Shown: piece after piece, positions 1-64,000 of the stretch
Layout: the number at the start of each line of letters is the position of its first letter
Position numbering within the stretch: position 1 is the stretch's first letter
From: a virus
DNA: 64,000 bases
UHGV virus genome: UHGV-0033546
Reading direction: 5' to 3' (one strand)
Made by a program: the position numbers and the translations under genes
The notes under the pieces: generated by a model
What the model saw: only the letters and a program-made list of their open reading frames with translations
Databases searched by the model: none
Told to the model about the DNA's origin: nothing

Positions 1-145
1 AGGCTTCAATGATGAACTTAGTAAGAGTAGTCTTACCAGTACCAGCAGGTCCATTAATAGTTACATGATGTTTCTTTTCTTTAATAGCCCTCATAACGAT
101 GTTAAAGGCATTTTTCTGGCCTTCTGTCAAATCATCAAATGTCAT
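1..145 (-). CDS. dda: DNA helicase Dda, N-terminal fragment (continues beyond window start)
   Basis: ATG at 145 reads MTFDDLTEGQKNAFNIVM...HHVTINGPAGTGKTT (Walker A); frame open to window edge. Confidence 0.85.
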   Translation of the reverse strand, partial: MTFDDLTEGQKNAFNIVMRAIKEKKHHVTINGPAGTGKTTLTKFIIEA

Positions 146-453
146 CGTAAATTCCCTGCAATTGGTATACTAACAATACGCCCAGTATCTAAAATTCGCC
201 GATATAATCTTTGTGTGTCTACATCAGGCTTAACATGTTTAACTTCTATTTTATTAAACCAAAACTTGCGTGGAGTCTCAACTAATCTCGGAATTCCCAT
301 ACCTAAAGCTAGTCGATACTGATCTTTAAGAGTTGTAAATACTTTATCAGCAATCTCCCTTTCAAAAAATACAGCAGGACGATGTTCATCAAGCGGAACT
401 GGCACCGCAAATCCATCTTTATCTCTATACACTATCGCATATACATAAACCAT
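142..453 (-). CDS. hypothetical protein (dda.1 position)
   Basis: 103-aa ORF(-), stop overlaps dda start; no motif recognised. Confidence 0.55.
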   Translation of the reverse strand: MVYVYAIVYRDKDGFAVPVPLDEHRPAVFFEREIADKVFTTLKDQYRLALGMGIPRLVETPRKFWFNKIEVKHVKPDVDTQRLYRRILDTGRIVSIPIAGNLR

Positions 454-454
454 A

Positions 455-1210
455 TTATCCTCGGATAAGTTTAAAAATTGAACAATTTAGCGGGTATCCT
501 CTTTTCAGTTTAAGTTTATCAATGAAAGATAAGTTTTGATACCGCTCTACACCTTGAATAATTTTATCACACATATCATATTGCATTTCTGCTTCTGACA
601 ACTTTTTCACAGTTTTCCAATCAGAGCCTTTAAGAAGAACGTTCAGTTTAACAATTTCAGCGCCTTCTGCTATGCGAGAACCGTCAATACGTGCTTTAAG
701 TGTTATAATCCTTAGCTTAATGTCAGAGGTCTGTTTTGATTTAGAAAGCTGAGAAATGTGTTCAATTCGGTTTTCACGTTTTTTCTGTATAGCTTTAATT
801 TGATTATAAGTCTTTTTGATTTTAGCCCATTTCTTTTCATCTAAATTTAGTTTATGAACTTTTTTCGCAGATGAACGACCAATTCGCAAAGCAAATAAAT
901 CACGCTTTTCAATCAACTCTTCTAAAGTATAATCAGAACGAAATGTATTATACTTTTTCTTTACTGCAATAACATTCCCTTTAATGTATCCAACGTTATT
1001 ATCAAAACGTTCTAATGATAATTTCTCGCCTTCAATACGATTATCAAAAGGTTCTCCCGAGTAAGCACAAACTTTTTGATTTAAAATGTTCTTAATGTAA
1101 TTGAAGTCTAAGTTAAAATCTTTAGAACGTCTTTTTGCAGATGCCTGAGTATGCTCTAAGCGACGTTTAATTTTACGAATTTGATTATTAGACATATTAT
1201 GCAGTTTCAT
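455..1210 (-). CDS. Srd-like early protein (assigned by position between dda.1 and modA)
   Basis: 251-aa basic ORF(-); T4 gene order dda-dda.1-srd-modA-modB; identity not verified. Confidence 0.45.
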   Translation of the reverse strand: MKLHNMSNNQIRKIKRRLEHTQASAKRRSKDFNLDFNYIKNILNQKVCAYSGEPFDNRIEGEKLSLERFDNNVGYIKGNVIAVKKKYNTFRSDYTLEELIEKRDLFALRIGRSSAKKVHKLNLDEKKWAKIKKTYNQIKAIQKKRENRIEHISQLSKSKQTSDIKLRIITLKARIDGSRIAEGAEIVKLNVLLKGSDWKTVKKLSEAEMQYDMCDKIIQGVERYQNLSFIDKLKLKRGYPLNCSIFKLIRG

Positions 1211-1246
1211 ATTTTTCTCACATCTTACGGACGGTTAACTACTTAT

Positions 1247-1276
1247 ACTATAACATTTTTACCTTAGCTTGTAAAC
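1247..1276 (-). promoter_or_regulatory. T4-type early promoter
   Basis: minus strand GTTTACA -35, 18-nt spacer, TATAGT -10, between modA and srd-like gene. Confidence 0.55.
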
Positions 1277-1333
1277 AACTTTATGTAAAAATGCTTTAAA
1301 ACTTTCGTGGTATAATGAATCTAAGTCCTTCCA

Positions 1334-1936
1334 TTATAGATTAAATCCTTCAAAATCAAGAGTATAGATAGTGTATGTTGAATACTTTTTATACTCATAT
1401 CTATCTGCAATTCTAAATACACTTCCAGCTGGTATCATTACTTCTTGTTCATCTGAAACTAATTCCATATTACGATAGCGATGGCTATCCGGAAACTTAA
1501 AGCTTGGATTGTATTCTTTACAGCGTAGAGCTTTTATAGCATACTCCTGGAAATTAAATACCATAGGAGCTTTGAATTCAAAAATAATTTGTGTATTGTA
1601 TTCTAATCCAGAAGCAAAATGTAGAGCTATATTTTTATCATATGAAGCTGATACTACTTTATCAAATGTAATAATATCAATTCCTTGATTTAACACTTGT
1701 TTAGTCTCGACTGGAACACCTCTCCAAAGAGGTTTATCGTTTGGTTCCAAACGAGATTTGATTATTTCATTTAACCAAGTGTGGTCATCTGGCTTATTAG
1801 TAATACAATGAATTAAAAGTTCAATTTCGGATAAATTAAACCCTTCAGAAAGTAATTCTTCACGAATAGAAGCACGCACCGATGCATCCATTGATTTGAT
1901 TTTAAAATCATTTAATTGCATTGCTGAATATTTCAT
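1334..1936 (-). CDS. modA: ADP-ribosyltransferase ModA-like
   Basis: 200 aa; R (WRGVP), SxS (SAS) and catalytic-Glu (EQEVMIP) ART motifs; position. Confidence 0.6.
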   Translation of the reverse strand: MKYSAMQLNDFKIKSMDASVRASIREELLSEGFNLSEIELLIHCITNKPDDHTWLNEIIKSRLEPNDKPLWRGVPVETKQVLNQGIDIITFDKVVSASYDKNIALHFASGLEYNTQIIFEFKAPMVFNFQEYAIKALRCKEYNPSFKFPDSHRYRNMELVSDEQEVMIPAGSVFRIADRYEYKKYSTYTIYTLDFEGFNL

Positions 1937-2568
1937 TCAACTACCTCAATATCATAAACTCTAAATGTTCCAAATGAATCGTGTAATTTTTCTTTTGAAA
2001 TAGAAGTTATTTTATACTTTCCAATTGGAACCATCCATTCTTGTTCATGTACAATCATCATTAAGTTATCAGTACGTTCTGAATCTAATCCATCAGTATC
2101 TTCATATGTATACTTGAACTCAGTATTTGGAGAAGAAAGTATAATATCGCTGATATGGTCAGAGTAATTAAAAGCTTTATCAGTTTTTAAGCGAAATATT
2201 ATTTCAGTGAAATATTCAGCATAAGAAAAAGAGCATGCTGTATGCAAACTAGTAGTAAATGAATCTACTCTATTCGTTGAAAACACTTCTCCAACTTGCA
2301 AATCTTTAATGAGTTCTTTTGTCGATTTTGATATACCACGATATAGCTGATAAGGTGATTTAGTTAAATGCTTTTTAACGATTTTATTCAACTGCCGATG
2401 AAGAGCTTCATTCTTTTTGGCTTCCATACATTGCCAAAGAATTGACTGTTCAAAGTCAGTAAATTTTTCACAGACCTTTTTATACATATCATATTGAAAA
2501 TCGACGCTTTCAGCTTTTATAGATAACTGTTCAACATCTGCAGGATTAATAATCATGATAGCCTCCAT
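1933..2568 (-). CDS. modB: ADP-ribosyltransferase ModB-like
   Basis: 211 aa paralog of adjacent ART: YRGIS, STN, EQEWMVP motifs. Confidence 0.6.
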   Translation of the reverse strand: MEAIMIINPADVEQLSIKAESVDFQYDMYKKVCEKFTDFEQSILWQCMEAKKNEALHRQLNKIVKKHLTKSPYQLYRGISKSTKELIKDLQVGEVFSTNRVDSFTTSLHTACSFSYAEYFTEIIFRLKTDKAFNYSDHISDIILSSPNTEFKYTYEDTDGLDSERTDNLMMIVHEQEWMVPIGKYKITSISKEKLHDSFGTFRVYDIEVVE

Positions 2569-2623
2569 ATACTTCAGAAGCTATCATATCATCGTTAGGA
2601 AGGAAAGTAAACAACTTTTTGAA

Positions 2624-2806
2624 TTATTTTGCCCAGGGAGCCCAGGGCGGAGGGTCAAGATGGTATGAAGCTAGTTCTTCTAGAAGAGCATCTGGGGCTT
2701 CAATTCCATAATTCTGTAATACTATACGGTACTCTTTCTTATAATCACTAGAATCATTCTGGATATTCGTAGAATGATTATCTTCTAACATCTCAAATAA
2801 ATCCAT
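2624..2806 (-). CDS. hypothetical protein
   Basis: 60-aa acidic ORF(-). Confidence 0.45.
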   Translation of the reverse strand: MDLFEMLEDNHSTNIQNDSSDYKKEYRIVLQNYGIEAPDALLEELASYHLDPPPWAPWAK

Positions 2807-2814
2807 ATTAATTC

Positions 2815-3285
2815 CTAGCGATAAAAACCAAAATGACGATTAGCTTCAACAATCTTTCTTTCTTCTTCGGACATTCTCCAACGTAGTCCAACATCAAAAT
2901 GAGCCCAGACCATCTTAACAAATGCATTTATATCTTTAATATCTTCAATAATGAATGTTTTACTTTTAGAAGGCTGACTCACTAATTTAACTTTATCATC
3001 TTCAAACAAGTCAAAAAGACCGTATTCATGAGCTCTTTTATATCCTTTAATAGTTAAAGCTTCGGAAGAAGAAAACGGTGAATCCGTATTATGCAAAATA
3101 TCTTCAGTATGCTTTATAATTAGAATAACATTTTCTGGATATTTTCTTTCTTTTATATCTTTAATTAAAATATCCGGATTTTCTGCTAAAGGAATAATTA
3201 ATGAGCAATTTTTATCGAGCGTATTTACTGATTTACCTTCTTTAGACATAAATTCTATTGAATAGTGTTTTGCTACTTCAATCAT
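2815..3285 (-). CDS. hypothetical protein
   Basis: 156-aa ORF(-); start overlaps stop of upstream small ORF (ATGATTGA). Confidence 0.55.
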
Positions 3286-3442
3286 GTGATTTCCTCTTGC
3301 CTACTAATGGACCATCAGGAATTTTGTTTTCCTGGATATACTTCTCATTTTCTTCCATCATTTTACTACCGATTTTAAGAAGCAAATCTAACGCTTCATT
3401 TGCCTTAGCCTTAGCCTCTTCTAACGTCATATTCTTGTTCAT
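3278..3442 (-). CDS. hypothetical small protein (54 aa), translationally coupled
   Basis: ATG 3442 overlaps upstream stop (ATGA); own stop overlaps downstream ATG; [13 protein letters not shown]... Confidence 0.4.
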
Positions 3443-3642
3443 GATTTATCCCCATAGATGTCTCTCATCAATTTAAGTGCTGAGCGCTCTAATTTCTTTT
3501 CTTTCTCAGCGCTAATCATTGATTTCATCCATTCTTCTGATTCGTTCTGCATTTCTTTATTTGCTTGTTCAACCCAATCATCATCAATATACATTGAGTT
3601 TGGTCTATTGAACCATTCAAGCATTTTCTTCAGAACTTTCAT
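3439..3642 (-). CDS. hypothetical protein
   Basis: 67-aa ORF(-). Confidence 0.5.
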
Positions 3643-4114
3643 TTGTTTTACCTAAAACGATAGTATGGACACCGTCAAATTCATGAATTTTTAGCAATTT
3701 TGGATTTAAATTATTCCATAAAGAGGTAATAAAATATGATAGCGCATTTTCTTCTGTAATTATAAATTTATTTCCTTTATCTATTTTCCAGTCATATATT
3801 GAATCATATGAATATAACGGCAATGGTTTATTGTTATAATATGATTCAGCAACATCAATATAGTTAGATTTAGTAAATGCTTGAATTGACATAAATGGAG
3901 AATTTCGTACAGTTTCAATAATTCCGATCTTTTTAAGTTTTATTTCAACATCTTCTGGAACTGGCATTGAAATAAAATCTTCTACTAGATACATGCTATT
4001 ATCATATCTTTTATCAATCATTACTGCTACTGTAATTGGAATATCTTTAGCAAACGCCATGCTATCACTACTAATATACATTTCAAACAAAATCGCTTCC
4101 ATAATTTTCCTCAA
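3617..4114 (-). CDS. hypothetical protein
   Basis: 165-aa ORF(-). Confidence 0.55.
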
Positions 4115-4449
4115 TCACAAGATGTAGATGAACAACTAGAATCACAAGAACTTCCACACGAATCGCCCGTCCATACATGAACAGGAACATTAGTGTCATA
4201 TGAATCAGAACTAGACTGTGTATTCTGCGTATTAGATGATGTAGGTGTTGACCAGCGCCAAGGATTTTTATAATATTCTTGGGCTTCTTCATAAGTCATA
4301 GTAACTGCTTCTACTGTTCCATCTCCCATATAAACATATTCAACTACAGTTAAAGGAAGGTAGTCATTTGAAATAGGAACTACACCTTCTCCGGGAGTTG
4401 TAGAGAAAAAATCCGTAAAGAAACTTTTAAACCAATTAAAGATAAACAT
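4111..4449 (-). CDS. hypothetical protein, hydrophobic N-terminus and Ser/Cys-rich C-terminus
   Basis: 112 aa; C-terminal [15 protein letters not shown]. Confidence 0.5.
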
Positions 4450-4655
4450 TACAAAAAGCCTCTCTTGAATTCAACTTGCTTCTCGCCATAATCATGTCGA
4501 ATCTCTGCATTAAATTCGACAGAACCATCTGCATACATCATAAATGAATGCACAACAACTTCTGTAGACCATGGCTGTAGTTCATATTTTTTCATTACAT
4601 GCCGTGAAATGATAATATCTAAATCTTCATTTGGTTTAATCCAACGATTTAACAT
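4449..4655 (-). CDS. hypothetical protein
   Basis: 68-aa ORF(-) immediately downstream of early promoter. Confidence 0.5.
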   Translation of the reverse strand: MLNRWIKPNEDLDIIISRHVMKKYELQPWSTEVVVHSFMMYADGSVEFNAEIRHDYGEKQVEFKRGFL

Positions 4656-4681
4656 AGTGCTCTCCTCTATAAGATAATTCT

Positions 4682-4711
4682 ATTATACCATACTCATTTT
4701 GGAAAGTAAAC
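4682..4711 (-). promoter_or_regulatory. T4-type early promoter
   Basis: minus strand GTTTACT, 17-nt spacer, TGG-TATAAT. Confidence 0.6.
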
Positions 4712-4721
4712 CGGTAAAATG

Positions 4722-4747
4722 AAAAAAAGGACTCCCGAGGGAGTCCT
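4722..4747 (-). terminator. intrinsic terminator after soc
   Basis: GGACTCCC..GGGAGTCC hairpin followed by T7 run on minus strand. Confidence 0.6.
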
Positions 4748-4753
4748 TAAATT

Positions 4754-4990
4754 TTAACCACCTATTTCTGTAGGTGTAAACATTGCAGCATTTTTAGTTT
4801 TCCAAGTTGCTGCATCAGAAACTACGGTAGAATATGCTGCCTTTTCAGAAGGAAAGGTCTGATAATGAGAATCTGCAATACGGTGTTCATTTGAATATAC
4901 ATCAAATGCTACAGAAACTTCCATACCTTTAACTTCTTTGCCTTCACCTGCCGGATGAGTAAAGGTCTTGATGTTAACGAAACCACCCAT
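4754..4990 (-). CDS. soc: small outer capsid protein Soc
   Basis: 78 aa; VNIKTF...SHYQTFPSEKAAYSTV matches recalled T4 Soc; late promoter upstream. Confidence 0.8.
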   Translation of the reverse strand: MGGFVNIKTFTHPAGEGKEVKGMEVSVAFDVYSNEHRIADSHYQTFPSEKAAYSTVVSDAATWKTKNAAMFTPTEIGG

Positions 4991-5021
4991 AATAAACTCC
5001 TTTATTGTTTAATTACAGGTG

Positions 5022-5029
5022 TATTTATA
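5022..5029 (-). promoter_or_regulatory. late promoter TATAAATA (soc)
   Basis: exact TATAAATA on minus strand about 30 nt upstream of soc ATG. Confidence 0.6.
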
Positions 5030-5032
5030 TCA

Positions 5033-5551
5033 TTAATAACCTCTGTCTTGACGTGCGAAATTTTCTGCATTTTTCAGATAATAAAGTTTAAAGATTTCTT
5101 CAGCAGTAAGACCAAGACCTTGAAACATATTCAGAACGAAATGAAGAATATCAATCATTTCAAATTTAATTTCCAACTGGTCTTGCGGAGACAAATCAGT
5201 AATCAGAGTTTCACGGCGTTCACCATGTTGCGACTTCCAAGGTTTCCATACAGCAGATGCATCTTTTTCGCCATTGCTCATACCACCAAGAGAAGTCAGA
5301 AGTTCACGGAATTCATCATCAATATAGTCTTTCTGATTACGTAGCCAATCAACAACTTCACCGGCAGTAGCCAAATCATCAGGATGACGGTTATATTCAG
5401 GTTTATCTTTAGCTAAACGAACCTGTAAAGATTTCTGCATATCAAGCATAACCTGCAGCGGGTCTTTTTCATCACCGAGAATATCCCAGTATTCATTTTG
5501 AGCTTTATCAGCGCCTTCGATCAGTTGTGAACATTCGTTAAAGTATGCCAT
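5033..5551 (-). CDS. 56: dCTPase/dCTP pyrophosphatase gp56
   Basis: start re-assigned to internal ATG 5551 (MAYFNEC..., AAGGA SD); strong match to recalled T4 gp56. Confidence 0.85.
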   Translation of the reverse strand: MAYFNECSQLIEGADKAQNEYWDILGDEKDPLQVMLDMQKSLQVRLAKDKPEYNRHPDDLATAGEVVDWLRNQKDYIDDEFRELLTSLGGMSNGEKDASAVWKPWKSQHGERRETLITDLSPQDQLEIKFEMIDILHFVLNMFQGLGLTAEEIFKLYYLKNAENFARQDRGY

Positions 5552-5585
5552 TATTTTTCCTTTCAATTCATGGGTTAGTAGATTA

Positions 5586-5609
5586 ATTATACAATAAATA
5601 TATAAAGCA
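5586..5609 (-). promoter_or_regulatory. MotA-dependent middle promoter upstream of gene 56
   Basis: minus strand TGCTTTA (MotA box), 11 nt, TATAAT. Confidence 0.5.
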
Positions 5610-5622
5610 ATAAGGAGGACAT

Positions 5623-5823
5623 ATGGTACAAAAATTAATGGCACTTGTCAATGCCATAAAAGGTAATAAAAAGCGTATAGCTTTTACTATTTCTGCTATG
5701 GTAGGAATTTTACTCTGGAACTTTATTTTATCGCCAATTGCTATTGCTCATGGCGTCAATATTCCAGTAGTTACTCTTGATACATTCGTAGATTTAGCAT
5801 TTGCTTTAGTTGGGCTAATTTAA
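5623..5823 (+). CDS. hypothetical small membrane protein on opposite strand (66 aa)
   Basis: plus ORF in 56-61 intergenic gap; AAGGAGG 4 nt before ATG; two hydrophobic segments; SD overlaps minus promoter, so could be fortuitous. Confidence 0.3.
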   Translation: MVQKLMALVNAIKGNKKRIAFTISAMVGILLWNFILSPIAIAHGVNIPVVTLDTFVDLAFALVGLI

Positions 5824-6848
5824 ATTTTGGCATATTTAGATAGCCGCATTTTAGCCATTAACCCCTGGGCAATATTATTTTTCATATATTCCATAATTTG
5901 TTCAGGGGTTGCACCTTCCTTTCTAATCATATCATTAACATCTTTTGATTTCCAGGGAGATTTATCCCAGAACATAACCCTTTCTCCTGCATTGACTAAT
6001 TTAGTCATTCGCTTAATAGTGTCAGGATGACGAGGTTCATTATCTAAGACCCACACACGTCTATCTTTAAATGGAACAATTTCTAGGTCTAATTGACCAC
6101 CCGTAATAGCTATACCATTTTCAATAAAAAGTGAATCTATAGGTCCTTCTAGAACATATACATCACCATCTTTAACTCGTTCGACTCCATATATTTTTGT
6201 TGCCTCAGGATAAGCTTTAATGGTGATATATTTTTGAGGAGCATCTTTCTTTAATGCACGTCCTTGAAAAGACTCAGCTTTTCCATTAGCATTATAAATT
6301 GGAATAACAAGACGAGGCTCAGAAATTTCCTTTTTGTATGTTCCTGGTGCTATACTATTAACCAATTTTGGCCATTCAGTTGTAAACCAAAGATATTTCC
6401 ATTTATCCTTTGGAATACAACGAGCTTTTACGTATTTTATAATTGGATGGTCTTCCGCCAGTTTATCTAATCTAACACATGACGGAAGAGATTTAATTAT
6501 TTTCTTCTCAGGCTGTTTAGGAAGTTCTTTAGGTTTTTCTACTGGACGACTTTTACCTTTTTCTTTTCTTATTTCAAAGATATACTCGCGATATAAATCA
6601 GGTTCAAACTCCTTTAAATATATTCCGATTGGTGCATGATAGTTACAGTTATAACAATGAATATTTCCTTCATTATTATCGCCATAATACCATCCACGGG
6701 CTTTATTTTGATCGGTTTTTGAATCTCCACAAACAGGGCATCTAAACCGCAATTTAAAAGTTGAACTATTATTTACTTGTGTGAATTTAGGTAAATGAGC
6801 CAATGCACGGTATGCAAACTCATTATCAATCCAAGGTATTGATGACAT
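5820..6848 (-). CDS. 61: DNA primase gp61
   Basis: 342 aa; zinc ribbon CPVCGDS...CYNCNYH; TOPRIM-like region. Confidence 0.9.
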   Translation of the reverse strand: MSSIPWIDNEFAYRALAHLPKFTQVNNSSTFKLRFRCPVCGDSKTDQNKARGWYYGDNNEGNIHCYNCNYHAPIGIYLKEFEPDLYREYIFEIRKEKGKSRPVEKPKELPKQPEKKIIKSLPSCVRLDKLAEDHPIIKYVKARCIPKDKWKYLWFTTEWPKLVNSIAPGTYKKEISEPRLVIPIYNANGKAESFQGRALKKDAPQKYITIKAYPEATKIYGVERVKDGDVYVLEGPIDSLFIENGIAITGGQLDLEIVPFKDRRVWVLDNEPRHPDTIKRMTKLVNAGERVMFWDKSPWKSKDVNDMIRKEGATPEQIMEYMKNNIAQGLMAKMRLSKYAKI

Positions 6849-6850
6849 TT

Positions 6851-7015
6851 TTACTCTTCTTTTTCTTTAGATTCCTCTTTTTTCTTTTTAGGAATCTGTT
6901 CAGGACCTTTATTTACTACAGCACCTGACGTTGTTCCAGTAGAGATATTTTCAGGATTACCACCTGAATCTCCAGCTACCATATCTTCTTTAATAAATTC
7001 TTTATATGTTTTCAT
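6851..7015 (-). CDS. hypothetical small protein (61.1 position) with capsid-targeting-like N-terminus
   Basis: 54 aa MKTYKEFIKEDMVAG...; ATG 1 nt after upstream stop; stop 2 nt before gene 61 ATG. Confidence 0.5.
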   Translation of the reverse strand: MKTYKEFIKEDMVAGDSGGNPENISTGTTSGAVVNKGPEQIPKKKKEESKEKEE

Positions 7016-7016
7016 A

Positions 7017-7373
7017 TTAACCTCTATTCATAAAAGCATTAAAAATTTGGTCATCAATCGATGGAATAGCAACTTTTTCTGCATCATTTAGCAAATCATT
7101 AATTTCATCAGATAGCATAACACATGTACCTTTATTTCCTGTAATTGTTACTGCACAATTACGAACGTTTTCTTTATCAAATTTTAGGTTAATATTTTCG
7201 TAGTGAAAATCCTTTAATGCCGAATATATTTTTAAAATGAAATTGTCTTTTACTACAATAAACCCAACCTCGCTATTAAAACGTGGTTCATGGAAGCTGT
7301 AATAAATCTTTTCATCTATGAAATCGTATGAAATTTTTTCCAATTTTAAATATGAAAATTCAGAACTATACAT
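7017..7373 (-). CDS. hypothetical protein (61.2 position; possible AdfA-like anti-DarT factor by position only)
   Basis: 118-aa ORF(-). Confidence 0.5.
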   Translation of the reverse strand: MYSSEFSYLKLEKISYDFIDEKIYYSFHEPRFNSEVGFIVVKDNFILKIYSALKDFHYENINLKFDKENVRNCAVTITGNKGTCVMLSDEINDLLNDAEKVAIPSIDDQIFNAFMNRG

Positions 7374-7385
7374 ACTAACCTCTAA

Positions 7386-7679
7386 TTATTCACCTACCAC
7401 TTCAGCGATGATATTTTTATTATTAAAGTTTTTATCGCAATACAGAACATAATTATATTGCATTACACCACCAGATTTAAGCTGTTTTTGCACTTCAGCT
7501 TTCATTTCAGGACGATCACGCTCAACGATATTCATAATATCTGCTTCAATTTGAGTTTCAACTTCAGTCTGATCCGCAGTCATAGACCATTCGCACAAAT
7601 CTTTATCATAACCTGCCATGGCAGGCTGAGCAGCACAAGAAGATAAAGCAAAAATTGCAGCAAAGATAAATTTTTTCAT
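7386..7679 (-). CDS. sp: periplasmic spackle protein Sp (superinfection exclusion)
   Basis: 97 aa with signal peptide MKKFIFAAIFALSSCAAQPAMA; size and position match T4 sp (61.3). Confidence 0.65.
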   Translation of the reverse strand: MKKFIFAAIFALSSCAAQPAMAGYDKDLCEWSMTADQTEVETQIEADIMNIVERDRPEMKAEVQKQLKSGGVMQYNYVLYCDKNFNNKNIIAEVVGE

Positions 7680-7705
7680 GATAATCTCCTCAGTAGTTTA
7701 TGTTT

Positions 7706-7735
7706 ATAGTATCTCAATTTCCTGCAAAAGTAAAC
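7706..7735 (-). promoter_or_regulatory. T4-type early promoter
   Basis: minus strand GTTTAC, 18 nt, TACTAT. Confidence 0.5.
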
Positions 7736-7737
7736 AG

Positions 7738-7995
7738 TTATTTTAAAACTTCTGCATAATCACATGTTACAAACTGTTTCTCTAACTTGACGATTTTACG
7801 AAAGTATCTTTTGCATTGGCGAATCTGTCGCTTCGTAGGGCGCACAGCAAACTTAATAAATTCCGCTCGACCAAATGGAGGGCTTTCTTCTGCCGGAATA
7901 TCTAATACTAATTCCCACGTATCTGCAATAAGTGCTTTGAATTGTGTATTTTTCCTGACGTTATACGGAGTAGGTTTAAATAAAACAATATGCAT
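7738..7995 (-). CDS. hypothetical protein (61.4 position; possible TifA-like by position only)
   Basis: 85 aa from ATG 7995 (GAGGA SD, 1 nt after dmd stop); longer ATG at 8037 lacks SD. Confidence 0.5.
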   Translation of the reverse strand: MHIVLFKPTPYNVRKNTQFKALIADTWELVLDIPAEESPPFGRAEFIKFAVRPTKRQIRQCKRYFRKIVKLEKQFVTCDYAEVLK

Positions 7996-7996
7996 A

Positions 7997-8179
7997 TTAT
8001 CCTCGGCAATCCACTTCACATACTTTCTTGCCATCAATGAAAGCTTTAACTAATGCTTTATTAACTTCAGCATATTGAGTAGTAGCCCATTGAACGTCAT
8101 CTTTCATCATTGTGATTTCTTTAGTAAACATGCTTTCGTTCTTAAACCACCCCATAAAAACTACCTTTACCAATTCCAT
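7997..8179 (-). CDS. dmd: Dmd-like antitoxin (discriminator of mRNA degradation)
   Basis: 60 aa MELVKVVFMGWF...; size and position next to gene 41 as T4 dmd (61.5). Confidence 0.6.
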   Translation of the reverse strand: MELVKVVFMGWFKNESMFTKEITMMKDDVQWATTQYAEVNKALVKAFIDGKKVCEVDCRG

Positions 8180-8208
8180 AACAATCTCCTCATTTAACCA
8201 ACAAGACT

Positions 8209-8238
8209 ACTATACCATAATCTTGTCAGCTTGTAAAC
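8209..8238 (-). promoter_or_regulatory. T4-type early promoter
   Basis: minus strand GTTTACA, 18 nt, TGG-TATAGT, overlapping 3' end of gene 41. Confidence 0.55.
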
Positions 8239-9665
8239 TAAAATTTTAATTCATTTGCCAAAGCATCTAACTGAGCTCGAGCGGATTCGTTTCTTTGATA
8301 GCGGTTCTGTTCAGCTTGAATCTGCTGTGAACCTGCTACTTCGTTCACTTCGGTTGGAGTAGAATCTTGTTCAATTTCTACCCATTTCTGATTTCCTTTT
8401 TGAACACCCATCAAAAACTTATTCCATTTATTCTTATCACCATATCGTGATTTGATTTGCTTAATGAGTTGTTGTTCAGCAGCTGCTAACTCTTCAGTTT
8501 CAATGACCGCAAGCATAAAATCGGCTGTCGCTGGAAGACCAGCAGATTCTGCTATATCACTCATGTTAACATCAGAAGAGTCCCAAGCTTGTTTACCAAC
8601 CTGCGCTGCAGTCCAAAGAACAGTTTCAGTTTCAACAGCCAGAGCACGTAATTCCTCTGCAATAGCTTTAACAGTTGTGTAACTATTTTCTGAATAAACT
8701 CGGATGCGGCACGATTTACAAATACCTAGATAGTCGACAATAATGATTGTTGGAACAAAATTCTTCTTGAGCTTCAATTCATTCAAGAGAGACCTGAATG
8801 TGTTAGCATCTGCTCCACCAGTAGGATACTGTTTAACAATTAAACGACCGAGAGTAGATTTCTCACGCCATTTTTCCATTTTTCCTTTATACTCAGCGTA
8901 AGAAATATGCCCATCATCAATGTCATCAAGAGAAACATCAAGCATATTAGCATCAATGCGCTTAGCACAGACTTCTTCTGCCATTTCCATGGAAATGTAA
9001 AGAACATTATGTCCAAGCTGCAAATAATCTGCTGCTAATGAACACAATCCTAATGACTTACCAACGTTAACACCAGCCATTAAAACGTTCAGTGTTCCAG
9101 TCTCAGCTCCGCCTTTAGTAATTTTATTCAGAATTTTGAGTCTAAATGGAACCTTACGAGCTTTATTCATATAAGATAGCCAACGTGCTTCGTAGTCATC
9201 CATCCAATCATGGCCAACGTAGCTATCAAATGAAATTGATAATGCTTGACGCATGATGTCAGGAATAGCACCTACATCTGGCATTTTCTTATTTCGTTTT
9301 TCCGGAGGAAGCTCAGCATTGGTTTGAATTTCAATTATTTTAGACGTAGCATTAAACATCGCCCTTTGCTGAACATATTTTTCTGTTTCTTTTACTAACC
9401 AACTGTGGTCTTCCGGAGAATCAGCTAGTTTTGAAATAAGTGTTTTTACACCAGAATATTCTGTTTCAGTAAATGAACTATTTTCTAATGCAACATTTAA
9501 CGCATTAATAGATGGAACGCTATGGTACTCATTGACATGAGATTTAATTAATTTGAATGTATTTTTAGCTGGACCACTTTCAAAATATTCTGAATCCATA
9601 TATGGCCAAACTTTTGAAAAATAAGCTTGATCAAATATGAGATGAGAAAGAATAATTTCTACCAC
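8238..9665 (-). CDS. 41: replicative DNA helicase gp41
   Basis: 475 aa; DnaB-family Walker A GVNVGKS; matches recalled T4 gp41. Confidence 0.9.
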   Translation of the reverse strand: MVEIILSHLIFDQAYFSKVWPYMDSEYFESGPAKNTFKLIKSHVNEYHSVPSINALNVALENSSFTETEYSGVKTLISKLADSPEDHSWLVKETEKYVQQRAMFNATSKIIEIQTNAELPPEKRNKKMPDVGAIPDIMRQALSISFDSYVGHDWMDDYEARWLSYMNKARKVPFRLKILNKITKGGAETGTLNVLMAGVNVGKSLGLCSLAADYLQLGHNVLYISMEMAEEVCAKRIDANMLDVSLDDIDDGHISYAEYKGKMEKWREKSTLGRLIVKQYPTGGADANTFRSLLNELKLKKNFVPTIIIVDYLGICKSCRIRVYSENSYTTVKAIAEELRALAVETETVLWTAAQVGKQAWDSSDVNMSDIAESAGLPATADFMLAVIETEELAAAEQQLIKQIKSRYGDKNKWNKFLMGVQKGNQKWVEIEQDSTPTEVNEVAGSQQIQAEQNRYQRNESARAQLDALANELKF

Positions 9666-9674
9666 ACTTACTCC

Positions 9675-10019
9675 TTAAAAGAATTTAAATTTTTTCTTTG
9701 ACCTTTTATTAAATGCATCTTGTAGTTGCATTGTAATACATTTTTCTACATGAGGAGCTAACTCAGCTTTTCTTTCTTGGTCAAGAACAGCAAAGTCCAT
9801 TACAACCTTTCCATCAACCCAATCTAATTTTGTCACATACACAATGTGTGTAGAACCATCTTCTAGTTTAATGACAATCTCCTGGATAACATTTTCCATG
9901 GCAGATTTAATTATCTTAAGAGATTCATTAAAAAGACGTTCTTTTCTTTCTTCTTCCCCCTCCGAAGAGGGGGATTCATCGATAATTTCTAGATCTAAAT
10001 CTAAATCATCTTTATTCAT
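9675..10019 (-). CDS. 40: gp40-like head assembly protein
   Basis: 114 aa from ATG 10019 overlapping uvsX stop (ATGAATAA); alternative ATG at 10037. Confidence 0.5.
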   Translation of the reverse strand: MNKDDLDLDLEIIDESPSSEGEEERKERLFNESLKIIKSAMENVIQEIVIKLEDGSTHIVYVTKLDWVDGKVVMDFAVLDQERKAELAPHVEKCITMQLQDAFNKRSKKKFKFF

Positions 10020-11193
10020 TAAATTCTTCCATATCACTTAACTGATCTAGGTCAGTTTCTAAATCAGCTGCTGATTTACTTTTACTTTCTGGAGATTTAA
10101 ATTTTTCAACCTTTGAGTTAATCAATTCATCAACTTCAGCTTCAACAATTTCATTACTATCAATAGCACCTAATTGATAAGCACGTTTAATAGCATCTCG
10201 GAATGGCTGATGCTTAAATAAAGGACCCCAGAATGTAGTGCAGTTGGTATCTTTTGCACGCCAAGATTTTTCTTCGCGAATCATCTCGCCGGTTTCTTCG
10301 TCAAGAAATTCACGAGCATACCAGCCATTTTTTGGTTTTACCACAAATCCTAATTCAAGAGCCATATCTAACAATCCAGAATAAGGATCGATACCACCGT
10401 CAAATTTAACATCAATAAAGAATTTACTTTTTTCTTTAACAGTACGAGATTTTTCTACATTTAGAACAAATTGATACCCCTGAAGATCAGAACCATCTTT
10501 AATCTGGCGCTTACCGATAATGAATACAGTATCAGCCGAATACATTACGCCTGTACCACCTGTCATCACGGTTTTACTAAACATTTCAATTGTTTCAATT
10601 GTATGGTTAACCGCAACACATGGAATATTTTTAATGCTAAAATAAGGAGTAACAATACGGAATAATGACTTCAGCGATTTAGCACGAGTCATATCTGCCA
10701 CAGATTTTTCATTCAAGGCATCTTCCGTTTCTTTCTTAGAAGCCATATTACCGATTGAGTCGATGAATACAATAACCTTTTCACCACGCTCAATAGCTTC
10801 AAGCTGATTCACCATATCAATTTTCAGCTGTTCAACTGACTGGATTGGCGTATGAATTACTCGTTCCGGGTCAACACCCATGGATCGCAAATAAGCTGGA
10901 GTAATACCAAATTCGCTATCATAAAATAGACAAACCGCGTCAGGATATTTGTTCAAATACGCCGCAACCATAGTCAAAGACATATTTGATTTAAAGTGTT
11001 TAGAAGGACCTGCAAAAATGGTTAAACCAGACTGCATACCACCATCAATCGCACCAGAAATAGCGATATTAAGCATTGGGATTTTTGTGCGAATTACATC
11101 CTTTTCATTAAAGAATTTAGATGTAGTCAGTTCAGCAGTCATTTTAGAAGTGGAAGCTTTAATCAAACGGGATTTTAAATCTGCAATAGACAT
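10012..11193 (-). CDS. uvsX: recombinase UvsX (RecA-like)
   Basis: 393 aa; Walker A GPSKHFKS; close match to recalled T4 UvsX. Confidence 0.9.
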   Translation of the reverse strand: MSIADLKSRLIKASTSKMTAELTTSKFFNEKDVIRTKIPMLNIAISGAIDGGMQSGLTIFAGPSKHFKSNMSLTMVAAYLNKYPDAVCLFYDSEFGITPAYLRSMGVDPERVIHTPIQSVEQLKIDMVNQLEAIERGEKVIVFIDSIGNMASKKETEDALNEKSVADMTRAKSLKSLFRIVTPYFSIKNIPCVAVNHTIETIEMFSKTVMTGGTGVMYSADTVFIIGKRQIKDGSDLQGYQFVLNVEKSRTVKEKSKFFIDVKFDGGIDPYSGLLDMALELGFVVKPKNGWYAREFLDEETGEMIREEKSWRAKDTNCTTFWGPLFKHQPFRDAIKRAYQLGAIDSNEIVEAEVDELINSKVEKFKSPESKSKSAADLETDLDQLSDMEEFNE

Positions 11194-11270
11194 TCATTTT
11201 TTCCATAGGCATCATTATATTTTCCTCACTGGTTAAAGATAGAGTAATTATAACACAATAAATTTAGGCA

Positions 11271-12119
11271 TTAATCAACTGCTATTGGATGAATAGCATT
11301 AAACTTATGAAATGCTTCTGATTTTTCTTTACGCGAAACACACATACGAAGAACCTTTAATGGCTCGTCTTCTTCACCCAACGATTTTCGTTTTTCAATA
11401 TTAGAAGTTTTCCAACGAGCTTGCTCTGGAAACTCTCTATTGATTTGCTCAAGAGCTCTATTATGTTTTGAATTACTACGAATTGAACTACACCCACCAG
11501 GAGCTTGTGCTTTTCCAGATACAACTAGATATTTGAACAAGGCCAAATGCGGATAACCTTGATTAATTAAATTGAGAAATGCATACATATCTTCGCATAA
11601 ATCAATTTTTCCATACCCAATTTGTTCTGTGGTAAGTTTTCCTAAATCATACCATGTATTTGTGAATCCATATGAATTTTCACGATAATTACCCCAAGAT
11701 GAAGTAATTTTAAAAATTGGTAGACGAGCATGGCCATGATAATACCCGCAATCCATGGCATCTTCAACGTATTGAATCAATTCATAGAACTGTTCACGAG
11801 TTAATTGATTAATTTTATCTACGCAGCGACGATCATCTTTCTTTCGCATTGAACTCATACGAATAGTAGTATCATCATCAATCATCCAAATTCGTTGACC
11901 TGCATACATATCAGTAATTGCTTTACGAGTACCAGCAATTCCGTTAACATCATCAGGAATAGTTATAATTTTAGCTCTAGACCCGTAAGCGTCATAATAA
12001 GCTTTTTCTTCATGTTTACGCACTACAATATGGGGTTCATAATCAGTCGGAAACATATCAAGGGCAGAAACTGCCCCGACACGCTGATAACTTGGAATTA
12101 CGAATTGAATCATTTCCAC
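11271..12119 (-). CDS. GT-A-type glycosyltransferase at the beta-gt locus (possible T2/T6-type beta-alpha glucosyltransferase)
   Basis: 282 aa; N-terminal FVIPSYQR and DxD (WMIDDD); not like 351-aa T4 beta-gt. Confidence 0.55.
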   Translation of the reverse strand: MEMIQFVIPSYQRVGAVSALDMFPTDYEPHIVVRKHEEKAYYDAYGSRAKIITIPDDVNGIAGTRKAITDMYAGQRIWMIDDDTTIRMSSMRKKDDRRCVDKINQLTREQFYELIQYVEDAMDCGYYHGHARLPIFKITSSWGNYRENSYGFTNTWYDLGKLTTEQIGYGKIDLCEDMYAFLNLINQGYPHLALFKYLVVSGKAQAPGGCSSIRSNSKHNRALEQINREFPEQARWKTSNIEKRKSLGEEDEPLKVLRMCVSRKEKSEAFHKFNAIHPIAVD

Positions 12120-12850
12120 TCACCATTATAATCTTTTTTCGCAATATGAGTTTCGCCAGTATTCCACCAATGGTCAACCAAATAAAACTGATTTTCGTAC
12201 ACATGAAGACTTCCGACATTCCATATAATAGAACCTGCTTTATACTGTCGTGATGGGTCGCCTGCATTCAAATCAGATACTAATTTATCTAGTACGTATT
12301 TTTGCCACGCATAATCATTACGATAGCCTGCCCAGCAGTCATTGCTTCTCATATTAACAACTGCATTGACTTTCTTATCACGAATCAGGTACTGTACTGT
12401 ATTAGTACACATGAAATCTGACATGCCGTCTTTGTTGTAGTCAAACTGCATAGATGGACGAGTATAAATCATGATACCACGCCGAGAATCAGGATTTTGA
12501 CCAAGTTCAGCTAAACACATATCATACTGGGCATAGTTATTTTCTGACCAGATAGCCCAACCATAATTCGAGTTAATTTCGCCTTTAGAAGATGCTACCT
12601 GCTGCCAAATCTTTGGTGTTTCACCTGGAATATCTTTAACAAACAAGCTCTTAGATTTATACCATTCAAGTTCACGCTGAATGTATTCATCATTAAGAGC
12701 GCCAAAAATAAACGGTTCATCTGCTACAAATGATGCGCCAATAATTTCAATAGTTTTAACACCAGTTTTATCAACTACGAAATCTTTTTCCTTTAATGCA
12801 AGCCCCAAATGAAGACGGATTTCTTCAACTGTCATAGAGTCACTAATCAT
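12110..12850 (-). CDS. 42: dCMP hydroxymethylase gp42
   Basis: 246 aa; thymidylate-synthase-like fold; near-identical to recalled T4 gp42. Confidence 0.9.
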   Translation of the reverse strand: MISDSMTVEEIRLHLGLALKEKDFVVDKTGVKTIEIIGASFVADEPFIFGALNDEYIQRELEWYKSKSLFVKDIPGETPKIWQQVASSKGEINSNYGWAIWSENNYAQYDMCLAELGQNPDSRRGIMIYTRPSMQFDYNKDGMSDFMCTNTVQYLIRDKKVNAVVNMRSNDCWAGYRNDYAWQKYVLDKLVSDLNAGDPSRQYKAGSIIWNVGSLHVYENQFYLVDHWWNTGETHIAKKDYNGEWK

Positions 12851-12857
12851 TTAAACC

Positions 12858-13007
12858 TCAATTGATACATTCATATTTAACTTGTAACAGTAATAAACTC
12901 CAACCTAAAATAATAGTTGGAATCATAAGAGGAACCGTTACACTATAGTATATACTTATTATAATCATCAAGATTAAAAGCAATGCTGCTATAATTTTGC
13001 TTTTCAT
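12858..13007 (-). CDS. hypothetical small membrane protein (49 aa)
   Basis: ATG 13007 overlaps imm stop (ATGA); MKSKIIAALLLILMIIISIYY... Confidence 0.35.
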   Translation of the reverse strand: MKSKIIAALLLILMIIISIYYSVTVPLMIPTIILGWSLLLLQVKYECIN

Positions 13008-13255
13008 TCCTTCTCTCTGATGATAATTACTTGATTTGGTTGTGCAGACTTTTTAGTTTCACCTGCAATTGACCAAATAAATGTAATAAACCAACCAATA
13101 ATTGACCAATTAAACAGTAAAGATGTGAAAAAGATTCCTACTGTCGATTTTGACCCACGCATCAAGGCGATGAACCACGGAAGCATGTATATAATAATAG
13201 CCAACACGCCTGAAACTAAAACCATAAAAATTGAACCTGCTACTAAAGTTTCCAT
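13004..13255 (-). CDS. imm: immunity protein Imm (superinfection exclusion)
   Basis: 83 aa, two TM segments; position between 42 and 43 as in T4. Confidence 0.6.
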   Translation of the reverse strand: METLVAGSIFMVLVSGVLAIIIYMLPWFIALMRGSKSTVGIFFTSLLFNWSIIGWFITFIWSIAGETKKSAQPNQVIIIREKE

Positions 13256-13262
13256 GTTTTCC

Positions 13263-13643
13263 TCACTTAGTCAAATTTTTTACACATGAATTATAAGAAT
13301 TCACTACATACTCCATCGGAGCATTTTTACCAGTACGCCATTGGTAATTATTAGCCCAATTAGCCCAAAGTTCGGCACAGTAGTTTTCAATTTTTTCTTC
13401 GCGTGTAATTACATCTGAATTACGATATGCTTGAGCAGATTCATCTGGACGAATAGCCTCGTCAAAATTCGCCTGCATTTGTTCTACCGTCTGTTTTGGA
13501 GCTTCTTTATAACACTTGACGTTAGGATTATAAAACTTACTTGAACAGTTTACAATTTTTCCTACATCAGATTGATTTACTACCGGTCCTTGAGCTACAC
13601 AACCAGTAAGACCCAATGCAATAACTAAAATAGTGATTTTCAT
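13263..13643 (-). CDS. predicted lipoprotein
   Basis: start re-assigned to ATG 13643 (GGAG SD); MKITILVIALGLTGC lipobox; 126 aa. Confidence 0.55.
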   Translation of the reverse strand: MKITILVIALGLTGCVAQGPVVNQSDVGKIVNCSSKFYNPNVKCYKEAPKQTVEQMQANFDEAIRPDESAQAYRNSDVITREEKIENYCAELWANWANNYQWRTGKNAPMEYVVNSYNSCVKNLTK

Positions 13644-13677
13644 TTCATTCTCCAAATCTGTATTGGTTGATAGTTGT

Positions 13678-13707
13678 ATAGTACCATGGAAGAACAGGGA
13701 TGTAAAT
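13678..13707 (-). promoter_or_regulatory. T4-type early promoter (variant -35 ATTTAC)
   Basis: minus strand ATTTACA, 18 nt, TGG-TACTAT; part of 63-bp repeat shared with 56818..56880. Confidence 0.5.
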
Positions 13708-13790
13708 AGTTTTGTGAAAAAATTTTTAATGAATTTACAGGACCTAGAATCATCTATTTTTCCTAAGTATAGATTTATATTACTTGTATG

Positions 13791-13811
13791 AAAAAGGGAC
13801 CCGGAGGTCCC
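13791..13811 (-). terminator. intrinsic terminator after gene 43
   Basis: GGGACC-CGGA-GGTCCC hairpin followed by T5 on minus strand. Confidence 0.55.
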
Positions 13812-13824
13812 TAGATTTATTCTA

Positions 13825-16521
13825 TCAGCCAAACAGGAAGTCTAACGAAGCTTTTTCCTCATAGTCCATACCTGCAGATTCACACATACCCGCAAGCGGT
13901 TTAACAAACGATTTTTGGAACAAAGTTGAGTAGTCAATCCAAGACAGTACGTCAGAACGAATTTCTTTTGGAAGTTCCGTACCCGATGGCCAAGCAATGC
14001 ACTTATCACCAAATGGATTTCCTTCACGTAATGGAAGAACCATTACCTTATTTCCATCCAAAATTGGAGCTACACCTAAACCGTTAACAGCTCGACGATA
14101 AGTTAGTACACCACGAATATGGAACGGACATTTAAATCCTGGCCAACCTTTATCATCATATTTCGCTATATCGTTCGCAGTTTTTACTTCAGCAATAACT
14201 TTATAGTCAAGTTGACGATATTCTTTCTCGAAGTTCTTGTAATATTCTTGGACAGACTCTTCACCTTCCTGAAGAATACGACGAATACTTTCTTCGAGAG
14301 CTTCTTGGACCGCTTTAGGCGTTGAGCTCTGCTGAGTTTCCATACCCATGATTTTTAGATGCGGTTCGGCAAATCGCTTATCTTCCATATCATAAACGTT
14401 CAGAGCATAACGTTTTTTCGCTTTCCAAAATCCACCGACACCCTTTGAACCAAGCGGAGGGCAAGAAATAGCTTCACGGTCCATATGCATCAGATGCTCG
14501 CGGTTATTCATATAATCACATAACTCGCGATATGCAACATCAATCATAGGTTCCATCTTTTTCTTACCGAACTGATTCATGAATTCAACTAAATCATTTT
14601 GTTCTTTAAAGCGATCAAGACCTACTTTTTCAATAACTTTATCTACACAAACATATACCGAATCAGTATCACCTGCTGCGATGAAATCTTCACCATTAGT
14701 TCCACATACTTTATTCAGATATTCATTAATTTTGCGAGCAATCCACTGAATACCGACTTGACCGAAAATTGTGATAGCAGTAGCATTTCGCAAATCATAG
14801 TAACGGAAATGAATATTACCAAGAGCACCATAAAGACTGTTAATAAGAATTTTACGGTTCAGCTGATTTGTGTTAGCAAGTGTAGCAGCTTTTTCACATT
14901 CTTCAATCAGACTATTAAGAACAGATTCGGTGTAATTCGATAATTCGTTTAAGAAATCATCACTGAACTTAACATATCGTTCAACTTCTGGTTTAGTTGA
15001 GCAAGACCCTGCACCTTTCATAATAATCTTTTTAATAGCTTCGGCATTCATTTCTTCCGCGAACATTTTCTTTTTCCAATCTTTACGCTGGAAAAATACT
15101 TTAGCGATTTCCTTTGGAATGATACCTTCTTGGTGCTTATCATACATCCATCCATTCGGAGAGCAAGAATATTCATCACTTGGCTTAGGAGCTGTTCCTG
15201 CGATATATTCATGAATTGGATGAACTTTAAACTGCCCACGAATAGTCTCAGGACTAATGTTAACCTGACGAATAATGCTAGGATACAGAGACGTCAAGTC
15301 AAAACTCATAATGTATCGACGAGCAATCGGTTTAGGTTCAAACACAAATGCACCTGGAAAACTCTGTTTAACGTGCGAACCTTGTTGAGGAATAACCTTA
15401 TGTTCACCTTTCAATGAGTTAAAAATAATAGCATCCCAAGTTTTAATAGGACTCATTACACCAGAAAAAGGCATTTTAGCATAATAAGACATACTTAAAA
15501 CTAGATCGATAAACCCACGAATTTTATCAATTGCTTGAACTGATTCTACGTCAATGATGTTATAACTAATGTATCGTTGATGATTAGTCTCACGAAGTTT
15601 ATTAATAGGACCATCGTACGGCAATTTACCTTTTTTGGTTTCATGTTGAGCAACTGATTCCAAAGAGAATGACGGCAAATTAGTAAAAGCGAATTTCTTG
15701 TACAAATCTAAATAATCAAGAATAGATACGCCATCAATAGAATAAATTTCTTTGCTACCATACATATTTTGAATTAGTTTAGATTTTACTCGACCGATTG
15801 GAGAGAAGCGTTTCATACTGCGTTCGCCCAGAACCATTTTAACACGATTCATGATATACGGAACGTCAAATCCCTCAATATTCCAACCGGTAAAAATAGC
15901 AGGTCGTTTCTGTTCCCAGAGATTAATATATTCCATGAGCATATCACGCTCATTATCGAATGGCATATAAATTACTCGGTCAAGAATTTCTTGAGGAACT
16001 TCATCACCACCTTCACAGTCAAGCTTAGCAGCTAACTTTGCATCCCATTTTGATACTGAACCGTACATTGAATTCAAAAGGTCGAAAACATAAAAACGAT
16101 CATCAATTGAATCATAATGGGTGATAGCATCAATTTCATATTCTGCTTTCATTGGGTCAGGAAATTTATCACCAGTAACCTCAATGTCGCAGTTAGCTAC
16201 ACGAACAAATTTTCGGTCATAAACAATTTCTGAACCATATGTATCACTGATATAAGCGAGTTTAAAATCGTTCATACCAAGAGCTTCGAGACCGATGTCT
16301 TCCATTCGTTTCATCCAATCTCGGGCATCTTTCATTGATGGAAATTTTTGAGGAGCACAGTTTTTACCGTAAATGTCTTTGTACTTTGACTCTTCCTTAC
16401 AGTGCCTAAACATAGTCGGAAGATATTCTACTTCGCGAGTACGTTCCTTTCCGTTTTCATCAATATAACGCTCAACAATGTTATTTCCGACTGTTTCAAT
16501 AGAGATATAAAATTCTTTCAT
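13825..16521 (-). CDS. 43: DNA polymerase gp43 (family B)
   Basis: 898 aa; exo and pol motifs incl. GDTDS; length as T4 gp43. Confidence 0.95.
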   Translation of the reverse strand: MKEFYISIETVGNNIVERYIDENGKERTREVEYLPTMFRHCKEESKYKDIYGKNCAPQKFPSMKDARDWMKRMEDIGLEALGMNDFKLAYISDTYGSEIVYDRKFVRVANCDIEVTGDKFPDPMKAEYEIDAITHYDSIDDRFYVFDLLNSMYGSVSKWDAKLAAKLDCEGGDEVPQEILDRVIYMPFDNERDMLMEYINLWEQKRPAIFTGWNIEGFDVPYIMNRVKMVLGERSMKRFSPIGRVKSKLIQNMYGSKEIYSIDGVSILDYLDLYKKFAFTNLPSFSLESVAQHETKKGKLPYDGPINKLRETNHQRYISYNIIDVESVQAIDKIRGFIDLVLSMSYYAKMPFSGVMSPIKTWDAIIFNSLKGEHKVIPQQGSHVKQSFPGAFVFEPKPIARRYIMSFDLTSLYPSIIRQVNISPETIRGQFKVHPIHEYIAGTAPKPSDEYSCSPNGWMYDKHQEGIIPKEIAKVFFQRKDWKKKMFAEEMNAEAIKKIIMKGAGSCSTKPEVERYVKFSDDFLNELSNYTESVLNSLIEECEKAATLANTNQLNRKILINSLYGALGNIHFRYYDLRNATAITIFGQVGIQWIARKINEYLNKVCGTNGEDFIAAGDTDSVYVCVDKVIEKVGLDRFKEQNDLVEFMNQFGKKKMEPMIDVAYRELCDYMNNREHLMHMDREAISCPPLGSKGVGGFWKAKKRYALNVYDMEDKRFAEPHLKIMGMETQQSSTPKAVQEALEESIRRILQEGEESVQEYYKNFEKEYRQLDYKVIAEVKTANDIAKYDDKGWPGFKCPFHIRGVLTYRRAVNGLGVAPILDGNKVMVLPLREGNPFGDKCIAWPSGTELPKEIRSDVLSWIDYSTLFQKSFVKPLAGMCESAGMDYEEKASLDFLFG

Positions 16522-16579
16522 AGATATTCCTTAGTTTATAGCCCGAGTTATTAGGCTCTTGATATATTATACTCCAAAT

Positions 16580-16597
16580 AAGGGGCCGAAGCCCCTT
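16580..16597 (-). terminator. CUUCGG-tetraloop hairpin between regA and 43
   Basis: AAGGGGC-UUCG-GCCCCUU on minus strand; weak T-run. Confidence 0.5.
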
Positions 16598-16599
16598 GC

Positions 16600-16968
16600 T
16601 TAATTACCAATCGTATATTTAGGAACGAGTTTCCATTCATGTTTTTGTTTAAAAGAAATAACTCGGAAGTTATTAGTTAGATCTTTCATAAAAGTTCTTT
16701 GACCTGGAGCGATTTCAATCAGTCCCCAATCTTCTAACAGCCACGCAATCGAATCACGGCGAACTTCATCTTCTTCTGTCATTTCAACCTGACGGCCATC
16801 CATACGAAGCATTTCTTTAAAATGAACGATATAGTATAGTCCTTTTTTCTGAAGAATATGACAGGACTGATACAAAACTTTATCTTTATTATTAGCAATT
16901 CCCATACGAGTCAAAGTTTCTTTTACTTTCAGAAAATCTTCAGGTTTTTTAAGAGTAATTTCAATCAT
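16600..16968 (-). CDS. regA: translational repressor RegA
   Basis: 122 aa, essentially identical to recalled T4 RegA. Confidence 0.9.
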   Translation of the reverse strand: MIEITLKKPEDFLKVKETLTRMGIANNKDKVLYQSCHILQKKGLYYIVHFKEMLRMDGRQVEMTEEDEVRRDSIAWLLEDWGLIEIAPGQRTFMKDLTNNFRVISFKQKHEWKLVPKYTIGN

Positions 16969-16969
16969 T

Positions 16970-17533
16970 TTACCATTCCAATGCTAGTTTTTTGAGTTGT
17001 TTCTGTTCTTTTACATTCTTAGTCACTTCTTTTAAAAAATCATCCGTGACTAAACCTTTTAGTTCTTTTAATACTAAAGGAAGTTTTCCATTTTTAGTAA
17101 GAATTGATTTATAGTTAATTGCATCATTTGTATTAACTTGATACCGTTTAGCAAGTAACTTAATAATCAATACTTCGGTAGAATCTTCAACCAGTTTTGC
17201 CCATTTACCATATCTTTTACCACGAGGAACTGCAGCCATCAGATAATTAAAATGAGCTTCATCACTTAATCCGGAACCGATTAAATTCATTGCATATACA
17301 GCTGGCATGCACTCCGGAAATTGTGATAATGCATTTTCAACCATGAATTTTGAATAATCTTTTTGAGCAATAGAGCATTTAGTTTTATTATTAATAGCTC
17401 CAATTATTTCAAAAAATTCATTTTCAGATTTTTCCTTAAAAGAATCAGCAGCAGATTGGACAGCTGTCCAATCTTTTGAATACCAAGCAACTTGATGCTT
17501 GTTTAATTGAATATCATCTTCAAATAAGCTCAT
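16970..17533 (-). CDS. 62: clamp-loader subunit gp62
   Basis: 187 aa from ATG 17533 ([11 protein letters not shown]...), TGA-t-ATG junction with gene 44. Confidence 0.85.
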
Positions 17534-17534
17534 A

Positions 17535-18509
17535 TCACTTCCACTGCATTTCACATGCTAATTGAATGAAAAGATATGCTAAATGTAATTCCGTATTAGC
17601 CGCAATTCCATGATACTGATTATTTTCACCAACAATTTCATACATACGAATAATACTTTGCGGAGTTACACGTGAATAAATTTCTTCGGCAAGTTTACCT
17701 ACGAACCACGAATAATCAGCTGCATATTTTGGTGCTAAAGCTCTGAGTTGTTTAACATCTTTATTTTTGAGAGACTCAAGAACATCATCAATAGCACCAC
17801 GATCGTTAGTAACCAATGATAAAATACCAGCATCCAAAACACCTTTAGATGAATAACTATCGAGCTCACCAATAGTTTTACGAAAATCAGGAAAATTCTT
17901 TTTAACCAAAGCTGCTACAACTTTCATATCAGCTATAGCAATTCCTTCATGCTTGCAGATTTCAGTCAATCGACGAATCATCTGCTTCATCATTTCAATT
18001 TTATCTTCATCAGTCGGTTGACCGAATGTAATAACTCGGCAGCGTGACTGAAGCGGTTTAATAATACCATCAATATTGTTAGCAGTAATAATAATACTAC
18101 AGTTTGAACTATAAGCTTCCATAAAGGAACGAAGATGTCGCTGAGACTCTGCTAACCCTGAACGGTCAAATTCATCAATAACGATTACTTTTTGACGACC
18201 ATCAAATGAAGCTGCACTAGCAAAATTAGTCAAAGGACCACGAACGAAATCAATTTTACAATCTGACCCATTCACAAACATCATATCAGCATTTACATCA
18301 TGACACAATGCTTTTGCTACAGTTGTTTTACCTGTTCCTGGAGAAGGAGAATGAAGAATAATATGTGGAATCTTACCTTTACTTGTAATAGATTTAAAGG
18401 TTTCTTTATCAAAGGCGGGAAGAATACATTCATCGATAGTAGATGGACGATATTTCTGTTCAAGAATGTGTTCTTTTTCATTTACAGTAATCATAATTTC
18501 CTCATTCAA
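17535..18509 (-). CDS. 44: clamp-loader ATPase gp44
   Basis: 324 aa; AAA+ Walker A SPGTGKTT, Walker B VIVIDEFD. Confidence 0.9.
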
Positions 18510-18526
18510 GTTTTAGTGTAAATTAT

Positions 18527-18544
18527 AAAGGGCCGAAGCCCTTT
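18527..18544 (-). terminator. CUUCGG-tetraloop hairpin between 45 and 44
   Basis: AAAGGGC-UUCG-GCCCUUU on minus strand immediately after gene 45 stop. Confidence 0.5.
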
Positions 18545-18545
18545 A

Positions 18546-19232
18546 TTAAAAATCATGGGTAGAATCAGCTTCAAGAGCTACTACATAATTCGCGTGTTCA
18601 CCTTCAAATTTAGCAGCACCTTGTTTACCTTTTGCCCAGAGCAGAAGTTTATAATTTCCTGGTTGCATTTTCATATTTGCCATATTGATAATGAAATTAA
18701 ATGTATTTTCACCATCATAATCACCAAGATTCAAAGAATATTTAACACGGGTCAGAGCAGAATCTTCTACTTTATTAAAACCGTTAATTACGATTTTACC
18801 TTCTTTTACCGTGATAGCAATTGTATCAATTTGCAGACCACGAGATACACGCAACAGTTGTTGAAGGTCTTCAGCTTTAATTTCAGTAACAACAGATGCT
18901 ACCGGGAATGGAATTGGTTTATTAGGAGCAACTACTGTACTCGGATCGGCTGCTGGCCAAAAAATTGTTGAACGAGCATCAGCAATTTTAATATTTCCAT
19001 CTTCTGATTGGGAAATTTCTGCATCATCATTAACTAGGGACAGAATACCGAGAAAACCGTTCAAATCGTAAATTGCTACATCAAAATCAATAGTGTCAGA
19101 AATATTTGCTTCCGCATAAGTTGTACCATTAACTGCGCGAGTCATAATAAATTGACCAGATTTAAGCATAATACCGGAGTTAATAGTAGCGAAATTTTTC
19201 AAAATATTCAGTGTGTCTTTAGATAATTTCAT
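18546..19232 (-). CDS. 45: sliding clamp gp45
   Basis: 228 aa nearly identical to recalled T4 gp45. Confidence 0.95.
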   Translation of the reverse strand: MKLSKDTLNILKNFATINSGIMLKSGQFIMTRAVNGTTYAEANISDTIDFDVAIYDLNGFLGILSLVNDDAEISQSEDGNIKIADARSTIFWPAADPSTVVAPNKPIPFPVASVVTEIKAEDLQQLLRVSRGLQIDTIAITVKEGKIVINGFNKVEDSALTRVKYSLNLGDYDGENTFNFIINMANMKMQPGNYKLLLWAKGKQGAAKFEGEHANYVVALEADSTHDF

Positions 19233-20116
19233 TTCAATTTCCTATTTACATAATAGTTAGACCAGGACCGTACAGCACCCTGATAAGATTCGTCGTTAAA
19301 CCCATTAGCTACTGCAATTTTACGAAATTTATTATAACTCGGTTTTCCGTAAGCATGCCATAAAGATTTTAATTCATCTTCATGTTCAATCCAAGTTCCT
19401 CTAGCTTTAGATTTTCTAAATTTTGATTTGAATTCCGGTGAATTATTTCTAACAGTTGCTTGAATTGAAGCTCTCTGTCTTCTTTCAGCATTATTCCATA
19501 ACTCTTTTTGAGATTTAGAAATTTTTGATTTTACACTTTCTGAATTCATTATATCACTAAACTTTTTAGCATAACTGCAATCAAGATATTTCAATTTCAT
19601 CTTATTTGAAAGTTTAAGCTTTTTCTCATCGGTCCAGTGATTCTTCATTGAATTAGATATTTTGTATTTTACGTCAGAACTATGTTTGTAACCTTTACGA
19701 ATACCAACATAATCGGGCGTAATTTCAGATTGCGAAAGCTTTACAATTTTTCCAGTTAAAACATTTTTATATGTTCCATATCCTTTAGCGCCAATTAAAG
19801 TATTTTCATCTGCGTATGCTTTATTAAAATATTTTATATTACTTTTTGCTTTAACTTTTAATTGAAAAAATCTTTCCAATTTTCTTGGATCTAATATAGT
19901 TTCAGCTAAAATTTTGACGGTATATTTAGTGGTTTTAATAAGCTCAAAATATTCATCGCTATAACTCGATGACACGCTTCCAGTATAAATCTTTCCAGCT
20001 GAATCAATTATATTTGTTCCATCGAAAATTGCGTCAATTTTCGAACCTATATAATAACATGGAAAAATATTTTTAGCTTCCCGCTCTGGAAAGCTAATAA
20101 GATATACTAAATTCAT
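19229..20116 (-). CDS. putative GIY-YIG homing endonuclease with NUMOD-like repeats
   Basis: 295 aa; VYLISF...YYIGS; basic KxS repeats; between rpbA and 45. Confidence 0.55.
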
Positions 20117-20502
20117 TTATTAAAATCAGCCGCAATTGTTTCTGCAACAATTTGAGCAGCGACAATTAGACGTTCATCTGCATTACCACAATAATCATCT
20201 TCAAGGCGTTCACCACATGAAGTCATAATAAATTTAGCACCGGCGTTTAAAGATTCTGTCGTATGTTTGCGCATTAGTTCAATCCATTTATTACTTACTT
20301 CACGATCGATAGCTTCATAATACGCATAACGAGCAGGTGCAGATTTAATTTTATCCTGAATAATTTCCATTGCGTTTTCAGAAAGAGACAAAACCCATGC
20401 TCGACGAATTTTATTTTGGTTTTGTGGATTTGAATCAGAACGCACGTGTTTTGGCTGAATATCTTTTACATCAACAGTATAATTCACAGTAATTTTAGTC
20501 AT
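20113..20502 (-). CDS. rpbA: RNA polymerase-binding protein RpbA-like
   Basis: 129 aa; size and position between 46 and 45 as T4 rpbA; sequence not verified. Confidence 0.55.
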
Positions 20503-20511
20503 AATACACCT

Positions 20512-20700
20512 TTAGTCATAATAATCAGTAACAGTCCAAGCTTCATTTCTGTTGGACATTATTTTCATATATTCTGCTTTAAATGCATTCTTAAGCATAG
20601 ATTCAGTAACTATATGCTCTTCATTAGAAAAATTATTTCTCAGAATATATCGTTTTATTTCAGGAATAGTTAATAGATGCTGTCCAGTTGAATATTCCAT
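20512..20700 (-). CDS. hypothetical protein
   Basis: 62-aa ORF(-). Confidence 0.45.
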   Translation of the reverse strand: MEYSTGQHLLTIPEIKRYILRNNFSNEEHIVTESMLKNAFKAEYMKIMSNRNEAWTVTDYYD

Positions 20701-20755
20701 GTTTTTCCTCCATAGAGATTATACTCTAATAAATTAAAGCATAATCTCTTGTAAA

Positions 20756-22438
20756 TTAAACCATTACAGTAAATCGACCAACTTTCTTCATCTGAAGATG
20801 CTGACCATATTCTTGCGGGTCATGGTCTTTATGTGAAATTATAAAAACATTAGTGTTTTTCATTGAATTTATAATATTAGCTACACCTTTAATACCTTCA
20901 GCATCAAATGACCCGTCAAACACTTCATCGAGTATTAATGTACTAATACTAACACCAGATACAATAGAAGCAATATCACGCCAAGTAAATAAAAGAGCAA
21001 TATCAATTCGCGCTTTTTCACCTTCACTAAATGAAGCATAACTAAAATCTTCACGACCACGGGATTTAATTGTTTCATTAAATTCTTCATCTAATGTAAA
21101 CACATAATCCGCTTCCATTATTTTAAGATAATGGTTAATCTGCTTATTAAATAATGGAATGTACTTTTTAATAATAGCACCTTTAATACCAGAATCTTTG
21201 AGCATATCAGTCAAAATTCCTCTGTGGTATTTTTCCATTACTAAATTAGTTTTTGTTTTAACAATTTTATCAAGTTCTTCTTGAAGCAGTGCTATTTCAT
21301 CAGCATGGTCAATAAACTCGGATGATGCTTTTTCGATAGCCGCTTTAACTTTTTTAGCTTTATCTACTGTGGTGATTAAAGACTGCTTTTTATTGCGAAT
21401 ATCATTTGCCAACGTCTGTTGGGTTTTAATATTATCTCGGTATTCATCAACGAGAACTTTTAAATTATCACGATGTGTTGAAAGCTGTTCAAACGAATGT
21501 GTGCATTCAGAAACTTTATCTTTAATTTTAGAAACAACTTTATCACCGGAACTTAATTGTGACAAACAGGTTGGACATAATCCACCTTCGTGATACATAT
21601 TAATGACTTTATTATACGAGTCAATTTTTGATTTAATTAAAAATGCTTCTTGACCGATTTTATTAAATGCATCAGTCGGGTCTTCATCCAAAACAATATT
21701 AACTAATCTTTCATTAGCTTCTTCTATTTCCGATTTTAGTGTTCTAGCTTCTTTTGCCAAATCATCATACATATTCTGTAGACGAGTAAGATTATCACCA
21801 GTTAATTTTTTCTGGCGTTCAACATTATCGTTATATATTTTAATTTGTTGGATAATACTGTCTTTTTTAACATCAAGCACTTGGTTCTGCGAATTTAATT
21901 CACGTATTAGTGCTTTATTAAGCTTATCCATTTCAGCTAATGTTCCTACCTCAAGCAGGTCTTCCACAAGCTTTCTTCGCGCAGGGGTCGACAAACCCAT
22001 GAAAGGGGTATACCCTGCTGTACCAAGGACAACAATCTGCTTGAAACTGGCATATGACATTCCGATAAGCTGTTCAAATTCTGCTTGGAAATCTTTACTG
22101 CTGGCAGATTCATTAAGACGTGTACCGTTAACGGTGATTTCGAAAACGTTTGGTTTTTGTCCTCTTTTGATATAGTACTTTTTCTCATCATATTCCATCC
22201 ACAATTCAACTAAAAGTTCTTTCTTATTTGTGCTGTTTATTAATTGGCCTTTCTTTACATCACGAAATGGCTTGCCAAAAAGCCCAAATGTGATGGCTTC
22301 TAACATAGTAGACTTACCACCGCCATTTCGTCCAGTAATAAGAGTTTTTTGAACCTTATCTAATTGAATGTCAACTCCATTTTGACCAACTGACATTATA
22401 TTTTTATATTTTACTCTATTAAGTTTAAATGATTTCAT
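20756..22438 (-). CDS. 46: recombination endonuclease subunit gp46 (Rad50/SbcC-like)
   Basis: 560 aa; Walker A GRNGGGKST, coiled coil with CPTC zinc hook, signature/D-loop. Confidence 0.9.
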   Translation of the reverse strand: MKSFKLNRVKYKNIMSVGQNGVDIQLDKVQKTLITGRNGGGKSTMLEAITFGLFGKPFRDVKKGQLINSTNKKELLVELWMEYDEKKYYIKRGQKPNVFEITVNGTRLNESASSKDFQAEFEQLIGMSYASFKQIVVLGTAGYTPFMGLSTPARRKLVEDLLEVGTLAEMDKLNKALIRELNSQNQVLDVKKDSIIQQIKIYNDNVERQKKLTGDNLTRLQNMYDDLAKEARTLKSEIEEANERLVNIVLDEDPTDAFNKIGQEAFLIKSKIDSYNKVINMYHEGGLCPTCLSQLSSGDKVVSKIKDKVSECTHSFEQLSTHRDNLKVLVDEYRDNIKTQQTLANDIRNKKQSLITTVDKAKKVKAAIEKASSEFIDHADEIALLQEELDKIVKTKTNLVMEKYHRGILTDMLKDSGIKGAIIKKYIPLFNKQINHYLKIMEADYVFTLDEEFNETIKSRGREDFSYASFSEGEKARIDIALLFTWRDIASIVSGVSISTLILDEVFDGSFDAEGIKGVANIINSMKNTNVFIISHKDHDPQEYGQHLQMKKVGRFTVMV

Positions 22439-22453
22439 TTTGTATCCAATTGT

Positions 22454-23308
22454 TCACAATGAAGAAAATTCTTTAACTAAAGCCTGTAATGAAGCCTCTA
22501 TTGGATATCCATTCTTAACTAACATTTTCCTAAACATCACATGTTTAGGACGATTATATGATATCCACAATTCATACAATTTATCTTTATTATCCCAATG
22601 ATAGCCTTTTCGTCGAGATGCTATATGAGCTTTTCTAATCTCCGGATTTTTCCAACTAGCAGCTACTGAATTTAATATAGCTATTTTATATTCAGGTTTT
22701 GATAAAGCAGCACGAACAGCCTTTTGGTGTTTAATTTTATTTTCTTCGTTATTAAACCATTCCCTTGAAGCCATTGAAATTTTTTGTTTTGTTTTAAAAT
22801 TATTTAATCTTTCTTTGTTATCTTTCCTATTTTTTGCTACTGAAAAATATTTTAATGCCCTTTCTCTAGCAACATTTCTATTTTGTGGATTTGAATAATA
22901 CTGTTGAAGCCTTTTTGATATTGTGTCACTTACATCCTGTCTTATAAAACTATATTCAGCAGCTATTAAATCAACTTCGGCTAAAGATAAATTTTTATAT
23001 GTTTTTCCTGACATCATTCTATTTAAAGCATTTAGCATTTTTCCATTTTTACCTTTTGCTAATAAGAAATGTGCTTTGAAATGATTAAAATGACTTAAAT
23101 TAACTAAATTCCATGTAGATTTTAAATATTCAGGAAATATTGATTTAGGAAGCACGTGGTGTGCTTCCGTTTTACCTGGAGTTTTAACAGTTGAATTCAT
23201 AGAAATAAAATTAATATAAGACTTGGCGTCTTCTTCACTCAACGCTAATTTTTCAACTAATTCCTTTATTAAAAATTCATCATTAATATCAAGTTTAAAA
23301 TTCTTCAC
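22454..23308 (-). CDS. free-standing HNH homing endonuclease
   Basis: 284 aa; HNH core EAHHVLPKS...NLVNLSHFNHFKAH; NUMOD-like repeats. Confidence 0.7.
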   Translation of the reverse strand: MKNFKLDINDEFLIKELVEKLALSEEDAKSYINFISMNSTVKTPGKTEAHHVLPKSIFPEYLKSTWNLVNLSHFNHFKAHFLLAKGKNGKMLNALNRMMSGKTYKNLSLAEVDLIAAEYSFIRQDVSDTISKRLQQYYSNPQNRNVARERALKYFSVAKNRKDNKERLNNFKTKQKISMASREWFNNEENKIKHQKAVRAALSKPEYKIAILNSVAASWKNPEIRKAHIASRRKGYHWDNKDKLYELWISYNRPKHVMFRKMLVKNGYPIEASLQALVKEFSSL

Positions 23309-23520
23309 AAAAGATTCCTTTTAATGTATCTTTTAGACCATTCTATCATATCATCATAATCTAAAAAGTATTCATCAAATTCAGCCATGCAAACAACACC
23401 TTGTGCTGCTTTTGATGTGATATAAATTATTCCAACATATCTAGAATCTTCTTCGGTGTAATCAATATTTGCTATGAATTCATCATTAATGTCAAATGTC
23501 GAAAACTTCACAGTATGCAT
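23305..23520 (-). CDS. hypothetical protein
   Basis: 71 aa from ATG 23520 (AAGGA SD). Confidence 0.45.
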   Translation of the reverse strand: MHTVKFSTFDINDEFIANIDYTEEDSRYVGIIYITSKAAQGVVCMAEFDEYFLDYDDMIEWSKRYIKRNLL

Positions 23521-23755
23521 CCTTAATACAAGATATGGCTGTATCTTGTATTGATTTAGGTGTGTCATTATCTAAAATGTTGAAGTTAAAAGATACAGCC
23601 CAGTCAGTGCAGACCGTAACCTTTTTAATACAGTTATCTTCAACTTCTAGTGGTTCAAACCAGTATTCAATAATTTCTTTATGACCAATATCATCTTTTA
23701 CTTCGCATTCAAAATGCTGACTCATCATAACATTTTTAAATTCATCAAAAGTCAT
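23492..23755 (-). CDS. hypothetical protein
   Basis: 87-aa ORF(-) coupled to gene 47 stop. Confidence 0.45.
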   Translation of the reverse strand: MTFDEFKNVMMSQHFECEVKDDIGHKEIIEYWFEPLEVEDNCIKKVTVCTDWAVSFNFNILDNDTPKSIQDTAISCIKDAYCEVFDI

Positions 23756-24771
23756 TGTGTTGCCTCTACATATAACTGATTTGCATATTGAATAAGTGCT
23801 TCGCGATCAGAATCAGTGATGTCTGGAATTGCATTAATGTATTCTTCCATCAATGTCTGGAGAGATTGAACTTCAACTTCTTCACTATCATCTGACTCGA
23901 CAGAGTTATCAATCTTTGACACAACTCGTAACGAATGCACAACTTTTTCTAGTTCGGATTCGAACTTCGTTAGATTTTTGTCTACTTCAGTTACTATAAC
24001 ACGTACTGATAGATTTGTAAAATCTTTATAGTCAATTTTCCCCTTAAATGGATATTGAATTCGACGATGCCAGGTGGTGTTGTTTGGAATAAATTCCATT
24101 CGTTCTGTTTCTGTATCAAACATCCAGAACCCGCGAGGGTCATTCTCGTCACCTGCAGTTAGTGTCCATGGTGTCCCAATATATCTGACGTTAGCAGCCT
24201 CAGAGATAGTATGGAAGTGACCAGACCACACCTCTTTATAAGTCTTAAGGAAATCAGGTTCAAGACCGTGAGATTTCATTCCTTTATAAAAATAAAATCC
24301 ATTCAGTTCCCAGTGACCGACACAAAAAGAAGCAGATGAAGTTTTGATATGCTCAAGAATTTCACCAGTATTTTCTTCGCACATCCAGGGAATTAAATCA
24401 ATCAAACATCCGTCAAAATCTACTGTGGTAGGCTTATCATATACTTTAACATTAGGATATTTAGCCAAAAGCTCAGTAGAAGCATTTGGATGCATTACAT
24501 TTTTGTAGTGGAGATCGTGATTTCCTACAATAGTATGTAGGGTAATACCAGCATCATCAAGCATTTGAACTATTTCACGAGCGAACTCCATAGTTTTATG
24601 TGTGATTGCTTTTCGCACATCAAAAATATCGCCATATTGAATCCATGTAGTAATTCCATTTTTCTTAGAATATTCTATCGCTTGTTTAATTCCATCAATT
24701 TGAATACCGCGAATCCACTCATCATCAGCTTTAACACCTAAATGCCAATCACCTAAATTTAAAATTTTCAT
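23752..24771 (-). CDS. 47: recombination endonuclease subunit gp47 (Mre11/SbcD-like)
   Basis: 339 aa; calcineurin-like phosphoesterase motifs (GDWHLG, GNHDL). Confidence 0.9.
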   Translation of the reverse strand: MKILNLGDWHLGVKADDEWIRGIQIDGIKQAIEYSKKNGITTWIQYGDIFDVRKAITHKTMEFAREIVQMLDDAGITLHTIVGNHDLHYKNVMHPNASTELLAKYPNVKVYDKPTTVDFDGCLIDLIPWMCEENTGEILEHIKTSSASFCVGHWELNGFYFYKGMKSHGLEPDFLKTYKEVWSGHFHTISEAANVRYIGTPWTLTAGDENDPRGFWMFDTETERMEFIPNNTTWHRRIQYPFKGKIDYKDFTNLSVRVIVTEVDKNLTKFESELEKVVHSLRVVSKIDNSVESDDSEEVEVQSLQTLMEEYINAIPDITDSDREALIQYANQLYVEATQ

Positions 24772-24931
24772 ATGTCAAGAACCGTCATTGAAATGCAAAA
24801 TAAAATTATTGAAATAAACCCATCTGGTGTGCTAAAGAACCCAATCCAACATGCTCTAGTGAATAAATAAAACGCGAGAAAAAGTATCACATATCCAAGA
24901 AATATCATTATATCAAACTCCGTATAAAGCT

Positions 24932-24949
24932 AAAGGGCCGAAGCCCTTT
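24932..24949 (-). terminator. CUUCGG-tetraloop hairpin overlapping alpha-gt stop
   Basis: AAAGGGC-UUCG-GCCCUUU on minus strand. Confidence 0.5.
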
Positions 24950-26150
24950 ATTTTGTAATAATGTCAAACTGTTCTTTAAAGCAGAAGCTTGAATCTTGAT
25001 GCTGATACAAAAATTCATAAGCTTTTTCTCGCTCACGGTCATAAAGAGCTCGGTCAGATGACAGTTCTTTAATACGCTCGAATGTCGATTCCATGTCATT
25101 TTCGTCAAACCAAACGATACCGCTATCATGAGAAATTAACGGAGTATTATCAACACGGAATTTTAAATTTTCGCCAGTAGATTTCCAAAATACCGGAATT
25201 GTTCCACACGCTCCAAGCTCGAGATGAGTATATTCTAAAGAACGTTGTAGATATTTTTTGTCCAACTTACTCAACTGATAACCAAAACCGGATTTACTCA
25301 TGCGTTCAAGCATTTCGCTATTTACATAACGATCAAGAATTTGCGTTGGCAAATTAGGAGCAATTTTAATTTGGTCTACTTGATGAAGACGATAATACTC
25401 GTATGGAATTCCTTTTTCTTTAATAGGAATGAACGCTGGAGAACGTTCCAGACCTTCCATAATAGTACTTAGCCCAGCAGGTTTAAGATGTTTTTCGTGG
25501 AAATCAAACATCTGATAAAAACCTTTCCATGTAGTCGTACGACCAATCCAACGATTGACATTCATGTTAATTTTAGAAACATCTTTCCAGTAGGTTGATC
25601 GAACCTTCGCAATATCCATAGGAGGCTGAAAGTTGTATACAGTCGGTGCTTCTTCAATATCATCAAACAGAGAAACCGTTTCTGGATACCATTCTTTCAT
25701 CAAAACTTTATTAAAATCGCCATTATCAGAATGACTAAAAATAACATCAGCTCGACGAACAGTTTCTTCTAATCCCAAATTTCGACGCAAAGAAAGAGAA
25801 GAATGGTCATGTTGATAAACTACAACACGAACCGAAGGTTTAATGTTATCAATAATTTTTTTATAGTTATTAATAGTGTCTTCTTCGACTGAAGTAGCAG
25901 GAACTGAATTGATAATTAGAATATCACAATCATTTACCAGCTTAAGCGTTTTATCATATTCTTTTGCCAATAAAACCGGAATTGAAAATGATTTATAATC
26001 ATGTGCGCAATTACGAGTAAATGATTTATCTTTAGCATAAACCAAAGTTACTTCATGACCATTTTTAATAAACCAATCACGTTGCTCGAGAGAAAATTTA
26101 GTTACACCACAACCTTCAAGACCCCGAGCCATAAAAATACATACTTTCAT
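24948..26150 (-). CDS. a-gt: DNA alpha-glucosyltransferase
   Basis: 400 aa nearly identical to recalled T4 alpha-gt. Confidence 0.9.
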   Translation of the reverse strand: MKVCIFMARGLEGCGVTKFSLEQRDWFIKNGHEVTLVYAKDKSFTRNCAHDYKSFSIPVLLAKEYDKTLKLVNDCDILIINSVPATSVEEDTINNYKKIIDNIKPSVRVVVYQHDHSSLSLRRNLGLEETVRRADVIFSHSDNGDFNKVLMKEWYPETVSLFDDIEEAPTVYNFQPPMDIAKVRSTYWKDVSKINMNVNRWIGRTTTWKGFYQMFDFHEKHLKPAGLSTIMEGLERSPAFIPIKEKGIPYEYYRLHQVDQIKIAPNLPTQILDRYVNSEMLERMSKSGFGYQLSKLDKKYLQRSLEYTHLELGACGTIPVFWKSTGENLKFRVDNTPLISHDSGIVWFDENDMESTFERIKELSSDRALYDREREKAYEFLYQHQDSSFCFKEQFDIITK

Positions 26151-26200
26151 TTAATATCCTCATTGTTTTGGTTTATTTTACCAAAAATTTATAAAGCAAT

Positions 26201-26220
26201 ATAGGAGCCGAAGCTCCTAT
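26201..26220 (-). terminator. CUUCGG-tetraloop hairpin
   Basis: AUAGGAGC-UUCG-GCUCCUAU on minus strand upstream of alpha-gt. Confidence 0.45.
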
Positions 26221-26390
26221 CCACATAATACACCATACAGAGGCTCATTAGAGCTTCTAAATTTTATACGCTTATATGTTATAGTTCCTTCTGCTTTAGC
26301 TTTATCATGAGACTCTTTAAAGCGTCTCATCATTTCTACTTTAGAGGAACGAATTTTATTATAATCTATTTCACAAGTCTGGGCGTTCAT
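26217..26390 (-). CDS. hypothetical small protein (57 aa)
   Basis: ORF(-) below 60-aa cut-off; stop inside hairpin. Confidence 0.3.
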   Translation of the reverse strand: MNAQTCEIDYNKIRSSKVEMMRRFKESHDKAKAEGTITYKRIKFRSSNEPLYGVLCG

Positions 26391-26393
26391 CTT

Positions 26394-26600
26394 TCACAGC
26401 TGCCACCATTTTTTGACTTGATAAGAATCAACCCACACTTTCATATTAGGGTCTGCTCTTACAATAGGAGGATTAACTTCTTTAATTGAACTATCATGGT
26501 ATTCTTTTTCAGAAATTTTCACACAAAGATGACCGTTCAAAGATTCAGTAAATCCTGCATTAATTTTAAGACGCTTGAATTTTACGTGTGTAAGCATCAA
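26394..26600 (-). CDS. hypothetical protein
   Basis: 68-aa ORF(-). Confidence 0.45.
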   Translation of the reverse strand: MMLTHVKFKRLKINAGFTESLNGHLCVKISEKEYHDSSIKEVNPPIVRADPNMKVWVDSYQVKKWWQL

Positions 26601-26883
26601 TCATATCCTCAATCTGCGATCTAGTAGTCTTCCAAAGAATACTAATGAGTTCATCGTTATATGGCTGTTTTAGAATATCCCGACTTTTCTTGATAGCATA
26701 TTCGTATTGAGCAAAATTATTATTTTCAGCTGCGATCTGAGCGTGCTTATAAAGACGGTTCAGTTCGCGTTTGTTTTTAGACAATAACTTATTTGCTTTT
26801 CTTTCTGCTTCAAGACGGTTCTTTTCTTCAATAGAAGAAATAAGCTTTTCCACTTCATCATTAATTTCGGGTTTATCAGTCAT
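26566..26883 (-). CDS. hypothetical protein
   Basis: 105-aa ORF(-), predicted helical. Confidence 0.5.
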   Translation of the reverse strand: MTDKPEINDEVEKLISSIEEKNRLEAERKANKLLSKNKRELNRLYKHAQIAAENNNFAQYEYAIKKSRDILKQPYNDELISILWKTTRSQIEDMIDAYTRKIQAS

Positions 26884-26884
26884 A

Positions 26885-27103
26885 TTATTTCTCTAATATA
26901 AAATAAAAATCATCATCTGTTAAATGATACCGATAGTTTAATTCTACACCATTAGATTTAAAAGCGGTATCATACGGATTTTCTGGGTCAATATCAATGT
27001 CAAGAGCTAAAACTTCCCTGAGATACATTTTAAGTAAATAGGGAATAGCTTCAACTTCAGGTATTTCTTCCAAGAATCCGGAGAGGTTAATCGTTAGCCT
27101 CAT
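26885..27103 (-). CDS. hypothetical protein
   Basis: 72-aa ORF(-). Confidence 0.5.
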
Positions 27104-27650
27104 ATAAAAAATCCAAACTAGGAGAATCGTCTACAACACTTTTCTTTTCAGCCCCCGGTGTTCTATAGGTTGATTCTTCGTAATGCGTCATTTTATCGTA
27201 GATGTCTTGAATAAAAGTTTCATCTACTAACGCAACCATATCGTCGTCACGACTGTCATAGACATTGTGAACGAAGTAACTATATTTCTTTGCAACTTCC
27301 TTACGTTCTTTTTTAATACGTTGGACGAATGCATTAAAACAAGCTTGAGTTATATATGCATGTGGGTTTTTATATTTCGTTTCATCAAAATTATGAAGTC
27401 CCTTAATAGAAGCTTCTATACCATCTGCAATCATTTCTTGTTTCCAAGATTGGGTGTATCCTGAAAAGTTGAAACGTTTAGATAAGCCTTCTGCAATAAG
27501 CATAATGGCTAATCCAATAGTATCATTCTGACGAACTACTTTATTTGGGTCTTTATTATTTGCTAATTCTGTTTTCCAATCAATAATAGCTTGTAAAAGC
27601 TCTTTATTGTTTACGTAATTATATTTAGGCTTAGTTTCTGACATTTTCAC
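27087..27650 (-). CDS. 55: late sigma factor gp55
   Basis: 187 aa matching recalled T4 gp55. Confidence 0.9.
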
Positions 27651-27722
27651 CTCTTAGCTCAATTCATAGATCTATTATATCATAATATTTGAAGATCTAT
27701 CTTAAAGCATAGAGGATATCAG

Positions 27723-27992
27723 TTATCTAAGTAAACAGTATGCTTGGAACACTTTCTCCATCATCTTTTTAAATTCATGAATATCTATGTAATGACTAGT
27801 TAAATCAGCATGATATAAAAAGTCTAAAAACTTTTCATGTGTGCTAACATATTCACTTTCATTTAATTCAGAAACATGACTTTCCCAATATCCAACACCA
27901 GTCTTATTTGGGAAAAATGAAATTTTCATGTATTGATCAACATAGAAAATGCCATAATTTTCAATAGTAATAGAAATATTAATAAATTTCAT
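27723..27992 (-). CDS. hypothetical protein
   Basis: 89-aa ORF(-). Confidence 0.5.
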   Translation of the reverse strand: MKFINISITIENYGIFYVDQYMKISFFPNKTGVGYWESHVSELNESEYVSTHEKFLDFLYHADLTSHYIDIHEFKKMMEKVFQAYCLLR

Positions 27993-28210
27993 GCATTCAT
28001 CAACTTAGCCGCTTCAAGAGCTGCATCTAGTGAATCAAATTGGTCAACGTATTCAATCAATTCGCCATAATTAGCGTATAACCACCATTGACTAAATTCA
28101 TACTCAAGGATGAATCCGTTTCCTTCAATTTGAGTTAAACCAATGCCATTTGTATTTACTTCATATCCGGCAAGACGCAAATCGTTAATAAGAGCTTCGT
28201 TCATATTCAT
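27989..28210 (-). CDS. hypothetical protein
   Basis: 73-aa ORF(-), coupled. Confidence 0.5.
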   Translation of the reverse strand: MNMNEALINDLRLAGYEVNTNGIGLTQIEGNGFILEYEFSQWWLYANYGELIEYVDQFDSLDAALEAAKLMNA

Positions 28211-28533
28211 ACCTTAGCAATTTTCAGGTCAGCAAATTTTTTCTTGCGTTGATTTTTCATACGACGAATAGTTTTATCGGAAATTTCATGCTTTTGATAA
28301 GCTTTAGATTCTACGCCAAAAGCTTTAACATCAAATTCTGACAAGATATATTGAACCAACAATTCACGGACAGTATTTCGTCCAATCTTCTGATCATTCT
28401 GTTTCATCGTCTGATGAAGCTCTTTTTCCCATTTATCCAAAATTTGAGGAGTTACAATATCGCCTTTTTCTAGCAAAGAAACTACTTTATCATATGCGTA
28501 AGAATTGATGGCGTTTTTAATTTGAATAGTCAT
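28207..28533 (-). CDS. hypothetical protein
   Basis: 108-aa ORF(-). Confidence 0.5.
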   Translation of the reverse strand: MTIQIKNAINSYAYDKVVSLLEKGDIVTPQILDKWEKELHQTMKQNDQKIGRNTVRELLVQYILSEFDVKAFGVESKAYQKHEISDKTIRRMKNQRKKKFADLKIAKV

Positions 28534-28568
28534 ACATTATCCTCAATTACATTAAAATTTTATTATCC

Positions 28569-28587
28569 AAAAAGGGCCGAAGCCCTT
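28569..28587 (-). terminator. intrinsic terminator (CUUCGG hairpin + T-run)
   Basis: AAGGGC-UUCG-GCCCUU followed by T5 on minus strand. Confidence 0.55.
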
Positions 28588-28786
28588 AACTAAACTGTTT
28601 GGCACCCTTCCAGCCTTCATACATCATTGCGGCTGATATTAATATTGCTCCTGAGCAACTTGAATATTTGTGATTCCAAAACCAATTTAGAAAAACTTCG
28701 TCATCAATACCTTGGGCTATCATATTTTCAAAGAACTGACGACGAGCTTCAGCAATTCGTTGCGATAATTTAGATTCAGGATTCAT
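28586..28786 (-). CDS. hypothetical protein
   Basis: 66-aa ORF(-). Confidence 0.45.
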   Translation of the reverse strand: MNPESKLSQRIAEARRQFFENMIAQGIDDEVFLNWFWNHKYSSCSGAILISAAMMYEGWKGAKQFS

Positions 28787-28918
28787 TTAAATTTTCCAGT
28801 TACCATTTTCATCAATAAATTTAATCCAGTCATTTACTGACCACTTGGTCGTATCGCTTTTTGGAGTAACATTTAAAGTATATAACCCTTGTTTAAAAAG
28901 CATTCGTTTGATATTCAT
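28787..28918 (-). CDS. hypothetical small protein
   Basis: 43 aa from ATG 28918 (GAGGA SD); longer starts overlap upstream ORF. Confidence 0.3.
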   Translation of the reverse strand: MNIKRMLFKQGLYTLNVTPKSDTTKWSVNDWIKFIDENGNWKI

Positions 28919-28925
28919 ATTTTCC

Positions 28926-29219
28926 TCAGCTGTAACGATAACACTCATTTGATTTACGTTTAGCAACTCGTTGAGAAGTATTATAATCAAAATCATCGTC
29001 AATGTAAACAGATTTTTTCAATTTTCTTACTTCACCACGTAATTGACGATTTAGCTCATCTTTAACTTCTGAATCGATGCCTTTCATTCTACGCCATTTA
29101 TCTGAGCGAAAAATGTTTTCAACCATATCTTTATGACTTACACCATCAGGAGCTTTACGCTTTCCAAAATAGTCATAATCACGAACTTTTAAGTCTTTAC
29201 GACGATACGTTTTACCCAT
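28926..29219 (-). CDS. hypothetical basic protein
   Basis: 97 aa from ATG 29219 (AGGAA SD). Confidence 0.45.
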   Translation of the reverse strand: MGKTYRRKDLKVRDYDYFGKRKAPDGVSHKDMVENIFRSDKWRRMKGIDSEVKDELNRQLRGEVRKLKKSVYIDDDFDYNTSQRVAKRKSNECYRYS

Positions 29220-29388
29220 GGAGTTTAATTTCCTTAGCAACTGAACTAAATACAGCACGATCGCAAATCAAGCGTTTATTCCATTTAAGTAAAGTATAGT
29301 GAACATCTAGATCATCTACTGCTGTAACAATAACAATATGTCCATTAACACGATAATACTGATCTCTTTTAATCTCTTTATCAACCAT
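29212..29388 (-). CDS. hypothetical small protein (58 aa)
   Basis: ATG 29388 with GAGGA SD; stop overlaps next start. Confidence 0.35.
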   Translation of the reverse strand: MVDKEIKRDQYYRVNGHIVIVTAVDDLDVHYTLLKWNKRLICDRAVFSSVAKEIKLHG

Positions 29389-29418
29389 ATCAAATCCTCA
29401 AAGGCAATTCATATGTTA

Positions 29419-29448
29419 ATAATACCATAGTTTGAACTTGTTGTAAAC
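29419..29448 (-). promoter_or_regulatory. T4-type early promoter
   Basis: minus strand GTTTACA, 18 nt, TGG-TATTAT. Confidence 0.5.
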
Positions 29449-29520
29449 AACTTTGTGAAAATTATTTTAGGTAATGATAAGAAAGGAACGATAGCTTAGA
29501 ATGGTAATATACAGAATGTG

Positions 29521-29543
29521 AGAAAGAAAGGCCCAGAGGGCCC
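29521..29543 (-). terminator. putative terminator after nrdH
   Basis: GGGCC..GGCC hairpin followed by T-rich run on minus strand. Confidence 0.4.
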
Positions 29544-29546
29544 GTC

Positions 29547-29870
29547 TTAATCTTCTATGATATCTCTATCATATCCAAGTGAAATGAGAGTTTCTTTGAA
29601 GTGTTTAATGTTCTTTTGTCTAGAATCATTAATGAAAATGACTGGATACCGAATGTTAAGAGATGTAAATCCAGCACGTTTAGCAAGAGATACAATCAGT
29701 GGACGATCATACTCAATCTTACCATTATTTGTAAGAACTTTATAGAAAGTAAAAGGAGCATTGAGCTCCTTTAGAAGTTTTGTAACTGATTGACATCCAG
29801 GACAACGACCTACTTCATCTGGAATTCCATAGACTTCAATCTTATTCTTTAAGTTCGAGTTTTGTTCCAC
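29547..29870 (-). CDS. nrdH: NrdH-like redoxin
   Basis: CxxC motif (CPGC) after first beta strand; start uncertain, proposed GTG 29870 (AAGGA SD) because first ATG (29999) overlaps upstream ORF by 158 nt. Confidence 0.55.
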   Translation of the reverse strand: MEQNSNLKNKIEVYGIPDEVGRCPGCQSVTKLLKELNAPFTFYKVLTNNGKIEYDRPLIVSLAKRAGFTSLNIRYPVIFINDSRQKNIKHFKETLISLGYDRDIIED

Positions 29871-30153
29871 GAGAAATAATTCCTTGATAAGCCCAATAAG
29901 GAGGATTAACAGAATCCTCACCAGAGTTTTCTTCAGGAAAATAAACTTGGATAACAAATCCAGATGCGTCAAAGGTAAAATAAACTGTAGGCAGTTCACC
30001 TAACAATTCGGCACGAGCATTAATTTCTTCAAGATCGGATTCACGCCCAGCCCAAAAACTAGGATTTAGACTACATTCGTAGAAATAATAGTCATTACCG
30101 AACATATCAAAACCATTCCAGCTTTCCACCACATAACGTTCAAAACTAATCAT
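29842..30153 (-). CDS. hypothetical protein
   Basis: 103-aa ORF(-). Confidence 0.5.
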   Translation of the reverse strand: MISFERYVVESWNGFDMFGNDYYFYECSLNPSFWAGRESDLEEINARAELLGELPTVYFTFDASGFVIQVYFPEENSGEDSVNPPYWAYQGIISRGTKLELKE

Positions 30154-30155
30154 AA

Positions 30156-30371
30156 TTAATCCTTTTTATCAAGAACAGCATTCAGCTTGTTAGTAATTTT
30201 ATCCAGACGCTCATTGAACTCGCTAGAAGACAGTCCTTTTTCTGGAGAAATCAAACTAATTACGAAAAATATAACAATAAAAGGAATAAGGAAAATAGCT
30301 CCAACTGCCATAAACAAAAAGAATGTTACAGTTGTAAGAAAATCAGCTAAACCTTTACGAAATTTATACAT
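30156..30371 (-). CDS. hypothetical membrane protein
   Basis: 71 aa with one long TM segment. Confidence 0.5.
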   Translation of the reverse strand: MYKFRKGLADFLTTVTFFLFMAVGAIFLIPFIVIFFVISLISPEKGLSSSEFNERLDKITNKLNAVLDKKD

Positions 30372-30486
30372 ATTTTACCCTTAATTGATTAACCAAGCAT
30401 TGATAAGCACTAAACTATACTGCGAATAAAATTCTGGACCAAAATGAAAAATCATATCATTTATAGTATCCATAATGTAATTCAAT

Positions 30487-30957
30487 TTAATCATGTTTCC
30501 ACACCCCATTGGTATTTGACCAAAGCCGCTGATTATCTGATCCTCGCCACAGCTTTTTGGTCGGAAGATTTTTCTCATACTTCCCATCAATAATAACATC
30601 AACATATTTAAGCATTTCTAGTTGTTTAATATCTTCAAACTTATATCCTGTCCACAACCAAATGCTTTTATTTGGATAAAGATTTTTGATAGTTTGAACC
30701 ACAGAGTGAATTACATCTCTATTATCAGGATAAAGAGGGTCACCTCCGGTTATAGTTAATCCTTCTATATAATCGTTATTCAAGCATTCAATTAATTGTT
30801 CCAGTGTTTCACCAGTGAATGGAATACCATTTCTAGCATTCCATGTTGATTTATTATAACACCCTTCGCATTTATGCAAACAACCTGTAACGAAAAGAAC
30901 GGTCCTGCACCCAGGACCATTAATAAAATCGCAAGGATAAATTCTATCGTAATTCAT
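30487..30957 (-). CDS. nrdG: anaerobic ribonucleotide reductase activating protein NrdG
   Basis: 156 aa; radical-SAM CLHKCEGC. Confidence 0.9.
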   Translation of the reverse strand: MNYDRIYPCDFINGPGCRTVLFVTGCLHKCEGCYNKSTWNARNGIPFTGETLEQLIECLNNDYIEGLTITGGDPLYPDNRDVIHSVVQTIKNLYPNKSIWLWTGYKFEDIKQLEMLKYVDVIIDGKYEKNLPTKKLWRGSDNQRLWSNTNGVWKHD

Positions 30958-32771
30958 TGATGCTTAACCCTATGCATGATTTCTTTATTTTTACCGAGAT
31001 TAAATCCGCGTTCGTTCGGGTTTCCCAAATATCCGCATGTTCTTCTTATGGTATTCATCTTTTTAGGATCAGTTTCTCCACAAATAGAACAAACAAATCC
31101 GGTTTCAGTAGGAGTCATTTCATGGGTACTTCCACATGTAAAACATTTATCTACTGGCATGTTAACACCAAAATAATCTAAATGTTGTGCAGCATAATCC
31201 CATACAGCCTCAAGACCTTTTAAGTTATTTTTCATATCAGGAAGTTCAACATAAGAAATGTGACCACCTGTTGCAATGAAATGATATGGTGCTTCACGAG
31301 AAATCTTTTCAAACGGGGTGATATTTTCTTCTACTGAAACGTGGAAACTGTTAGTGTACCAGCCTTTATCAGTAACATCCTTTACACTTCCATATTTTTC
31401 GGTATCAAGTTTACAGAAGCGATAACAAAGGTTTTCAGCGGGTGTAGAATACAAGCTAAAAGCAAAACCGGTTCTTTCAGTCCACTGCTTAAGATGAGCA
31501 TTCATTTTAGTTAAAATTTCCTGTCCAATATCACGACCAACAAGAATATTCAATTCATGAATACCAATGTATCCTAGAGACACTGAACTTCTGCCGTTTT
31601 TAAATAACTCAATTATATCGTCATCAGGTTTAAGACGAACCCCGAATGCACCTTCTTGATAAAGAATAGGAGCAACAGTCGCTTTAACTCCTTTTAAGGA
31701 ACTAATTCTACACATCAAAGCTTCAAAACACAAATCCATTCGCTCATTGAATAATTCAACAAATTTCTGTTCATTGAACTGTGTTCCAATATAAGAATCT
31801 AACGCAATGCGAGGAAGATTCAGTGTTACAACACCAAGATTATTACGTCCATCAAGAATTTCATTACCAGTCGAATCTTTCCATACGCTCAAGAAACTAC
31901 GGCAACCCATTGGAGAAACAGGAACAGATGAACCAGTGATAGCTTTATTGTTCTTAGCTGAAATAATATCAGGATACATCCTTTTGCTTGCACACTCTAG
32001 AGCAAGCAGTTTAATATCATAGTTCGGGTCGTCTTTATAAAGATTAACACCTTCTTCAACGAACATAACAAGCTTAGGGAAAATAGGAGTTATCCCATCA
32101 CGACCAAGACCTTTAATGCGATTTTTCAGAATTGCTTTCTGAATCATTCGTTCAGTCCAGTCAGTTCCCGTACCAAATGTAATTGTTACAAAAGGCGTTT
32201 GTCCGTTTGAACTAAAGAGAGTATTTACTTCATATTCATAAGCTTGGAATGCATCGTATACGTCTTTTTCTGTTTTAGATTGAGCATAATTTAACGCATC
32301 AGCGATTTGCCATTTTTCTGCATCCTCAATATGTTTTGCATAGGTGCGTTTAACATAAGGAGAAAGTACTTTATCTACATTCGCAAAAGTCGTTCCGCCA
32401 TATTGGTGAGAAGCAACCTGTGCAGTAATTTGTGCCATAATTGCAGTAGCAACGCCAATTGATTTAGGAGTTTCAATCTGTGCATTACCAAGCTTAAATC
32501 CGTTCTCAAGCATTCCTTTTAAATCTACTAAACAGCAATTAGTAAATGGAAGAGCAGGGGAATAATCAATATCGTGGAAATGAATAATTCCGCTTTCATG
32601 CGCTTTCATAATAAAAGACGGGACCATATTTTTGGCAATGTGTTTAGACACAATACCAGCCATAAGGTCCCGTTGAGTTGGAAAAACACGAGAATCTTTA
32701 TTAGCATTCTCGTTTAAAAGGTCTTTATTAGTTTTATGAATTAATCCTTCAATTTCTTTTTCAATTGTCAT
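30954..32771 (-). CDS. nrdD: anaerobic ribonucleoside-triphosphate reductase NrdD (intronless)
   Basis: 605 aa continuous; C-terminal glycyl radical RRTCGYLG; zinc ribbon CFTCGS...CSICGE. Confidence 0.95.
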   Translation of the reverse strand: MTIEKEIEGLIHKTNKDLLNENANKDSRVFPTQRDLMAGIVSKHIAKNMVPSFIMKAHESGIIHFHDIDYSPALPFTNCCLVDLKGMLENGFKLGNAQIETPKSIGVATAIMAQITAQVASHQYGGTTFANVDKVLSPYVKRTYAKHIEDAEKWQIADALNYAQSKTEKDVYDAFQAYEYEVNTLFSSNGQTPFVTITFGTGTDWTERMIQKAILKNRIKGLGRDGITPIFPKLVMFVEEGVNLYKDDPNYDIKLLALECASKRMYPDIISAKNNKAITGSSVPVSPMGCRSFLSVWKDSTGNEILDGRNNLGVVTLNLPRIALDSYIGTQFNEQKFVELFNERMDLCFEALMCRISSLKGVKATVAPILYQEGAFGVRLKPDDDIIELFKNGRSSVSLGYIGIHELNILVGRDIGQEILTKMNAHLKQWTERTGFAFSLYSTPAENLCYRFCKLDTEKYGSVKDVTDKGWYTNSFHVSVEENITPFEKISREAPYHFIATGGHISYVELPDMKNNLKGLEAVWDYAAQHLDYFGVNMPVDKCFTCGSTHEMTPTETGFVCSICGETDPKKMNTIRRTCGYLGNPNERGFNLGKNKEIMHRVKHQ

Positions 32772-33241
32772 TTTAAACTCTTTCTAAGCTGCTTCTTAAA
32801 TGAAGCTATTAATTGTGTTTTGGTGTCAGATTCATTATATTCAAATCCTCTTTGAAGCATCTCAGCCATCATTTCCTCTTTTCCTAAACGAGAAAATTCC
32901 TTTGATTTATCTCCAACGAAGTTAGGGTGAATATTATTTTGGGTGTAATCGGATTTTAAATAAGTAAGTAAATTTTCTAACCATTCAAGATAATCAACGC
33001 CTTGTCCCTTTAAGCCAGAACGATTAAATTTGTGTTTCATTTGACCTTCCGCAGCATTACATAAATTACAAAGCAATCCACGTACCTTTCCCGCTTTTGG
33101 TCCATTTAATTCATGGTCATGGTCGAGGTGATTAGCTTGAACATCAGGATTTAGTTCTCGTTGGCAAATTAAGCATTTACCGTTTTGTGCATCATAAAAT
33201 TTCTGTTTTTCTTCTTTGTATAATTTGCCAGTCAATAACAT
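32768..33241 (-). CDS. 49: endonuclease VII (Holliday junction resolvase) gp49
   Basis: 157 aa essentially identical to recalled T4 endo VII. Confidence 0.9.
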   Translation of the reverse strand: MLLTGKLYKEEKQKFYDAQNGKCLICQRELNPDVQANHLDHDHELNGPKAGKVRGLLCNLCNAAEGQMKHKFNRSGLKGQGVDYLEWLENLLTYLKSDYTQNNIHPNFVGDKSKEFSRLGKEEMMAEMLQRGFEYNESDTKTQLIASFKKQLRKSLK

Positions 33242-33289
33242 AATAAACCCTTACCTTAAATAGATAAGGGTATTTATTATTTTCAAGTA

Positions 33290-33754
33290 TTAAAATGCTC
33301 GGTCAGAAAAAGAAATTTGAGTTTCAAGCCATTCAATATATTCTGCCGCGGCTTGCATTAAATTTCCTTCATAATCATCAATATCTTTTTTCAACGCCGA
33401 TTTAGATAATGCGTATGAAATGCGTTCACCCTGAAATCCAGCTTTAGGCTTCTGAACAACTTGATTAGTTCGCTCTACAACTTCTTCAATTTCGCCATTT
33501 TCTGCTGATTCAGTATTCCACAAGCACCAATACGTAATTGGCTTATCGTAGATATTAATAATCTTTCCATCAGAAAGTTCAATTTCAATAATTCCAGTAT
33601 CAGGTTCTATATCATCTTCGCATTCTTTTGCAAGTTCACGAACTTTAAAGACAGTACCTGCACTAAGTTCCGGCCAGTAATTACACAGCCCTTTATCAGC
33701 ACGATTAATTCTAAACCACTTATCTACTGCAATCATATCCCATCTCCATATCAA
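33290..33754 (-). CDS. hypothetical protein (possible Pin-like by position)
   Basis: 154-aa ORF(-) immediately downstream of gene 49. Confidence 0.5.
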   Translation of the reverse strand: MIWRWDMIAVDKWFRINRADKGLCNYWPELSAGTVFKVRELAKECEDDIEPDTGIIEIELSDGKIINIYDKPITYWCLWNTESAENGEIEEVVERTNQVVQKPKAGFQGERISYALSKSALKKDIDDYEGNLMQAAAEYIEWLETQISFSDRAF

Positions 33755-33859
33755 TTAAGTCGTTTATCGTTGGTTCATTATATACTGTTTCTTCATCAGT
33801 GTAAACCGGTTCTTCCGGCTCTGGCTCTACTGTTTCCCATCTAGCCGCCCACCAAGGTT

Positions 33860-34207
33860 TTATAGCGTAATCCATTCTCGTATTGTCTGAGTTACTACAC
33901 GTTCACGGGGCTCGACTAGTTCAACAGTCGGAACTGCATAATACCAGTCAGAATGGTAAGAACCTGAGCGAGTTTCATTTACGGAAACATGTACATTGTG
34001 TTTTGGACTAAAATAAACACACTGACGATATTGGCATTTACCATCTTGCACCCAGTCTTCTATTTCGATAGGTTTAAGATAATCCGAAAAATCAAAATCA
34101 TAGTTTTCTGAAAATGCATCATGGTCTTCAATGATTTCATTCAGAACTGCATCAACATCGTAAATCATATTTACCCCAGTTTGACTATACAATCGCCATA
34201 TTTCCAT
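33860..34207 (-). CDS. hypothetical protein
   Basis: 115-aa ORF(-). Confidence 0.5.
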   Translation of the reverse strand: MEIWRLYSQTGVNMIYDVDAVLNEIIEDHDAFSENYDFDFSDYLKPIEIEDWVQDGKCQYRQCVYFSPKHNVHVSVNETRSGSYHSDWYYAVPTVELVEPRERVVTQTIREWITL

Positions 34208-34386
34208 TTAGAAATAGACTTTTCACCATTAGAATAATAAACTTCAAGTTTAGCACGGTTATTTTTAATTTGAATAACCTTGGCTGTCATCAAAGTTCCA
34301 TACCCATAATAAACTGCAACCTCATCACCTACATATACCGCGCTTCCGCGGTAGTCATGGATATAATCAGTTTCTTCGAGCATCAT
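34171..34386 (-). CDS. hypothetical protein
   Basis: 71-aa ORF(-). Confidence 0.45.
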   Translation of the reverse strand: MMLEETDYIHDYRGSAVYVGDEVAVYYGYGTLMTAKVIQIKNNRAKLEVYYSNGEKSISKWKYGDCIVKLG

Positions 34387-34646
34387 TTAAAGTATTCCCG
34401 CAATTGGTCAAATCCACCGATATGACTTCCATCAGGAGCAAATACCTGAGGCATCGTCAAACCGATTTGAGTATCACGACCTAGTTTGGTCAGAAGCTCA
34501 GCGATTTTCTCATCATCAAAAACACCTTTTTCTGGCATAATATTGATAAATTCAAACGGCTGTTTCTTCACGGTCAGAAGACGCTTTGCATTATCGCAAT
34601 ACACGCATTTATGGATGTTGCTATCATAACCATATACTTTAAACAT
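34383..34646 (-). CDS. nrdC: thioredoxin/glutaredoxin NrdC
   Basis: 87 aa; CVYC active site; matches recalled T4 NrdC. Confidence 0.8.
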   Translation of the reverse strand: MFKVYGYDSNIHKCVYCDNAKRLLTVKKQPFEFINIMPEKGVFDDEKIAELLTKLGRDTQIGLTMPQVFAPDGSHIGGFDQLREYFK

Positions 34647-34647
34647 A

Positions 34648-34890
34648 TTATTCCTTAATTCCTAGTACTTGTTTAAAAGTCTCATCGTAATCAAGACTTT
34701 GGCCTGTTTGTTCTTTATGTTTGTATATAATATCACTTACTTCTGATAGCATATTTTTATATGAACGAGTTAAAGCAGATTTAAGAACGCTGTATCTATC
34801 AGGAAATTTACCATGTTCATTATAATAAGCTATTGCTAATTCACGGACTGCCTTTTCAGCAGTCTCCATATATTCTTTACGCTTTGTCAT
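34648..34890 (-). CDS. hypothetical protein
   Basis: 80-aa ORF(-). Confidence 0.5.
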
Positions 34891-35194
34891 TTTCTTCTCG
34901 GTTAAATCGGTGTTTGCAATGACGGCATTTATAACGAAGAATACTAGTCTGCCAATGAATTAATTGAACCTGTTCAGTACCGCATTCAGGACAATTAGGA
35001 ACGTTTTTAGAAGCCCTTTCACGACGTTCAACCATAACCATAATAGCATCCCAGGCTGGAGGTTTAAAATCTAAATCATCACAACCATGAATCTTTCCAC
35101 GCATTTCCAGATCGTCTTCTTCACCCGCTATAATAATTTTAATTAGACTGGAATTACTTGAAGCTGCAATATCTTCTAATAGACGCTTTTTCAT
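34877..35194 (-). CDS. hypothetical zinc-ribbon protein
   Basis: 105 aa; CPECG...CRHCKH. Confidence 0.5.
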
Positions 35195-36117
35195 TTCAAT
35201 ACCTCAATAGCATTACGTAAACCATTTGCTTTGGTGGTTAAAGCCTTAAGAACTTTGGTATGCTCTTCAATTTGTTTTTCAACTTCAATCAAACGAGCAT
35301 TGAGATATTCGCGTTCTTCTTTCATAGTATCATTCCCATGATTGAATTTTGGCGTAGGTTTAAATTCGCTGGGGTCCTTTAACTTAATAACAAATTTAGT
35401 TTCAAACAGTGAAAGACCATAATTCGTATTATCATCAAAGGATTCAACTACATCCATATTAGATAATAACTCACGCAAATTATAAGCCAAAGAACTAATA
35501 GTTTCATTGTGTTTATTAGCTTCGCGCGGTTTCATATACGGAAGATTTTTATATATCTCGTGCGGAGCACAAACAATAATTGACAATTCAAATTGTCCAT
35601 TCTGGGATGATGGAGTGAATTTAGCAGTAACCCAGTCTTTTACATTCACATTAATAGTACGGTTATCACCATGACAAAACAGTCTACGAGAATGCTTAAA
35701 AAGCATATTAACGTTCTCATTAAATTCACTTGAAAACTCACTAGCGAATTTTTCTTTACTATTTTTAGAAAACCATTCTTCTAAATAAGTTCTTTTCACG
35801 TCATTAATAATATTAAATGTAACAACACTAGCATTTGATATATTAGTCTCAATGTAGCTCGGATACATAAATTTTTTAACATTATTAACAGCTATCACAG
35901 AAGATAGTAATCGGGAACGTTTGAACCACTCGAGCAAAGAACCAAGAGAATGTGAATACGCATTTTGTGTATCTTTACAAATATGGTTTTCCCATCCAAT
36001 ATAGTCTAAAAAATCACGAAGAATATTATTGATTACTGCTCTGTGTCCTATCTGATAATTACGATGTTTAGTAATAAGACTGTCAAAATAATCAATATAA
36101 TGTTTACGAGTTTTCAT
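35191..36117 (-). CDS. hypothetical protein, paralog family member 1 (C-terminal coiled coil)
   Basis: 308 aa; N-terminus MKTRKHY; heptad-rich C-terminus. Confidence 0.55.
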   Translation of the reverse strand: MKTRKHYIDYFDSLITKHRNYQIGHRAVINNILRDFLDYIGWENHICKDTQNAYSHSLGSLLEWFKRSRLLSSVIAVNNVKKFMYPSYIETNISNASVVTFNIINDVKRTYLEEWFSKNSKEKFASEFSSEFNENVNMLFKHSRRLFCHGDNRTINVNVKDWVTAKFTPSSQNGQFELSIIVCAPHEIYKNLPYMKPREANKHNETISSLAYNLRELLSNMDVVESFDDNTNYGLSLFETKFVIKLKDPSEFKPTPKFNHGNDTMKEEREYLNARLIEVEKQIEEHTKVLKALTTKANGLRNAIEVLK

Positions 36118-36169
36118 ATTCTTCTCACTTGGTTAATGATTTATGCTCCAAGCCATCCTTGGCTTTAAA

Positions 36170-37171
36170 TTACTTAATTAACTGTAAAGCTTGTTCAAGA
36201 CGATCCAGGCGATTAACAGATTCTTCCCAAATCCTTTTAGCCTGTTCATATTCTTTTTGCGCTTTATTAGAAATTTCTAGAACTTCTTTATAAGCTTTTT
36301 CTAGTGCAATAACTTCTGGACGAATTTCTACTGGTTCAGGCGAATCGTCAAGATTATCCATTAGTTCCTCAAGGGTAGTTTCTTCTTTAGGAGTATTCAC
36401 AATTTCATCACATTTTTGTTGGTAAATTTCTTTATCAGTCGGTGAATACGCACACTTTACTTCACGAAGACTAACTACAATTTTATATCCTTCCCAACCG
36501 CACATATTCTTAAAAGGATAAGTATGAATATTTTCTACTGTTTCCATACATCCAAAAGCTGTCTCTAATTGATGAGTTATAGTGCTAGCAATTGAGAAAA
36601 ATTTATTAATATTCTTTTGGTTAGCTTCTGGTGTAAAAAATTCATAATTCACAAAAATAGCTACTTTATTTTTATCAAGCTCGTATTCTTTTACGATAAT
36701 CATATCAGAAGCTAAAGGATGAATTTGACGATAATCGCCATAGCATAATTTAGAAGCGGATTTTATAATTTGCTTCTTGAAAAGTCTGAAATTACTAACC
36801 CAACGACGAGTAAAAATATTCTCAGGGTCTTCTTTATTATTAAGATGATAAGAATTAACATCACCGAACCAATTATATCCTACTACATTTTTAGTTCGTT
36901 TAATTTCTTTCCCAAATTTACCAAAAATATCCCGATTAACCAAATATGAAAGAAGACGAGACCCTTTAAAGGTTTCCTTAATATCATCTTTATCTGTATG
37001 ACTAGAAATTTTACGAACTTCATGAATAAATTTACTTGAAGAAACAATACTTACATCAGTATTATTGAGCCACTGATTGATAATAGAAAGAACACTATTC
37101 TGACTAGACATAGGTTTAACTTTATCATCAATAACGCTATTGAATGATTTGATATATTCGTTACGAGTCAT
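36170..37171 (-). CDS. hypothetical protein, paralog family member 2
   Basis: 333 aa from ATG 37171 (GAGGAG SD; MTRNEY...); shares QLxxAFxxM motif with member 3. Confidence 0.55.
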   Translation of the reverse strand: MTRNEYIKSFNSVIDDKVKPMSSQNSVLSIINQWLNNTDVSIVSSSKFIHEVRKISSHTDKDDIKETFKGSRLLSYLVNRDIFGKFGKEIKRTKNVVGYNWFGDVNSYHLNNKEDPENIFTRRWVSNFRLFKKQIIKSASKLCYGDYRQIHPLASDMIIVKEYELDKNKVAIFVNYEFFTPEANQKNINKFFSIASTITHQLETAFGCMETVENIHTYPFKNMCGWEGYKIVVSLREVKCAYSPTDKEIYQQKCDEIVNTPKEETTLEELMDNLDDSPEPVEIRPEVIALEKAYKEVLEISNKAQKEYEQAKRIWEESVNRLDRLEQALQLIK

Positions 37172-37228
37172 ATTAATCTCCTCAGTAGAAAGTAAGAACA
37201 TTATACCACATCCTTGTGGCAAAGTAAA

Positions 37229-38233
37229 CTAGTTTAGTGCATTTAGTGCATTGTTCAGTTTAGAACGTTGTTTTGTCAGATTTTGAACCCTTGACTGTGC
37301 TTGTTCTAACACCTTTTCAGCTTCTAACATTTCATTAGTTGCTTTAACTAATTCATCATCTACTGCTTTAAGAGACTTCTCAATCGCATCGGCGTGCCAT
37401 TTTTCTACAGGTTTAAAATTTGAATTTTCAGTAGGAAGAAAACTCACTTTATTAAGTTTACATGCATCTATGTTACTTGAACTATACATCCAGCATTTAG
37501 GATCGTTTGATGAACAGTTAGTTTGGGGTTCAGGTTTTTTCTCTTGCGGGACTTCGTCCTTTCTCAAAAAATCGTATTTAAATGAAACGATCATATCAAG
37601 TTCATATGTTGTTGTGTCTAATTTAAATCGCTCAAAACGAGGTAAAATCTTAGACTGAACAGCGGCAACAACATCCATATACTTAAATGCTTCTGTCAAC
37701 TGTGATTTAAGGCATTCACAAATTGAAAGAGAATTTTTTGTATTAGGTTTAAAGCTAATTCGTGCAGTTCTATTATTTTCTTTTAATGGTCTTACTTCCA
37801 TCTGAAGAGTATAACCATCAAATTTCAGATTCTTTAAGTTAATATCAGAACCTTTTAATCGACTAGCTGTGGACAAAATTTGTTTTAGTTGTGTACGGAA
37901 TAGAGCAATAAATCTCCATTCAATACGATAATGATTTGGATTGAAAAATCCAGATGATAAATCAACCTTACTCTGACCAACACCTTGAACAAATAGAGGA
38001 TTTTTATAATCAATAGTTTTACAGAAATCGGTGAGCTGCTCACGAGCAGTCATTTGTGTAATATACCCCGCTTTACTAAAATGACGTAACCATTCACTGC
38101 TATTCATATATTTAAAGTGAATATCATGATTAACTTTATCAGGGTCTAAATTATTTTGACACAAAAATGTCATAACATCACGAGTATAGCTGGCATTACG
38201 AACCATATCTTCAATTTGAGAACGAGTTTTCAT
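37229..38233 (-). CDS. hypothetical protein, paralog family member 3
   Basis: 334 aa; MKTRSQ... N-terminus; coiled-coil C-terminus. Confidence 0.55.
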   Translation of the reverse strand: MKTRSQIEDMVRNASYTRDVMTFLCQNNLDPDKVNHDIHFKYMNSSEWLRHFSKAGYITQMTAREQLTDFCKTIDYKNPLFVQGVGQSKVDLSSGFFNPNHYRIEWRFIALFRTQLKQILSTASRLKGSDINLKNLKFDGYTLQMEVRPLKENNRTARISFKPNTKNSLSICECLKSQLTEAFKYMDVVAAVQSKILPRFERFKLDTTTYELDMIVSFKYDFLRKDEVPQEKKPEPQTNCSSNDPKCWMYSSSNIDACKLNKVSFLPTENSNFKPVEKWHADAIEKSLKAVDDELVKATNEMLEAEKVLEQAQSRVQNLTKQRSKLNNALNALN

Positions 38234-38241
38234 GGTGTTCC

Positions 38242-38847
38242 TTAAGATTTAAGTAAATCAACAATTTTAATTAACTTTTCACGCTCAGATTTAGCTTTAC
38301 TACTCAATCCAGATAGTCTGAAAATTTCATCATCATATTGTTGAATAGAAATATTCAGTTCTTCAATCTGTTTATTAAAATAATCAATTTGTTCAGAGTG
38401 TTTTTCGTTACTACGAACTGGTACGGGTTTCGTAGGCAATTTAGTTGAACTAGATTCATCCGGGCGATAAATTAAAATACAACTTGAACCAATTGGGCAT
38501 TTTGCACCAGATGAATATTCCAATGTTCCAGATTCTTTTAAAACTTCAAAAGCTAAACAGAGATGATGCCCCATATTAACATAATCTGTAGAGCGAGCTC
38601 TGATGTAATAATCATCGCCACGAATACTAAATTTAAAGCATTTAAGGTCTTCTGTATTATTGGTCTTAAAAATCATTTGCTTATCTAGACCTTTAGCTAA
38701 TCGAGCGCCTAATGCTAATAATCGTCGCTGATTTTCCCACAAATCCGCAATCATTTGATCGAATGACAATTTCGGCATCAGTCGACCATAAAGATCATAG
38801 CCTTTATTATAATTACGAAGGATTTCACTCGCGTTAATACGAGACAA
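38242..38847 (-). CDS. hypothetical protein, paralog family member 4 (shorter)
   Basis: 201 aa; MSRINASE... N-terminus; N-terminal 70 nt overlap upstream ORF. Confidence 0.5.
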   Translation of the reverse strand: MSRINASEILRNYNKGYDLYGRLMPKLSFDQMIADLWENQRRLLALGARLAKGLDKQMIFKTNNTEDLKCFKFSIRGDDYYIRARSTDYVNMGHHLCLAFEVLKESGTLEYSSGAKCPIGSSCILIYRPDESSSTKLPTKPVPVRSNEKHSEQIDYFNKQIEELNISIQQYDDEIFRLSGLSSKAKSEREKLIKIVDLLKS

Positions 38848-39128
38848 TGCTCCAATTTATTAAGGGCTTTCATAATGCGATTAGATAAACCCATTCCAGA
38901 CCCATTTGTTCGCTGCAAATGTTTTTCTAATCCAAATCCAATATCAACTTTAAACTTATCTAAAATTTCTGCATGAACATCTCTGTCAATAACATTCAAA
39001 TCCAAAGTTGGGTTAAATCTATGAAAAAATTTATCTGGCTCTCCACGACGAAGTACAGTCCATTCATTCAATTTTTTATTAACTAAAGATTTAATTACTG
39101 CATTGACATTATTAATCACTACTGGCAT
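38778..39128 (-). CDS. hypothetical protein
   Basis: 116 aa from ATG 39128 (GAGGAAA SD). Confidence 0.45.
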   Translation of the reverse strand: MPVVINNVNAVIKSLVNKKLNEWTVLRRGEPDKFFHRFNPTLDLNVIDRDVHAEILDKFKVDIGFGLEKHLQRTNGSGMGLSNRIMKALNKLEHCLVLTRVKSFVIIIKAMIFMVD

Positions 39129-39135
39129 ATTTTCC

Positions 39136-39543
39136 TCACTCAATTTCAATTTTACTAAATACATAGAATATGATTGAACAGACTACATAAGCGCCACACA
39201 CAGATTGAACTAATACCATTCCAAAGAACCAAACAATATTATCAAACAGTGTCTGTTTTACGTCGAAAGGACGTAAACTTACAGTAATATTATCGCCTTT
39301 TTCTATTGATGAATACATCTCTGGTGAAATATATTCGCTAAATCTATAACCGTCTTTTAGTTCATATATGGCAATAAACGATAAACTAGACCCCTTTCCT
39401 TGTGTTCCTGTAATGGTATTAACTACAGTAACATCATAATCTTTATAATGCATATAATCATTAATAGCATAATAACCATATGCAATCGCTATACATAAAC
39501 AACATATCAATAAATTCAATCTTTTAATTATCAACTGTTTCAT
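39136..39543 (-). CDS. hypothetical membrane protein
   Basis: 135 aa with N- and C-terminal TM segments. Confidence 0.5.
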   Translation of the reverse strand: MKQLIIKRLNLLICCLCIAIAYGYYAINDYMHYKDYDVTVVNTITGTQGKGSSLSFIAIYELKDGYRFSEYISPEMYSSIEKGDNITVSLRPFDVKQTLFDNIVWFFGMVLVQSVCGAYVVCSIIFYVFSKIEIE

Positions 39544-39598
39544 AATAATCTCAATTAAAAGGGCTTAGAACCATTATACCATCCTTGGTATAAAGCGG

Positions 39599-40126
39599 TT
39601 ATGCGAGTACCGTCTTTAACCGTTCTTCAAACTTCCGAAGAGTATTTTGGCGTTCAGCTCTTTGCTTTTTGTAAGTTTCAATACGCTCTGAAATGAGAGT
39701 GTATCGTTCATTTACTGATTCTTTCATAAAATCAGGAATTTCACGAGAAGCTTTAATCTCGTCAAATTTATCAATAACAGCTTGCTCTTCAGCAATTAAA
39801 TTATCATACATTAAAATATCTTTCTTGATGAACTCAATATCTTCTTGAGTTACACGAGATAATTTAGATGCTTTATCCTTTTTGTACTGTTCGTTAGTAT
39901 CACGAGACCAGTGTAATGTACGATTTTTATTCGTATTTTTGTAAATTTCTACAATACCAATCTCATCAATAATAACGATCCAATTCCAACGTGATTTGTA
40001 AATTTGTCCTCCATCAACAGTGATTTCACCTCCGATTGAGATGTCATTAAAGAACTTGCTTTGTGCTTCAGATTTAAATTTACCATCATTGTAATTTACC
40101 AAGTTGAAAATATCTTTAGCGTTCAT
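39599..40126 (-). CDS. hypothetical protein with C-terminal coiled coil
   Basis: 175-aa ORF(-) just downstream of early promoter. Confidence 0.5.
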   Translation of the reverse strand: MNAKDIFNLVNYNDGKFKSEAQSKFFNDISIGGEITVDGGQIYKSRWNWIVIIDEIGIVEIYKNTNKNRTLHWSRDTNEQYKKDKASKLSRVTQEDIEFIKKDILMYDNLIAEEQAVIDKFDEIKASREIPDFMKESVNERYTLISERIETYKKQRAERQNTLRKFEERLKTVLA

Positions 40127-40154
40127 TTTCTGTTCCTCCGTAGTTGATAGTTGT

Positions 40155-40184
40155 ATAGTACCACAGAGGAACAGTCTTGTAAAC
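40155..40184 (-). promoter_or_regulatory. T4-type early promoter
   Basis: minus strand GTTTACA, 18 nt, TGG-TACTAT. Confidence 0.55.
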
Positions 40185-40186
40185 CA

Positions 40187-40501
40187 CTAAAAGAAACTTC
40201 TTTCACAATTTTTTCCACTGAACCAGGCGCTCACTGCTTTCTTAGTCTCAGGAGCAGTGTTATCCATAAACCATTCAAAGGCAGCCTTTTTATGATTCTG
40301 GAGGGCTTCTCGGGCTTTAATCTGCTCACGGTCTATTAACACTAACACATGAGCCTTTCTTGTCACCATGGGCTTCTTATGATTTTTTGAATACTCCCAG
40401 TCATTTGTCCATCGCATTGTCGTTGCGAACTGAAATACTGCTTCTTTAATTTTAGTTTCGTAAATTTCACGAGCCTTTGAGTATAACATCACTACCTCCA
40501 T
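40187..40501 (-). CDS. hypothetical protein
   Basis: 104-aa ORF(-). Confidence 0.5.
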   Translation of the reverse strand: MEVVMLYSKAREIYETKIKEAVFQFATTMRWTNDWEYSKNHKKPMVTRKAHVLVLIDREQIKAREALQNHKKAAFEWFMDNTAPETKKAVSAWFSGKNCERSFF

Positions 40502-40590
40502 TCACCAGTTTAATTCTAGTCATCTTTTTAATGGCAGTCCATATAATCTATTTCTGAACTGCCTTTTTGTCATAGAAGTCCTCTTATGAA

Positions 40591-41577
40591 TTATTTCAGA
40601 AGAGTAACCTCAGCGATTTCTTCCCAACCGTTTTTGTCGGTCATAATAAAGTCAGCAAGATAAAGAGCAGTACGCAGTGAAACATTGCGTAAACGATTAA
40701 CATTAACTTTCATCCATGATAATGCTTTATAAGTTTCTTCATCAGAAAGACCGCGCTTTTGCATCATGTCAGTTGAAAGAATAACATCTTCAACCCTGAC
40801 CATAATTTCTTCATTAGTGTGAACACCCAAATCTAAATAAACCGAGCGGGACACTAATGCTTGTAAATGTGGAGCAAGTTTAGTACCACGGTCTAATTCG
40901 CGGTCAATGTCAACGTTTGTGATAAAAACAATCGTTCCTTTAAATTCAAACTCACGCTCAATGCCTTTTTCTTCTAAGTAAGAAGACGCAGTGCTCCAGC
41001 AGACTTTACGGGTCTCTCCAGTGTCCAGAGCAGCTTTTAGAAGATTAAGAATGTCCATATCAGAGAAAACATCCACATCATCAATCAAAAGGACAGAATT
41101 CTCTTCACGATTATTCCAAAGCTGCTCATAAAGACCAATACCAGAGATTTTACCATTAATGCTTTTATATTCAATGTATCCAATATCATTTGCTTTATTT
41201 AAAGCTTTATCTAAAGAATACGTTTTACCAATACCTGCCGCTCCTGAGATAATTAATGAACGAATATTTCCGTTAATAATACCATTCGTCATCATTCCCA
41301 TAACATTAAATCTTTTATTAATGCGGGTTTTCATATCTTCATATGATTCTTTAACTTCTTCAACTTTTACACCATCATATGAAATATCTGATTTGTAAAC
41401 CCAAACACCGCGACGCTTACCGTCAATTTCAACAAAAACTTTACCATCTCCTTGTGCATCTACCGGAGCATTATCTGGGAACCATTCGCCTAAGAGCTCA
41501 AAAGTTCCAGAGATTTCTTTACCGAAGTAGATACCCTTATTGATAGTTACAGTTTTCATTTTATTCTCCAATTTCAC
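40591..41577 (-). CDS. P-loop (AAA+-like) ATPase
   Basis: 328 aa; Walker A GAAGIGKT, Walker B VLLIDDVD after a 100-aa N-terminal domain. Confidence 0.65.
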   Translation of the reverse strand: MKLENKMKTVTINKGIYFGKEISGTFELLGEWFPDNAPVDAQGDGKVFVEIDGKRRGVWVYKSDISYDGVKVEEVKESYEDMKTRINKRFNVMGMMTNGIINGNIRSLIISGAAGIGKTYSLDKALNKANDIGYIEYKSINGKISGIGLYEQLWNNREENSVLLIDDVDVFSDMDILNLLKAALDTGETRKVCWSTASSYLEEKGIEREFEFKGTIVFITNVDIDRELDRGTKLAPHLQALVSRSVYLDLGVHTNEEIMVRVEDVILSTDMMQKRGLSDEETYKALSWMKVNVNRLRNVSLRTALYLADFIMTDKNGWEEIAEVTLLK

Positions 41578-41595
41578 ATTTGTTTTGATAGGGTA

Positions 41596-41625
41596 ATAGT
41601 ATCACACTACTACCCTACTGTAAAC
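41596..41625 (-). promoter_or_regulatory. T4-type early promoter
   Basis: minus strand GTTTACA, 18 nt, TACTAT. Confidence 0.55.
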
Positions 41626-41628
41626 AAT

Positions 41629-41892
41629 TTATTTTAATGTTTGCCAAATTTTTACTGCTTCGCGACGAGATACTTCTACAGCTCCAAGTTCTACGGCTTT
41701 TTGGCGTCGCCGAGCATGTAAGTCATAATGTTTAATGCGTTTATCTTGAAACCAAGAACGTTTCATTCCTATTGCTTCTGCCATTTTATGAAGCTCTTCA
41801 ATATCTCCATCAGTGAACATATGACAATTTTTAGTTGGATGACCGCGAAGTTTCCATCCATGATTCATTAAAACATCTACGTAAACTGTCAT
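41629..41892 (-). CDS. small DUF4031-like protein
   Basis: 87 aa; pattern HxFTDGDxEELHxxAxxIGxxRSWFQ...HYDL recalled for DUF4031 (unverified). Confidence 0.5.
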   Translation of the reverse strand: MTVYVDVLMNHGWKLRGHPTKNCHMFTDGDIEELHKMAEAIGMKRSWFQDKRIKHYDLHARRRQKAVELGAVEVSRREAVKIWQTLK

Positions 41893-42074
41893 TGATTCTG
41901 CTCCAAATATGTTTCTATAATTTTCTGAGCGAGATAAACTGCGTTATCTTCAGTTGCATCTTCTAAGAAACTTTCAAAACACTCTGAAATTTCTTCTGTG
42001 TCAATCAACTTTTTTACTTCAATTGGTGTAATTTTCATTTTGTTTTCCGTTTATGTGTTTGTTTTGATAGTTGT

Positions 42075-42104
42075 ATAGTACTACAAAGCTCTATGCTTGT
42101 AAAC
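42075..42104 (-). promoter_or_regulatory. T4-type early promoter
   Basis: minus strand GTTTACA, 18 nt, TACTAT. Confidence 0.55.
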
Positions 42105-42128
42105 AGTTTTGTGAAAAATTTTTGAAAT

Positions 42129-42152
42129 AAAAAAGGGAGCCCGAAGGCTCCC
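42129..42152 (-). terminator. intrinsic terminator (CUUCGG hairpin + T-run)
   Basis: GGGAGCC-UUCG-GGCUCCC followed by T6 on minus strand. Confidence 0.6.
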
Positions 42153-42154
42153 TA

Positions 42155-43168
42155 TCATTTATAATAACTTCGATGGTTTTCAAGATAGACCTTCTCAAGG
42201 AAGTCATCCCAGAAACTCATGTCTACTTTTTGCTGCATACCGTTCTTAGAAGCTTCAGTAGATGCTGCTTCTACTTGATCGACCACATCTTCCAAAAACT
42301 CTTGGACTGTTTTAAATGGATGTTTACCCAACTTCACGTCGAGAATAAATGGAGCGTCTTGAAGTGGATAGACTAAGTCACCAGTTTTGTAAATTTCCAA
42401 TAGTTGAAGTCCACCACGACAAGCATGACTCAGAGCTTTCCAATCAATGCCCTCATTCGCTTCAGCCTTACGAGCACGTTCACCGTATTCAGCATCTAGT
42501 TTGTTCAAAGATTGCTTAAGCTCAATAAGAGAAAGTGTTGTCTGATATTTGCGACCCAACACAGTGTAGAACGTTTGTGGACCTGTTTTCTCATGATTAT
42601 GGAATACCCATTCACAAAATTCGTTCTCTGGAAGACGATGCTTAATATCTTCAATTTTAACGCGACGTTGTCCTTGTGTTCCATCTTCTCGGTAGACATT
42701 CCGTTGATCAGGAATTTGATTAATTACTTTCAACACATCACGTAATGCAGCCAAACGAGAACCTTTAACACCATATTTAGAAGCTTGCTTACGAACATAT
42801 CCTAAATAGGACTTCATGTTGGTTGTATAAAAACGAGAACGGTTGTCTTGAATAAACTTCCACACATCAGGCAAATCAGATTTAACCACTAGTTCAGGTG
42901 GAGTGTGAAGCATATCTAATGCGACAGTTTCGCCATCTGCTGCTAATTTAAAGAAATACTTAAGACTGTATAGTTCATGGTCAATATCATCTTTAGTGTT
43001 TTTAGATGATGTATTGTTAGTGTTTTTACTCATGTGCTCTTTGACATTTCCGATAAGAATATCACGAGCAGGAGGAACAAAAATTTCTTTAAAATCTACA
43101 TCAGATTCTGGGGTAGAAGTTCCATAAAGATGACTACCAAAATAGCTTTTCATTACTGTTTTCATCAT
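42155..43168 (-). CDS. predicted nucleotidyltransferase (Pol-beta superfamily)
   Basis: 337 aa; N-terminal GSHLYGTSTPESDVDF (GS...DxD) at residues 11-26. Confidence 0.6.
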   Translation of the reverse strand: MMKTVMKSYFGSHLYGTSTPESDVDFKEIFVPPARDILIGNVKEHMSKNTNNTSSKNTKDDIDHELYSLKYFFKLAADGETVALDMLHTPPELVVKSDLPDVWKFIQDNRSRFYTTNMKSYLGYVRKQASKYGVKGSRLAALRDVLKVINQIPDQRNVYREDGTQGQRRVKIEDIKHRLPENEFCEWVFHNHEKTGPQTFYTVLGRKYQTTLSLIELKQSLNKLDAEYGERARKAEANEGIDWKALSHACRGGLQLLEIYKTGDLVYPLQDAPFILDVKLGKHPFKTVQEFLEDVVDQVEAASTEASKNGMQQKVDMSFWDDFLEKVYLENHRSYYK

Positions 43169-43626
43169 TCAGCCTTATATTCAATAACAGGACATACTTT
43201 AGCTTTACGAGCTTTTAAAAATTCGACGATAATCGATTTCTTGGGTTGAATAGGAGGTAAACCTTTAGCCTTCCTATCAATATTTTCTACATGTAAAGCA
43301 TAATCCTTTTTCCATTTATAATCTTTATATTTTTCATGTAGTTGCGCAGGAATAACAAATGAACCTATAATAAGTAAAACAATCAAAAGAGCAAATATAA
43401 ATGCTGATGGAAGAAGAGTCCATAAACTACCAAAAATAAGCCAACGCTGTAGGCTTTCTGCACAAATAATTGTTAACCCTACGAGTATAGCACATCCAAA
43501 AATAGAAACGAAAAATGTAGGGATAACAATAGACCAAAAGTATGCACATAGTGTCTTAGGTCGTTTCCATTCGTCGTTAAACAGTTTGAATAATTTATAA
43601 TGCCAAGAGTTTTCATTAATAATCAT
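43165..43626 (-). CDS. hypothetical membrane protein
   Basis: 153 aa; three hydrophobic segments; coupled to downstream gene. Confidence 0.5.
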   Translation of the reverse strand: MIINENSWHYKLFKLFNDEWKRPKTLCAYFWSIVIPTFFVSIFGCAILVGLTIICAESLQRWLIFGSLWTLLPSAFIFALLIVLLIIGSFVIPAQLHEKYKDYKWKKDYALHVENIDRKAKGLPPIQPKKSIIVEFLKARKAKVCPVIEYKAE

Positions 43627-43628
43627 AA

Positions 43629-44150
43629 TTATCCTTTCATTGAAGGTGTAACAGTTGTTAAATACTTAATCATAGCTTCAGCTTCTGATTTTGATAATGA
43701 AATTTCTCCATTGTTTTGACGAATAGAAATAAAATCCGGATGACGGTCACCACCAGCTTTTAAAACACACATATAAGTATCAACTTCATCTTCAATATCT
43801 GAAATGATTGAAGCAGTTCCACACGAATGTGGTTTTTGATAAATCAATACAGCTTTTCTTCCACCGTTTGACTGTTCATAAACTTTTAACACATCAAACA
43901 AATCACTTCTTTTATCAATAGCTAAGATGTTGTTTTCATCTTCAATGTTAAATCCTTCGGATACTTCATAAAGTGTCACCCATAAATCGCCAATATCAAT
44001 AACAGCGTTCACTTTTCCATGACTTTCAAGAGCATGACAAATTTTCTTGATTTCGTCATAACTCATTTTAATAATATCATCTCCTTGAATAAGAAAGATG
44101 TCATTTTTAAATTCAACACGAATTAAACCACTTCCACTTGAAATAAACAT
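43629..44150 (-). CDS. hypothetical protein (paralog of 44157..44708)
   Basis: 173 aa; shared IGDLWV / YLTTVTPSM motifs. Confidence 0.5.
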   Translation of the reverse strand: MFISSGSGLIRVEFKNDIFLIQGDDIIKMSYDEIKKICHALESHGKVNAVIDIGDLWVTLYEVSEGFNIEDENNILAIDKRSDLFDVLKVYEQSNGGRKAVLIYQKPHSCGTASIISDIEDEVDTYMCVLKAGGDRHPDFISIRQNNGEISLSKSEAEAMIKYLTTVTPSMKG

Positions 44151-44156
44151 ATTTCC

Positions 44157-44708
44157 TCACTTTGAAATCATAGTTGGAATGACAGAATCAAGATAAGTCT
44201 TTAGCGCAATAGCTTCGTCTTTGGTAAATGTGACAATATGCACTCGAGAATCATCAATTTGACGAACAAGTACAACATCACCATCTTCATAAGAAGTCTT
44301 GACATCCAAAGTCGTAGTATAGTTTGCAGCTACTGGATTAATAATGCTAGCACTGCGGTCTTTAGCCCATTGAAGTTTAGCCTTTTCGGGTGTTTCGACT
44401 GTTTCAGATTCCAAGAATTCTTTCACCTTGGCAACGAATGTTTCCCAATTGTTGATAGAAATACATGCAAGTTCAGTTTCAATATTACCACCGTGAGAGC
44501 CACGATAAAAACGAACTTGGAGGTCGCCTGTAATAGTTATACTGGTAACTCCTGAGGGAGCATAAGATAAAATCGCAGCCAGTTCCATAGGAAGAATAAT
44601 AATATTATCGTTTCCCTGCGTCAGAACGTATACATTACCACGTTTTTCGATAACCAGGTCACCGAATAAATTAGTTGTTTCAATTACAGCTTTCATATTA
44701 TTCACCAA
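44157..44708 (-). CDS. hypothetical protein (paralog of 43629..44150)
   Basis: 183 aa; TGDLQV / YLDSVIPTM motifs. Confidence 0.5.
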   Translation of the reverse strand: MVNNMKAVIETTNLFGDLVIEKRGNVYVLTQGNDNIIILPMELAAILSYAPSGVTSITITGDLQVRFYRGSHGGNIETELACISINNWETFVAKVKEFLESETVETPEKAKLQWAKDRSASIINPVAANYTTTLDVKTSYEDGDVVLVRQIDDSRVHIVTFTKDEAIALKTYLDSVIPTMISK

Positions 44709-44889
44709 TTAAAGTCTCAATTAATTCTCTTAATTTAAAAGCTTGCTCATTTGTCATTACATACTCCTCTGAATCATATCAATAATGTTGTTCACCAAAT
44801 TATAAGTAAACATTGGGTAATTATATTGAATCATCACATACACAACAAGCAAAACTTTCATTCTCTTCTCCTTGGCAGTTGACAAGATT

Positions 44890-44919
44890 ACTATACCATA
44901 ACCTTGCCAACTTGTAAAC
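44890..44919 (-). promoter_or_regulatory. T4-type early promoter
   Basis: minus strand GTTTACA, 18 nt, TGG-TATAGT. Confidence 0.55.
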
Positions 44920-44921
44920 CA

Positions 44922-45095
44922 TTAAATGACGTTTTCGATAAAATTCTGAAGCTTTGTGTGAGCATCAACCATGATTTTCATTTCTTCCTTTGCGAAAGCT
45001 GTACCTCTTTCCCGAGCAGAATACTCATAGTCAGAAACTGCATTAGCATATTCTTCAATTAGCTTCATTAAAAACATCTGCTTTTCAGTTTTCAT
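44922..45095 (-). CDS. hypothetical small protein (57 aa)
   Basis: ORF(-) below cut-off; ATG overlaps upstream gene end. Confidence 0.3.
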   Translation of the reverse strand: MKTEKQMFLMKLIEEYANAVSDYEYSARERGTAFAKEEMKIMVDAHTKLQNFIENVI

Positions 45096-45279
45096 TATTC
45101 CACCTAATCATTTCAAGATATTGAACTAACTTAGCTTTGGATTTATCCAAATCCTTTTTAGCAGCTTCTATACCGTCGTATGAATATCCTTCACAATGCT
45201 CAACTGCTAATTGGTATGAATCTATTTCAATATCACGTGCTAATTTAATGATTTTTTCAAACTGTTCACGTGTCAGCAT
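45085..45279 (-). CDS. hypothetical protein
   Basis: 64-aa ORF(-). Confidence 0.45.
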   Translation of the reverse strand: MLTREQFEKIIKLARDIEIDSYQLAVEHCEGYSYDGIEAAKKDLDKSKAKLVQYLEMIRWNNEN

Positions 45280-45281
45280 AC

Positions 45282-45521
45282 TTAAACTCTCGTATTATGA
45301 TCGATAATTTCATCAAGAAACATATCTAAAGCTTCTACAGCATTATCAACTTTATCTTCAAGTTCATCAATACCTTTATTTGCAATACCTGACGAAAACC
45401 AAGCAAAGTCGCTAAGTTCCTCATCTGCTTTACGAATTAAAGCTACCAATTCTTTAATCTTATCCGCTTGTTCAATGCTAATCATTATTCCACCACGTAT
45501 GAAAGAGAGAATATTGCACAC
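45282..45521 (-). CDS. hypothetical protein
   Basis: 79-aa ORF(-). Confidence 0.45.
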
Positions 45522-45718
45522 GCCATATGTGTTGCAGCTTCATCACACATATCATAACGTTTCTTAAGAAGTTCTACAAGCTCTTCACTAGTAACTTCAT
45601 CCATGTCGACGAAAAAATCACCATTAATGATGACGTAGATATTTCCTTCTTGATTGAGTGCTTCAATTTTCATGATGTTCTCCTCTTTATCTGATAGTTG
45701 TATAGTATCACAGCTCAA
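45485..45718 (-). CDS. hypothetical protein
   Basis: 77-aa ORF(-) downstream of early promoter. Confidence 0.45.
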
Positions 45719-45731
45719 ATGGAAAGTAAAC
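45702..45731 (-). promoter_or_regulatory. T4-type early promoter
   Basis: minus strand GTTTACT, 18 nt, TACTAT; same module as at 4682..4747. Confidence 0.55.
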
Positions 45732-45741
45732 CGGTAAAATG

Positions 45742-45763
45742 AAAAAAGTCTCCCGAAGGAGAC
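45742..45763 (-). terminator. intrinsic terminator (CUUCGG hairpin + T-run)
   Basis: GUCUCC-UUCG-GGAGAC followed by T6 on minus strand. Confidence 0.6.
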
Positions 45764-45768
45764 TAATG

Positions 45769-46155
45769 TTATTCGAGGGAAAGAAGATATTTGCTCTGGT
45801 AAAACATCCCAGTAATATCATCTATCGTGCTTTGAATGGCTGGAGGCATTTCTTTATAAATGCTGTTAGATTGGTCTAGTATGTGATCAATCATTTTAAT
45901 TGTGTCGGTAGGAAGTTTACTGGCATCTGGAATAGAAGGCGTGTATTTTCTACCAGAATACCCCAAATATTGCTCACCAAATTTGTCAATCAAATCTGGC
46001 AACTCAGAAAAAATAAAATCGTATGCTTTGTGTCTAGCATAACTTTTAGTTTCAAAATGTGCAGAATGAAAATAAGCTTGTGCAGCCATTAATAAACCTG
46101 AGTATTCATCTGCCTTCGAAGGTTTTCCACTCTGTGAAAAGTCGCTGAATTTCAT
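45769..46155 (-). CDS. hypothetical protein
   Basis: 128-aa ORF(-). Confidence 0.5.
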
Positions 46156-46445
46156 TCAGTCTCCAATTTAATGTTCATAATTCTAGCGTATGATTGTGCC
46201 ATCTCCGCGCCTCGTTCTATACATTCAAAATCGGAAGAGCACGGGTCATTTTTATAAGTCGTTCTCATAAAACTATAGAACTGTTCAGATGATTCTACGC
46301 TTTTATTTTCAAAAAGCATATAAACATGTCTAATACCAGATTCCATAAATTTATCAAAATGAGGATCGACATTCGCTTCAATTGGTGGAGATAAAGCAAA
46401 CGCTAATCCTAGCATGGCAAATAGTGCCGTTGCTTTTAAGGCCAT
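46152..46445 (-). CDS. rI: lysis inhibition regulator RI
   Basis: 97 aa with N-terminal signal-anchor; size and position next to tk as T4 rI. Confidence 0.7.
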   Translation of the reverse strand: MALKATALFAMLGLAFALSPPIEANVDPHFDKFMESGIRHVYMLFENKSVESSEQFYSFMRTTYKNDPCSSDFECIERGAEMAQSYARIMNIKLETE

Positions 46446-46457
46446 AAAGGCCTCCTA

Positions 46458-46670
46458 TCATTTTTGTCCTGTATTTACTTTATGCCGATGTACGGCCTTA
46501 ACTTTATCAAGGTATTTTTCAAAATTTCGCAATCTGGTATAGTCTGCCGGAGATTGGTTGAGTGATACTTCTCGACGCAAAGCTGAAATAACATTTCCAA
46601 CTTCCCTACGAATTTCATCTAATTGAAGCACAGTAAGATTGCGAAGTTGCTTTTCAGTTAATTGTAGCAT
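46458..46670 (-). CDS. hypothetical protein
   Basis: 70-aa ORF(-). Confidence 0.45.
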
Positions 46671-46712
46671 ATATACCCCTTTAGTTAGATAAACCTATTT
46701 ATAACTTTTGCA

Positions 46713-47294
46713 CTAACCGAGCTTTTTAGTTAATTCATTCCAATGTTTTCTACATAAAGAAACATAAATTTCATCACCAATACAGATTTGATTACCTTCT
46801 TTAACAGGTGTTCCATCTTCCATTAATCGAGCTGTCATAATCGCTTTTTTACCACAATGACAAACTGCCTTTAGTTCAATAAGTTTATCTGCAATCGCTA
46901 AAAGTTCTTTAGAACCTTCGAATAATTTTCCAGCGAAATCAGTTCTTAATCCATAAGCCATAACAGGAACATTATATGTATCAACAATTCGGCTTAATTG
47001 GTGCACCTGTTCAGTTTTTAAAAACTGAGCTTCATCTACAAATACGCAATGAATATCTTTTTGTGCTTCAGCCCATTTATAGAACTCGAAAATATCCATA
47101 TCATCCGTAATAATATTCGCTTCCTGTTTAATTCCAATGCGAGAAACGACTTCACAAACAGAATCGCGAGTATCAATAGCAGGCTTAAGAACTAATACAC
47201 CCATTCCGCGTTCTTTATAATTATGCGCAGCAGTCAAAAGAGAAGCAGATTTTCCAGCATTCATTGCTGCATAAGTAAAAATTAAACTCGCCAT
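46713..47294 (-). CDS. tk: thymidine kinase
   Basis: 193 aa; P-loop AMNAGKS; C-terminal zinc motif CHCGKK...C..C. Confidence 0.85.
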   Translation of the reverse strand: MASLIFTYAAMNAGKSASLLTAAHNYKERGMGVLVLKPAIDTRDSVCEVVSRIGIKQEANIITDDMDIFEFYKWAEAQKDIHCVFVDEAQFLKTEQVHQLSRIVDTYNVPVMAYGLRTDFAGKLFEGSKELLAIADKLIELKAVCHCGKKAIMTARLMEDGTPVKEGNQICIGDEIYVSLCRKHWNELTKKLG

Positions 47295-47303
47295 ATCACC
47301 TTC

Positions 47304-47489
47304 TTAAAGCGTATTCACATAAGCTATTAATTCGTTTTCTTTCTTATCAAACCGACCAGCAAATTCTTCCTGCTGTTCGGGAGATATCGGGCCATATTCA
47401 TCATAAAAGGCGTTTGCTTCTGTATGCTCATCTAGAAGTTCATGGATAAGCTCAAACAATTTATCTTTTTGTTCTTTACTTAGGCTCAT
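47304..47489 (-). CDS. hypothetical protein
   Basis: 61-aa acidic ORF(-). Confidence 0.45.
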   Translation of the reverse strand: MSLSKEQKDKLFELIHELLDEHTEANAFYDEYGPISPEQQEEFAGRFDKKENELIAYVNTL

Positions 47490-47659
47490 ATATTAATTTC
47501 CAGAAGTTTTAAAATAATTCGCTTTTGCTTAAATATTTCCATAGTTAAATGATCAGTATCTTTTTGACCAATTCCAATGGCAAAACCTTTATTAGCAGCG
47601 AGTTCAATTAAATTATCAAGTTCATGTAACACTTCGTATTGTAACTCAGAGCTATTCAT
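47486..47659 (-). CDS. hypothetical small protein (57 aa)
   Basis: ATGA overlaps at both ends with neighbours. Confidence 0.3.
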   Translation of the reverse strand: MNSSELQYEVLHELDNLIELAANKGFAIGIGQKDTDHLTMEIFKQKRIILKLLEINI

Positions 47660-47883
47660 TTCGGTTTACCTTCTTTAACGAAATCAGGATAAGGATAAAA
47701 TCCTGAATAAAATCCTTCGCCTTTATGATTGATGCATCCTTTATTAGAACAATAGCACCAATAATCAAAATCACAAGCCATTTCATCATTACATAAAGCA
47801 AATACAACTGGCCATTCGCACTTTTCGCAGTGGGCATTTTTAAGAATACTAGTTTGGCTCATAACCATGTAACCTTTAAGCAA
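47656..47883 (-). CDS. hypothetical Cys-rich protein
   Basis: 75 aa; CEKCEW...C..C.C...C. Confidence 0.45.
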   Translation of the reverse strand: MLKGYMVMSQTSILKNAHCEKCEWPVVFALCNDEMACDFDYWCYCSNKGCINHKGEGFYSGFYPYPDFVKEGKPK

Positions 47884-48071
47884 TATTCTTCTACGTGTTG
47901 TTTACGACCTTTCTTATCAATAAAGGTATATTCAACGAATGTTCCAATGTAGTCTTTATCTACATCATGTGGACTATTAATTGGGCATTTAGTACGGCAA
48001 ATGCGTTCCCATTGACGAATAATTACTGCTTTGTTTTTAGGATCAAACGGATGCGGGTAATGTGCTTTCAT
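47859..48071 (-). CDS. hypothetical protein
   Basis: 70-aa ORF(-). Confidence 0.45.
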   Translation of the reverse strand: MKAHYPHPFDPKNKAVIIRQWERICRTKCPINSPHDVDKDYIGTFVEYTFIDKKGRKQHVEEYCLKVTWL

Positions 48072-48522
48072 AATCCACCACTATTAAATCAATATCAGGA
48101 GTAAACATGTCGATTAATTTAGAAACCTTATCCCAATCACCGCCAGCAATACCACAACCTATACGTGGAATGTAAATTACTGGTTTAAACAAAAGGGTTT
48201 CTGCCTGTAGATTTAATTCTATCATACAGTTTACTAAAGCACCATAATCAAGATTAGAACCCGGTTCGTATTGCGTATACAAATTATAGCACATACTAAA
48301 TCCTGTAGGATTATGTTTAAAAACAATAGACATGTCGCCTAATTTATCACGAGAACCGTACTCGGTAGTGGTTTTATCTATTTCTAAAATTTTGGGATAG
48401 GCTCTTGCTAATTGACCCGCTACGCCAGAGCCCATTGTATGGAAGCAATTGCACCCGTGCGCAATAATATTACCTCCAAGAAAGAGGGCGACAATATCGC
48501 CCTTGATATATTTTACAATCAT
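48043..48522 (-). CDS. macro-domain protein (predicted ADP-ribose binding/hydrolase)
   Basis: 159 aa; YIKGDIVALF..GNIIAHGCNC...MGSGVAGQL and IPRIGCGIAGGDW resemble macro-domain Gly-rich loops. Confidence 0.6.
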   Translation of the reverse strand: MIVKYIKGDIVALFLGGNIIAHGCNCFHTMGSGVAGQLARAYPKILEIDKTTTEYGSRDKLGDMSIVFKHNPTGFSMCYNLYTQYEPGSNLDYGALVNCMIELNLQAETLLFKPVIYIPRIGCGIAGGDWDKVSKLIDMFTPDIDLIVVDYESTLPASV

Positions 48523-48866
48523 CTAGTACTCAATCCTCGATTATAAGAATCTACTAAACGGTCAACCATTGAACGACAAGCGGCTTTGTCTTTTTCCTCC
48601 GCGACTGAGCATTCTAAGGTATTCCATTTTTTAGCATATCGTTTTAATAATGTATCGTTTTTGTATCTGCTTGATTTATCTCTTTCTCCGTCTTTATATG
48701 CATATATTAATTTCTGCGCAAATTCAGCTTGACATGCTTTATTTTTCCCACAATAATCTGCCGCAGTGCGGTTTACATACTCTCTAATTTCAGTATATGA
48801 TGTATCTGCTGACGCAGAAGCAGAAATTGAAATTAATCCTATACATAAAACCAAAATTTTAGTCAT
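48519..48866 (-). CDS. secreted hypothetical protein
   Basis: 115 aa; signal peptide MTKILVLCIGLISISASASA. Confidence 0.5.
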   Translation of the reverse strand: MTKILVLCIGLISISASASADTSYTEIREYVNRTAADYCGKNKACQAEFAQKLIYAYKDGERDKSSRYKNDTLLKRYAKKWNTLECSVAEEKDKAACRSMVDRLVDSYNRGLSTR

Positions 48867-49404
48867 TTACTATTTCCAAAAGTTTATTATTTTTAAGGTA
48901 ATTAGCCTTTTCTAGGACTTCAGAAGCATATTTAGAACCTGCTTTAACATTCCATCCCGAATTATAAGAGGATATTGCTTTTCTTATATCGCCCTTATGT
49001 ATATTTAACCAATAAGAAAGTTCAATGTACGCCCAGGAAGCTGAATTGGACCGTTTATTCAACATTCTTTTTATTTCAGCATCGGTCATATTATAACCAA
49101 GTTCCTTAACTCTTGCTCGCATAGTTGGCAAATAATTTTGGAACATTCCATAGGCATGATGCTTTGGTTTAGATTTTAAATTAACTCCGCCAGAGCTTTC
49201 TTGCCATAAAATGGCTGCCATTATATGACCTAATCCACTCTTATGAACATTTTGGTGTGTTTTATATTTTCCATCCTTAGAAAACTGTTCCCCGAATTGA
49301 TACGCGTAACGCATGTTATCGAGTTGGACATTACTGAAAGTATGCTCGGAGCTATGTGCCATCATAGAAATGGCCAATAGACCAGCGAGTAGTGCTTTTC
49401 TCAT
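48859..49404 (-). CDS. secreted lysozyme-like (SLT-type) protein
   Basis: 181 aa; signal peptide; WQESSGG catalytic-Glu motif. Confidence 0.55.
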   Translation of the reverse strand: MRKALLAGLLAISMMAHSSEHTFSNVQLDNMRYAYQFGEQFSKDGKYKTHQNVHKSGLGHIMAAILWQESSGGVNLKSKPKHHAYGMFQNYLPTMRARVKELGYNMTDAEIKRMLNKRSNSASWAYIELSYWLNIHKGDIRKAISSYNSGWNVKAGSKYASEVLEKANYLKNNKLLEIVND

Positions 49405-49411
49405 GTTTACC

Positions 49412-49873
49412 TCATTGAGTTTTAATTACTGCTTTAGAAGCCTTTCCTGGTAAACGACGACTGTTGATAATTGCCATCCTACATTGAAGTGACGGGTCTT
49501 TGAACTTCGCATTAGGTTTACAAACCGTAAATCCAAGCCAAAGATTTCCATCTGTGATTTCTAAACGTCCAGGACGATATTCAACTCCATCAATAAAATC
49601 CTCGTCAATATCAGGACGCGGAGGCATACTCAGGAATTCATTAACTTCTAAAACATGGTCTTTTATTTTATGGAATAATTCAAAAACATATGTCTCATCA
49701 ATCTCCCGTTGAATTGCACGATCAAGAAGATGTTGAGAATATTTTAGATGAAACGATGAGACTCCTGCTGCTTTTGATGCCTCACGAATCTCATTGTTAA
49801 TTTGACGAAACTCCGACTCAAAGTGACGACGAAGCTTATTTCGACGGATAAAAACTTCTGTGTTGATAGTCAT
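49412..49873 (-). CDS. regB: endoribonuclease RegB
   Basis: 153 aa matching recalled T4 RegB. Confidence 0.85.
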   Translation of the reverse strand: MTINTEVFIRRNKLRRHFESEFRQINNEIREASKAAGVSSFHLKYSQHLLDRAIQREIDETYVFELFHKIKDHVLEVNEFLSMPPRPDIDEDFIDGVEYRPGRLEITDGNLWLGFTVCKPNAKFKDPSLQCRMAIINSRRLPGKASKAVIKTQ

Positions 49874-49899
49874 GTTATTCTCCTCTTAACTGATAGGAA

Positions 49900-49929
49900 A
49901 ATTATACCACAGTCAAGAGGAAAAGTAAA
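49900..49929 (-). promoter_or_regulatory. T4-type early promoter
   Basis: minus strand GTTTACT, 18 nt, TGG-TATAAT upstream of regB. Confidence 0.6.
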
Positions 49930-49932
49930 CAG

Positions 49933-50211
49933 TTATTCTTTAAATCTAATCAATTTATTCATAGACTTTGTAACTTCTGCACGGACCTCATGCAGGTTTT
50001 TAAGCTGTTCAAGACGTTGCTCATAGTAAGCAATTTCATCTTCTTCGAGACAGTCGTCAGAATCTTCTTTAAGATAACGCGCATAGTCCTGGAAAGCTTT
50101 ACGAACTACTTCTTGGAAGTCATCAAGACTTTGAATTTTCTTAGGAGCAACAGATACACGACGAGGGGCGGTATAATACTCGTAACCAAACCCTGCGCTT
50201 AATTGAGCCAT
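49933..50211 (-). CDS. hypothetical protein (one of two Acb2/Vs.4 positional candidates)
   Basis: 92 aa from ATG 50211 (AGGAAA SD); overlaps upstream ORF by 71 nt. Confidence 0.4.
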
Positions 50212-50476
50212 TAATATTTTTCCTCTGGTTGGAACACTGCACGACAAGCCCACATACTGGCTTCTTTGAGTTTCGTTTAGCAATAGTTAACTGATCGAGG
50301 CTTTCGGCGTAATTCTTCGCGAATTCATAGTCTTCACAATTATCTAGTGCTTCCCAGAATTCGTCATATAAAGCGGAAAAGATAAGTCCTAAACGAACTT
50401 CAGCGTCTTTGATAGCATTCACTTTACCGATTTTCTCTTCAGTATGTGGTTTATAACCTTTAATATCTTCAATCAT
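50141..50476 (-). CDS. hypothetical protein (boundaries uncertain)
   Basis: 111 aa from ATG 50476 (ATGA with upstream stop); low-complexity C-terminus, so a frameshift is possible. Confidence 0.4.
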
Positions 50477-50690
50477 ATTTGACTTCCTCGCCAGTACCCA
50501 AATCATATTCAACTAAACGAATAGGTTCATGAATGCCATATCCTTGAACAGAAATTTCTGTCGTAGGATAAATTCCATCAATATCACCCATATTCCATGC
50601 CTCATTAAATTGTTGTTCGCCTGAATTACTAAACCATTCAGCGAAAGCATTTAGTACATCTTCAGAACCTTCAATAATTATCTTTGCCAT
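50469..50690 (-). CDS. hypothetical protein
   Basis: 73-aa acidic ORF(-). Confidence 0.45.
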   Translation of the reverse strand: MAKIIIEGSEDVLNAFAEWFSNSGEQQFNEAWNMGDIDGIYPTTEISVQGYGIHEPIRLVEYDLGTGEEVKYD

Positions 50691-51052
50691 TATAAGCTCT
50701 CAGTAAAGGTACGAGCGATAACGTCGCGCTGCTGTTCCGGAGTCAGAGAGTTAAAGCGAACTGCATAACCGGATACACGGATGGTCAGCTGCGGATATTT
50801 TTCCGGATGCTTAACTGCATCTTCCAGAGTTTCACGACGCAGAACGTTAACGTTCAGGTGTTGACCACCTTCAATTTTAACTGTAGGCTGTGACTCAATT
50901 TCAATTTCACGGGCATGCAAACCATAGAAAATTTCTGGGTCTACAAAAGAGTCCTCTTTAAAAGTTTTAGAGACAATAATTCGTGCTTGAATACCATCTT
51001 CAAAATAAATAGTACCTTTATGTGTGCCTTCAAGAATTTGATATGCTTTCAT
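50690..51052 (-). CDS. autonomous glycyl radical cofactor (GrcA/YfiD-like)
   Basis: 120 aa; C-terminal [59 protein letters not shown] with RVSGY glycyl-radical motif. Confidence 0.7.
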
Positions 51053-51058
51053 ATAACC

Positions 51059-51388
51059 TCAATTAGAAAATAAATTTATCCAAGATTGTTCTTTAATTAA
51101 AAATGGCTCAGAATCATATGCCATTAAACTTTGGGTAATTAATCCTTTAAATGGTCCATCAATAAATTCCATTGTAAAATATGGAATTTTATTCATTAAC
51201 CGTGCATTAGGAGCAGTGCACAAAACTCTGCATCCTTTGAATACACCTTTCTGTAATTTATATTGCTTGGGATAAAATTCGCTCAAGACGTTGTTATTTG
51301 CTAAAATTTCAAAATGATTCACCAACTTATTTTTAATAGTTTTTGGCGAAAAATAAAGATATTCAAAAAGCTGCGCATCTGTCATCAT
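51059..51388 (-). CDS. hypothetical protein
   Basis: 109 aa from ATG 51388 (ATGATGA junction). Confidence 0.45.
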   Translation of the reverse strand: MMTDAQLFEYLYFSPKTIKNKLVNHFEILANNNVLSEFYPKQYKLQKGVFKGCRVLCTAPNARLMNKIPYFTMEFIDGPFKGLITQSLMAYDSEPFLIKEQSWINLFSN

Positions 51389-51924
51389 TGCATTCCAATT
51401 ACGAAAAACTGTGGACGAGTAATACCACCAATGCAACATTTACTATTGCAGCAGTAGTGTACAGTGTCCATATGGGCGCTATAAATCTTATCCATATCAG
51501 GAGATTTAACAGGCTCATCAATTATATACAAAATTCGCGAAAGCGATAAACCTATAAACTTGCTTCCTTTATTACCAATAAAACTACGGACAGAATCGGT
51601 AAATAAACGAAAACGTATATCGTCATTAGAATAACGCGAAAATTCCTTTTTGATGTTATCTGCAGAAATTTTAGCGTAAGCTGAAGTATTAGAAAGAACA
51701 ATAACTGTTCCGCCATCATACAGCCAATTAGCAGCAAAGTTAGTCACAGCAGTTGATTTACCGGATTGACGTCCACCATCTAGTCGAAGAGTGCAATACT
51801 GTTTAAGCAAGTCTTCAAATGGCAAGATATAATCGTTTTTACAAATTTCTTCTACTCTAGCATCAGAATGGTGTGTAAAAGCATTCATCAGGGATAGATA
51901 AGGACCAGTCAAAAATGTTCTCAT
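51385..51924 (-). CDS. hypothetical P-loop protein
   Basis: 179 aa from ATG 51924; Walker A-like GGRQSGKST. Confidence 0.5.
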   Translation of the reverse strand: MRTFLTGPYLSLMNAFTHHSDARVEEICKNDYILPFEDLLKQYCTLRLDGGRQSGKSTAVTNFAANWLYDGGTVIVLSNTSAYAKISADNIKKEFSRYSNDDIRFRLFTDSVRSFIGNKGSKFIGLSLSRILYIIDEPVKSPDMDKIYSAHMDTVHYCCNSKCCIGGITRPQFFVIGMQ

Positions 51925-52077
51925 TTTGTTCTCTCTAGATTTGGGCCATTCCATGGCACATGAATTGTCCATTCCTGTATTTACCCATTACCGCGCCCGG
52001 GCTCGACCTTATTACAGGTTGGCGGGAATCCCTCACAGAATCATGAGGTCCAGGTTGTTCCCATGTTATTTACTGTA

Positions 52078-52551
52078 TTATTTAAATGATTTGACGTACT
52101 GAACAGAACCTTTGCTATTCACGAAAGCGATTTTACCATTTTTGTTATACATGGTAGCAGTACGCTGATAGCCATAAGTTTGCTTACCAGATTGATAACC
52201 AACTAATGCAAAATTATCTTCGCCCATTTTATTCTGTTTAGCACGAATACGCTCATGACCGTGAGCCATAAGAACCTTAGCATCGCCAGTTGCAATGGAT
52301 CTACGAGTTTTTTCATCTTCAACTGTATTAACAAAGTCGTCAAATGAATCAAATTTAGCATGAGATTTATTATACAGTTTTCCATCTACTGCATAATTAT
52401 ATCCCTGTACATCCATCTCAACTTCTGTACCATCATCCAATACAGCAGTGATTTTTTGACCTTTTTTAAATTTCAAAAGATCAGTAAAAGATTCAGCAAT
52501 AATTTGAGAATTAATAGCTGCTTCAGTGATAAATTCTTGATATGTTTTCAT
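52078..52551 (-). CDS. internal (capsid-packaged) protein
   Basis: 157 aa; N-terminal capsid-targeting sequence MKTYQEFITEA; ip locus next to denV/e. Confidence 0.6.
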   Translation of the reverse strand: MKTYQEFITEAAINSQIIAESFTDLLKFKKGQKITAVLDDGTEVEMDVQGYNYAVDGKLYNKSHAKFDSFDDFVNTVEDEKTRRSIATGDAKVLMAHGHERIRAKQNKMGEDNFALVGYQSGKQTYGYQRTATMYNKNGKIAFVNSKGSVQYVKSFK

Positions 52552-52560
52552 GTGTTTCCT

Positions 52561-52977
52561 TTAAATGTAAATATTTTTACCGTAATACTTATACCAGTGT
52601 GGTTTCATTAAAATTTTTTCATCGAGTCGTTGTTGACTCAACTTAATAGCTGATTTGCATGGGTTATAATCATTTTTCCATTCTACTGGAATATCGCTGA
52701 TGTCAGGAACTTCAGTATCTTTTATACTGAACCCGCGTTTTAAGCATTCCGTTATAATGTCTGATTGACGCTTTCGCAAAAATTCTAACTTATCGTAAAA
52801 GAACGTAACATGACCAGAACCTAAAATAAACTCGGAAGATATTTTAAAATCTTTAACTCTCTTACCATTTGCCACATGTTTACGAACTATACCAAAAACG
52901 CGTGGCAATTCACGGTATTCTGCAATTAAATGCTGATCAGCAAGTTCAGATACTAAAGTCAAATTAATACGAGTCAT
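52561..52977 (-). CDS. denV: endonuclease V (pyrimidine dimer glycosylase)
   Basis: 138 aa near-identical to recalled T4 endo V. Confidence 0.9.
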
Positions 52978-53002
52978 TTTATCCCTCCAAGTAACTGTGA
53001 AT

Positions 53003-53032
53003 ATACTATCACAATTCTAGGAGAAAGTAAAC
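53003..53032 (-). promoter_or_regulatory. T4-type early promoter
   Basis: minus strand GTTTACT, 18 nt, TAGTAT upstream of denV. Confidence 0.55.
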
Positions 53033-53036
53033 AACT

Positions 53037-53567
<531 letters not shown>

Positions 53568-54008
53568 TTAAAAGAGGTTGTTCATTATTCGGTAAAGTGA
53601 AGGACCCATCACATATTGCCATTGAGTACGAGGAATAAGAGCAAAAGCGTCCATCTCTGGAATCATAACTCCATCTTTATTTTCAAAATAAGACTCGCAA
53701 TGGCAATTTCTGAACATCTCATGCTCTACTGGAATCGTATAATAAAATAACTGCAGGTCTTTATTACTAGAATATTTAAATACACCTAGGTCTTCTAGAA
53801 GGTCTGGATTATAATTGCTAAAACCAGTCTCTTCTAAGCATTCTCTTTTTGCAGCTTCCAGCGCATTCAAATCAGAACTTTCTACACGCCCCTTTGGAAT
53901 ATCCCAACGATGCGCCATCATTCCAGGCTTACGAGAACCGGTGACCCGCCCCATAAATAAATCTTTATCTTCTGTCATAAAGATAATACCAGCTGATAGT
54001 GTTTTCAT
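53568..54008 (-). CDS. nudE: Nudix hydrolase NudE
   Basis: 146 aa; Nudix box GRVESSDLNALEAAKRECLEETGF. Confidence 0.75.
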   Translation of the reverse strand: MKTLSAGIIFMTEDKDLFMGRVTGSRKPGMMAHRWDIPKGRVESSDLNALEAAKRECLEETGFSNYNPDLLEDLGVFKYSSNKDLQLFYYTIPVEHEMFRNCHCESYFENKDGVMIPEMDAFALIPRTQWQYVMGPSLYRIMNNLF

Positions 54009-54493
54009 TTTAATTTCCTACATTCAGTGATAAAGTTATTTAAATTTTGAGTATATTTCTTTTCATCAAAAATCTTTTGTTGTCTACGTAAACGCCATGG
54101 CATTTCAATGAACACACACCATATTCCTGATATTACTGCTGTTATAAAAACATTAACAAGCAGAGTAAAAAGAGCCCAATCTCCTATTCTATCCATTGGA
54201 TTTTTTCCAAAGAAATAAAATACGAATGATGACATAGGAAAACTAATGATATACCACAGAAGCATATTCTTGCCTGTAAACCAATCAGCGTTCGTTAACT
54301 TAGCGCGACCGTTTTGAATACACACGAATTTATCGTCTGTTAAAGTAGATGGCTTAACTGCTTGATATCCCATTCTAAACTCCCTAATTAACAAATTTTT
54401 CATATCTTCGGAACAACCATTCCAGTCAACTCTATCAACTGAAATGCCATCATCCCCATCATCTAAATCATACCAGCGAGTTTTAAAAATCAT
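54005..54493 (-). CDS. hypothetical membrane protein
   Basis: 162 aa; two TM segments. Confidence 0.5.
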   Translation of the reverse strand: MIFKTRWYDLDDGDDGISVDRVDWNGCSEDMKNLLIREFRMGYQAVKPSTLTDDKFVCIQNGRAKLTNADWFTGKNMLLWYIISFPMSSFVFYFFGKNPMDRIGDWALFTLLVNVFITAVISGIWCVFIEMPWRLRRQQKIFDEKKYTQNLNNFITECRKLK

Positions 54494-54852
54494 TTAATTT
54501 TCCTACAATCACTCACAAACTCTTTCATTGATTCGTTTTCAATATAAGACATGTAGCTATTATATTCCTTTAATTGTATTTTGTAATCCTTTTTTCTTTG
54601 CCAATTTATTTTAAAATTATCATAATGAAAATATAACATGGTACCAAAGAATGAAAATAATGAAATCGCTATAGTATAACGAAGTTCACTCCAAACCTCT
54701 GTTATAATTACTGTGCCGTCAATGTTTAAAATAAAACAGTCAATTAACAATCCAATAAGACTACCAGCAAGAGCTGTAAATACTGATACGGCAAGAATTA
54801 ATAGTGCCTCAGGAAACGAATATTTGACTTTATTTAATTTTGGCTTTTGCAT
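54490..54852 (-). CDS. hypothetical membrane protein
   Basis: 120 aa; three TM segments. Confidence 0.5.
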   Translation of the reverse strand: MQKPKLNKVKYSFPEALLILAVSVFTALAGSLIGLLIDCFILNIDGTVIITEVWSELRYTIAISLFSFFGTMLYFHYDNFKINWQRKKDYKIQLKEYNSYMSYIENESMKEFVSDCRKIK

Positions 54853-54921
54853 CGTGATTCCTTAACAAATTTCATAATTTCATCAAATTCATACGCAGCA
54901 AGTTTAAGTTGGTGTTCCTTT

Positions 54922-55221
54922 TTAATCTTTCCAATCGCGTACGCGTTTACGGTAATGTCTTCCTTGATACCAGTATCCTATCCAATTTACGGGTACTAAT
55001 AAAAGTGGAATTATCATTGGAAGAATTAGTGTTGACACAAATATTACACCAAATTTATTGGCAGTCATAACGTCTATAACCATTCCAACTACAAATGATA
55101 CAACTACCACAGGACCCATTAATACATCAGTAGAAATTATCTGACGCTTTAATTCATACTTCAACGGTTTACTTGGAAGGTATAGTGATGGTTTTGACAT
55201 ATTCTCTACATTCCTTAACAA
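54922..55221 (-). CDS. hypothetical membrane protein
   Basis: 99-aa ORF(-); start may be ATG 55200. Confidence 0.45.
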   Translation of the reverse strand: MLRNVENMSKPSLYLPSKPLKYELKRQIISTDVLMGPVVVVSFVVGMVIDVMTANKFGVIFVSTLILPMIIPLLLVPVNWIGYWYQGRHYRKRVRDWKD

Positions 55222-55783
55222 ATTTTTCTAATAATAAATCGCTTTCAAAATTGGGATTTTCTACGAATTTATCAAAAAGATCATCAACAATAGTTAAGAT
55301 ATTCTTTTTACTAAGAATACGTTTATTTTCATGCTTCGTTTCAGAATCAACTATAAGAGTAAAGAAATATTTCTTGCCATGAAATTTTACAGTAGTATCA
55401 ATATAGAACAAATTTGACTTTTGTAAATTACGTTTAAACCATGCGTCACTTAAACTATAAACGCCAAGATAATCATAATCGTCATTTAAATAACAAACTG
55501 TCCATTCAGGAGAAATGAAATCAGTAAATTCAACATCAAAATCACATGTCAATGAATGAATTGATTCAATGCTGTTAATAAGTATTCCAGGACGTATTAA
55601 AGACTTTTTACCTCTGGAAAATCTTCCAGAAAGGCTTTCATCAGTTTCATATGAAGAACCCCAATAATAATTACGTCCTTCTGCCATACGTTTAAGAGCA
55701 TTTAGTAATTGGTCTGGAACATCAACCTGTCTTTGGAACTCTTCAAACATTGAATTGAAATCACTTTGCATTTTCATTTTCAT
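55169..55783 (-). CDS. hypothetical protein
   Basis: 204-aa ORF(-). Confidence 0.5.
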   Translation of the reverse strand: MKMKMQSDFNSMFEEFQRQVDVPDQLLNALKRMAEGRNYYWGSSYETDESLSGRFSRGKKSLIRPGILINSIESIHSLTCDFDVEFTDFISPEWTVCYLNDDYDYLGVYSLSDAWFKRNLQKSNLFYIDTTVKFHGKKYFFTLIVDSETKHENKRILSKKNILTIVDDLFDKFVENPNFESDLLLEKFVKECREYVKTITIPSK

Positions 55784-55803
55784 TCCTATTTACTCCAAGT
55801 AAT

Positions 55804-55819
55804 AGGGGCCGAAGCCCCT
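55804..55819 (-). terminator. CUUCGG-tetraloop hairpin
   Basis: AGGGGC-UUCG-GCCCCU on minus strand just downstream of 55825..56418. Confidence 0.45.
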
Positions 55820-55824
55820 TATCA

Positions 55825-56418
55825 TTATTTCAGAGAATTAATGTATTCCTGAACATCGGCAGAGGTAGTTTCAACCCCAGAAATATTACCGTTAAAGGTT
55901 TCAACTCGAGCAAGGGTATCTTCAATATCAACCTTAGTCAGTGCTGCAATTTCAACTACATCATCGGCAGTACTAATTCCAAGGGCATTTGCTGCACGAG
56001 TTTCACGGATATATTCCAATTTAACCGCAAGTTCTTGACGAGCATCATCTAACTCAACTACTTTCTTGGCGATTTCAATTCGCATTTCAGCATAACCGTC
56101 AGCCTTAGTAGTCAACTGCTCAGCTGTTCGACGATATAGTAAACCGAGTTTAGCATGCATTGTTACATCTTGACCTTCGGAAAGAAGTTTACGAATTTCA
56201 CGCTCTTTTGATTCGGCCTGTCGATTCTTTTCGATAACAAGTTCACGAATACGTTTTTCTTCGTTAATAGATTTAATAGAAGCAGTTTTTAGATCTTTAA
56301 TTTTATCAAGTAGTTTTGCTGCTGCAGCAGTATACTGTTCTTCGACAGATAGATTTTTAGCCATAGCAGAACCAAGTTTAGTGCGAATAAACTCAACAAT
56401 TTTCTTCAGTGTGTTCAT
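55825..56418 (-). CDS. coiled-coil protein, possible PspA/IM30-like
   Basis: 197 aa predicted all-helical; architecture resembles PspA; weak evidence. Confidence 0.45.
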
Positions 56419-56522
56419 AGTATTTCCTTAGGTTGATTAAGATTTAAAATCCGTAAAAGTAGTATTATACTCTATCATCAAGTCACAGGCTCATAATATC
56501 TCAATCATGAGCCTATGTAAAC

Positions 56523-56798
56523 TTATTTCATATTATTGAAATATTCTTCTGCGATTTCGTCGTTATCATGGTAAACTTTAGAAGACAGTTTAACATAACC
56601 TTCAGCAGTGAACATGTTAATCACAACCTTTACAGTATACCACTGACCGTCTTCATTACCCATTACTGCGTAAGTTTCAAACATCGGATGATCAGGACCG
56701 ATAACTTTAATATCATTCACTGTACGACCAAAATCTTCTGAAACGCATTTCATAAAGAAGTTAAACAGTTCGCCGTAATTATCCATTTCATTCTCCAA
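56523..56798 (-). CDS. hypothetical protein
   Basis: 91-aa acidic ORF(-). Confidence 0.5.
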   Translation of the reverse strand: MENEMDNYGELFNFFMKCVSEDFGRTVNDIKVIGPDHPMFETYAVMGNEDGQWYTVKVVINMFTAEGYVKLSSKVYHDNDEIAEEYFNNMK

Positions 56799-56829
56799 GT
56801 TGTTTTCTGTATCAGTAGTTGATAGTTGT

Positions 56830-56859
56830 ATAGTACCATGGAAGAACAGTCTTGTAAAC
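56830..56859 (-). promoter_or_regulatory. T4-type early promoter
   Basis: minus strand GTTTACA, 18 nt, TGG-TACTAT; part of 63-bp repeat shared with 13666..13728. Confidence 0.55.
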
Positions 56860-56992
56860 AGTTTTGTGAAAAAATTTTTAAAAATTTTTAGGGAATTCTA
56901 GGGCAGGGAGGGGAAATTAAAAGGTAGGATAATATATTATAAAGGGTATAAACTAAATGATGCCTAGAAAGGCCCGGAAAGGCCTAGATACC

Positions 56993-57020
56993 AAAAAGCC
57001 CCAACCTTTCGGCTGGGGCT
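56993..57020 (-). terminator. intrinsic terminator (repeat copy 1)
   Basis: AGCCCCAGCC-GAAA-GGUUGGGGCU hairpin + T5 on minus strand; near-identical copy at 57551..57579. Confidence 0.6.
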
Positions 57021-57027
57021 AAGAATG

Positions 57028-57501
57028 TTATTTGATTTGTTTAGCAGACCAAATGCGGTCTTTAATAATTTTTTGGATGTCTTCAACATACTCTAGGTCA
57101 TGAGCATGTGGATTATCTTTAAAACTATGAGCTCGCGCAAGTTTCTGGCCTTCGGTCTTAATTACCAAAAGTTCTTTAAGGATAGCTTCATATTTAGAGA
57201 TAATTCCTTTAACAATATTTTTCTCTTGTGCGGCTTTAGGATCTGCTTTAGGAGCAGGTTTACCCGAAGCCTTTGCAAAAGCAGCTCCAGTAGCAACTAG
57301 ACTTTTCCAGGCCATACTAACCGCATTTCCCGTAAATCCTTCTGCTTTCATGTCGCGAGCAAATTGGAATCGTGATTCGTCAGAAGCATCTTTATAAGAA
57401 TATTTACCCGCTGCAATGGCTGCTTTTGCAACAGCTTGAATTTCGGTGCTAGATGCTTCATTTAACACCGCTTCATTTAAAAATTGAGTATATGATTTCA
57501 T
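57028..57501 (-). CDS. internal (capsid-packaged) protein
   Basis: 157 aa; capsid-targeting-like N-terminus MKSYTQFLNEA; Ala/Lys-rich; flanked by duplicated terminators. Confidence 0.6.
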   Translation of the reverse strand: MKSYTQFLNEAVLNEASSTEIQAVAKAAIAAGKYSYKDASDESRFQFARDMKAEGFTGNAVSMAWKSLVATGAAFAKASGKPAPKADPKAAQEKNIVKGIISKYEAILKELLVIKTEGQKLARAHSFKDNPHAHDLEYVEDIQKIIKDRIWSAKQIK

Positions 57502-57541
57502 CTTATTTCCTGTTTTAATTCGTGGATTTAATATACTACTA

Positions 57542-57549
57542 TATTTATA
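57542..57549 (-). promoter_or_regulatory. late promoter TATAAATA
   Basis: exact TATAAATA on minus strand about 40 nt upstream of 57501 ATG. Confidence 0.5.
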
Positions 57550-57550
57550 C

Positions 57551-57579
57551 TAAAAAGCCCCAACCTTTCGGTCGGGGCT
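57551..57579 (-). terminator. intrinsic terminator (repeat copy 2)
   Basis: AGCCCCGACC-GAAA-GGUUGGGGCU hairpin + T5 on minus strand. Confidence 0.6.
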
Positions 57580-57885
57580 AAGCCTTGCGGCAACCTTGTC
57601 GGGGTTCCACCTGCTAAGGCAAGTGTTTGTACGAAACGCCGGGATTCGAACCCGGTTATTAAGTAGTTGACGCTACTCAATATTTTTAAAAGGCCATATC
57701 TCGACCATATCCGAACGTTCCGTCAAAAACGCTACTCGGCTTACGGTAAAGATATTTCCTCGAATCGATAATTCGGTGCGCCGTTTCAGCTGTGATAGTA
57801 AAGAACCAGAACACAGTAAAACTGTGGGAGGAACTATACTCCAGGGAACATCAGTCCGACGACTTACCGGTAGCGACCCGGTTTC

Positions 57886-58236
57886 TTAATATTCTTTTAA
57901 AGTATCAATCTGTTCACGACGTTTACGCCATAAATCAATTGCTTCATACGCAGATTCAGCATTTCGAATTAGTCGGCATTTGTGTAAAGACTTATGATTT
58001 TGATATTGTGTAGATAACGGAATTTTATCTAAAAGGTCTTTACGTTCAAAGTATTCGTAACCATCTAAGCCAAATGAACGATTTTTAAGAAATTGCCAAT
58101 GACCATATTCGTTTTCGACATAAACATAATCCGCGTGTTGATAAAGCAAATTAATTACACGTTCAGAAATAACAGTGTCATTGTGATTAAAATAAAATGT
58201 TAAATCATGAACTACTAAATAAACATTACCTTTCAT
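57886..58236 (-). CDS. hypothetical protein adjacent to tRNA cluster
   Basis: 116-aa ORF(-); no confident motif. Confidence 0.45.
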   Translation of the reverse strand: MKGNVYLVVHDLTFYFNHNDTVISERVINLLYQHADYVYVENEYGHWQFLKNRSFGLDGYEYFERKDLLDKIPLSTQYQNHKSLHKCRLIRNAESAYEAIDLWRKRREQIDTLKEY

Positions 58237-58252
58237 ATTTTCCTCACTTAAT

Positions 58253-58328
58253 TGGTCGAGGCAGTAGGGATCGAACCTACGACCTAGGACTTAGAAGGTC
58301 CTTGCTCTTCCTTCTGAGCTATGCCCCG
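58253..58328 (-). tRNA. tRNA-Arg (anticodon TCT)
   Basis: manual cloverleaf: acceptor CGGGGCA/TGCCTCG, anticodon loop CTTCTAA, T-loop TTCGATC, CCA encoded. Confidence 0.8.
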
Positions 58329-58332
58329 TAAT

Positions 58333-58408
58333 TGGGGTGACCGATGGGAGTCGAACCCATGACTACGAGAATCACAATCTCGAGTTCTACCAACTGAACT
58401 ACGGCCAC
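58333..58408 (-). tRNA. tRNA-His (anticodon GTG)
   Basis: manual cloverleaf: anticodon loop TTGTGAT, T-arm ATGGG-TTCGACT-CCCAT, discriminator C, CCA encoded. Confidence 0.7.
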
Positions 58409-58522
58409 ATTAATACCTACTCCAACAATCAAGATGTCTTCACACGAAATTAAGAGAAGAATGATCAGTTCAACCCTTATAATCGCGTCAAGTAGATATT
58501 AATGTGACAGTTGTCACAAATT

Positions 58523-58597
58523 TGGCGGACATGCATGGATTCGAACCATGGACCAATTGATTAACAGTCAACTGCTCTACCACTGAGCTACACATCC
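58523..58597 (-). tRNA. tRNA-Asn (anticodon GTT)
   Basis: manual cloverleaf: D-stem GCTC/GAGC, anticodon loop CTGTTAA, T-loop TTCGAAT, CCA encoded. Confidence 0.7.
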
Positions 58598-58601
58598 AAA
58601 T

Positions 58602-58688
58602 TGGTGGGGAGTGATGGAGTCGAACCACCCGAGTCGCAATGACAATGGATTTACAGTCCACACCGCTACCTCTACGGGATAACTCCCC
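58602..58688 (-). tRNA. tRNA-Tyr (anticodon GTA), type II
   Basis: 87 nt; perfect acceptor GGGGAGT/ACTCCCC, anticodon loop CTGTAAA, long variable arm; D-arm pairing imperfect. Confidence 0.6.
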
Positions 58689-58701
58689 CTAATTCATAAT
58701 T

Positions 58702-58776
58702 TGGTGGCCCTGGGTGGAATTGAACCACCATCTGGCGATTATGAGTCGCTTGCTTGAACCTTCCAGCTACAGGGCC
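58702..58776 (-). tRNA. tRNA with anticodon CAT (Ile2-lysidine type or Met)
   Basis: acceptor GGCCCTG/CAGGGCC, anticodon loop CTCATAA, T-arm GGTGG-TTCAATT-CCACC, CCA encoded. Confidence 0.65.
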
Positions 58777-58777
58777 T

Positions 58778-58853
58778 TGGTGCTGATTGACGGAATCGAA
58801 CCGCCGACATCCTCATTACAAGTGAGGTGCTCTACCTACTGAGCTAAATCAGC
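58778..58853 (-). tRNA. tRNA-Thr (anticodon TGT)
   Basis: acceptor GCTGATT/AATCAGC, anticodon loop CTTGTAA, CCA encoded. Confidence 0.8.
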
Positions 58854-58858
58854 AAAAC

Positions 58859-58948
58859 TGGCGGAGGCGATAGGATTTGAACCTATGAGTCGCCGGAGCG
58901 ACTGCCGGTTTTCAAGACCGGTGCATTAAACCACTCTGCCACGCCTCC
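58859..58948 (-). tRNA. tRNA-Ser (anticodon TGA), type II
   Basis: 90 nt; anticodon stem CCGGT/ACCGG, loop CTTGAAA, long variable arm, CCA encoded. Confidence 0.8.
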
Positions 58949-58950
58949 AG

Positions 58951-59024
58951 TCTCCATACAAGGATTTGAACCTTGGACCTCCTGATCCCAAATCAGGCGC
59001 TCTACCAAACTGAGCTACACGGAG
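58951..59024 (-). tRNA. tRNA-Pro (anticodon TGG), CCA not encoded
   Basis: anticodon loop TTTGGGA, T-arm CAAGG-TTCAAAT-CCTTG; 2 nt from tRNA-Ser (dimeric precursor as in T4). Confidence 0.8.
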
Positions 59025-59034
59025 TAAATTAAAT

Positions 59035-59108
<74 letters not shown>

Positions 59109-59113
59109 AAATT

Positions 59114-59200
59114 TGGTGCGAGAAGTGGGACTCGAACCCACAAGGAAATCATTCCGCAGCATTTTAAGTGCTGTGCCTTTACCAATTTGACCATTCTCGC
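59114..59200 (-). tRNA. tRNA-Leu (anticodon TAA), type II
   Basis: 87 nt; anticodon stem CAGCA/TGCTG, loop CTTAAAA, long variable arm, CCA encoded. Confidence 0.8.
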
Positions 59201-59201
59201 G

Positions 59202-59274
59202 CTGGGAATAAAGGACTCGAACCTTTGCATCCTGGAATCAAAATCCAGTGCCTTACCAACTTGGCTAATTCCCA
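59202..59274 (-). tRNA. tRNA-Gln (anticodon TTG), CCA not encoded
   Basis: acceptor TGGGAAT/ATTCCCA, anticodon loop TTTTGAT; 1 nt from tRNA-Leu (dimeric precursor). Confidence 0.8.
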
Positions 59275-59371
59275 ATTATTAACAAAGGCTCTTAAGCAAG
59301 AACCCTTGATGATAGAGGGTATTAATCAGTGCGATATGAGTTAATAATAACAAATAATTCTTAAAGCATAT

Positions 59372-59665
59372 TTACCATTTATGATAATACATATTTACGA
59401 TGCATTCAAGACCCAAAGGATTCTTGAAAATATCATATTCAAGAGGACCTTTTTCTGTTTCAATAAAGAAATCAAAATTTACTGTATTAAATTTACGATC
59501 TTCCTTCACTAATTTAACTTGAGAAGATGAACGGTCAATGTAAACCTTTTCAACTTCAAAATATGTTAAAATGCCATAATCATCAATCAAGGCTTTAGCT
59601 GCTTCTTGATCATATTTATATCCATTTTCAATGGATGATACTTTCGCATAAAGAATCATTATCAA
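59372..59665 (-). CDS. hypothetical protein
   Basis: 97-aa ORF(-). Confidence 0.45.
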   Translation of the reverse strand: MIMILYAKVSSIENGYKYDQEAAKALIDDYGILTYFEVEKVYIDRSSSQVKLVKEDRKFNTVNFDFFIETEKGPLEYDIFKNPLGLECIVNMYYHKW

Positions 59666-60063
59666 CCTTCATCAACAATAGTGTGCGTATTGGCATTTAC
59701 AATTTGCCACCAATCAAAGCGATTAGAACCACACATCGCTTTGTTTTCATTTTCTTTGATAATGTCACGAAGTTCATCTTCAGTGGAGGCTTTCGCGATT
59801 AAATCAGTATACCCACCACGTGGATAATAATTATCACCTGCAAACAAAAGGAAATTTACCTTCCCGGAAGGAACATATGCTTCCTTAGGATACTTGTTTC
59901 CTGCGTGGTCAACCACTTCAATATAACGGTAAGGAATATCGGTTCTTTCAACCCATTGCCATGCCGCTGCAGGGGAATCGAAAGCATCTACACCTAAACG
60001 ATTATCTTCATCTTTAGATGGATTATTTTCGTAATCCGCATATACATAGTATTCAACGTTCAT
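59662..60063 (-). CDS. hypothetical protein
   Basis: 133-aa ORF(-), coupled. Confidence 0.5.
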   Translation of the reverse strand: MNVEYYVYADYENNPSKDEDNRLGVDAFDSPAAAWQWVERTDIPYRYIEVVDHAGNKYPKEAYVPSGKVNFLLFAGDNYYPRGGYTDLIAKASTEDELRDIIKENENKAMCGSNRFDWWQIVNANTHTIVDEG

Positions 60064-60248
60064 TATTCACCTTTAGAAATTTTATCCATAACGATAGCGA
60101 TTAAACCAATTAAAAATGCTACTACAAGTGAAAACACATTTTCTGCTGTAGTTAATAATCCACATATAAATCCAACAAACATTGAAAAACTAAAAGCGGA
60201 AGCAGAAATTGCAATAGCAACATTTCGAATTAATTCACAACGTTTCAT
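60063..60248 (-). CDS. hypothetical small membrane protein
   Basis: 61 aa, two hydrophobic segments. Confidence 0.45.
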   Translation of the reverse strand: MKRCELIRNVAIAISASAFSFSMFVGFICGLLTTAENVFSLVVAFLIGLIAIVMDKISKGE

Positions 60249-60276
60249 TTTATTCTCCTCAGTAGTTGATAGGGTA

Positions 60277-60306
60277 ATAGTATCACTACTAAAACCCTAT
60301 GTAAAC
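60277..60306 (-). promoter_or_regulatory. T4-type early promoter
   Basis: minus strand GTTTAC, 18 nt, TACTAT. Confidence 0.5.
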
Positions 60307-60325
60307 AACTTTGTGAAATTGTTTA

Positions 60326-60613
60326 TTACAAAAGATTTTTAGCAATAATCTTGAGATGTGCTGCAGAAATGTGTTTAGCTTTAAACAACGCAGTTTCTTC
60401 AGCAGGAGAGATAACGATTGTAGCACCATCCTTTTTAGCAGACCACCCATCACCTAGGTAAACAGTACCTTTGATTTCTTCGCCATCAACCAGACTAATC
60501 ATTGGTTTACCTTCTCGTCCTTTATTTGCTTTAATAACTTCAGAAGTAAGAGTAGCCTCGGTAATGGTAGAAACCGGGGTAGTTGTAGAAGTAAATTCTT
60601 TGAAAGTTTTCAT
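60326..60613 (-). CDS. internal protein I-like (capsid-packaged)
   Basis: 95 aa; capsid-targeting-like N-terminus MKTFKEFTS; position upstream of 57B/57A as T4 ipI. Confidence 0.55.
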   Translation of the reverse strand: MKTFKEFTSTTTPVSTITEATLTSEVIKANKGREGKPMISLVDGEEIKGTVYLGDGWSAKKDGATIVISPAEETALFKAKHISAAHLKIIAKNLL

Positions 60614-60643
60614 TTTATTTTCCTAATTAATTTTGATGAGATA

Positions 60644-60673
60644 ATAGTATCACTACCTCATCAGCGTGTAAAC
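60644..60673 (-). promoter_or_regulatory. T4-type early promoter
   Basis: minus strand GTTTAC, 18 nt, TACTAT. Confidence 0.5.
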
Positions 60674-60685
60674 AACTTTGTGAAA

Positions 60686-61382
<697 letters not shown>

Positions 61383-61383
<1 letters not shown>

Positions 61384-62108
61384 TATAGTACCTTTAGTGT
61401 ATTTTTAATTTTAGAAAAAAGTTCTTCAAGAGAACCATCGTTTGTAATTACTAAATCACCATCACGAATTGGCAATCCAGCTTCTGTAATATGTGTATCA
61501 TTGGATTTTTGACCAGGACGAACTACATGAATTACTGTAGCACCCATCGCCCTAGCCGCATCCATTTCATGATCTTGACGAGTATCAGGAACGATATAAT
61601 AATCATAACCTGAATTAAATTTATCAAGATAATCTAAAGCAAATAATTTTACCCAATACATGCGGTCGAAGTTATTAACAATCAAATCCGTACCTAGGGC
61701 TTGCATCAGACGACGGACTGACCATTGATCTTCAATATTATTTATAACGTCAATAATCTTGTTAAATGCTACGGAATTAACTGATTCTTGTCCTTCGTCA
61801 TCAAAAACAAACACACCCTTAATTGGGCTTTTACCGTTAAGATAGCAAAATGCTTGTTCCATAATCGTGATTACTTCTAATTTAGTCAGATTTAAATTAG
61901 TCTCACGATCATAGTCAATTCCTTCAAACTCTTTACGAGTCAAGCAAGGATAGTCAGTGTTTGCTGCAAATACAGCCCATGCATAAGCCAATGCATCCTT
62001 AATCGGACCAGCAAGTTGGTATTTAACTGCAGAATAACTGTTCATAATAAAATCAGCAGTAGTATCTTTTCCACTACGCTTTACACCGCTTAAAAAGATT
62101 AATTTCAT
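61383..62108 (-). CDS. 1: deoxynucleoside monophosphate kinase gp1
   Basis: 241 aa from ATG 62108 (GAGGAG SD); MKLIFLSGVKRSGKDT P-loop. Confidence 0.9.
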
Positions 62109-62157
62109 GTGTTTCTCCTCAAATTTAATTAAGATTATAACACACAAAACTGAAGCA

Positions 62158-62688
62158 TTAAACTTCTGCTATAATTTTGCCATCTTTTTCTACTTGAAAA
62201 TAGGTGTAAGGAATCGTTGCAGTACATACTAAAGCCGGGTCTGAATCTTCCGTGTAGCTAAATTCTACTTCAGATAGGTCAGAAACCCAAGGCTTATAAA
62301 AATTTATTGACATCACGATTTCAGTTTTGCTATTATCTAAGATGTAAAGCGTAATGTACTCAGGACCTGTTTTTTGGGCAGTATTTTCACCTGTAAGATA
62401 GTTGCTAGTTCCTAGCATCCATTCATACATTCCTATCCACGACTTAAGCTCTTCATCAACTATAAATCTCACGATGAGTGGATCGTACTCAAATGTAACT
62501 CCTGGACGTTGTGCTCGGCCCAGTCCAAACGGCCCAGTCACGGTATCAGTAACAGGTATTCTAATTCCCGGAATAGGAACTGACTGAGCATTTAAAGTAA
62601 AAGCAGATGTAGTATTACTATGTGGTATTGATACTACAAAGTTAGTTGTATTTGCTTGGTTAAAAATTTGTTGTAATGCTTGCGACAT
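62158..62688 (-). CDS. 3: tail completion / sheath stabiliser gp3
   Basis: 176 aa from ATG 62688 (GAGGAA SD); MSQALQQIFNQANTTNFVV... matches recalled T4 gp3. Confidence 0.85.
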   Translation of the reverse strand: MSQALQQIFNQANTTNFVVSIPHSNTTSAFTLNAQSVPIPGIRIPVTDTVTGPFGLGRAQRPGVTFEYDPLIVRFIVDEELKSWIGMYEWMLGTSNYLTGENTAQKTGPEYITLYILDNSKTEIVMSINFYKPWVSDLSEVEFSYTEDSDPALVCTATIPYTYFQVEKDGKIIAEV

Positions 62689-62794
62689 ATATTCCTCATA
62701 ATGCTTTATAAATGTTGGTGGTATAATGGGTCTAAGTCCCTTCCATTCAATTCCATTTAGAACAAACAACAGAAAAGAATGGAAGATAATAGAA

Positions 62795-63619
62795 TTAAAT
62801 ATTTGACCAGACTTTGTTTGCAGAGAAACGTTTTCCTTTGGAGTAGAAGCTTTGGAGTGGCATTAACACAACGTTCGCCCAGTCTTTCGGGGCGATTTCA
62901 ACAAGGCTACCCATAATATTACCAGGTATATATGCCTTAATCATTTGGTCTGCACCTCTAAATCCTTTCACTTGACTCCAATCAATTTTTAATTTCGTTT
63001 TATTAGTAATAGTAGGTGTATTTGAATATTGCTTTAAAAGCTCTTCTAGAAATTGCTGACGAGCTTTAGGTGGAATATAGTGCAAGTTCAATCCATACAT
63101 TAAATTATGCTTACCTAAACCAAGGTAAATTATCAAAGGAAATTTATCCCAATAAGGAAGAGTTTCCTTGTGTTTAGCATCATAAGCAAAAGCATATATT
63201 CGTCCCGGCTGCGGGCGAACAACTTTATGTCCTTTTACTTGCTTAATAGTTTCAGCAAACCACTTTCTGGTTTTATTATTAATTGCTGCACCTTCATTAC
63301 GAATTTTATCACGTAATGTTTGTCTGAATGAATTTATCATAAGCAACTGTCTTTCTTGCTTATTGAGTTTATTCATTGGTTTTGATTCAAGCTTTTGAAT
63401 CTTTTCAGCCGTTTTAATTCCTGAAGCATATTTTGACATTGCTGAAGTAAATGTAGAGTATTTGATTCCTCTTTCTTCAGCAAATTGCTTTCCTGTCATT
63501 CCTTTTGCTTTGGCCTTTTTATATTCAAGACCTATCTGAATCCATTTCTTTTCGTTTAATGATTGCTTAACCTTTGGAACTTGGGGAGTGCTTTCATTAA
63601 TTATTTGAAAAATAGCCAT
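62795..63619 (-). CDS. 2: DNA end-protector protein gp2
   Basis: 274 aa; size and position between genes 3 and 4 as T4 gp2; sequence not verified. Confidence 0.7.
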
Positions 63620-64000
63620 TATGCCCCCTTAAAGCCAAGAGCTCGTAATCCATCTTCCGTTAGAATTCTAAATTTTATTCCACGCTTTTCAGCTAAAGAT
63701 TGCGCTGCTTTCCATTTGTCAGTATTAACGGAATATGTATAAATTTCATTCATGAATCTTTTCTTCGCTGCAGTTGTTAGATGTGCTGGTTTAACTGGTG
63801 GTTGAGTTTCTTTTTTAGGTTTTATTTCAATAAAAAATTCTTGTCCAGAAGAATCTTTCATCCAAATATCCATGAAGTATCTACGTTTTTTCCCTTCTGC
63901 ATTACAAAAATAAGGAATTACTGCTGTTTCACTACCCCATGCAATAATTTCTGGATTTTTATCTAACCATTCAAAAAAGAATTTTTCCCAATTTGATCTA
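63619..64000 (-). CDS. 4: head completion protein gp4, C-terminal part (gene starts beyond window end)
   Basis: frame open from window edge to stop at 63619; position after gene 2. Confidence 0.65.

Follow-up and report, generated by a model that had tools for sequence, protein, structure and literature searches.

The open reading frame at positions 48043..48522 (minus strand) of the window, i.e. the whole 64,000-nucleotide stretch of the virus genome UHGV-0033546 that was analyzed, encodes a single-domain macro-domain protein of 159 aa. With moderate confidence, we regard it as an allele of the Tevenvirinae gene tk.4 (adfM) that specifies a macro-domain ADP-ribosyl hydrolase, the likeliest job of which would be the counter-defence against DarTG2 by removal of ADP-ribose from thymidine. 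The gene as such is already known, since its domain has long been annotated and a 2025 preprint described its role. On the window allele itself, the analysis established the gene, its fold, its orthology and its active-site residues, while the anti-DarTG2 phenotype has been demonstrated only with the T4 ortholog.

Gene context and macro-domain fold

The assignment to tk.4 is based on the list of open reading frames and the translation from ATG to stop, a Pfam Macro match, an AlphaFold2 model and the position between tk.3 and vs. The 159-aa ORF is confirmed as a real gene, because a Shine-Dalgarno motif, GAGGA, is situated 11 nt 5' of its ATG (48534..48538, minus strand), its start codon overlaps the stop codon of vs in an ATGA (48519..48522, minus strand), both features being read directly from the sequence, and 29 nt at its 3' end are shared with the beginning of tk.3. 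This spacing corresponds to the usual tight packing of the early and middle gene strings of T4, and the ATGA overlap suggests translational coupling within the string regB-vs.1-vs-tk.4-tk.3. When the region 46500-51500 was scanned for promoters, promoter-like sites were not enriched (17 vs. 18.9 in shuffled sequences), and the sole plausible site was found 5' of regB (49929-49901). Since promoter-like sites were no commoner than in the shuffles, no dedicated tk.4 promoter is claimed here. The gene is probably co-transcribed with regB, vs.1, vs and tk.3.

A megablast search with the region 47000-50000 matched 755 phage records, the best of which were Tequatrovirus records with approximately 96.8% identity, and on the basis of these nucleotide matches the window is Tequatrovirus DNA. 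In T4 and its annotated relatives the genes follow each other in the order tk, small tk.x ORFs, tk.3, tk.4, vs, vs.1 and regB, and the same position (tk ... tk.3 - tk.4 - vs - vs.1 - regB) is conserved in the window. Because the ORF is placed between tk.3 and vs, it represents the positional ortholog of T4 tk.4. With the T4 counterparts, the proteins encoded around it (rI.-1, rI, rI.1, tk, tk.3, vs, vs.1 and regB) share 96-99% identity, and 29 loci in IMG/VR display tk and vs.1 synteny around a macro gene. A1pp is the older name of the macro domain, and the domain of tk.4 has reportedly been annotated since the T4 genome paper. The T4 RefSeq record NC_000866 labels tk.4 (protein NP_049723) as 'phosphatase; contains A1pp phosphatase motif', hence, the first-pass annotation was mistaken in its doubt that the characterised T4 genes include a macro-domain protein.

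The Pfam Macro profile (PF01661) was matched with E=1.3e-8 and 35.2 bits (gathering cut-off 22), the match spanning 116 of the 118 profile positions (2-117), and PHROG 335 was matched by the 159-aa protein with E=1e-69; judged by these scores, the macro-domain match is far above chance. A phmmer search against the PDB sequences found BT1257, yeast Poa1p, SCO6735, the DarG macrodomain of M. tuberculosis and TARG1, with BT1257 as the best PDB sequence match of the window protein (profile E=3e-20). The AlphaFold2 model, for which a 59-sequence family alignment with identities of 38-79% served as input, reached a mean pLDDT of 94.4 and a pTM of 0.89 and displays the three-layer alpha/beta macro fold. 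In the Foldseek comparison with the PDB, 153 matches were obtained at E<=0.001; members of the ALC1-like class (TARG1, Poa1p, BT1257, DarG and SCO6735) came first and viral Mac1-type domains next, and apart from serine hydrolases that had been built by design on a macro-like scaffold, the PDB matches listed were all macrodomains. Moreover, the macro-superfamily features N25, G31-S-G33 and G122-C-G124-I-A-G-G are present, and most of them are invariant in the 59 homologs. According to profile and predicted structure alike, the 159-aa protein is a macro domain. This had been proposed in the first-pass annotation on account of two glycine-rich motifs and with no strand given; both motifs do occur in the 159-aa ORF on the minus strand at 48043..48522, and the proposal was borne out by the Pfam profile, by the predicted structure and by the glycine loops, which are conserved in the family alignment.

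Predicted active site and relation to other macro domains

Residues 17-38 of the window protein read GNIIAHGCNCFHTMGSGVAGQL and residues 118-130 read IPRIGCGIAGGDW. In the first of these stretches, residues 22-36 (HGCNCFHTMGSGVAG; 48415..48459, minus strand) combine the family-invariant His22 and Asn25 with glycine loop 1 and are predicted to be involved in ADP-ribose binding and catalysis; the 59-sequence alignment shows H22, G23, N25, C26, G33 and A35 as invariant, and the stretch maps to H24/N27 of SCO6735 and H23 of Poa1p. The motif NLYTQ at residues 80-84 (48271..48285, minus strand; MAFFT and profile-profile alignment) includes the invariant Gln84, and N80 and Y82 are likewise invariant in the 59 sequences. 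Glycine loop 2, the predicted diphosphate-binding loop, is formed by residues 119-130 (PRIGCGIAGGDW; 48133..48168, minus strand) and aligns with PRIGCGLAGGKW of BT1257; in the same alignment P119, G122, G124 and W130 are invariant, and A126, G127 and G128 are kept in at least 90% of the sequences. The entire family-invariant set comprises 15 residues (H22, G23, N25, C26, G33, A35, D49, G62, N80, Y82, Q84, P119, G122, G124 and W130), all of which are found in the T4 allele and the window allele alike.

The following residue equivalences are based on sequence and profile alignments, not on superposed coordinates. Gln84 aligns with the catalytic Lys of DarG (K80) and TARG1 (K84) in the MAFFT alignment as well as in the hhalign profile-profile comparison (probability 98.9%), for which the M. 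tuberculosis DarG sequence matches PDB 5M3I exactly and the TARG1 sequence shows no difference from the 4J5R chain within the aligned residues. Regarding TARG1, Lys84 corresponds to Gln84 and Asp125 to Ala126 of the window protein, i.e. both residues of the catalytic dyad are replaced. BT1257 also harbours a Gln instead of this Lys, and H24/N27/Q85 of SCO6735 (numbering reconstructed from the 5E3B chain) are equivalent to H22/N25/Q84 of the window protein. SCO6735 has been shown to operate without the catalytic residues of TARG1/DarG, its mutants Q85A and Q85E are inactive, and the enzyme outpaces both DarG and TARG1 in stripping the thymidine-ADP-ribose made by DarT and can rescue E. coli from this toxin (PMC9411070). 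Because this Gln-type enzyme performs the reaction, the missing Lys is no argument against DNA de-ADP-ribosylation, and by analogy the chemistry of Tk.4 is probably SCO6735-like and water-mediated rather than DarG-like. Our literature search found no comment on the Gln in T4 Tk.4.

Among the known systems, T4 Tk.4 (AdfM, anti-DarT factor Macrodomain) shares with the window protein the locus, the single-domain architecture, the clade and the NLYTQ motif followed by a 7-residue loop, but it differs in sequence (56-57% aa and 63% nt identity), in length (155 aa) and in loop 2, which reads GAGIGKGNW in T4 and GCGIAGGDW in the window allele, the latter being closer to the family consensus. SCO6735 from Streptomyces coelicolor (PDB 5E3B) and BT1257 from Bacteroides (PDB 2FG1) contain the same Gln, His and Asn, thus the window protein possesses the residues of this ALC1-like subclass; however, these are bacterial proteins with approximately 26-27% identity to the phage-encoded one, and the mobile loop of the subclass, which is defined as being about 5 residues longer than in DarG/TARG1, is absent from the window protein, because the loop of SCO6735/BT1257 exceeds its own by 5-6 residues (6-residue gap vs. 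BT1257, HMMER). Furthermore, SCO6735 and BT1257 are basic (pI 9.9 and 8.9), whereas the window protein is acidic (pI 5.0) and has no equivalents of K34/K89. The pI as such was also tried as a discriminator between DNA-acting and small-molecule-acting macro domains and was rejected, since PhiKZ AdfM, a proven DNA-ADPr hydrolase, has a value of 5.05 and SCO6735 one of 9.9.

The macrodomain of DarG (PDB 5M3I, 5M31/5M3E) and PhiKZ gp104 display the same ALC1-like fold (Foldseek E ~1e-7, TM 0.74-0.78), and their proposed substrate, thymidine-linked ADP-ribose on ssDNA, and their opponent DarT2 are the same as for Tk.4, but the identity is 21-27% and their catalytic Lys (K80; K78 in PhiKZ) is a Gln in the window protein. 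PhiKZ AdfM retains the catalytic Lys in the MAFFT alignment, and the alignments place the T4-type AdfM and the PhiKZ-type AdfM in different macro lineages, Gln versus Lys. Filing the window protein as DarG (NCBIfam NF048014) was considered and rejected: the match reached 29.3 bits compared to a cut-off of 250 and covered only model positions 3-142 of 338, the PADLOC DarG model gave 28.5 bits over its N-terminal part only, and the protein with its 159 aa has neither the catalytic Lys nor the C-terminal DarT-binding domain. No darT was found next to tk.4 at the locus, where the neighbours are vs and tk.3. Another stand-alone phage macro protein is Adpp of the Vibrio phage Gary (NARP1-AP), which shows 37-39% identity and the common HxCNC and NxYxQ motifs, but belongs to another clade, is encoded beside Adps/Namat and has a longer loop after the Gln than the window protein. 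Yeast Poa1p (PDB 6LFQ-6LFU) is a top structural match, in which His23 corresponds to His22 of the window protein and a Ser occurs where the latter has Gln84. Finally, human TARG1 (PDB 4J5S) gave the best Foldseek match (E=9e-10, TMt 0.82) at about 20% identity, and it reportedly likewise reverses the thymidine-ADP-ribosylation by DarT.

Macro homologs of tk.4 were detected by tblastn in 2,769 of 50,697 phage records, including many non-T4 phages; the macro family also occurs in Vequintavirus, Thalassavirus (by taxonomy), Felixounavirus-named and Pseudomonas-infecting phages. When 79 IMG/VR homologs and the references were arranged in a neighbour-joining tree, calculated without bootstrap, the macro proteins from tk/vs.1 loci formed one clade with the exception of four (L062, L063, L065 and L079). 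This clade contains the Tk.4 proteins of T2, T4 and T6 together with the window protein, whereas the NARP1-linked homologs, BT1257/SCO6735 and DarG/PhiKZ AdfM are placed outside it. The identities of the window protein are 56% to T4 Tk.4, 37% to Adpp and 21-27% to the other macro lineages. The signature NLYTQ-x7-[DE]Y is common to the Tk.4 clade. The search pattern picked up the motif in 89 of the top 120 homologs and missed the other 31; in 76 of these 89 the post-Gln loop comprises 7 residues. A homolog in Pelagimonas (P0120) is a stand-alone bacterial gene amid housekeeping genes with no DarT nearby, and it gives no functional clue.

Proposed counter-defence against DarTG2 and alternative activities

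T-even phages without adfA and adfN stay resistant to DarTG2, from which a further factor has been predicted (PMC11257639). In the HIDEN-SEQ study, tk.4 was the one gene of a T4 transposon library to reach significance on a DarTG2 host, and a clean tk.4 knockout made T4 sensitive to DarTG2, hence the gene was renamed adfM; this preprint evidence is purely genetic, and that the ADP-ribose is taken off the DNA enzymatically 'seems likely' to its authors (bioRxiv 10.1101/2025.11.20.689424). Beyond this preprint, our literature search found no biochemical study of T4 Tk.4. Independently, the PhiKZ protein gp104, which likewise bears the name AdfM, was found in vitro to strip DNA of the ADP-ribose that DarT2 had attached, and residues N23/K78 of gp104 are the equivalents of N22/K80 in DarG (PMC13309987). 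It has been proposed that the ALC1-like macrodomains are united by an ability to reverse thymidine-ADPr (PMC9411070). The guess of the first-pass annotation that the protein could reverse a DarT-type modification thus agrees with the published phenotype of T4 tk.4 on DarTG2 (bioRxiv 10.1101/2025.11.20.689424).

By analogy, the window allele, which is 56% identical to T4 Tk.4, would counter DarTG2 like the T4 protein and would do so by enzymatic removal. The host toxin DarT2 puts ADP-ribose on thymidine of single-stranded phage DNA, whereby replication is blocked; with its two glycine loops Tk.4 would then grasp this ADP-ribose and cut the thymine N3-C1'' bond, which would restore normal DNA. 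The invariant Gln84 together with His22 and Asn25 could place the substrate and a water molecule, so that catalysis would proceed without a nucleophilic or catalytic lysine. This role is supported by the macro fold, the orthology with T4, the membership in the Tk.4 clade, the shared invariant residues and the T4 phenotype, and also by the fact that both the Gln-type SCO6735 and PhiKZ gp104 perform the removal of thymidine-ADPr. Several points argue against it: the window allele is just 56% identical to the tested T4 protein, the catalytic Lys of DarG/TARG1 and the Asp of TARG1 are absent, the DNA-contacting K34/K89 of SCO6735 are replaced by Ser32/Gly88 and its longer mobile loop is absent, and free ADPR-1''-phosphate is the substrate of a biochemically proven relative, a phosphatase with approximately 38% identity.

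There is a modest chance that Tk.4 is an ADPR-1''-phosphate phosphatase resembling Adpp/Poa1p or processes other soluble NAD-derived ADP-ribose derivatives, in which case it might detoxify or recycle the ADPR-1''-P that is made from NAD+ by RES-domain (aRES) defences. Such a function would be compatible with the anti-DarT2 role, because both reactions take a group off C1'' of ADP-ribose. It would fit the historical 'phosphatase' annotation of tk.4 and the appearance of Poa1p among the top structural and sequence matches. Moreover, a macro protein of the Vibrio phage Achelous, encoded between Adps (PRPS-like) and Namat (nicotinamide phosphoribosyltransferase-like), is 37-39% identical to the window protein, has the same H-x-C-N-C and N-x-Y-x-Q motifs and is 98.7% identical to the protein of the Vibrio phage Gary. 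The Gary Adpp turns ADPR-1P into ADPR in vitro, is required against aRES and lets NARP1 overcome this RES-domain defence (bioRxiv 10.64898/2026.01.28.702374); these phosphatases with about 38% identity provide a published counterpart to the other suggestion of the first-pass annotation, namely the processing of NAD-derived signals. A NAMPT-like gene was found within 4 kb in 11 of the 50 IMG/VR loci without tk/vs.1 synteny. However, Adps and Namat were not found within the 64-kb window by tblastn with the Achelous queries (best E=0.24), and without NARP1 the production of ADPR does not rebuild NAD+. Likewise, the NARP1-linked homologs fall outside the Tk.4 clade, the post-Gln loop has 14 residues in the Achelous protein, taken as one exemplar, compared to 7, and T4 Tk.4 as the closest tested relative (56%) has the anti-DarTG2 phenotype.

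It is quite improbable that Tk.4 protects without catalysis, either as ADP-ribose binder or sponge or as direct DarT2 inhibitor. The canonical catalytic Lys is indeed absent, DarT inhibition has been reported for catalytically dead SCO6735 and DarG, and the inactive SCO6735 variant Q85A still inhibits DarT in vitro (PMC9411070). But His22, Asn25, Asn80, Tyr82 and Gln84 are invariant down to 38% identity, which speaks in favour of an active site under conservation, SCO6735 needs the corresponding Gln for catalysis (PMC9411070), and there is no extra domain like the DarT-binding C-terminal one of DarG (159 aa vs. 338 positions in the DarG model).

The phage also encodes ModA/ModB-like ADP-ribosyltransferases, as was stated in the first-pass annotation. 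The genes modA (1334..1936, minus strand; PHROG 832 'RNA polymerase ADP-ribosylase', E=2.5e-33; 96% identical to T4 ModA) and modB (1933..2568, minus strand; the same PHROG 832 family, E=2.9e-41; 93% identical to T4 ModB) come after srd as in T4, about 45 kb away from tk.4 and not in one operon with it. The implied link between ModA/ModB and the macro protein is unsupported in view of this distance and of the presence of the macro family in other phage genera, as judged from the macro genes alone. The arginine linkage made by Alt/Mod is cleaved by enzymes of the ARH family; the ALC1-like macro class is not known to cleave this linkage and acts on acidic-residue or base/phosphate 1''-linkages. 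It is scarcely credible that Tk.4 reverses or tunes the phage's own ADP-ribosylation of host proteins by Alt, ModA and ModB (including RNAylation by ModB), for which the presence of modA and modB in the same genome window and the common pairing of writer and eraser in one genome could be invoked, because the genes are 45 kb apart and do not share an operon, the macro family extends to Vequintavirus, Thalassavirus, Felixounavirus-named and Pseudomonas phages and to a bacterial chromosome (judged from the macro genes alone), Alt/Mod modify arginine whereas ALC1-like macrodomains act on Glu/Asp esters, thymidine and 1''-phosphate (PMC9411070 and general knowledge), and T4 tk.4 was significant on DarTG2 hosts only.

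With Tk.4/AdfM directed against DarTG2, and AdfA and AdfN against DarTG1, the T-even phages possess a layered anti-DarT repertoire, which shows how strongly DNA ADP-ribosylation shapes their genomes.

Allelic replacement at tk.4

The window Tk.4 with its 159 aa shows 56-57% aa identity to the 155-aa Tk.4 proteins of T4, T2 and T6; in the BLASTP comparison with T4 Tk.4 the alignment is gapless over 155 residues (E=7e-69, 57% identity). The nucleotide identity between both tk.4 genes is 63%, a level at which synonymous sites are saturated. A sliding nucleotide comparison against T4 and the Dhakavirus JS98 delimited a divergent allelic cassette at 48048..48447, consisting of a JS98-type tk.4 body in a T4-type backbone. 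With 100-nt windows of comparison, the identity to T4 is 50-77% across approximately 48048-48447, whereas it amounts to 94-100% in the 1.5 kb past the gene start (vs, vs.1 and regB) and to 97% in tk.3 just past the 3' end. Against JS98, the tk.4 body is 86-93% identical at the nucleotide level, whereas the upstream neighbours vs/vs.1/regB reach 54-78% and tk.3 on the downstream side 71-82%. Because the identity pattern reverses between T4 and JS98, the window tk.4 represents a JS98-type cassette within a T4-type backbone (96-98% nt). A second block that is replaced relative to T4 extends over 47299-47895, beyond the 3' side of tk.4. The window-type allele is carried at >=90% identity by about 313 phage records, and the other allele by all three of the classical T-even phages compared (T2, T4 and T6). 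Judged by these comparisons, tk.4 is a hot spot of allelic replacement; hence, the tested T4 allele may not speak for the approximately 300 sequenced phages with the JS98-type allele.

Specialists may take an interest in the separate lineages of T4-type and PhiKZ-type AdfM and in the allelic replacement at tk.4; modest points in addition are how the Tk.4 clade works without a lysine and what its allelic cassettes mean for function. One might speculate, with a rather small chance of being right, that the Tk.4 clade represents a third, lysine-independent solution for taking C1''-linked groups off ADP-ribose (Gln-type as in SCO6735, but with a short loop and an acidic surface), and that the strongly divergent alleles exchanged as cassettes between Tequatrovirus and Dhakavirus differ in specificity, being either matched to DarT2 variants or dual on thymidine-ADP-ribose in DNA and soluble ADPR-1''-phosphate from RES-type NADases. 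If the dual specificity were true, one small gene would counter two unrelated NAD-based defences, DarT2 and the RES-type NADases. Among the metagenomic homologs, the identities form a continuum from 53% to 98%.

Macro homologs beside NAD-related genes

In marine and environmental phages, homologs of the Tk.4 macro protein were found between or beside two kinds of gene, one PRPS-like (Adps) and the other NAMPT-like (Namat or NadV). Such a neighborhood is present in the Vibrio phage Achelous (L007, 3132-6138), and the same association occurs in the IMG/VR loci L037, L038, L041, L044, L055, L056, L068, L071, L073, L080 and L082. A macro homolog with PRPS-like and NAMPT-like neighbors is the NARP1-AP arrangement, and this type of association was seen in several distinct macro sub-clades.

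The Tk.4 protein of phage T6 (L009, MH550421, 3138-3605) reads HTMKAGVAG where T4, T2 and the window phage have HTMGSGVAG. The resulting change, G31K/S32A, lies in the first glycine loop; it could alter ADP-ribose binding or represent a sequencing difference.

Surroundings of tk.4

A second replaced block (47299-47895) adjoins tk.4. The T4 Tk.1 protein had no match by tblastn in the whole 64-kb window (tk.1 position near 47295-47304), and its place is taken by two small ORFs, 47486..47659 and 47656..47883, the latter being RB32ORF110c/111c-like with a phage zinc-binding domain (PF23895). tk.2 shows 54% identity to T4 and, at the nucleotide level, 85-86% identity to JS98, while tk.3, which is flanked by both replaced blocks, is still 96% identical to T4.

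The opening 13 codons of tk.4 contain an 8-bp GC-rich hairpin, GAGGGCGACAATATCGCCCTT (48484-48504), with a terminator-like call on each strand. The divergent, JS98-type cassette has its recombination boundary near this hairpin.

Other departures from T4 and the vs.1 gene

The gene at the 61.2 position (7017..7373, minus strand), where T-even phages encode the anti-DarT1 factor AdfA, specifies a product of only 118 aa compared to 208 aa in T4. Its C-terminal part is 31-35% identical to the T4 protein and retains DDQIFNAFMNRG. Because this product is short and diverged, the anti-DarT repertoire may depart from that of T4 at a second locus besides tk.4. Furthermore, dam and segF of T4 are missing from the gene 56/gene 61 interval (5551-5823); neither the DNA adenine methyltransferase nor the homing endonuclease of T4 had a tblastn match in the whole 64-kb window.

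Finally, the product of vs.1 (48859..49404, minus strand) contains the SLT domain of lytic transglycosylases, with a Pfam PF01464 match of E=1.5e-5 that clears the cut-off, and has a signal-like N-terminus; in many records vs.1 is listed as no more than a hypothetical protein.

Follow-up and report, generated by a model that had tools for sequence, protein, structure and literature searches.

Two small open reading frames (ORFs) overlap just upstream of regB in a T4-like phage, and the question raised by this locus was whether they mark a frameshift, a sequencing error or a real gene overlap, and whether the anti-CBASS sponge Acb2 is still encoded by one of them. The window, i.e., the whole stretch of DNA that was analysed, was 64,000 nucleotides long. 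The source phage was found to be a Tequatrovirus; the best INPHARED record matched it at 96.7% identity across 1 kb and 95.5% across 24 kb, and the phage of the window itself was not among the INPHARED records. We consider it quite probable that the locus carries a natural acb2 (vs.4) null, produced by a real single-A deletion, beside a working tadIV-1 (vs.3); in this reading the two anti-defence sponge genes are neighbours on the minus strand, upstream of regB, and are transcribed together.

Gene order and overlap at the locus

Both ORFs were recovered on the minus strand with the coordinates and the 71-nt overlap (50141..50211) given in the initial annotation, and the tail sequence quoted there was reproduced exactly. 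The region contained the following features:

49412..49873: regB, 99.3% identical to T4
49901..49929, minus strand: sigma-70-like site, the strongest of the region, with TTTACT and a TG-extended TATAAT spaced by 17 nt
49933..50211, minus strand: 92-aa ORF, vs.3/tadIV-1, with ATG at 50211 and stop at 49933-49935 (from the ORF list)
50141..50476, minus strand: 111-aa ORF, the frameshifted vs.4/acb2 as now read, with ATG at 50476 and stop at 50141-50143
50469..50690, minus strand: 73-aa ORF, vs.5-like, directly upstream of acb2 and overlapping the acb2 start by 8 nt
50690..51052, minus strand: vs.6, autonomous glycyl-radical cofactor (GrcA/YfiD-like), 98.3% identical to T4 Vs.6

The order regB, vs.3, vs.4, which had been expected from T4, was found to be kept, and the block corresponded to the T4 vs-regB-vs.3-vs.8 block. 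The downstream genes in the block were vs.1, vs and the macro-domain gene tk.4, and the 73-aa ORF followed by the GrcA-like vs.6 was present upstream of acb2. T4 Vs.4, which is Acb2 (PDB 7UQ2, PF24729), occupies the same slot between the vs.5-like ORF and vs.3. A Shine-Dalgarno-like GAGG(A) sequence was present upstream of both the 92-aa and the 111-aa ORF. In T4, 236Ecol005PP and 4E10, vs.4 was an intact, uninterrupted frame of 267 nt and vs.3 was 279 nt long, and the two genes shared only the single A of a TAATG stop/start junction; the vs.4 frame was shifted in the phage teqskov and in a contig of the run ERR6183312, both described below. On sequence grounds, the overlap of the 92-aa and 111-aa ORFs is not a chance ORF artefact.

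The sigma-70-like site (TTTACT-17-TATAAT, 49929 to 49901) lies after the vs.3 stop and ahead of the regB start and is consistent with the T4 early promoter of regB. In a search for sigma-70-like promoters between acb2 and vs.3, none stood out. The 73-aa ORF was also found in 236Ecol005PP, 4E10 and teqskov, and it had no match in Pfam. The T4 reference vs.5 (58 aa) matched this ORF in two frames, at residues 1-17 and 18-58, and T4's own vs.5 looks frameshifted relative to most of its relatives.

The acb2 frameshift and its predicted product

Comparison with T4 Vs.3 and Vs.4, which the initial annotation had proposed, identified the 92-aa ORF as Vs.3 (88 of 92 residues identical, 95.7%) and the 111-aa ORF as Vs.4 up to residue 67, but a complete Acb2 was not obtained from either. 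PDB 7UQ2 (T4 Vs.4) matched the 111-aa product with E=1.1e-39 over residues 1-72 only. With T4 Vs.4 as the query, tblastn gave two matches, one for residues 1-67 in frame and the other for residues 68-88, at 50276..50214, in another frame with 100% identity; a three-frame translation agreed with tblastn on the out-of-frame T68-Y88. The 111-aa product was thus an Acb2 homologue by both the 7UQ2 match and the tblastn match to residues 1-67, and the suspicion that one of the two ORFs is Acb2 was borne out within these residues. T4 Vs.4 was found to be 88 aa long, and not about 94 aa as first given. The parts of the gene were as follows:

50276..50476, minus strand: in-frame acb2, codons M1-K67, 65/67 residues identical to T4
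50276..50278, minus strand: the run shortened by the 1-nt deletion, AAA as against the AAAA of T4, 236Ecol005PP and 4E10
50211..50276, minus strand: out-of-frame acb2 3' remnant, codons T68-Y88, 21/21 residues identical to T4, in the -1 frame

The sequence GCT AAA ACG of T4, 236Ecol005PP and 4E10 was replaced by GCT AAA CG(A), and this was the sole gap in the acb2 alignment. The homologue in 236Ecol005PP is annotated as 'anti-CBASS protein 2'. With one A missing at codons 67/68, the ribosome would leave the Acb2 frame after K67 and add 44 unrelated residues before it meets a stop. In the sequence TAATG, the former acb2 stop codon (TAA, 50211-50213) overlaps with the start codon of vs.3; because of the lost A, the ribosome misses this stop and crosses the ribosome-binding site and the start of vs.3, and both the tail of the 111-aa product and the 71-nt overlap are explained in this way. 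The first 67 residues of the product were Acb2 and the last 44 were an out-of-frame tail, which ended 71 nt inside vs.3. The tail had been described as low-complexity, but it was found to be out-of-frame coding sequence.

The copy shared residues 1-67 with T4 Vs.4 at 65 of 67 positions, including Y8, H11, K23, L29 and A66, and its 3' codons were identical to those of T4. Unlike the 88-aa T4 protein, it lacked one A, had residues 68-88 out of frame, and encoded a product of 111 aa with an unrelated tail and half of the Pfam domain. The two differences from T4 within residues 1-67 were D34S and C50Y. Relaxed constraint in this retained part was considered and rejected, as both are common natural variants (among 100 Acb2 cluster representatives, 16 have S34 and 8 have Y50) and no sign of decay was seen. 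The codons of the T68-Y88 remnant showed no decay either, so that the lesion would be recent, reversible or, just possibly, an artefact.

The effect on the protein was examined at the level of the domain, the fold and the single residues. In the PF24729 profile (Acb2/Tad1 hairpin), the 111-aa product covered positions 1-31 of 58 with 29.8 bits, whereas T4 Vs.4 covered positions 1-58 with 71.4 bits. The AF2 model of the intact Acb2 contained helices at residues 13-45 and 50-81 with a mean pLDDT of 87. In the model of the 111-aa product the second helix stopped at residue 71, and residues 75-111 had a pLDDT below 50; the complete helical hairpin domain expected of an Acb2 was therefore absent. 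The ligand contacts Y8, H11 and K23 were kept, whereas R79 and F82 were encoded only in the -1 frame. Among the hexamer-interface residues L29 and A66 were kept but A73 and A77 were gone. Altogether A73, S74, A77, C78, R79, F82 and P84 were lost from the product, and according to published work one substitution at any of these positions is enough to inactivate T4 Acb2. Residues 3-31 and L70-Y88 were the most conserved parts of Acb2 among the 100 cluster representatives, and L70-Y88 was at least 95% conserved except for the variable A80 and Q83.

Previous studies have shown what the missing residues do. In the hexamer of T4 Vs.4 with cGAMP, the bases of the ligand are stacked against Y8 and F82, and hydrogen bonds or salt bridges come from Y8, H11, K23 and R79; binding falls more than 25-fold in F82A, neither the hexamer nor binding survives mutations at L29, A66, A73 and A77, and S74N and A77I were recovered as loss-of-function mutations in a genetic screen (Jenson et al. 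2023, PMC10097602). Mutations in acb2 were found in 14 of 15 T4 Panoptes escapers, including C78W, F82C and P84Q (Sullivan et al. 2025, PMC12657218, Supplementary Table 2), and T68M lowers the affinity of Acb2 (companion mCpol paper, PMC12657230). T4-type Acb2 does not bind cA3 (Cao et al., PMC10312549), therefore there is no second site for the N-terminal part to serve.

The frameshifted product would lack the C-terminal tail as well as the 14 distal residues of the hairpin's second helix. The loss of A73 and A77 from the hexamer interface and of S74, R79 and F82 from the ligand contacts would leave it capable of neither hexamer formation nor cyclic dinucleotide binding. It is predicted not to hexamerise, or to bind 3',3'-cGAMP or 2',3'-c-di-AMP at nanomolar affinity. 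We strongly infer the loss of Acb2 function because the published loss-of-function residues from position 68 onward are all missing. Most likely, the allele provides no working cGAMP sponge and is a naturally occurring null or, failing that, a severe hypomorph. A 67-residue fragment with Y8, H11 and K23 could in principle keep weak activity.

Carriers of the deletion and alternative explanations

An 86-nt probe across the deletion matched 414 phage records, and 100% identity was found only in teqskov (GenBank and RefSeq copies); the best remaining records among the matches listed had 86/87 identities and contained AAAA. The allele was rare: of some 410-470 close relatives in INPHARED, one phage had it. 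The teqskov product gp246 (QHR64330.1 / YP_010074647.1) is a 98-aa 'hypothetical protein' and overlaps vs.3 by 32 nt. This phage was sequenced on the Illumina NextSeq, in a study whose assemblies were all covered 20x or more. A second carrier, the Logan contig ERR6183312_24745 (run ERR6183312), contained the same A4-to-A3 deletion, with its acb2 product P0001 at 254..550 of the contig. One protein-database cluster was found to hold the frameshifted products of both teqskov and this contig. An ENA contig (ERZ27287157 k141_1181088) agreed with the window at every position over 1701 nt, deletion included; it may come from the same phage or source, so that the independent sightings number two to three, and not four.

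The two products from teqskov and ERR6183312 had the same deletion and the same shifted tail as the copy studied here, but their tails stopped after 31 residues, where the out-of-frame TGA is retained (32-nt overlap with vs.3), as compared with 44 residues here. The acb2 5' haplotypes of both also differed from the present copy. The three carriers differed mutually at about 4% of the positions in the surrounding 1.3-1.7 kb, and the ERR6183312 copy contained different SNPs within 70 nt of the deletion. Every deletion-bearing 86-nt haplotype had an exact AAAA counterpart, the region being nearly invariant; this is compatible with one origin followed by recombination as well as with repeated deletion. 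A search of INPHARED gave no record identical to the ERR6183312 deletion haplotype. The ERR6183312 copy also contained D4Y, at a position occupied by D in 100/100 Acb2 cluster representatives; this substitution may reflect relaxed constraint after inactivation.

Exact-pattern scans for the deletion junction ATTGCTAAACGAAACTCAAAGAAGC gave 0 matches in IMG/VR, JGI metagenome contigs and GTDB genomes; the wild-type junction itself had only 4 matches in IMG/VR, and these collections say little on frequency. When all phage records were searched by tblastn with T4 Acb2, 1232 matches were obtained, 1228 of which covered at least 80% of the query, but matches in different frames were merged, so that these numbers take frameshifted and intact copies together.

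A third member of the protein cluster, P0102 (ENA, 645-nt contig), was considered as the same allele and rejected, since its truncation is different. It was Acb2-like, 64 aa long, and diverged after residue 55 (...ELAKNAVTGSVSFC). It is either another natural disruption of acb2 or a contig artefact.

The A4-to-A3 deletion appears to be a real but rare allele, which is much more likely than a sequencing error. Were it an error of sequencing or assembly, the phage would have AAAA, acb2 would be intact at 88 aa and the overlap would be artefactual. This explanation is improbable. A single-base difference in a homopolymer, the perfect preservation of the 21 downstream codons, the rarity of the allele and the perhaps non-independent identical ENA contig are all compatible with it, but the same deletion was found in teqskov (Illumina NextSeq, at least 20x) and in the ERR6183312 Logan contig with different flanking SNPs, and an A4 run is too short for a typical Illumina homopolymer-error site. 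When 40000..64000 (about 24 kb) was compared with 4E10, the vs.4 deletion was the only uncompensated 1-nt indel in the well-aligned coding sequence; therefore, the assembly is not homopolymer-error-prone. Frameshift, sequencing error and real overlap had initially been left side by side; the missing A speaks for the first, the independent assemblies speak against the second, and the third is taken up below.

A further explanation accepts the deletion but lets the ribosome repair it by slipping back at the only plausible -1 slip site:

50264..50267, minus strand: A_AAG quadruplet (within TCA AAG), three codons after the deletion

Slippage at this site would yield an 88-aa Acb2 with the native C-terminus and only T68R, K69N and L70S changed, i.e., a leaky or dose-tuned allele. 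A_AAG is a -1 shift-prone motif in E. coli, as in the IS3 and dnaX-type sites; in the present copy the -1 frame is open from the motif through to the native stop, and the downstream codons are intact. We nevertheless regard such a bypass as very improbable. The 68 nt downstream folded no better than shuffled sequence (z=+1.05), no Shine-Dalgarno-like stimulator was found upstream, and the same nucleotides occur in another frame in the wild-type genes, so the motif did not evolve for slippage. By our own estimate the basal yield would be at a low percent level, which is nearly useless for a stoichiometric sponge, and residue 68 is itself sensitive, T68M having lowered the affinity (PMC12657230).

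That the overlap was selected, the 111-aa product being a new functional Acb2 variant with a C-terminal extension from an alternative vs.3 frame, is scarcely credible: the frame is open for 44 codons beyond the shift and the allele is found in more than one phage, but the tail is 31 residues long in teqskov and ERR6183312 and 44 here (longer because a synonymous vs.3 change, TAT to TAC, removes the out-of-frame TGA), has a pLDDT below 50, finds homologues only in the two products with the same deletion, and replaces residues essential to hexamer formation and ligand binding (PMC10097602).

tadIV-1, expected phenotype and annotation

The reading of the locus as a natural acb2 null beside a working tadIV-1 depends also on the second gene. 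[quoted passage not shown] Its activity is limited to long homologues of about 90 aa, the short ones of about 70 aa being inactive and all the tested long ones active, and R17, R18 and K24 are important for N7-cADPR binding in T4 Vs.3 (PMC13243611). The 92-aa product matched PDB 9WIW, the apo TadIV-1 of the phage UPEC07, over its whole length (residues 1-92, E=6.2e-38). Its length places it in the 'long' TadIV-1 group (about 90 aa, with an N-terminal flexible loop), its N-terminal 37 residues were the same as those of T4, and R17, R18 and K24 (T4 numbering) were all retained. The T4 gene lies in the same position before regB and likewise encodes the long form with the N-terminal loop; the two proteins differed by four substitutions, N38K, Q52D, T64E and S81T. 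The vs.3/tadIV-1 copy looks fully functional, and its product would, by close homology, sequester N7-cADPR and thereby block type IV Thoeris. A Pfam match of Vs.3 to Tex_N was rejected as sub-threshold (19 bits, with a cutoff of 32).

One difference from T4 concerns the translation of this gene. The vs.3 start is uncoupled from the acb2 stop in the window, and the upstream ribosomes read 71 nt into vs.3, which is not the case in T4. The loss of the TAATG junction may alter TadIV-1 translation, which would be uncoupled from acb2 termination, with the start perhaps occluded by read-through ribosomes.

Judged by sequence, the tadIV-1 copy showed every feature expected of its family, whereas the acb2 copy showed the homology of its family but lacked the complete domain, the full set of ligand contacts and the hexamer interface. 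A further anti-CBASS gene was found in the window:

60689..61144, minus strand: acb1 (T4 57B, anti-CBASS cyclic-nucleotide phosphodiesterase), intact, 100% identical to the T4 protein

The coding sequences of acb1 and tadIV-1 were thus kept intact despite the acb2 lesion. CBASS protects about 10-20-fold against T4, but about 10,000-20,000-fold when acb2 is deleted, and the deletion also abolishes restriction by Panoptes (PMC12657218). By inference from such results, the phage should be more sensitive to cGAMP-type CBASS, which the intact acb1 would offset only in part, and should escape guards that are triggered by Acb2, such as Panoptes.

Natural T4-like phages that resist Panoptes include Bas35 with Acb2 T68M, G2540 with a deletion of acb2, and Bas43 with a nonsense mutation in acb1 (PMC12657230). 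The allele described here fits this known pattern of natural acb2/acb1 loss in T4-like phages. The laboratory T4 escapers from Panoptes (PMC12657218) and the natural alleles (PMC12657230) likewise disable Acb2, and the region lost here spans C78W, F82C, P84Q and T68M. The deleted A at codons 67/68 was not among the alleles of either study (PMC12657218, PMC12657230), and the A4 run was hit in 0/15 of the laboratory escapers (PMC12657218). That the allele is rare and did not turn up in the laboratory escapers speaks against a hotspot or a strong sweep, and its rarity lends no support to strong positive selection. Guard systems such as Panoptes might have selected the allele, a suggestion which we make only tentatively and place clearly below even chances.

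It is rather unlikely that the deleted-A acb2 is a naturally circulating, selectable OFF state and not a dead end. The idea arises because the A-run is short, the codons downstream are all intact so that a single added A would restore function, and the deletion was found on at least two flanking haplotypes in different T4-like phages. If it were true, phage populations could switch off Acb2 to evade guards that detect sponges (Panoptes), with Acb1 and TadIV-1 still in place, and could recover it through reversion or recombination once CBASS pressure came back; leaky -1 slippage at A_AAG could add a low residual dose.

With acb2 read as a natural null, an annotation should give the 92-aa ORF as an intact tadIV-1 (vs.3) and the 111-aa ORF as a frameshifted acb2 (vs.4) or an acb2 pseudogene, instead of two overlapping hypothetical proteins. 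In the ENA contig ERZ27287157 k141_1181088, no gene was called over the acb2 interval (2743..3001), which shows that the frameshift makes automatic annotation drop the gene. Both families have already been characterised, the natural loss of acb2 has been described, and the allele was already present in GenBank, unremarked, in teqskov. To the natural acb2 loss-of-function alleles of T4-like phages our study adds one more, which at least two or three assemblies contain. For carriers such as teqskov, escape from Panoptes-type guards, hypersensitivity to cGAMP-CBASS and retained resistance to type IV Thoeris are predicted. The allele is a data point on the cost-benefit balance of sponge carriage and involves no new system or mechanism.

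Another shortened small gene was found elsewhere in the window:

54922..55221, minus strand: homologue of 4E10 g131c (130 aa), with an early end (...RVRDWKD) caused by a 14-nt deletion near 54927 relative to 4E10

This homologue may be a second C-terminally truncated small gene in the window. It also contained a 12-nt deletion further in.

Follow-up and report, generated by a model that had tools for sequence, protein, structure and literature searches.

The 64-kb window analysed here (the term denotes the whole stretch of DNA) contains a 120-aa ORF that is assigned, by full-length similarity and gene position, to T4-family gene vs.6 (Y06I), the phage counterpart of bacterial GrcA/YfiD. An internal segment of this gene, 175 nt long and coding for the glycyl-radical domain, is identical to grcA of E. 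coli, and the sequence on either side of it is of phage type. The preferred explanation, to which a probability of about 0.85 is given, is that an old, diverged phage grcA had its radical-domain half overwritten by homologous recombination with the host gene in at least two phage lineages, and that the encoded protein would act as a spare part for pyruvate formate-lyase (PFL).

Identity of the gene and its likeness to GrcA

The ORF begins with ATG at 51052 and ends with TAA (Table 1). Its nucleotide identity to T4 vs.6 is 98.3%, and the two proteins share 119 of 120 aa, residue 54 being S in the window and P in T4; the few synonymous changes are found mostly in the last 10 nt, and the T4 gene has the same mosaic structure. 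The vs.8-vs.7-vs.6-vs.5 context is common to T4 and the window, with vs.7 and vs.5 flanking vs.6 in the denV-regB region. This level of identity at the same position indicates a Tequatrovirus genome for the window and orthology of the ORF to T4 Vs.6, which older protein papers call Y06I. The ORF matches phrog_1209 over its full length (positions 1-120 of 121; E 7e-63 in PHROGs), and its neighbors match phrog_2049 and phrog_1986; in Klebsiella phage vB_VIPKPNOM02, phrog_2049 is the annotation directly upstream of the vs.6 ortholog. Homologs are present in 1,515 phage records, and the family is conserved throughout Straboviridae. A promoter and terminator scan around the gene gave no more sites than shuffled sequence, and an Rfam search over the 64-kb window returned tRNAs only, and neither the gene nor the GC-rich spacer at 51901-52075 overlaps any of them.

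Table 1. Features of the window discussed in the text, with coordinates on the strand presented
Feature	Position	Strand	Basis or remark
NrdG, 156 aa	30487..30957		Present in window
NrdD, 605 aa	30954..32771		Present in window
Downstream ORF vs.5	50469..50690	-	ATG overlaps TAA stop of vs.6 ortholog
vs.6/Y06I ortholog CDS, 120 aa	50690..51052	-	ORF listing; T4 vs.6 match, neighbors, Pfam, PHROGs, PDB
Phage-type 3' tail, gene nt 354-363	50690..50699	-	Three synonymous differences from E. coli
Putative conversion patch from host grcA, gene nt 179-353, encoding aa 61-117	50700..50874	-	175/175 identity run; GC island; radical domain with RVSGYAV
Phage-type 5' half, gene nt 1-178, aa 1-59	50875..51052	-	No DNA alignment to E. 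coli grcA; 33% GC
GAGG Shine-Dalgarno	51057..51060	-	Read from sequence; 4 nt upstream of ATG
denV	52561..52977		vs.6 ortholog in co-directional run of small ORFs downstream of denV

By domain content, size, and homology, the predicted protein is classed as a GrcA. Pfam family Gly_radical (PF01228) is recognized at aa 60-101 with 67.1 bits (cutoff, 22.2) and an E value of 2.4e-18, and the radical motif RVSGYAV agrees with the RVxGY pattern used to define GrcA. Among solved structures, E. coli YfiD/GrcA (6OWR, determined by NMR) matches best, with E 9e-42, and the final 63 residues of pyruvate formate-lyase come next. With 120 aa, the product is a small stand-alone protein, as is GrcA (~14 kDa), without the catalytic barrel of complete glycyl-radical enzymes, and PFL-type enzymes are matched only over their last ~55 to 65 residues. 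Residues 61-120, including the [13 protein letters not shown] stretch, match residues 68-127 of E. coli GrcA at 100% identity. Between the N-terminal halves of the phage protein and GrcA, identity is only 35% over 40 aa (pairwise E 4e-6). The initial annotation had described essentially this pattern, a C-terminal part of about 60 residues indistinguishable from E. coli GrcA behind a divergent N-terminal half, and both parts of that description hold. The pairwise alignment with GrcA and PflB that it had proposed gives identity to the host GrcA at both the protein and the DNA level and 76 to 79% protein identity between the radical domain and PflB residues 697-759.

Homology to GrcA extends through the whole protein. 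A phmmer alignment joins phage residues 22-120 to YfiD residues 28-127 in a single piece, and the GrcA equivalog model TIGR04365 (NCBIfam) aligns over model positions 25-126 with 154.7 bits, below its cutoff of 170 because of the diverged N terminus. AF2 models an N-terminal beta domain with pLDDT values of 86 to 89 over residues 1-50, and a control model of Salmonella GrcA has the same order of strands and helices as the phage protein (pLDDT 80 to 89). The idea of a folded phage N-terminal half set against a disordered host one was dropped, as the Salmonella control is predicted with similar confidence. In Foldseek searches, the C-terminal half of the model matched solely YfiD and PFL, and the N-terminal domain gave only nonsignificant KOW-like matches (E 0.16 to 0.6). 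The PFL radical domain superimposes on the AF2 model with an rmsd of 0.8 A over 43 residues (0.8 to 2.4 A over 43 to 51 residues with PDB 2PFL/1CM5). The C-terminal 60 residues are almost invariant across Enterobacterales hosts and most phage homologs. The phage protein differs from E. coli GrcA in being 7 residues shorter, in its N-terminal half, and in its setting, since it is encoded in a phage gene cluster whereas E. coli GrcA is under host regulation.

A 175-nt segment identical to host grcA

Gene nt 179-353 are identical at 175 of 175 positions to grcA of E. coli SK1144 and to the commonest E. coli grcA allele. The segment corresponds to host residues 68-124 and has discrete breakpoints at gene nt 178/179 and 353/354. 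The first 178 nt of the gene have ~33% ungapped identity to E. coli grcA, which is the random level. The two parts also differ in composition: the 5' half has 33% GC and the patch 48%, in a window whose mean is 34.5%, so that the patch forms a GC island ~3 SD above the window mean, whereas E. coli grcA is uniformly 47 to 49% GC. The 5' half is 98% identical to T4 and 75% identical to the orthologs of Klebsiella and Enterobacter phages. In T4 itself, vs.6 is identical to E. coli grcA at 178 of 178 positions over nt 179-356, whereas the match of the window ends at nt 353, and the 3' tail is variable among T4-like phages.

The match is specific to one host species. An identical sequence is present in grcA of ~45% of evenly sampled E. 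coli genomes, and 5,156 of 5,426 genomes match at ≥99%, while identity falls to 90% in Citrobacter, 83% in Salmonella, and ~80% in pflB. Within the same 171 nt, 13 synonymous sites separate E. coli from Citrobacter, and 29 positions separate it from Salmonella. A single host allele is therefore closer to the segment than are sister species or phage orthologs, and together with the GC shift and the discrete breakpoints this is the pattern of a gene-conversion patch. These comparisons indicate that the patch is specifically E. coli DNA and that it derives from grcA rather than pflB.

T-even phages are classically considered to share essentially no DNA homology with their hosts. The window fits this picture except for the letter-perfect patch of 175 bp. 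When the whole window was compared by megablast with 5,426 E. coli genomes, the only chromosomal matches were the patch and weaker matches of the same region to the pflB paralog; a 25-kb query matched 10,833 chromosomal places, the 175-nt patch alone also matched 10,833, and the other 39 kb matched none. The transfer was from host to phage, to judge by the host gene, which is compositionally uniform and has a 3' half that diverges between bacterial species like the rest of the gene, and by the phage gene, which is a compositional mosaic.

A parallel case is found in Klebsiella phages. The T4-like Klebsiella phage vB_VIPKPNOM02 (~168 kb) has the same local gene order, and the 3' half of its vs.6 ortholog has 55% GC. 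A 44-mer from this gene occurs in 28 metagenome stretches, 24 of which contain a complete host-type grcA (MITGIQ...), and several of these 24, at lengths of up to 620 kb, exceed the size of any T4-type phage genome. The sole stretch checked for its origin (L098) is 99.3 to 99.5% identical to K. pneumoniae records over 11 kb, compared with 87% for K. aerogenes and 80% for E. coli. The vB_VIPKPNOM02 gene is identical to the K. pneumoniae allele for 107 nt, and a metagenomic relative of 166 kb (L097) equals this allele for 158 nt (gene nt 181-338). In both genes the left boundary of the patch falls at the same codon as that of the E. coli patch. With K. pneumoniae grcA as the query, 106 records of the phage collection matched at 95 to 99% over host nt 202-369/374; the matches listed among those 106 are Klebsiella phages, whereas E. 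coli phages are only 86 to 88% identical to K. pneumoniae grcA. The alignments indicate that two sister phage lineages carry the grcA allele of their own host species at the same place.

Host patching is not universal, as only two host-specific patches were found. Of 80 IMG/VR homolog loci returned, the survey covered 50, compared with 82 host grcA genes, and only the E. coli and K. pneumoniae cases exceeded 90% identity to host grcA. In Karamvirus, Pseudotevenvirus, Slopekvirus, Krischvirus, and T5-like phages, the ortholog codes for almost the same domain, with DNA that is 72 to 84% identical to any of the 82 host genes, and when jumbo-phage and Kosakonia-phage versions are included the range is 72 to 86% to any host surveyed. 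These other genera keep diverged, AT-richer 3' halves. Salmonella enterica grcA had no match above 90% identity in the phage collection and hence no Salmonella-specific patch there; Salmonella-named Tequatroviruses carry the E. coli allele, as do "Yersinia" and "Citrobacter" Tequatroviruses. Likewise, no host-specific patch was found in the Enterobacter, Cronobacter, or Kosakonia phages sampled, with a panel of 82 host genes from which some species, e.g., Cronobacter, are absent.

Origin and history of the patch

Among E. coli phages, the patch and the rest of the gene have different histories. The window and an IMG/VR phage with a Mosigvirus-type 5' half (L124) show 19 differences over 177 positions in the 5' half but 0 over 171 in the patch (Fisher P 2.4e-6), whereas KAW3E185 and L124 differ at 3 of 177 and 6 of 171 positions, respectively. 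The L124 patch equals the E. coli allele; that of KAW3E185, a diverged Mosigvirus patch, reaches 96.6% identity with its best E. coli match, and a rarer E. coli allele was rejected as its source on the basis of this value. Over nine phages, the patch differs from E. coli at 0 to 6 positions, every one synonymous, and the left boundary lies just before EGGQHLNV in every phage examined. An apparently longer host-like tract in L123 and L124, with a BLAST start at nt 133, is a product of BLAST extension only and leaves the left boundary unchanged. The decoupling of the patch from its surroundings indicates either that conversion recurred or that phages exchanged the patch.

The ancestor was probably a complete, old phage grcA homolog that had diverged from the host gene. 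A whole grcA rather than a fusion is indicated because the N-terminal halves are homologous too, and with such an ancestor the event would be replacement of an internal segment (gene conversion), not capture of a host gene fragment. The segment of 175 bp, coding for the domain that has to fit host PflB and PflA, was probably replaced from chromosomal grcA at least twice: from E. coli grcA into the Tequatrovirus/Mosigvirus lineages and from K. pneumoniae grcA into Klebsiella T4-like phages. The first conversion may have required homeologous recombination at roughly 75 to 80% identity; once installed, 175 bp of perfect host homology would ease further exchange by the T4 recombination system. The boundaries would represent the limits of DNA homology between phage and host, on the 5' side the point where the invariant [10 protein letters not shown] coding stretch begins, and on the 3' side the end of the gene. 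A fixed left and a near-terminal right boundary would be expected because there is no pairing partner upstream of that stretch or downstream of the stop codon. Both the direction and the recurrence of transfer are inferred from sequence.

Several explanations can be set against this one. The near-invariance of the C-terminal 60 residues and the exclusively synonymous nature of the patch differences might reflect purifying selection on the radical domain combined with convergent codon choice, with no recombination at all. This is scarcely credible: phage orthologs encoding nearly the same protein have only 50 to 55% of their codons in common with E. coli, a rate at which 57 identical codons would have a probability of ~1.6e-15; E. 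coli and Citrobacter have 13 synonymous differences in this stretch; free variation among hosts at these sites speaks against selection on the synonymous positions, such as that for an essential RNA structure; the patch stands at 48% GC in a genome of 33 to 35%; and Klebsiella phages match K. pneumoniae codons instead. The constant left boundary before EGGQHLNV in the phages examined and the conservation of the gene throughout Straboviridae would also be compatible with a single ancient capture, in which a host grcA 3' half was fused to a phage N-terminal domain in a T-even ancestor and was inherited vertically thereafter. Such a fusion is very improbable, given that homology to GrcA extends through the N-terminal half as well, that the patches are specific to the host species (E. 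coli versus K. pneumoniae), that the patch has 0 of 171 differences from E. coli in lineages with 19 of 177 differences between their 5' halves, and that the 3' halves of other genera are diverged and AT richer. An exact copy of host sequence could, finally, be an artefact of assembly (chimeric host reads) or of propagation (a patch gained in laboratory growth on E. coli K-12), but the probability of this is negligible. The same in-frame mosaic occurs in 870 phage records at ≥80% coverage, independent T4 sequences included, phage DNA lies on both flanks of the patch, and host nt 240 is T in the patch but C in K-12 strain JM109, a difference from the JM109 allele on which laboratory pick-up from K-12 is rejected.

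A further alternative accepts recombination and limits its frequency: one recent host-to-phage conversion in E. coli phages, followed by spread of the patch from phage to phage, with no ongoing exchange with the host. T-even phages recombine very often in mixed infections, and the identical patches on the divergent 5' halves of the window and L124 fit this model as well as that of repeated conversion. Identical patches in divergent E. coli phages could thus reflect phage-phage spread after a single host event, which counts against the preferred explanation, and by sequence alone repeated conversions of different ages and phage-phage spread give the same picture. A single event is nonetheless somewhat unlikely, since a separate host event is still needed for the Klebsiella phages, since 0 to 6 differences on near-identical 5' backgrounds (KAW3E185 versus L124) suggest events of different ages, and since 175 bp of perfect host homology would provide a recombination substrate in every infection. 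Host DNA breakdown and cytosine replacement by T4 also count against the preferred explanation, as both should restrict recombination between host and phage.

The preferred explanation, overwriting of an old phage gene by host recombination, may be extended further. The radical-domain half might be in concerted evolution with host grcA through ongoing homologous recombination of the chromosome with a phage that is strictly lytic and modifies its DNA, so that the spare part would always match the local PflB and PflA and the patch would record the recent host species. This extension is tentative and is held at somewhat less than even odds. The initial annotation had suggested recent capture of, or recombination with, the host gene. 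Recombination is favored by the 175/175 identity, the rise in GC from 33 to 48%, the specificity for E. coli, and the Klebsiella parallel; fresh capture is contradicted by the full-length phrog_1209 match, the 1,515 phage records, and the homology to grcA along the whole length. The initial annotation had also set two outcomes against its suggestion, namely, similarity to host GrcA at the level of the motif only and membership in a conserved, divergent T4 family. The similarity goes far beyond the motif and the gene is a conserved T4-family member, and family membership and a host patch coexist in it.

Predicted function and significance

T4 Y06I is described as an autonomous glycyl-radical cofactor that restores pyruvate formate-lyase cleaved by oxygen (Wagner et al. 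2001, BBRC 285:456, as cited in PMC8683613). In the summary given in PMC8683613, Y06I, like YfiD, receives its glycyl radical from the PFL-activating enzyme and forms a complex with oxygen-cleaved PFL, and the evidence for Y06I consists of in vitro work on the T4 protein. According to the same source, residues 61-127 of YfiD are the structured part that docks into PFL, and residues 1-60 assist binding and activation (PMC8683613). The patch (host residues 68-124) coincides almost exactly with this docking domain. The radical domain of the vs.6 ortholog is of the PFL type, and the biochemistry of Y06I points to PFL as its target.

In the infected cell, oxygen would cut host PflB at the Gly734 radical, and the C-terminal domain of the phage protein would replace the lost PflB C terminus; the piece replaced would be that of PflB, whereas the patch derives from grcA, pflB being only ~80% identical at the DNA level. 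The host activase PflA would then install a new radical, and production of acetyl-CoA and formate would resume. A phage copy may have been kept because T4-type infection stops host gene expression, leaving the infected cell unable to make GrcA. In a gut with fluctuating oxygen, PFL-dependent fermentation could still fuel phage production.

The initial annotation had linked the gene to NrdD, the anaerobic ribonucleotide reductase that the phage itself encodes. This enzyme, too, carries a glycyl radical and is cleaved by oxygen, and NrdD and its activase NrdG are indeed both encoded in the window, at the places given in Table 1, so that a spare glycyl-radical module for NrdD, activated by NrdG, could be envisaged. 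A role in nucleotide metabolism was suggested by Nolan et al. (2006) from a Pfam hit alone (PMC1524935). The functional link is highly improbable on the present comparisons. BLASTP of the vs.6 ortholog against the NrdD of the window gave a best E value of 3.9 and left the NrdD radical motif region (RRTCGYLG) unaligned, with no detectable correspondence to the C-terminal radical domain of NrdD. The domain is instead 100% identical to GrcA, 76 to 79% identical to PflB 697-759, and within an rmsd of 0.8 A of the PFL radical domain, and for T4 Y06I, activation by PFL-AE and complementation of cleaved PFL are reported in the account of PMC8683613.

Intragenic recombination between host and phage reportedly occurs in cyanophage psbA, in work attributed to Zeidner and colleagues (2005) and Sullivan and colleagues (2006). 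The likeness is that a metabolic gene of a lytic T4-like phage swaps internal segments with its host ortholog, leaving patches of host-like GC content. Unlike the psbA case, the vs.6 patch is 100% identical to the allele of a single host species, its left boundary is fixed at a protein-domain boundary, and a sister phage lineage has a patch that matches another host species. As to mechanism, ~50 bp of homology is said to be sufficient for T4 marker rescue (a finding credited to Singer and colleagues, 1982), in which the T4 machinery exchanges short homologous segments with cytosine-containing DNA. Marker rescue is a laboratory exchange with plasmid-borne T4 fragments, whereas the exchange proposed for vs.6 would involve a chromosomal host gene.

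The gene and its function are already known, as T4 vs.6/Y06I, with a role published in 2001. The mosaic is striking and well supported, and it may be undescribed at the DNA level: no description of the host-specific conversion pattern, of the nucleotide identity, or of the Klebsiella parallel was found in the full-text searchable literature, and an earlier mention is possible in older papers. The pattern points to gene conversion that has repeatedly brought host chromosomal sequence into a virulent phage, and only in the domain that has to dock into PflB and be recognized by PflA. If exchange is ongoing, vs.6 would provide a tractable natural system in which to measure recombination from host to lytic phage, and a phage auxiliary gene would stay compatible with its host by copying its target rather than by selection on new mutations. 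In T4-like therapy phages, the patch would then also act as an internal marker of the hosts through which they had recently passed.

Other genes and GC islands in the window

The 157-aa ORF flanked by denV and the vs.8-like ORF looks like a variable internal-protein cassette; the T4 locus map has no gene at the same position. Nine GC islands were flagged in the window, and these include the intergenic stretch listed below, the patch identical to Escherichia coli grcA within vs.6 and the tRNA cluster. An Rfam scan of the window returned no family match for the intergenic stretch. One of the tRNA genes is marginal (58607-58686; 30.2 bits). A 25-kb query containing the tRNA cluster found 264 matching sites in plasmid records of E. 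coli. Both of the plasmid matches listed fall in the tRNA region, with 84-90% identity (tRNA-Tyr/Thr). The plasmids matching this region are presumably phage-like plasmids.

Features of the window outside the vs.6 gene
Feature	Coordinates	Strand	Remarks
157-aa ORF	52078..52551	-	phrog_3155 "internal virion protein" (E 1e-101)
GC-rich intergenic stretch	51901..52075		GC 0.48; directly upstream of vs.8-like ORF
11 clustered tRNA genes	58256..59274	-	

Glycyl-radical sequences in other viral records

A 19-kb IMG/VR record labelled viral (UViG_2706794630_000006; locus L147) carries a full-length host-type grcA with 88.8% identity to that of Yersinia across all 384 nt. Rather than being a phage gene, it probably belongs to host DNA or to the flank of a prophage. 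Two further IMG/VR loci (L189 and L192) contain 855-nt ORFs encoding 284 aa (MERMDHFMDWLAKQ...) with a C-terminal Gly_radical domain, which shares 83-84% DNA identity with the 3' halves of enterobacterial grcA genes. These ORFs have a different architecture. Among jumbo phages (proteins P0030, P0094 and P0070) and a T5-like phage, Spc35, several have GrcA-like proteins in which a PflB-like LTKEQQ[D/N]DVISRTFT replaces the GrcA-like 15-residue stretch. Spc35 (L089, 220-588) has the PflB-like DVISRTFTQ-M tail in common but has LTREQQ. These features suggest either a separate origin or conversion from pflB-type sequence.

Structure of the N-terminal half

In the AlphaFold2 models of phage Vs.6 and Salmonella GrcA (m0c495cb4a901 and m73e047c74050), the N-terminal half of each protein is confidently predicted to form a small beta domain. 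NMR work describes YfiD residues 1 to 60 as disordered in solution (PMC8683613). Either this part of the protein folds when it binds its partner, or AlphaFold2 may be overconfident here; both readings are tentative.

Host names and the patch allele

Tequatroviruses whose names point to Salmonella, Citrobacter and Yersinia as hosts (phage records H19, H27 and H92 and locus L119) share 96.7-98.1% identity with the window's vs.6 along the entire gene. With 3/171 differences in a direct comparison, the patch of Yersinia phage ZN18 (L119) is the allele of E. coli and not that of Yersinia. The patch may record the usual natural host of the phage lineage.

Follow-up and report, generated by a model that had tools for sequence, protein, structure and literature searches.

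Why should a small gene of a T4-like phage lie between two nearly identical transcription terminators, and could such an arrangement allow the gene to be exchanged as a unit? The question is raised by a 157-aa gene, here called ip157, in the 64,000-nt stretch of viral DNA that we analysed (the window), which is a segment of a T4-like (Tequatrovirus) genome. A sequence-only reading had described this gene as encoding an internal protein (IP) with a capsid-targeting-like N-terminus, expressed from its own late promoter and bracketed by terminators that might serve for cassette exchange. The ORF with the N-terminus MKSYTQFLNEA is indeed present, on the minus strand (Table 1), and its translation opens with MKSYTQFLNEAVLNEA. 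It is situated between rnaC and e.8, 3 kb away from ipI, it is co-oriented with the neighbouring genes, and its GC and GC3 values are typical for the phage. Our best explanation of the locus, which as a whole we consider probable, is that of a cassette in which a terminator, the late promoter TATAAATA and a ribosome-binding site precede the 157-aa gene and another copy of the terminator follows it, the whole being placed directly past the terminator of the tRNA/rnaD/rnaC operon.

The principle that genes flanked by repeats can be shuffled is already known from studies of 1994 and 2010, and our analysis leaves the concept unchanged. As recounted in later papers (PMC2839356, PMC4122927, PMC3012670), Repoila et al. 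(1994) reported that two IP loci are highly polymorphic, that their leaders are conserved and that regulatory motifs recur at the boundaries of the ORFs, and proposed shuffling. [quoted passage not shown] Ip1, Ip2 and Ip3 are inhibitors of GmrSD enzymes, each with a target of its own, and two Ip loci are recognised (PMC12373910). What is new here is modest, namely a putative third IP-like locus, the parts of which appear to be joined by an element made of a terminator plus a late promoter. The GenBank record of phage RB32 describes the orthologue of ip157, RB32ORF133c, as 'flanked by 34 bp imperfect direct repeat'; a text search of the literature for RB32ORF133c found no mention of it.

Table 1. 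Features of the ip157 region and of the known IP loci in the window, from high to low coordinates
Feature	Position	Strand	Remarks
ipI	60326-60613	-	Pfam IPI_T4, E = 7e-54
trna.2-4-like ORFs		-	next after ipI in the order of transcription
tRNA genes (n = 11)	58253-59274	-	after the trna.2-4-like ORFs
116-aa ORF		-	between the tRNA genes and the rnaD/rnaC homologues
rnaC and rnaD homologues (T4 stable RNAs)	57630..57884 (ends approximate)	-	upstream of the cassette; near-identity to the annotated T4 sequence, judged by eye
36-nt repeat, upstream copy	57547..57582	-	28-nt core 57552-57579; predicted end of the tRNA/rnaD/rnaC transcription unit
Late-promoter motif TATAAATA	57542..57549	-	T4-type; motif match
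Shine-Dalgarno-like AGGAAA	57506..57511	-	last nucleotide 4 nt before the ATG; direct reading of the sequence
ip157, CDS of a 157-aa internal-protein-like protein	57028..57501	-	phrog_2280
Leader-coding segment, residues 1-15 (MKSYTQFLNEAVLNE)	57457..57501	-	CTS-like propeptide
36-nt repeat, downstream copy	56988..57023	-	28-nt core 56993-57020; predicted terminator of the cassette itself
e.8 (then e.6), downstream of ip157	56523..56858	-	own sigma-70-like promoter match at 56830-56858
Second known IP locus, near denV	52078-52551

A repeat finder applied to positions 56500-58100 detected one family of direct repeats, consisting of two 36-nt copies with a spacing of 559 nt. The copies align with 33 of 36 positions identical, and the identity reaches beyond the hairpin, into CTTAG on the 5' side and GTAT on the 3' side. 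The pair of near-identical 28-nt terminators proposed earlier is thus real, but the repeat is longer than had been thought, and the second of the two cores, each made of a hairpin plus a T-run, starts at 57552 and not at 57551. The downstream core begins only 7 nt past the stop codon of ip157. No further copies of the repeat were found in the 64-kb window with up to 6 substitutions allowed.

A terminator scan of 12 kb ranked both hairpins at the top; they lie on the minus strand, and each has a 4-nt loop, a T-run and a stem of 10 pairs, of which 7 are G-C. The minus-strand RNA of either copy folds into an unbroken 10-bp stem with a GAAA loop, followed by U5; the predicted energies are -20.8 kcal/mol for the downstream copy (z -3.9) and -20.3 kcal/mol for the upstream copy (z -3.6), and none of 200 shuffled sequences folded equally well. 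The plus-strand fold contains an internal mismatch and reaches only about -16 kcal/mol. The single stem mismatch that had been noted between the copies proved to be two adjacent substitutions, AGCC versus GACC on the transcribed strand, both opposite UU. As this exchange of A-U for G-U pairs retains all 10 stem pairs only on the minus strand, it supports a terminator function at the RNA level. Each copy of the repeat is therefore predicted to be a strong intrinsic terminator hairpin on the transcribed strand. Terminators are annotated at the same sites in the record of phage D5505, and the upstream copy of the window is identical to the sole terminator found downstream of rnaC in T4. A search of Rfam gave no family for the hairpins and none for rnaC or rnaD. 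The notion that the two hairpins are alike by chance, or that two unrelated terminators have converged, can safely be set aside: a GC-rich stem, a GNRA loop and a T-run are generic to terminators, but the identity includes the flanks, only about 6e-8 pairs of such 28-mers are expected by calculation to arise by chance in 1.6 kb, and the repeat pair is kept in every occupied locus examined.

The octamer TATAAATA is the T4 late-promoter consensus. Its presence ahead of ip157 agrees with the earlier suggestion that the gene has a late promoter of its own. The motif begins 3 nt past the U-run of the upstream terminator and lies 40 nt ahead of the ATG, and all the occupied Tequatrovirus loci that we examined have it at this same offset. 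No sigma-70-like promoter match overlaps either copy of the repeat. We propose that the upstream terminator would end the tRNA/rnaD/rnaC unit and insulate ip157 from early and middle read-through, that ip157 would be transcribed late only, from TATAAATA, and that the downstream terminator would keep these late transcripts out of e.8.

If the terminators delimit an exchangeable unit, the content of the locus should differ between relatives, and it does. We retrieved 23 related loci and resolved the interval from rnaC to e.8 into its elements, and BLAST summaries were used in addition; IMG/VR, with e.8 as the anchor, gave 10 loci only. The states are written below with T for the terminator, P for TATAAATA, T', T'' and T2 for unrelated hairpins and Tv for a genus-specific variant of T. 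The interval is empty, with one T, in T4, T2 and G2133. It has the structure T-P-ip157-T in the window, EC121, RB32, AR1, EPIMRB01 and one IMG/VR contig, and also in SfPhi01, where the gene is shortened to 111 aa. RB27 and one contig carry T-P-ip153-T, in which the gene is a diverged 153-aa allele (MKTYAQFLMTEASAS...). A second, tandem cassette encoding 187 aa is present in D5505, PYps32T and two contigs, with the structure T-P-ip157-T-(AATAAATA)-ip187-T'. Two further loci contain ip154, either together with ip187 (L011) or alone (L012). The Dhakavirus-like state Tv-P-ip154/157-T2-ORF184-Tv is found in WG01, L014 and L016, and the order is swapped in L013 and L017, which read Tv-P-ORF184-Tv-P-ip205-T''. 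The 205-aa product of ip205 has a near-identical leader, MKTYNEFLNESVLNEA, and a different mature protein; ORF184 encodes a membrane-like DUF7338 protein that lacks a CTS. Among relatives the cassette is thus absent, doubled, replaced or reordered, and the boundaries of this variation lie at copies of the same terminator, usually together with the late promoter. This supports the idea, put forward from the sequence of the window, that cassettes are exchanged via the flanking repeats.

A 151-nt query spanning the empty junction of T4 had matches in 580 records; among 45 evenly spaced records sampled from these, the junction was uninterrupted in 11 (about one quarter) and split by an insert in the others. 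Searches with tblastn found ip157-like genes in 512 phage records and ip187 in 165. A classification of the loci by span length was dropped because the adjacent e.7 slot is polymorphic as well and confounds the lengths. Shortened copies of ip157-family genes occur in several genomes, suggesting that the gene is easily lost.

The empty state is informative as to how cassettes may come and go. The rnaC-e.8 interval of T4 holds no gene and one copy of the repeat, and reads rnaC...AGCCCCGACCGAAAGGTTGGGGCTTTTTGGTATCTAAGCC; at its junction, the hairpin found upstream in the window runs straight into the sequence that lies past the window's downstream copy. The site is alike in T2 and G2133. To judge from the aligned sequences, the empty site of T4 and T2 is exactly the product that a crossover within the 36-nt repeat would leave. 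Members of phrog_2280 are found at the rnaC-e.8 position in three genera, Tequatrovirus, Dhakavirus and Jiaodavirus (in the last as a homologue of the N-domain), and presence of the cassette is consequently likely to be ancestral. On grounds of parsimony, the empty state of T4 and T2 is probably a deletion.

Sequence variants within the repeat suggest that its copies have exchanged material. The AG and GA variants of the stem occur in all combinations: GA upstream and AG downstream in the window, the reverse in another locus (L008), GA in both copies of AR1 and AG in both copies of RB27. In Dhakavirus-like genomes both copies carry the genus-specific AGGCCCTTCCGAAAGGTTGGGCC, which is about 5 positions away from the Tequatrovirus version, and the copies within one such genome differ at 0-1 positions. 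Copies in the same genome are therefore closer to each other than orthologous copies are, which indicates that the copies evolve in concert or that the duplication has been regenerated repeatedly. When the window, which lacks ip187, is compared with D5505, which has it, the junction falls inside GGGCTTTTT, a sequence common to two otherwise different terminators. Of Mosig's T4 deletions, as cited in PMC2839356, roughly one in two involved a GGGC motif, in some cases accompanied by GCCC as its inverted repeat, and the position of the ip187 junction fits these GGGC-associated deletions. We suggest that recombination or template switching between direct copies of the terminator could delete or add cassettes.

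An alternative account grants that the hairpins are two working terminators, and regards their duplication as the passive relic of one old insertion next to the rnaC terminator. The polymorphism would then have spread by homologous exchange through the long flanks during co-infection, possibly aided by co-conversion of the tRNA region through SegB. SegB drives homing of the tRNA region, and its gene segB is no more than about 1 kb away in T4 and RB32. In hundreds of phages, kilobases of flanking sequence are 90-97% identical, and such long conserved sequences (rnaC, e.8) could yield much of the polymorphism without any help from repeats; moreover, each genome has only two copies of the element, which is not dispersed as PeSLs are. 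However, this account has difficulty with the empty allele, which arose at least once and has exactly the sequence of a repeat-to-repeat crossover product. The co-variation of within-genome copies between genera and the assortment of the AG and GA variants in every combination likewise require exchange between copies, and wherever the order of the cassettes has changed, the element is present at each joint. The placement of the ip187 junction within GGGCTTTTT, shared by two different terminators, also argues against it. For these reasons we consider exchange through the flanks alone unlikely, though it deserves to be taken seriously, and we retain exchange between the terminator copies as the preferred explanation. 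Signs of such exchange were seen at the rnaC-e.8 locus alone and not between loci.

The second part of the question concerns the product of the gene. The capsid-targeting likeness noticed in the sequence agrees with the CTS determinants that have been mapped experimentally. The first 10 residues of IPIII are enough for packaging, the main determinants are residues 4 and 7 for targeting and residues 8 and 10 for processing, and gp21 cleaves after L/I-X-E (PMC9026906). In the leader MKSYTQFLNE/A, where the slash marks the presumed cleavage site, Y4, F7, L8 and E10 correspond to all four mapped IPIII determinants and are followed by A11. A second site of the type L-N-E/A is present in the leader, at L13-N14-E15/A16, besides L8-N9-E10/A11. 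T4 IPII and IPIII share the leader MKTYQEFIAE/A, in which Y4 and F7 are the same as in ip157. The leader is the most conserved part of the phrog_2280 family, and relatives with mature parts of no more than 30% identity still have its motif, x-x-[FY]-x-[EDQ]-F-[LV]-x-E-[AG]. Its persistence where similarity at the DNA level is gone argues for selection on the peptide.

The mature protein is predicted to be basic, with a mass of about 15.5-16 kDa and a pI of about 9.4-9.5. The 157-aa protein gave no Pfam family, no defence-related match in PADLOC and no match in a sequence-profile search of the PDB. An AlphaFold2 model (pLDDT 74) is all-helical and comprises a leader helix of low confidence, a four-helix N-domain (residues ~17-75, pLDDT 80-91), then a Pro/Ala/Lys linker and, at the C-terminus, a hairpin of helices. 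A Foldseek search of the PDB with this model returned nothing below E = 1, and in BFVD only two near-identical (97-99%) uncharacterised phage proteins were found at E < 1e-3. The family is tiny and restricted to phages: there are 13 clusters in a set of 5.8 billion proteins, and a profile search found 13 representatives among 1.84 billion.

The alternative alleles belong to this same family, as ip157, ip153, ip187 and ip205 all match phrog_2280 with E values of 1e-52 to 1e-60. BLASTP between ip157 and ip187 was not significant. The view that these two are unrelated was nevertheless dropped: ip205 is 27% identical to ip157 (E = 1e-7) and 28% identical to ip187 (E = 1e-5). These links through ip205 and phrog_2280 make the tandem genes of D5505 distant paralogues. 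C-terminal domains have been swapped among members of the family.

We propose that the leader of 10-15 residues would steer the ip157 protein to the prohead core, that the gp21 protease would remove it after L-N-E and that the basic mature protein would be injected with the DNA. In the host, to judge by analogy with Ip1-3, the protein would probably neutralise a defence system, for example a GmrSD-type type IV restriction enzyme.

It could be argued that the cassette is real and that its product is a late cytoplasmic or assembly-associated protein which is not packaged, the CTS likeness being due to 5' gene ends (promoter, ribosome-binding site and first codons) shared by recombination. Such a relic might be seen in a 42-nt stretch, 74% identical, at the 5' end of ip157 and of the neighbouring ip187 gene. 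The location of ip157 outside the two known IP loci points the same way, as does the fact that ORF184/DUF7338, without a CTS, is flanked by the same terminator and late promoter. Among the matches listed of the 512 records, homologues of ip157 are annotated as 'hypothetical protein' in every row and none is annotated as Ip. On the other hand, all four mapped CTS positions and the L/I-X-E/A site are present, and shared 5' ends would hardly account for a leader motif that survives in the most divergent members of the family, where the DNA is no longer similar and selection seems to have acted on the peptide. Late-only expression would also suit co-assembly into proheads. A product that stays out of the capsid therefore seems to us improbable, and we favour that of a packaged internal protein.

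How closely does the locus resemble systems already described? Like the T-even IP loci, it contains small non-essential genes with a conserved CTS leader and fast-diverging or unrelated mature parts, the number, order and identity of which vary between close relatives, and on either side of each gene stands a repeated regulatory motif that has been proposed as the agent of shuffling. The variable and nonessential character expected of an IP gene is apparent from its absence in T4, T2 and G2133, its shortened form in SfPhi01 and the alternative alleles elsewhere. Judged by its sequence, ip157 shows every feature of an IP gene for which we looked except the location. Its site, rnaC-e.8, is neither of the two described loci (ipI; ipII-ipIII); presence in a known IP locus is a descriptive criterion and not a mechanistic one. 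The joints differ as well: a GC-rich intrinsic terminator and a late promoter are found here, in contrast to the AT-rich promoter/stem-loop TTTCACAAAGTTGTTTACA...GATACTAT of the IP loci, and the alleles at this locus all belong to one divergent family (phrog_2280) instead of being unrelated. The window itself offers the classical IP arrangement at ipI, with a 59-nt direct repeat of 80% identity and of the TTTCACAAAGTTGTTTACA...GTGATACTATTA type. No similarity was found between the terminator repeat and the IP-locus element of ~60-70 nt that flanks ipI (TTTCACAAAGTTGTTTACA...GTGATACTATTA).

The likeness to T4 Ip1-3 lies in the leader, with Y/F4, F7, I/L8 and E10 followed by A, in the small size and in being dispensable and variable between phages (PMC12373910; PMC3012670). 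The mature protein, unlike the leader, has no similarity in sequence or fold to IPI (PF11634) or to phrog_3155/4363. A leader-sequence search of the supplements of Silas (2025; PMC12373910) indicated that the ip157 leader is absent from the ip4-10 tested there.

With PeSLs the locus shares a composite of stem-loop terminator and promoter at the boundaries of an accessory gene, the stem-loop being in this case the predicted terminator (10-bp, GAAA, U5, ~-20 kcal/mol). The gene is found between two elements (window, RB32, AR1), as compared with one element where it is absent (T4, T2, G2133), and in both systems recombination between elements is proposed to remove or insert a gene together with its own regulation. 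The locus differs in that the promoter is the late TATAAATA and not a sigma-70-like early one, the stem-loop comes before the promoter, and the element is present in two or three copies at one locus (two in 64 kb, with up to 6 substitutions allowed) and not as a dispersed family. With neither a sigma-70 promoter nor dispersal, the cassette falls outside the definition of a PeSL, although from its structure it appears to work like one. It also recalls the lambdoid morons (PMC2839356), in which one accessory gene, equipped with a promoter and a terminator of its own, is placed between two genes that in a relative are direct neighbours. In contrast to morons, ip157 is co-oriented with its neighbours, and the flanking regulatory sequences are duplicated and apparently serve as the vehicle of gain and loss.

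Together, these comparisons lead us to a wider reading, which we offer as a tentative one that may well turn out otherwise. According to it, rnaC-e.8 would be a third, so far unlabelled, IP locus of T-even-type phages, occupied by a modular and fast-evolving family of injected anti-defence proteins, phrog_2280, with a CTS leader, a small helical N-domain, a Pro/Ala/Lys linker and a helical C-domain. Gain, loss and reordering of its cassettes would proceed via the terminator-plus-late-promoter joint, which would be a late counterpart of the early-promoter PeSLs.

The site provides a natural series, running from no cassette to one or two and including swapped orders as well as pseudogenes, in which repeat-driven gene shuffling in virulent phages could be measured. 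A third locus with at least four CTS-bearing alleles in hundreds of coliphages would supply new candidates for injected anti-defence proteins. Such a third IP locus could also help to explain differences in host range among therapeutic T4-like phages.

In addition to the cassette of ip157, the internal-protein-like gene bracketed together with its late promoter by two copies of an intrinsic-terminator repeat, the window carries an ipI gene enclosed by a direct repeat of its own. This repeat belongs to the early-promoter/stem-loop type (TTTCACAAAGTTGTTTACA...GTGATACTATTA) and is also found on both sides of ipI in T4. Thus, two different kinds of repeat-bracketed internal-protein cassette are present in the window.

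The classical ipII/ipIII locus is rearranged and holds a different internal-protein gene, as indicated by the gene order, which is e, denV, ip in the window, whereas it is e, ipIII, ipII, denV in T4. A further small ORF, distant from every internal-protein locus, has a leader resembling the capsid-targeting sequence, but the residue following the glutamate is aspartate rather than alanine or glycine.

Coordinates of features in the window (UHGV-0033546) and in related loci and proteins
Feature	Position	Strand	Remarks
ipI	window 60326-60613	minus	
Direct repeat around ipI	window 60266-60324 and 60633-60691		59 nt, 80% identity
ip ORF, MKTYQEFITEAAINS...	window 52078-52551	minus	157 aa; after denV; phrog_3155 'internal virion protein', E = 1e-101
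denV	window 52561-52977		
Small ORF, MKTYKEFIKED start	window 6851-7015	minus	54 aa; phrog_1823 (unknown function)
e.7 slot	window 56419-56522		between e.6 and e.8; empty
phrog_3355 ORF	window 57886-58236	minus	116 aa; between rnaD-like RNA and tRNA-Arg
Counterparts of P0013	window 59662-60063 and 57028-57123		
'tRNA-Lys(ttt)'	L022 (G2133) 1797-1890		94 nt; rnaC-equivalent position
DUF7338/phrog_2143 protein	L013 2645-3199; L006 3010-3564		184 aa; Dhakavirus-like genomes
ip157 copy, SfPhi01	L021 1363-1698		shortened to 111 aa
ip157 copy, KpV477	L007 2341-2731		in-frame stop
P0014, P0016, P0021			ip157 fragments, 57-108 aa

The e.7 slot is polymorphic among relatives: e.7 itself is present in T4, RB27 and AR1, a 58-aa ORF is found in T2, and an ORF of ~172-176 aa in G2133, EPIMRB01 and RB32, where the record notes that it 'replaces e.7'. 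The window lacks segB and contains 11 tRNA genes, compared with eight in T4. The tRNA-Lys annotated in the public record of G2133 is probably a tRNA-finder call on a tRNA-like stable RNA.

In Dhakavirus-like genomes, the ip157 locus is also occupied by a gene for a DUF7338 protein, which has a hydrophobic N-terminus and no capsid-targeting sequence. This gene is flanked by the same combination of terminator and late promoter as the ip gene, which it precedes in some genomes and follows in others.

In several relatives, ip157 is truncated or interrupted; the gene is thus easily lost or pseudogenised. P0013, a 94-aa chimera encoded on a 2.9-kb public contig, consists of a Trna.3-like N-terminal part followed by the C-terminal ~32 residues of ip157. 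This fusion points to a natural deletion of the entire tRNA/rnaD/rnaC block together with most of the ip157 cassette.
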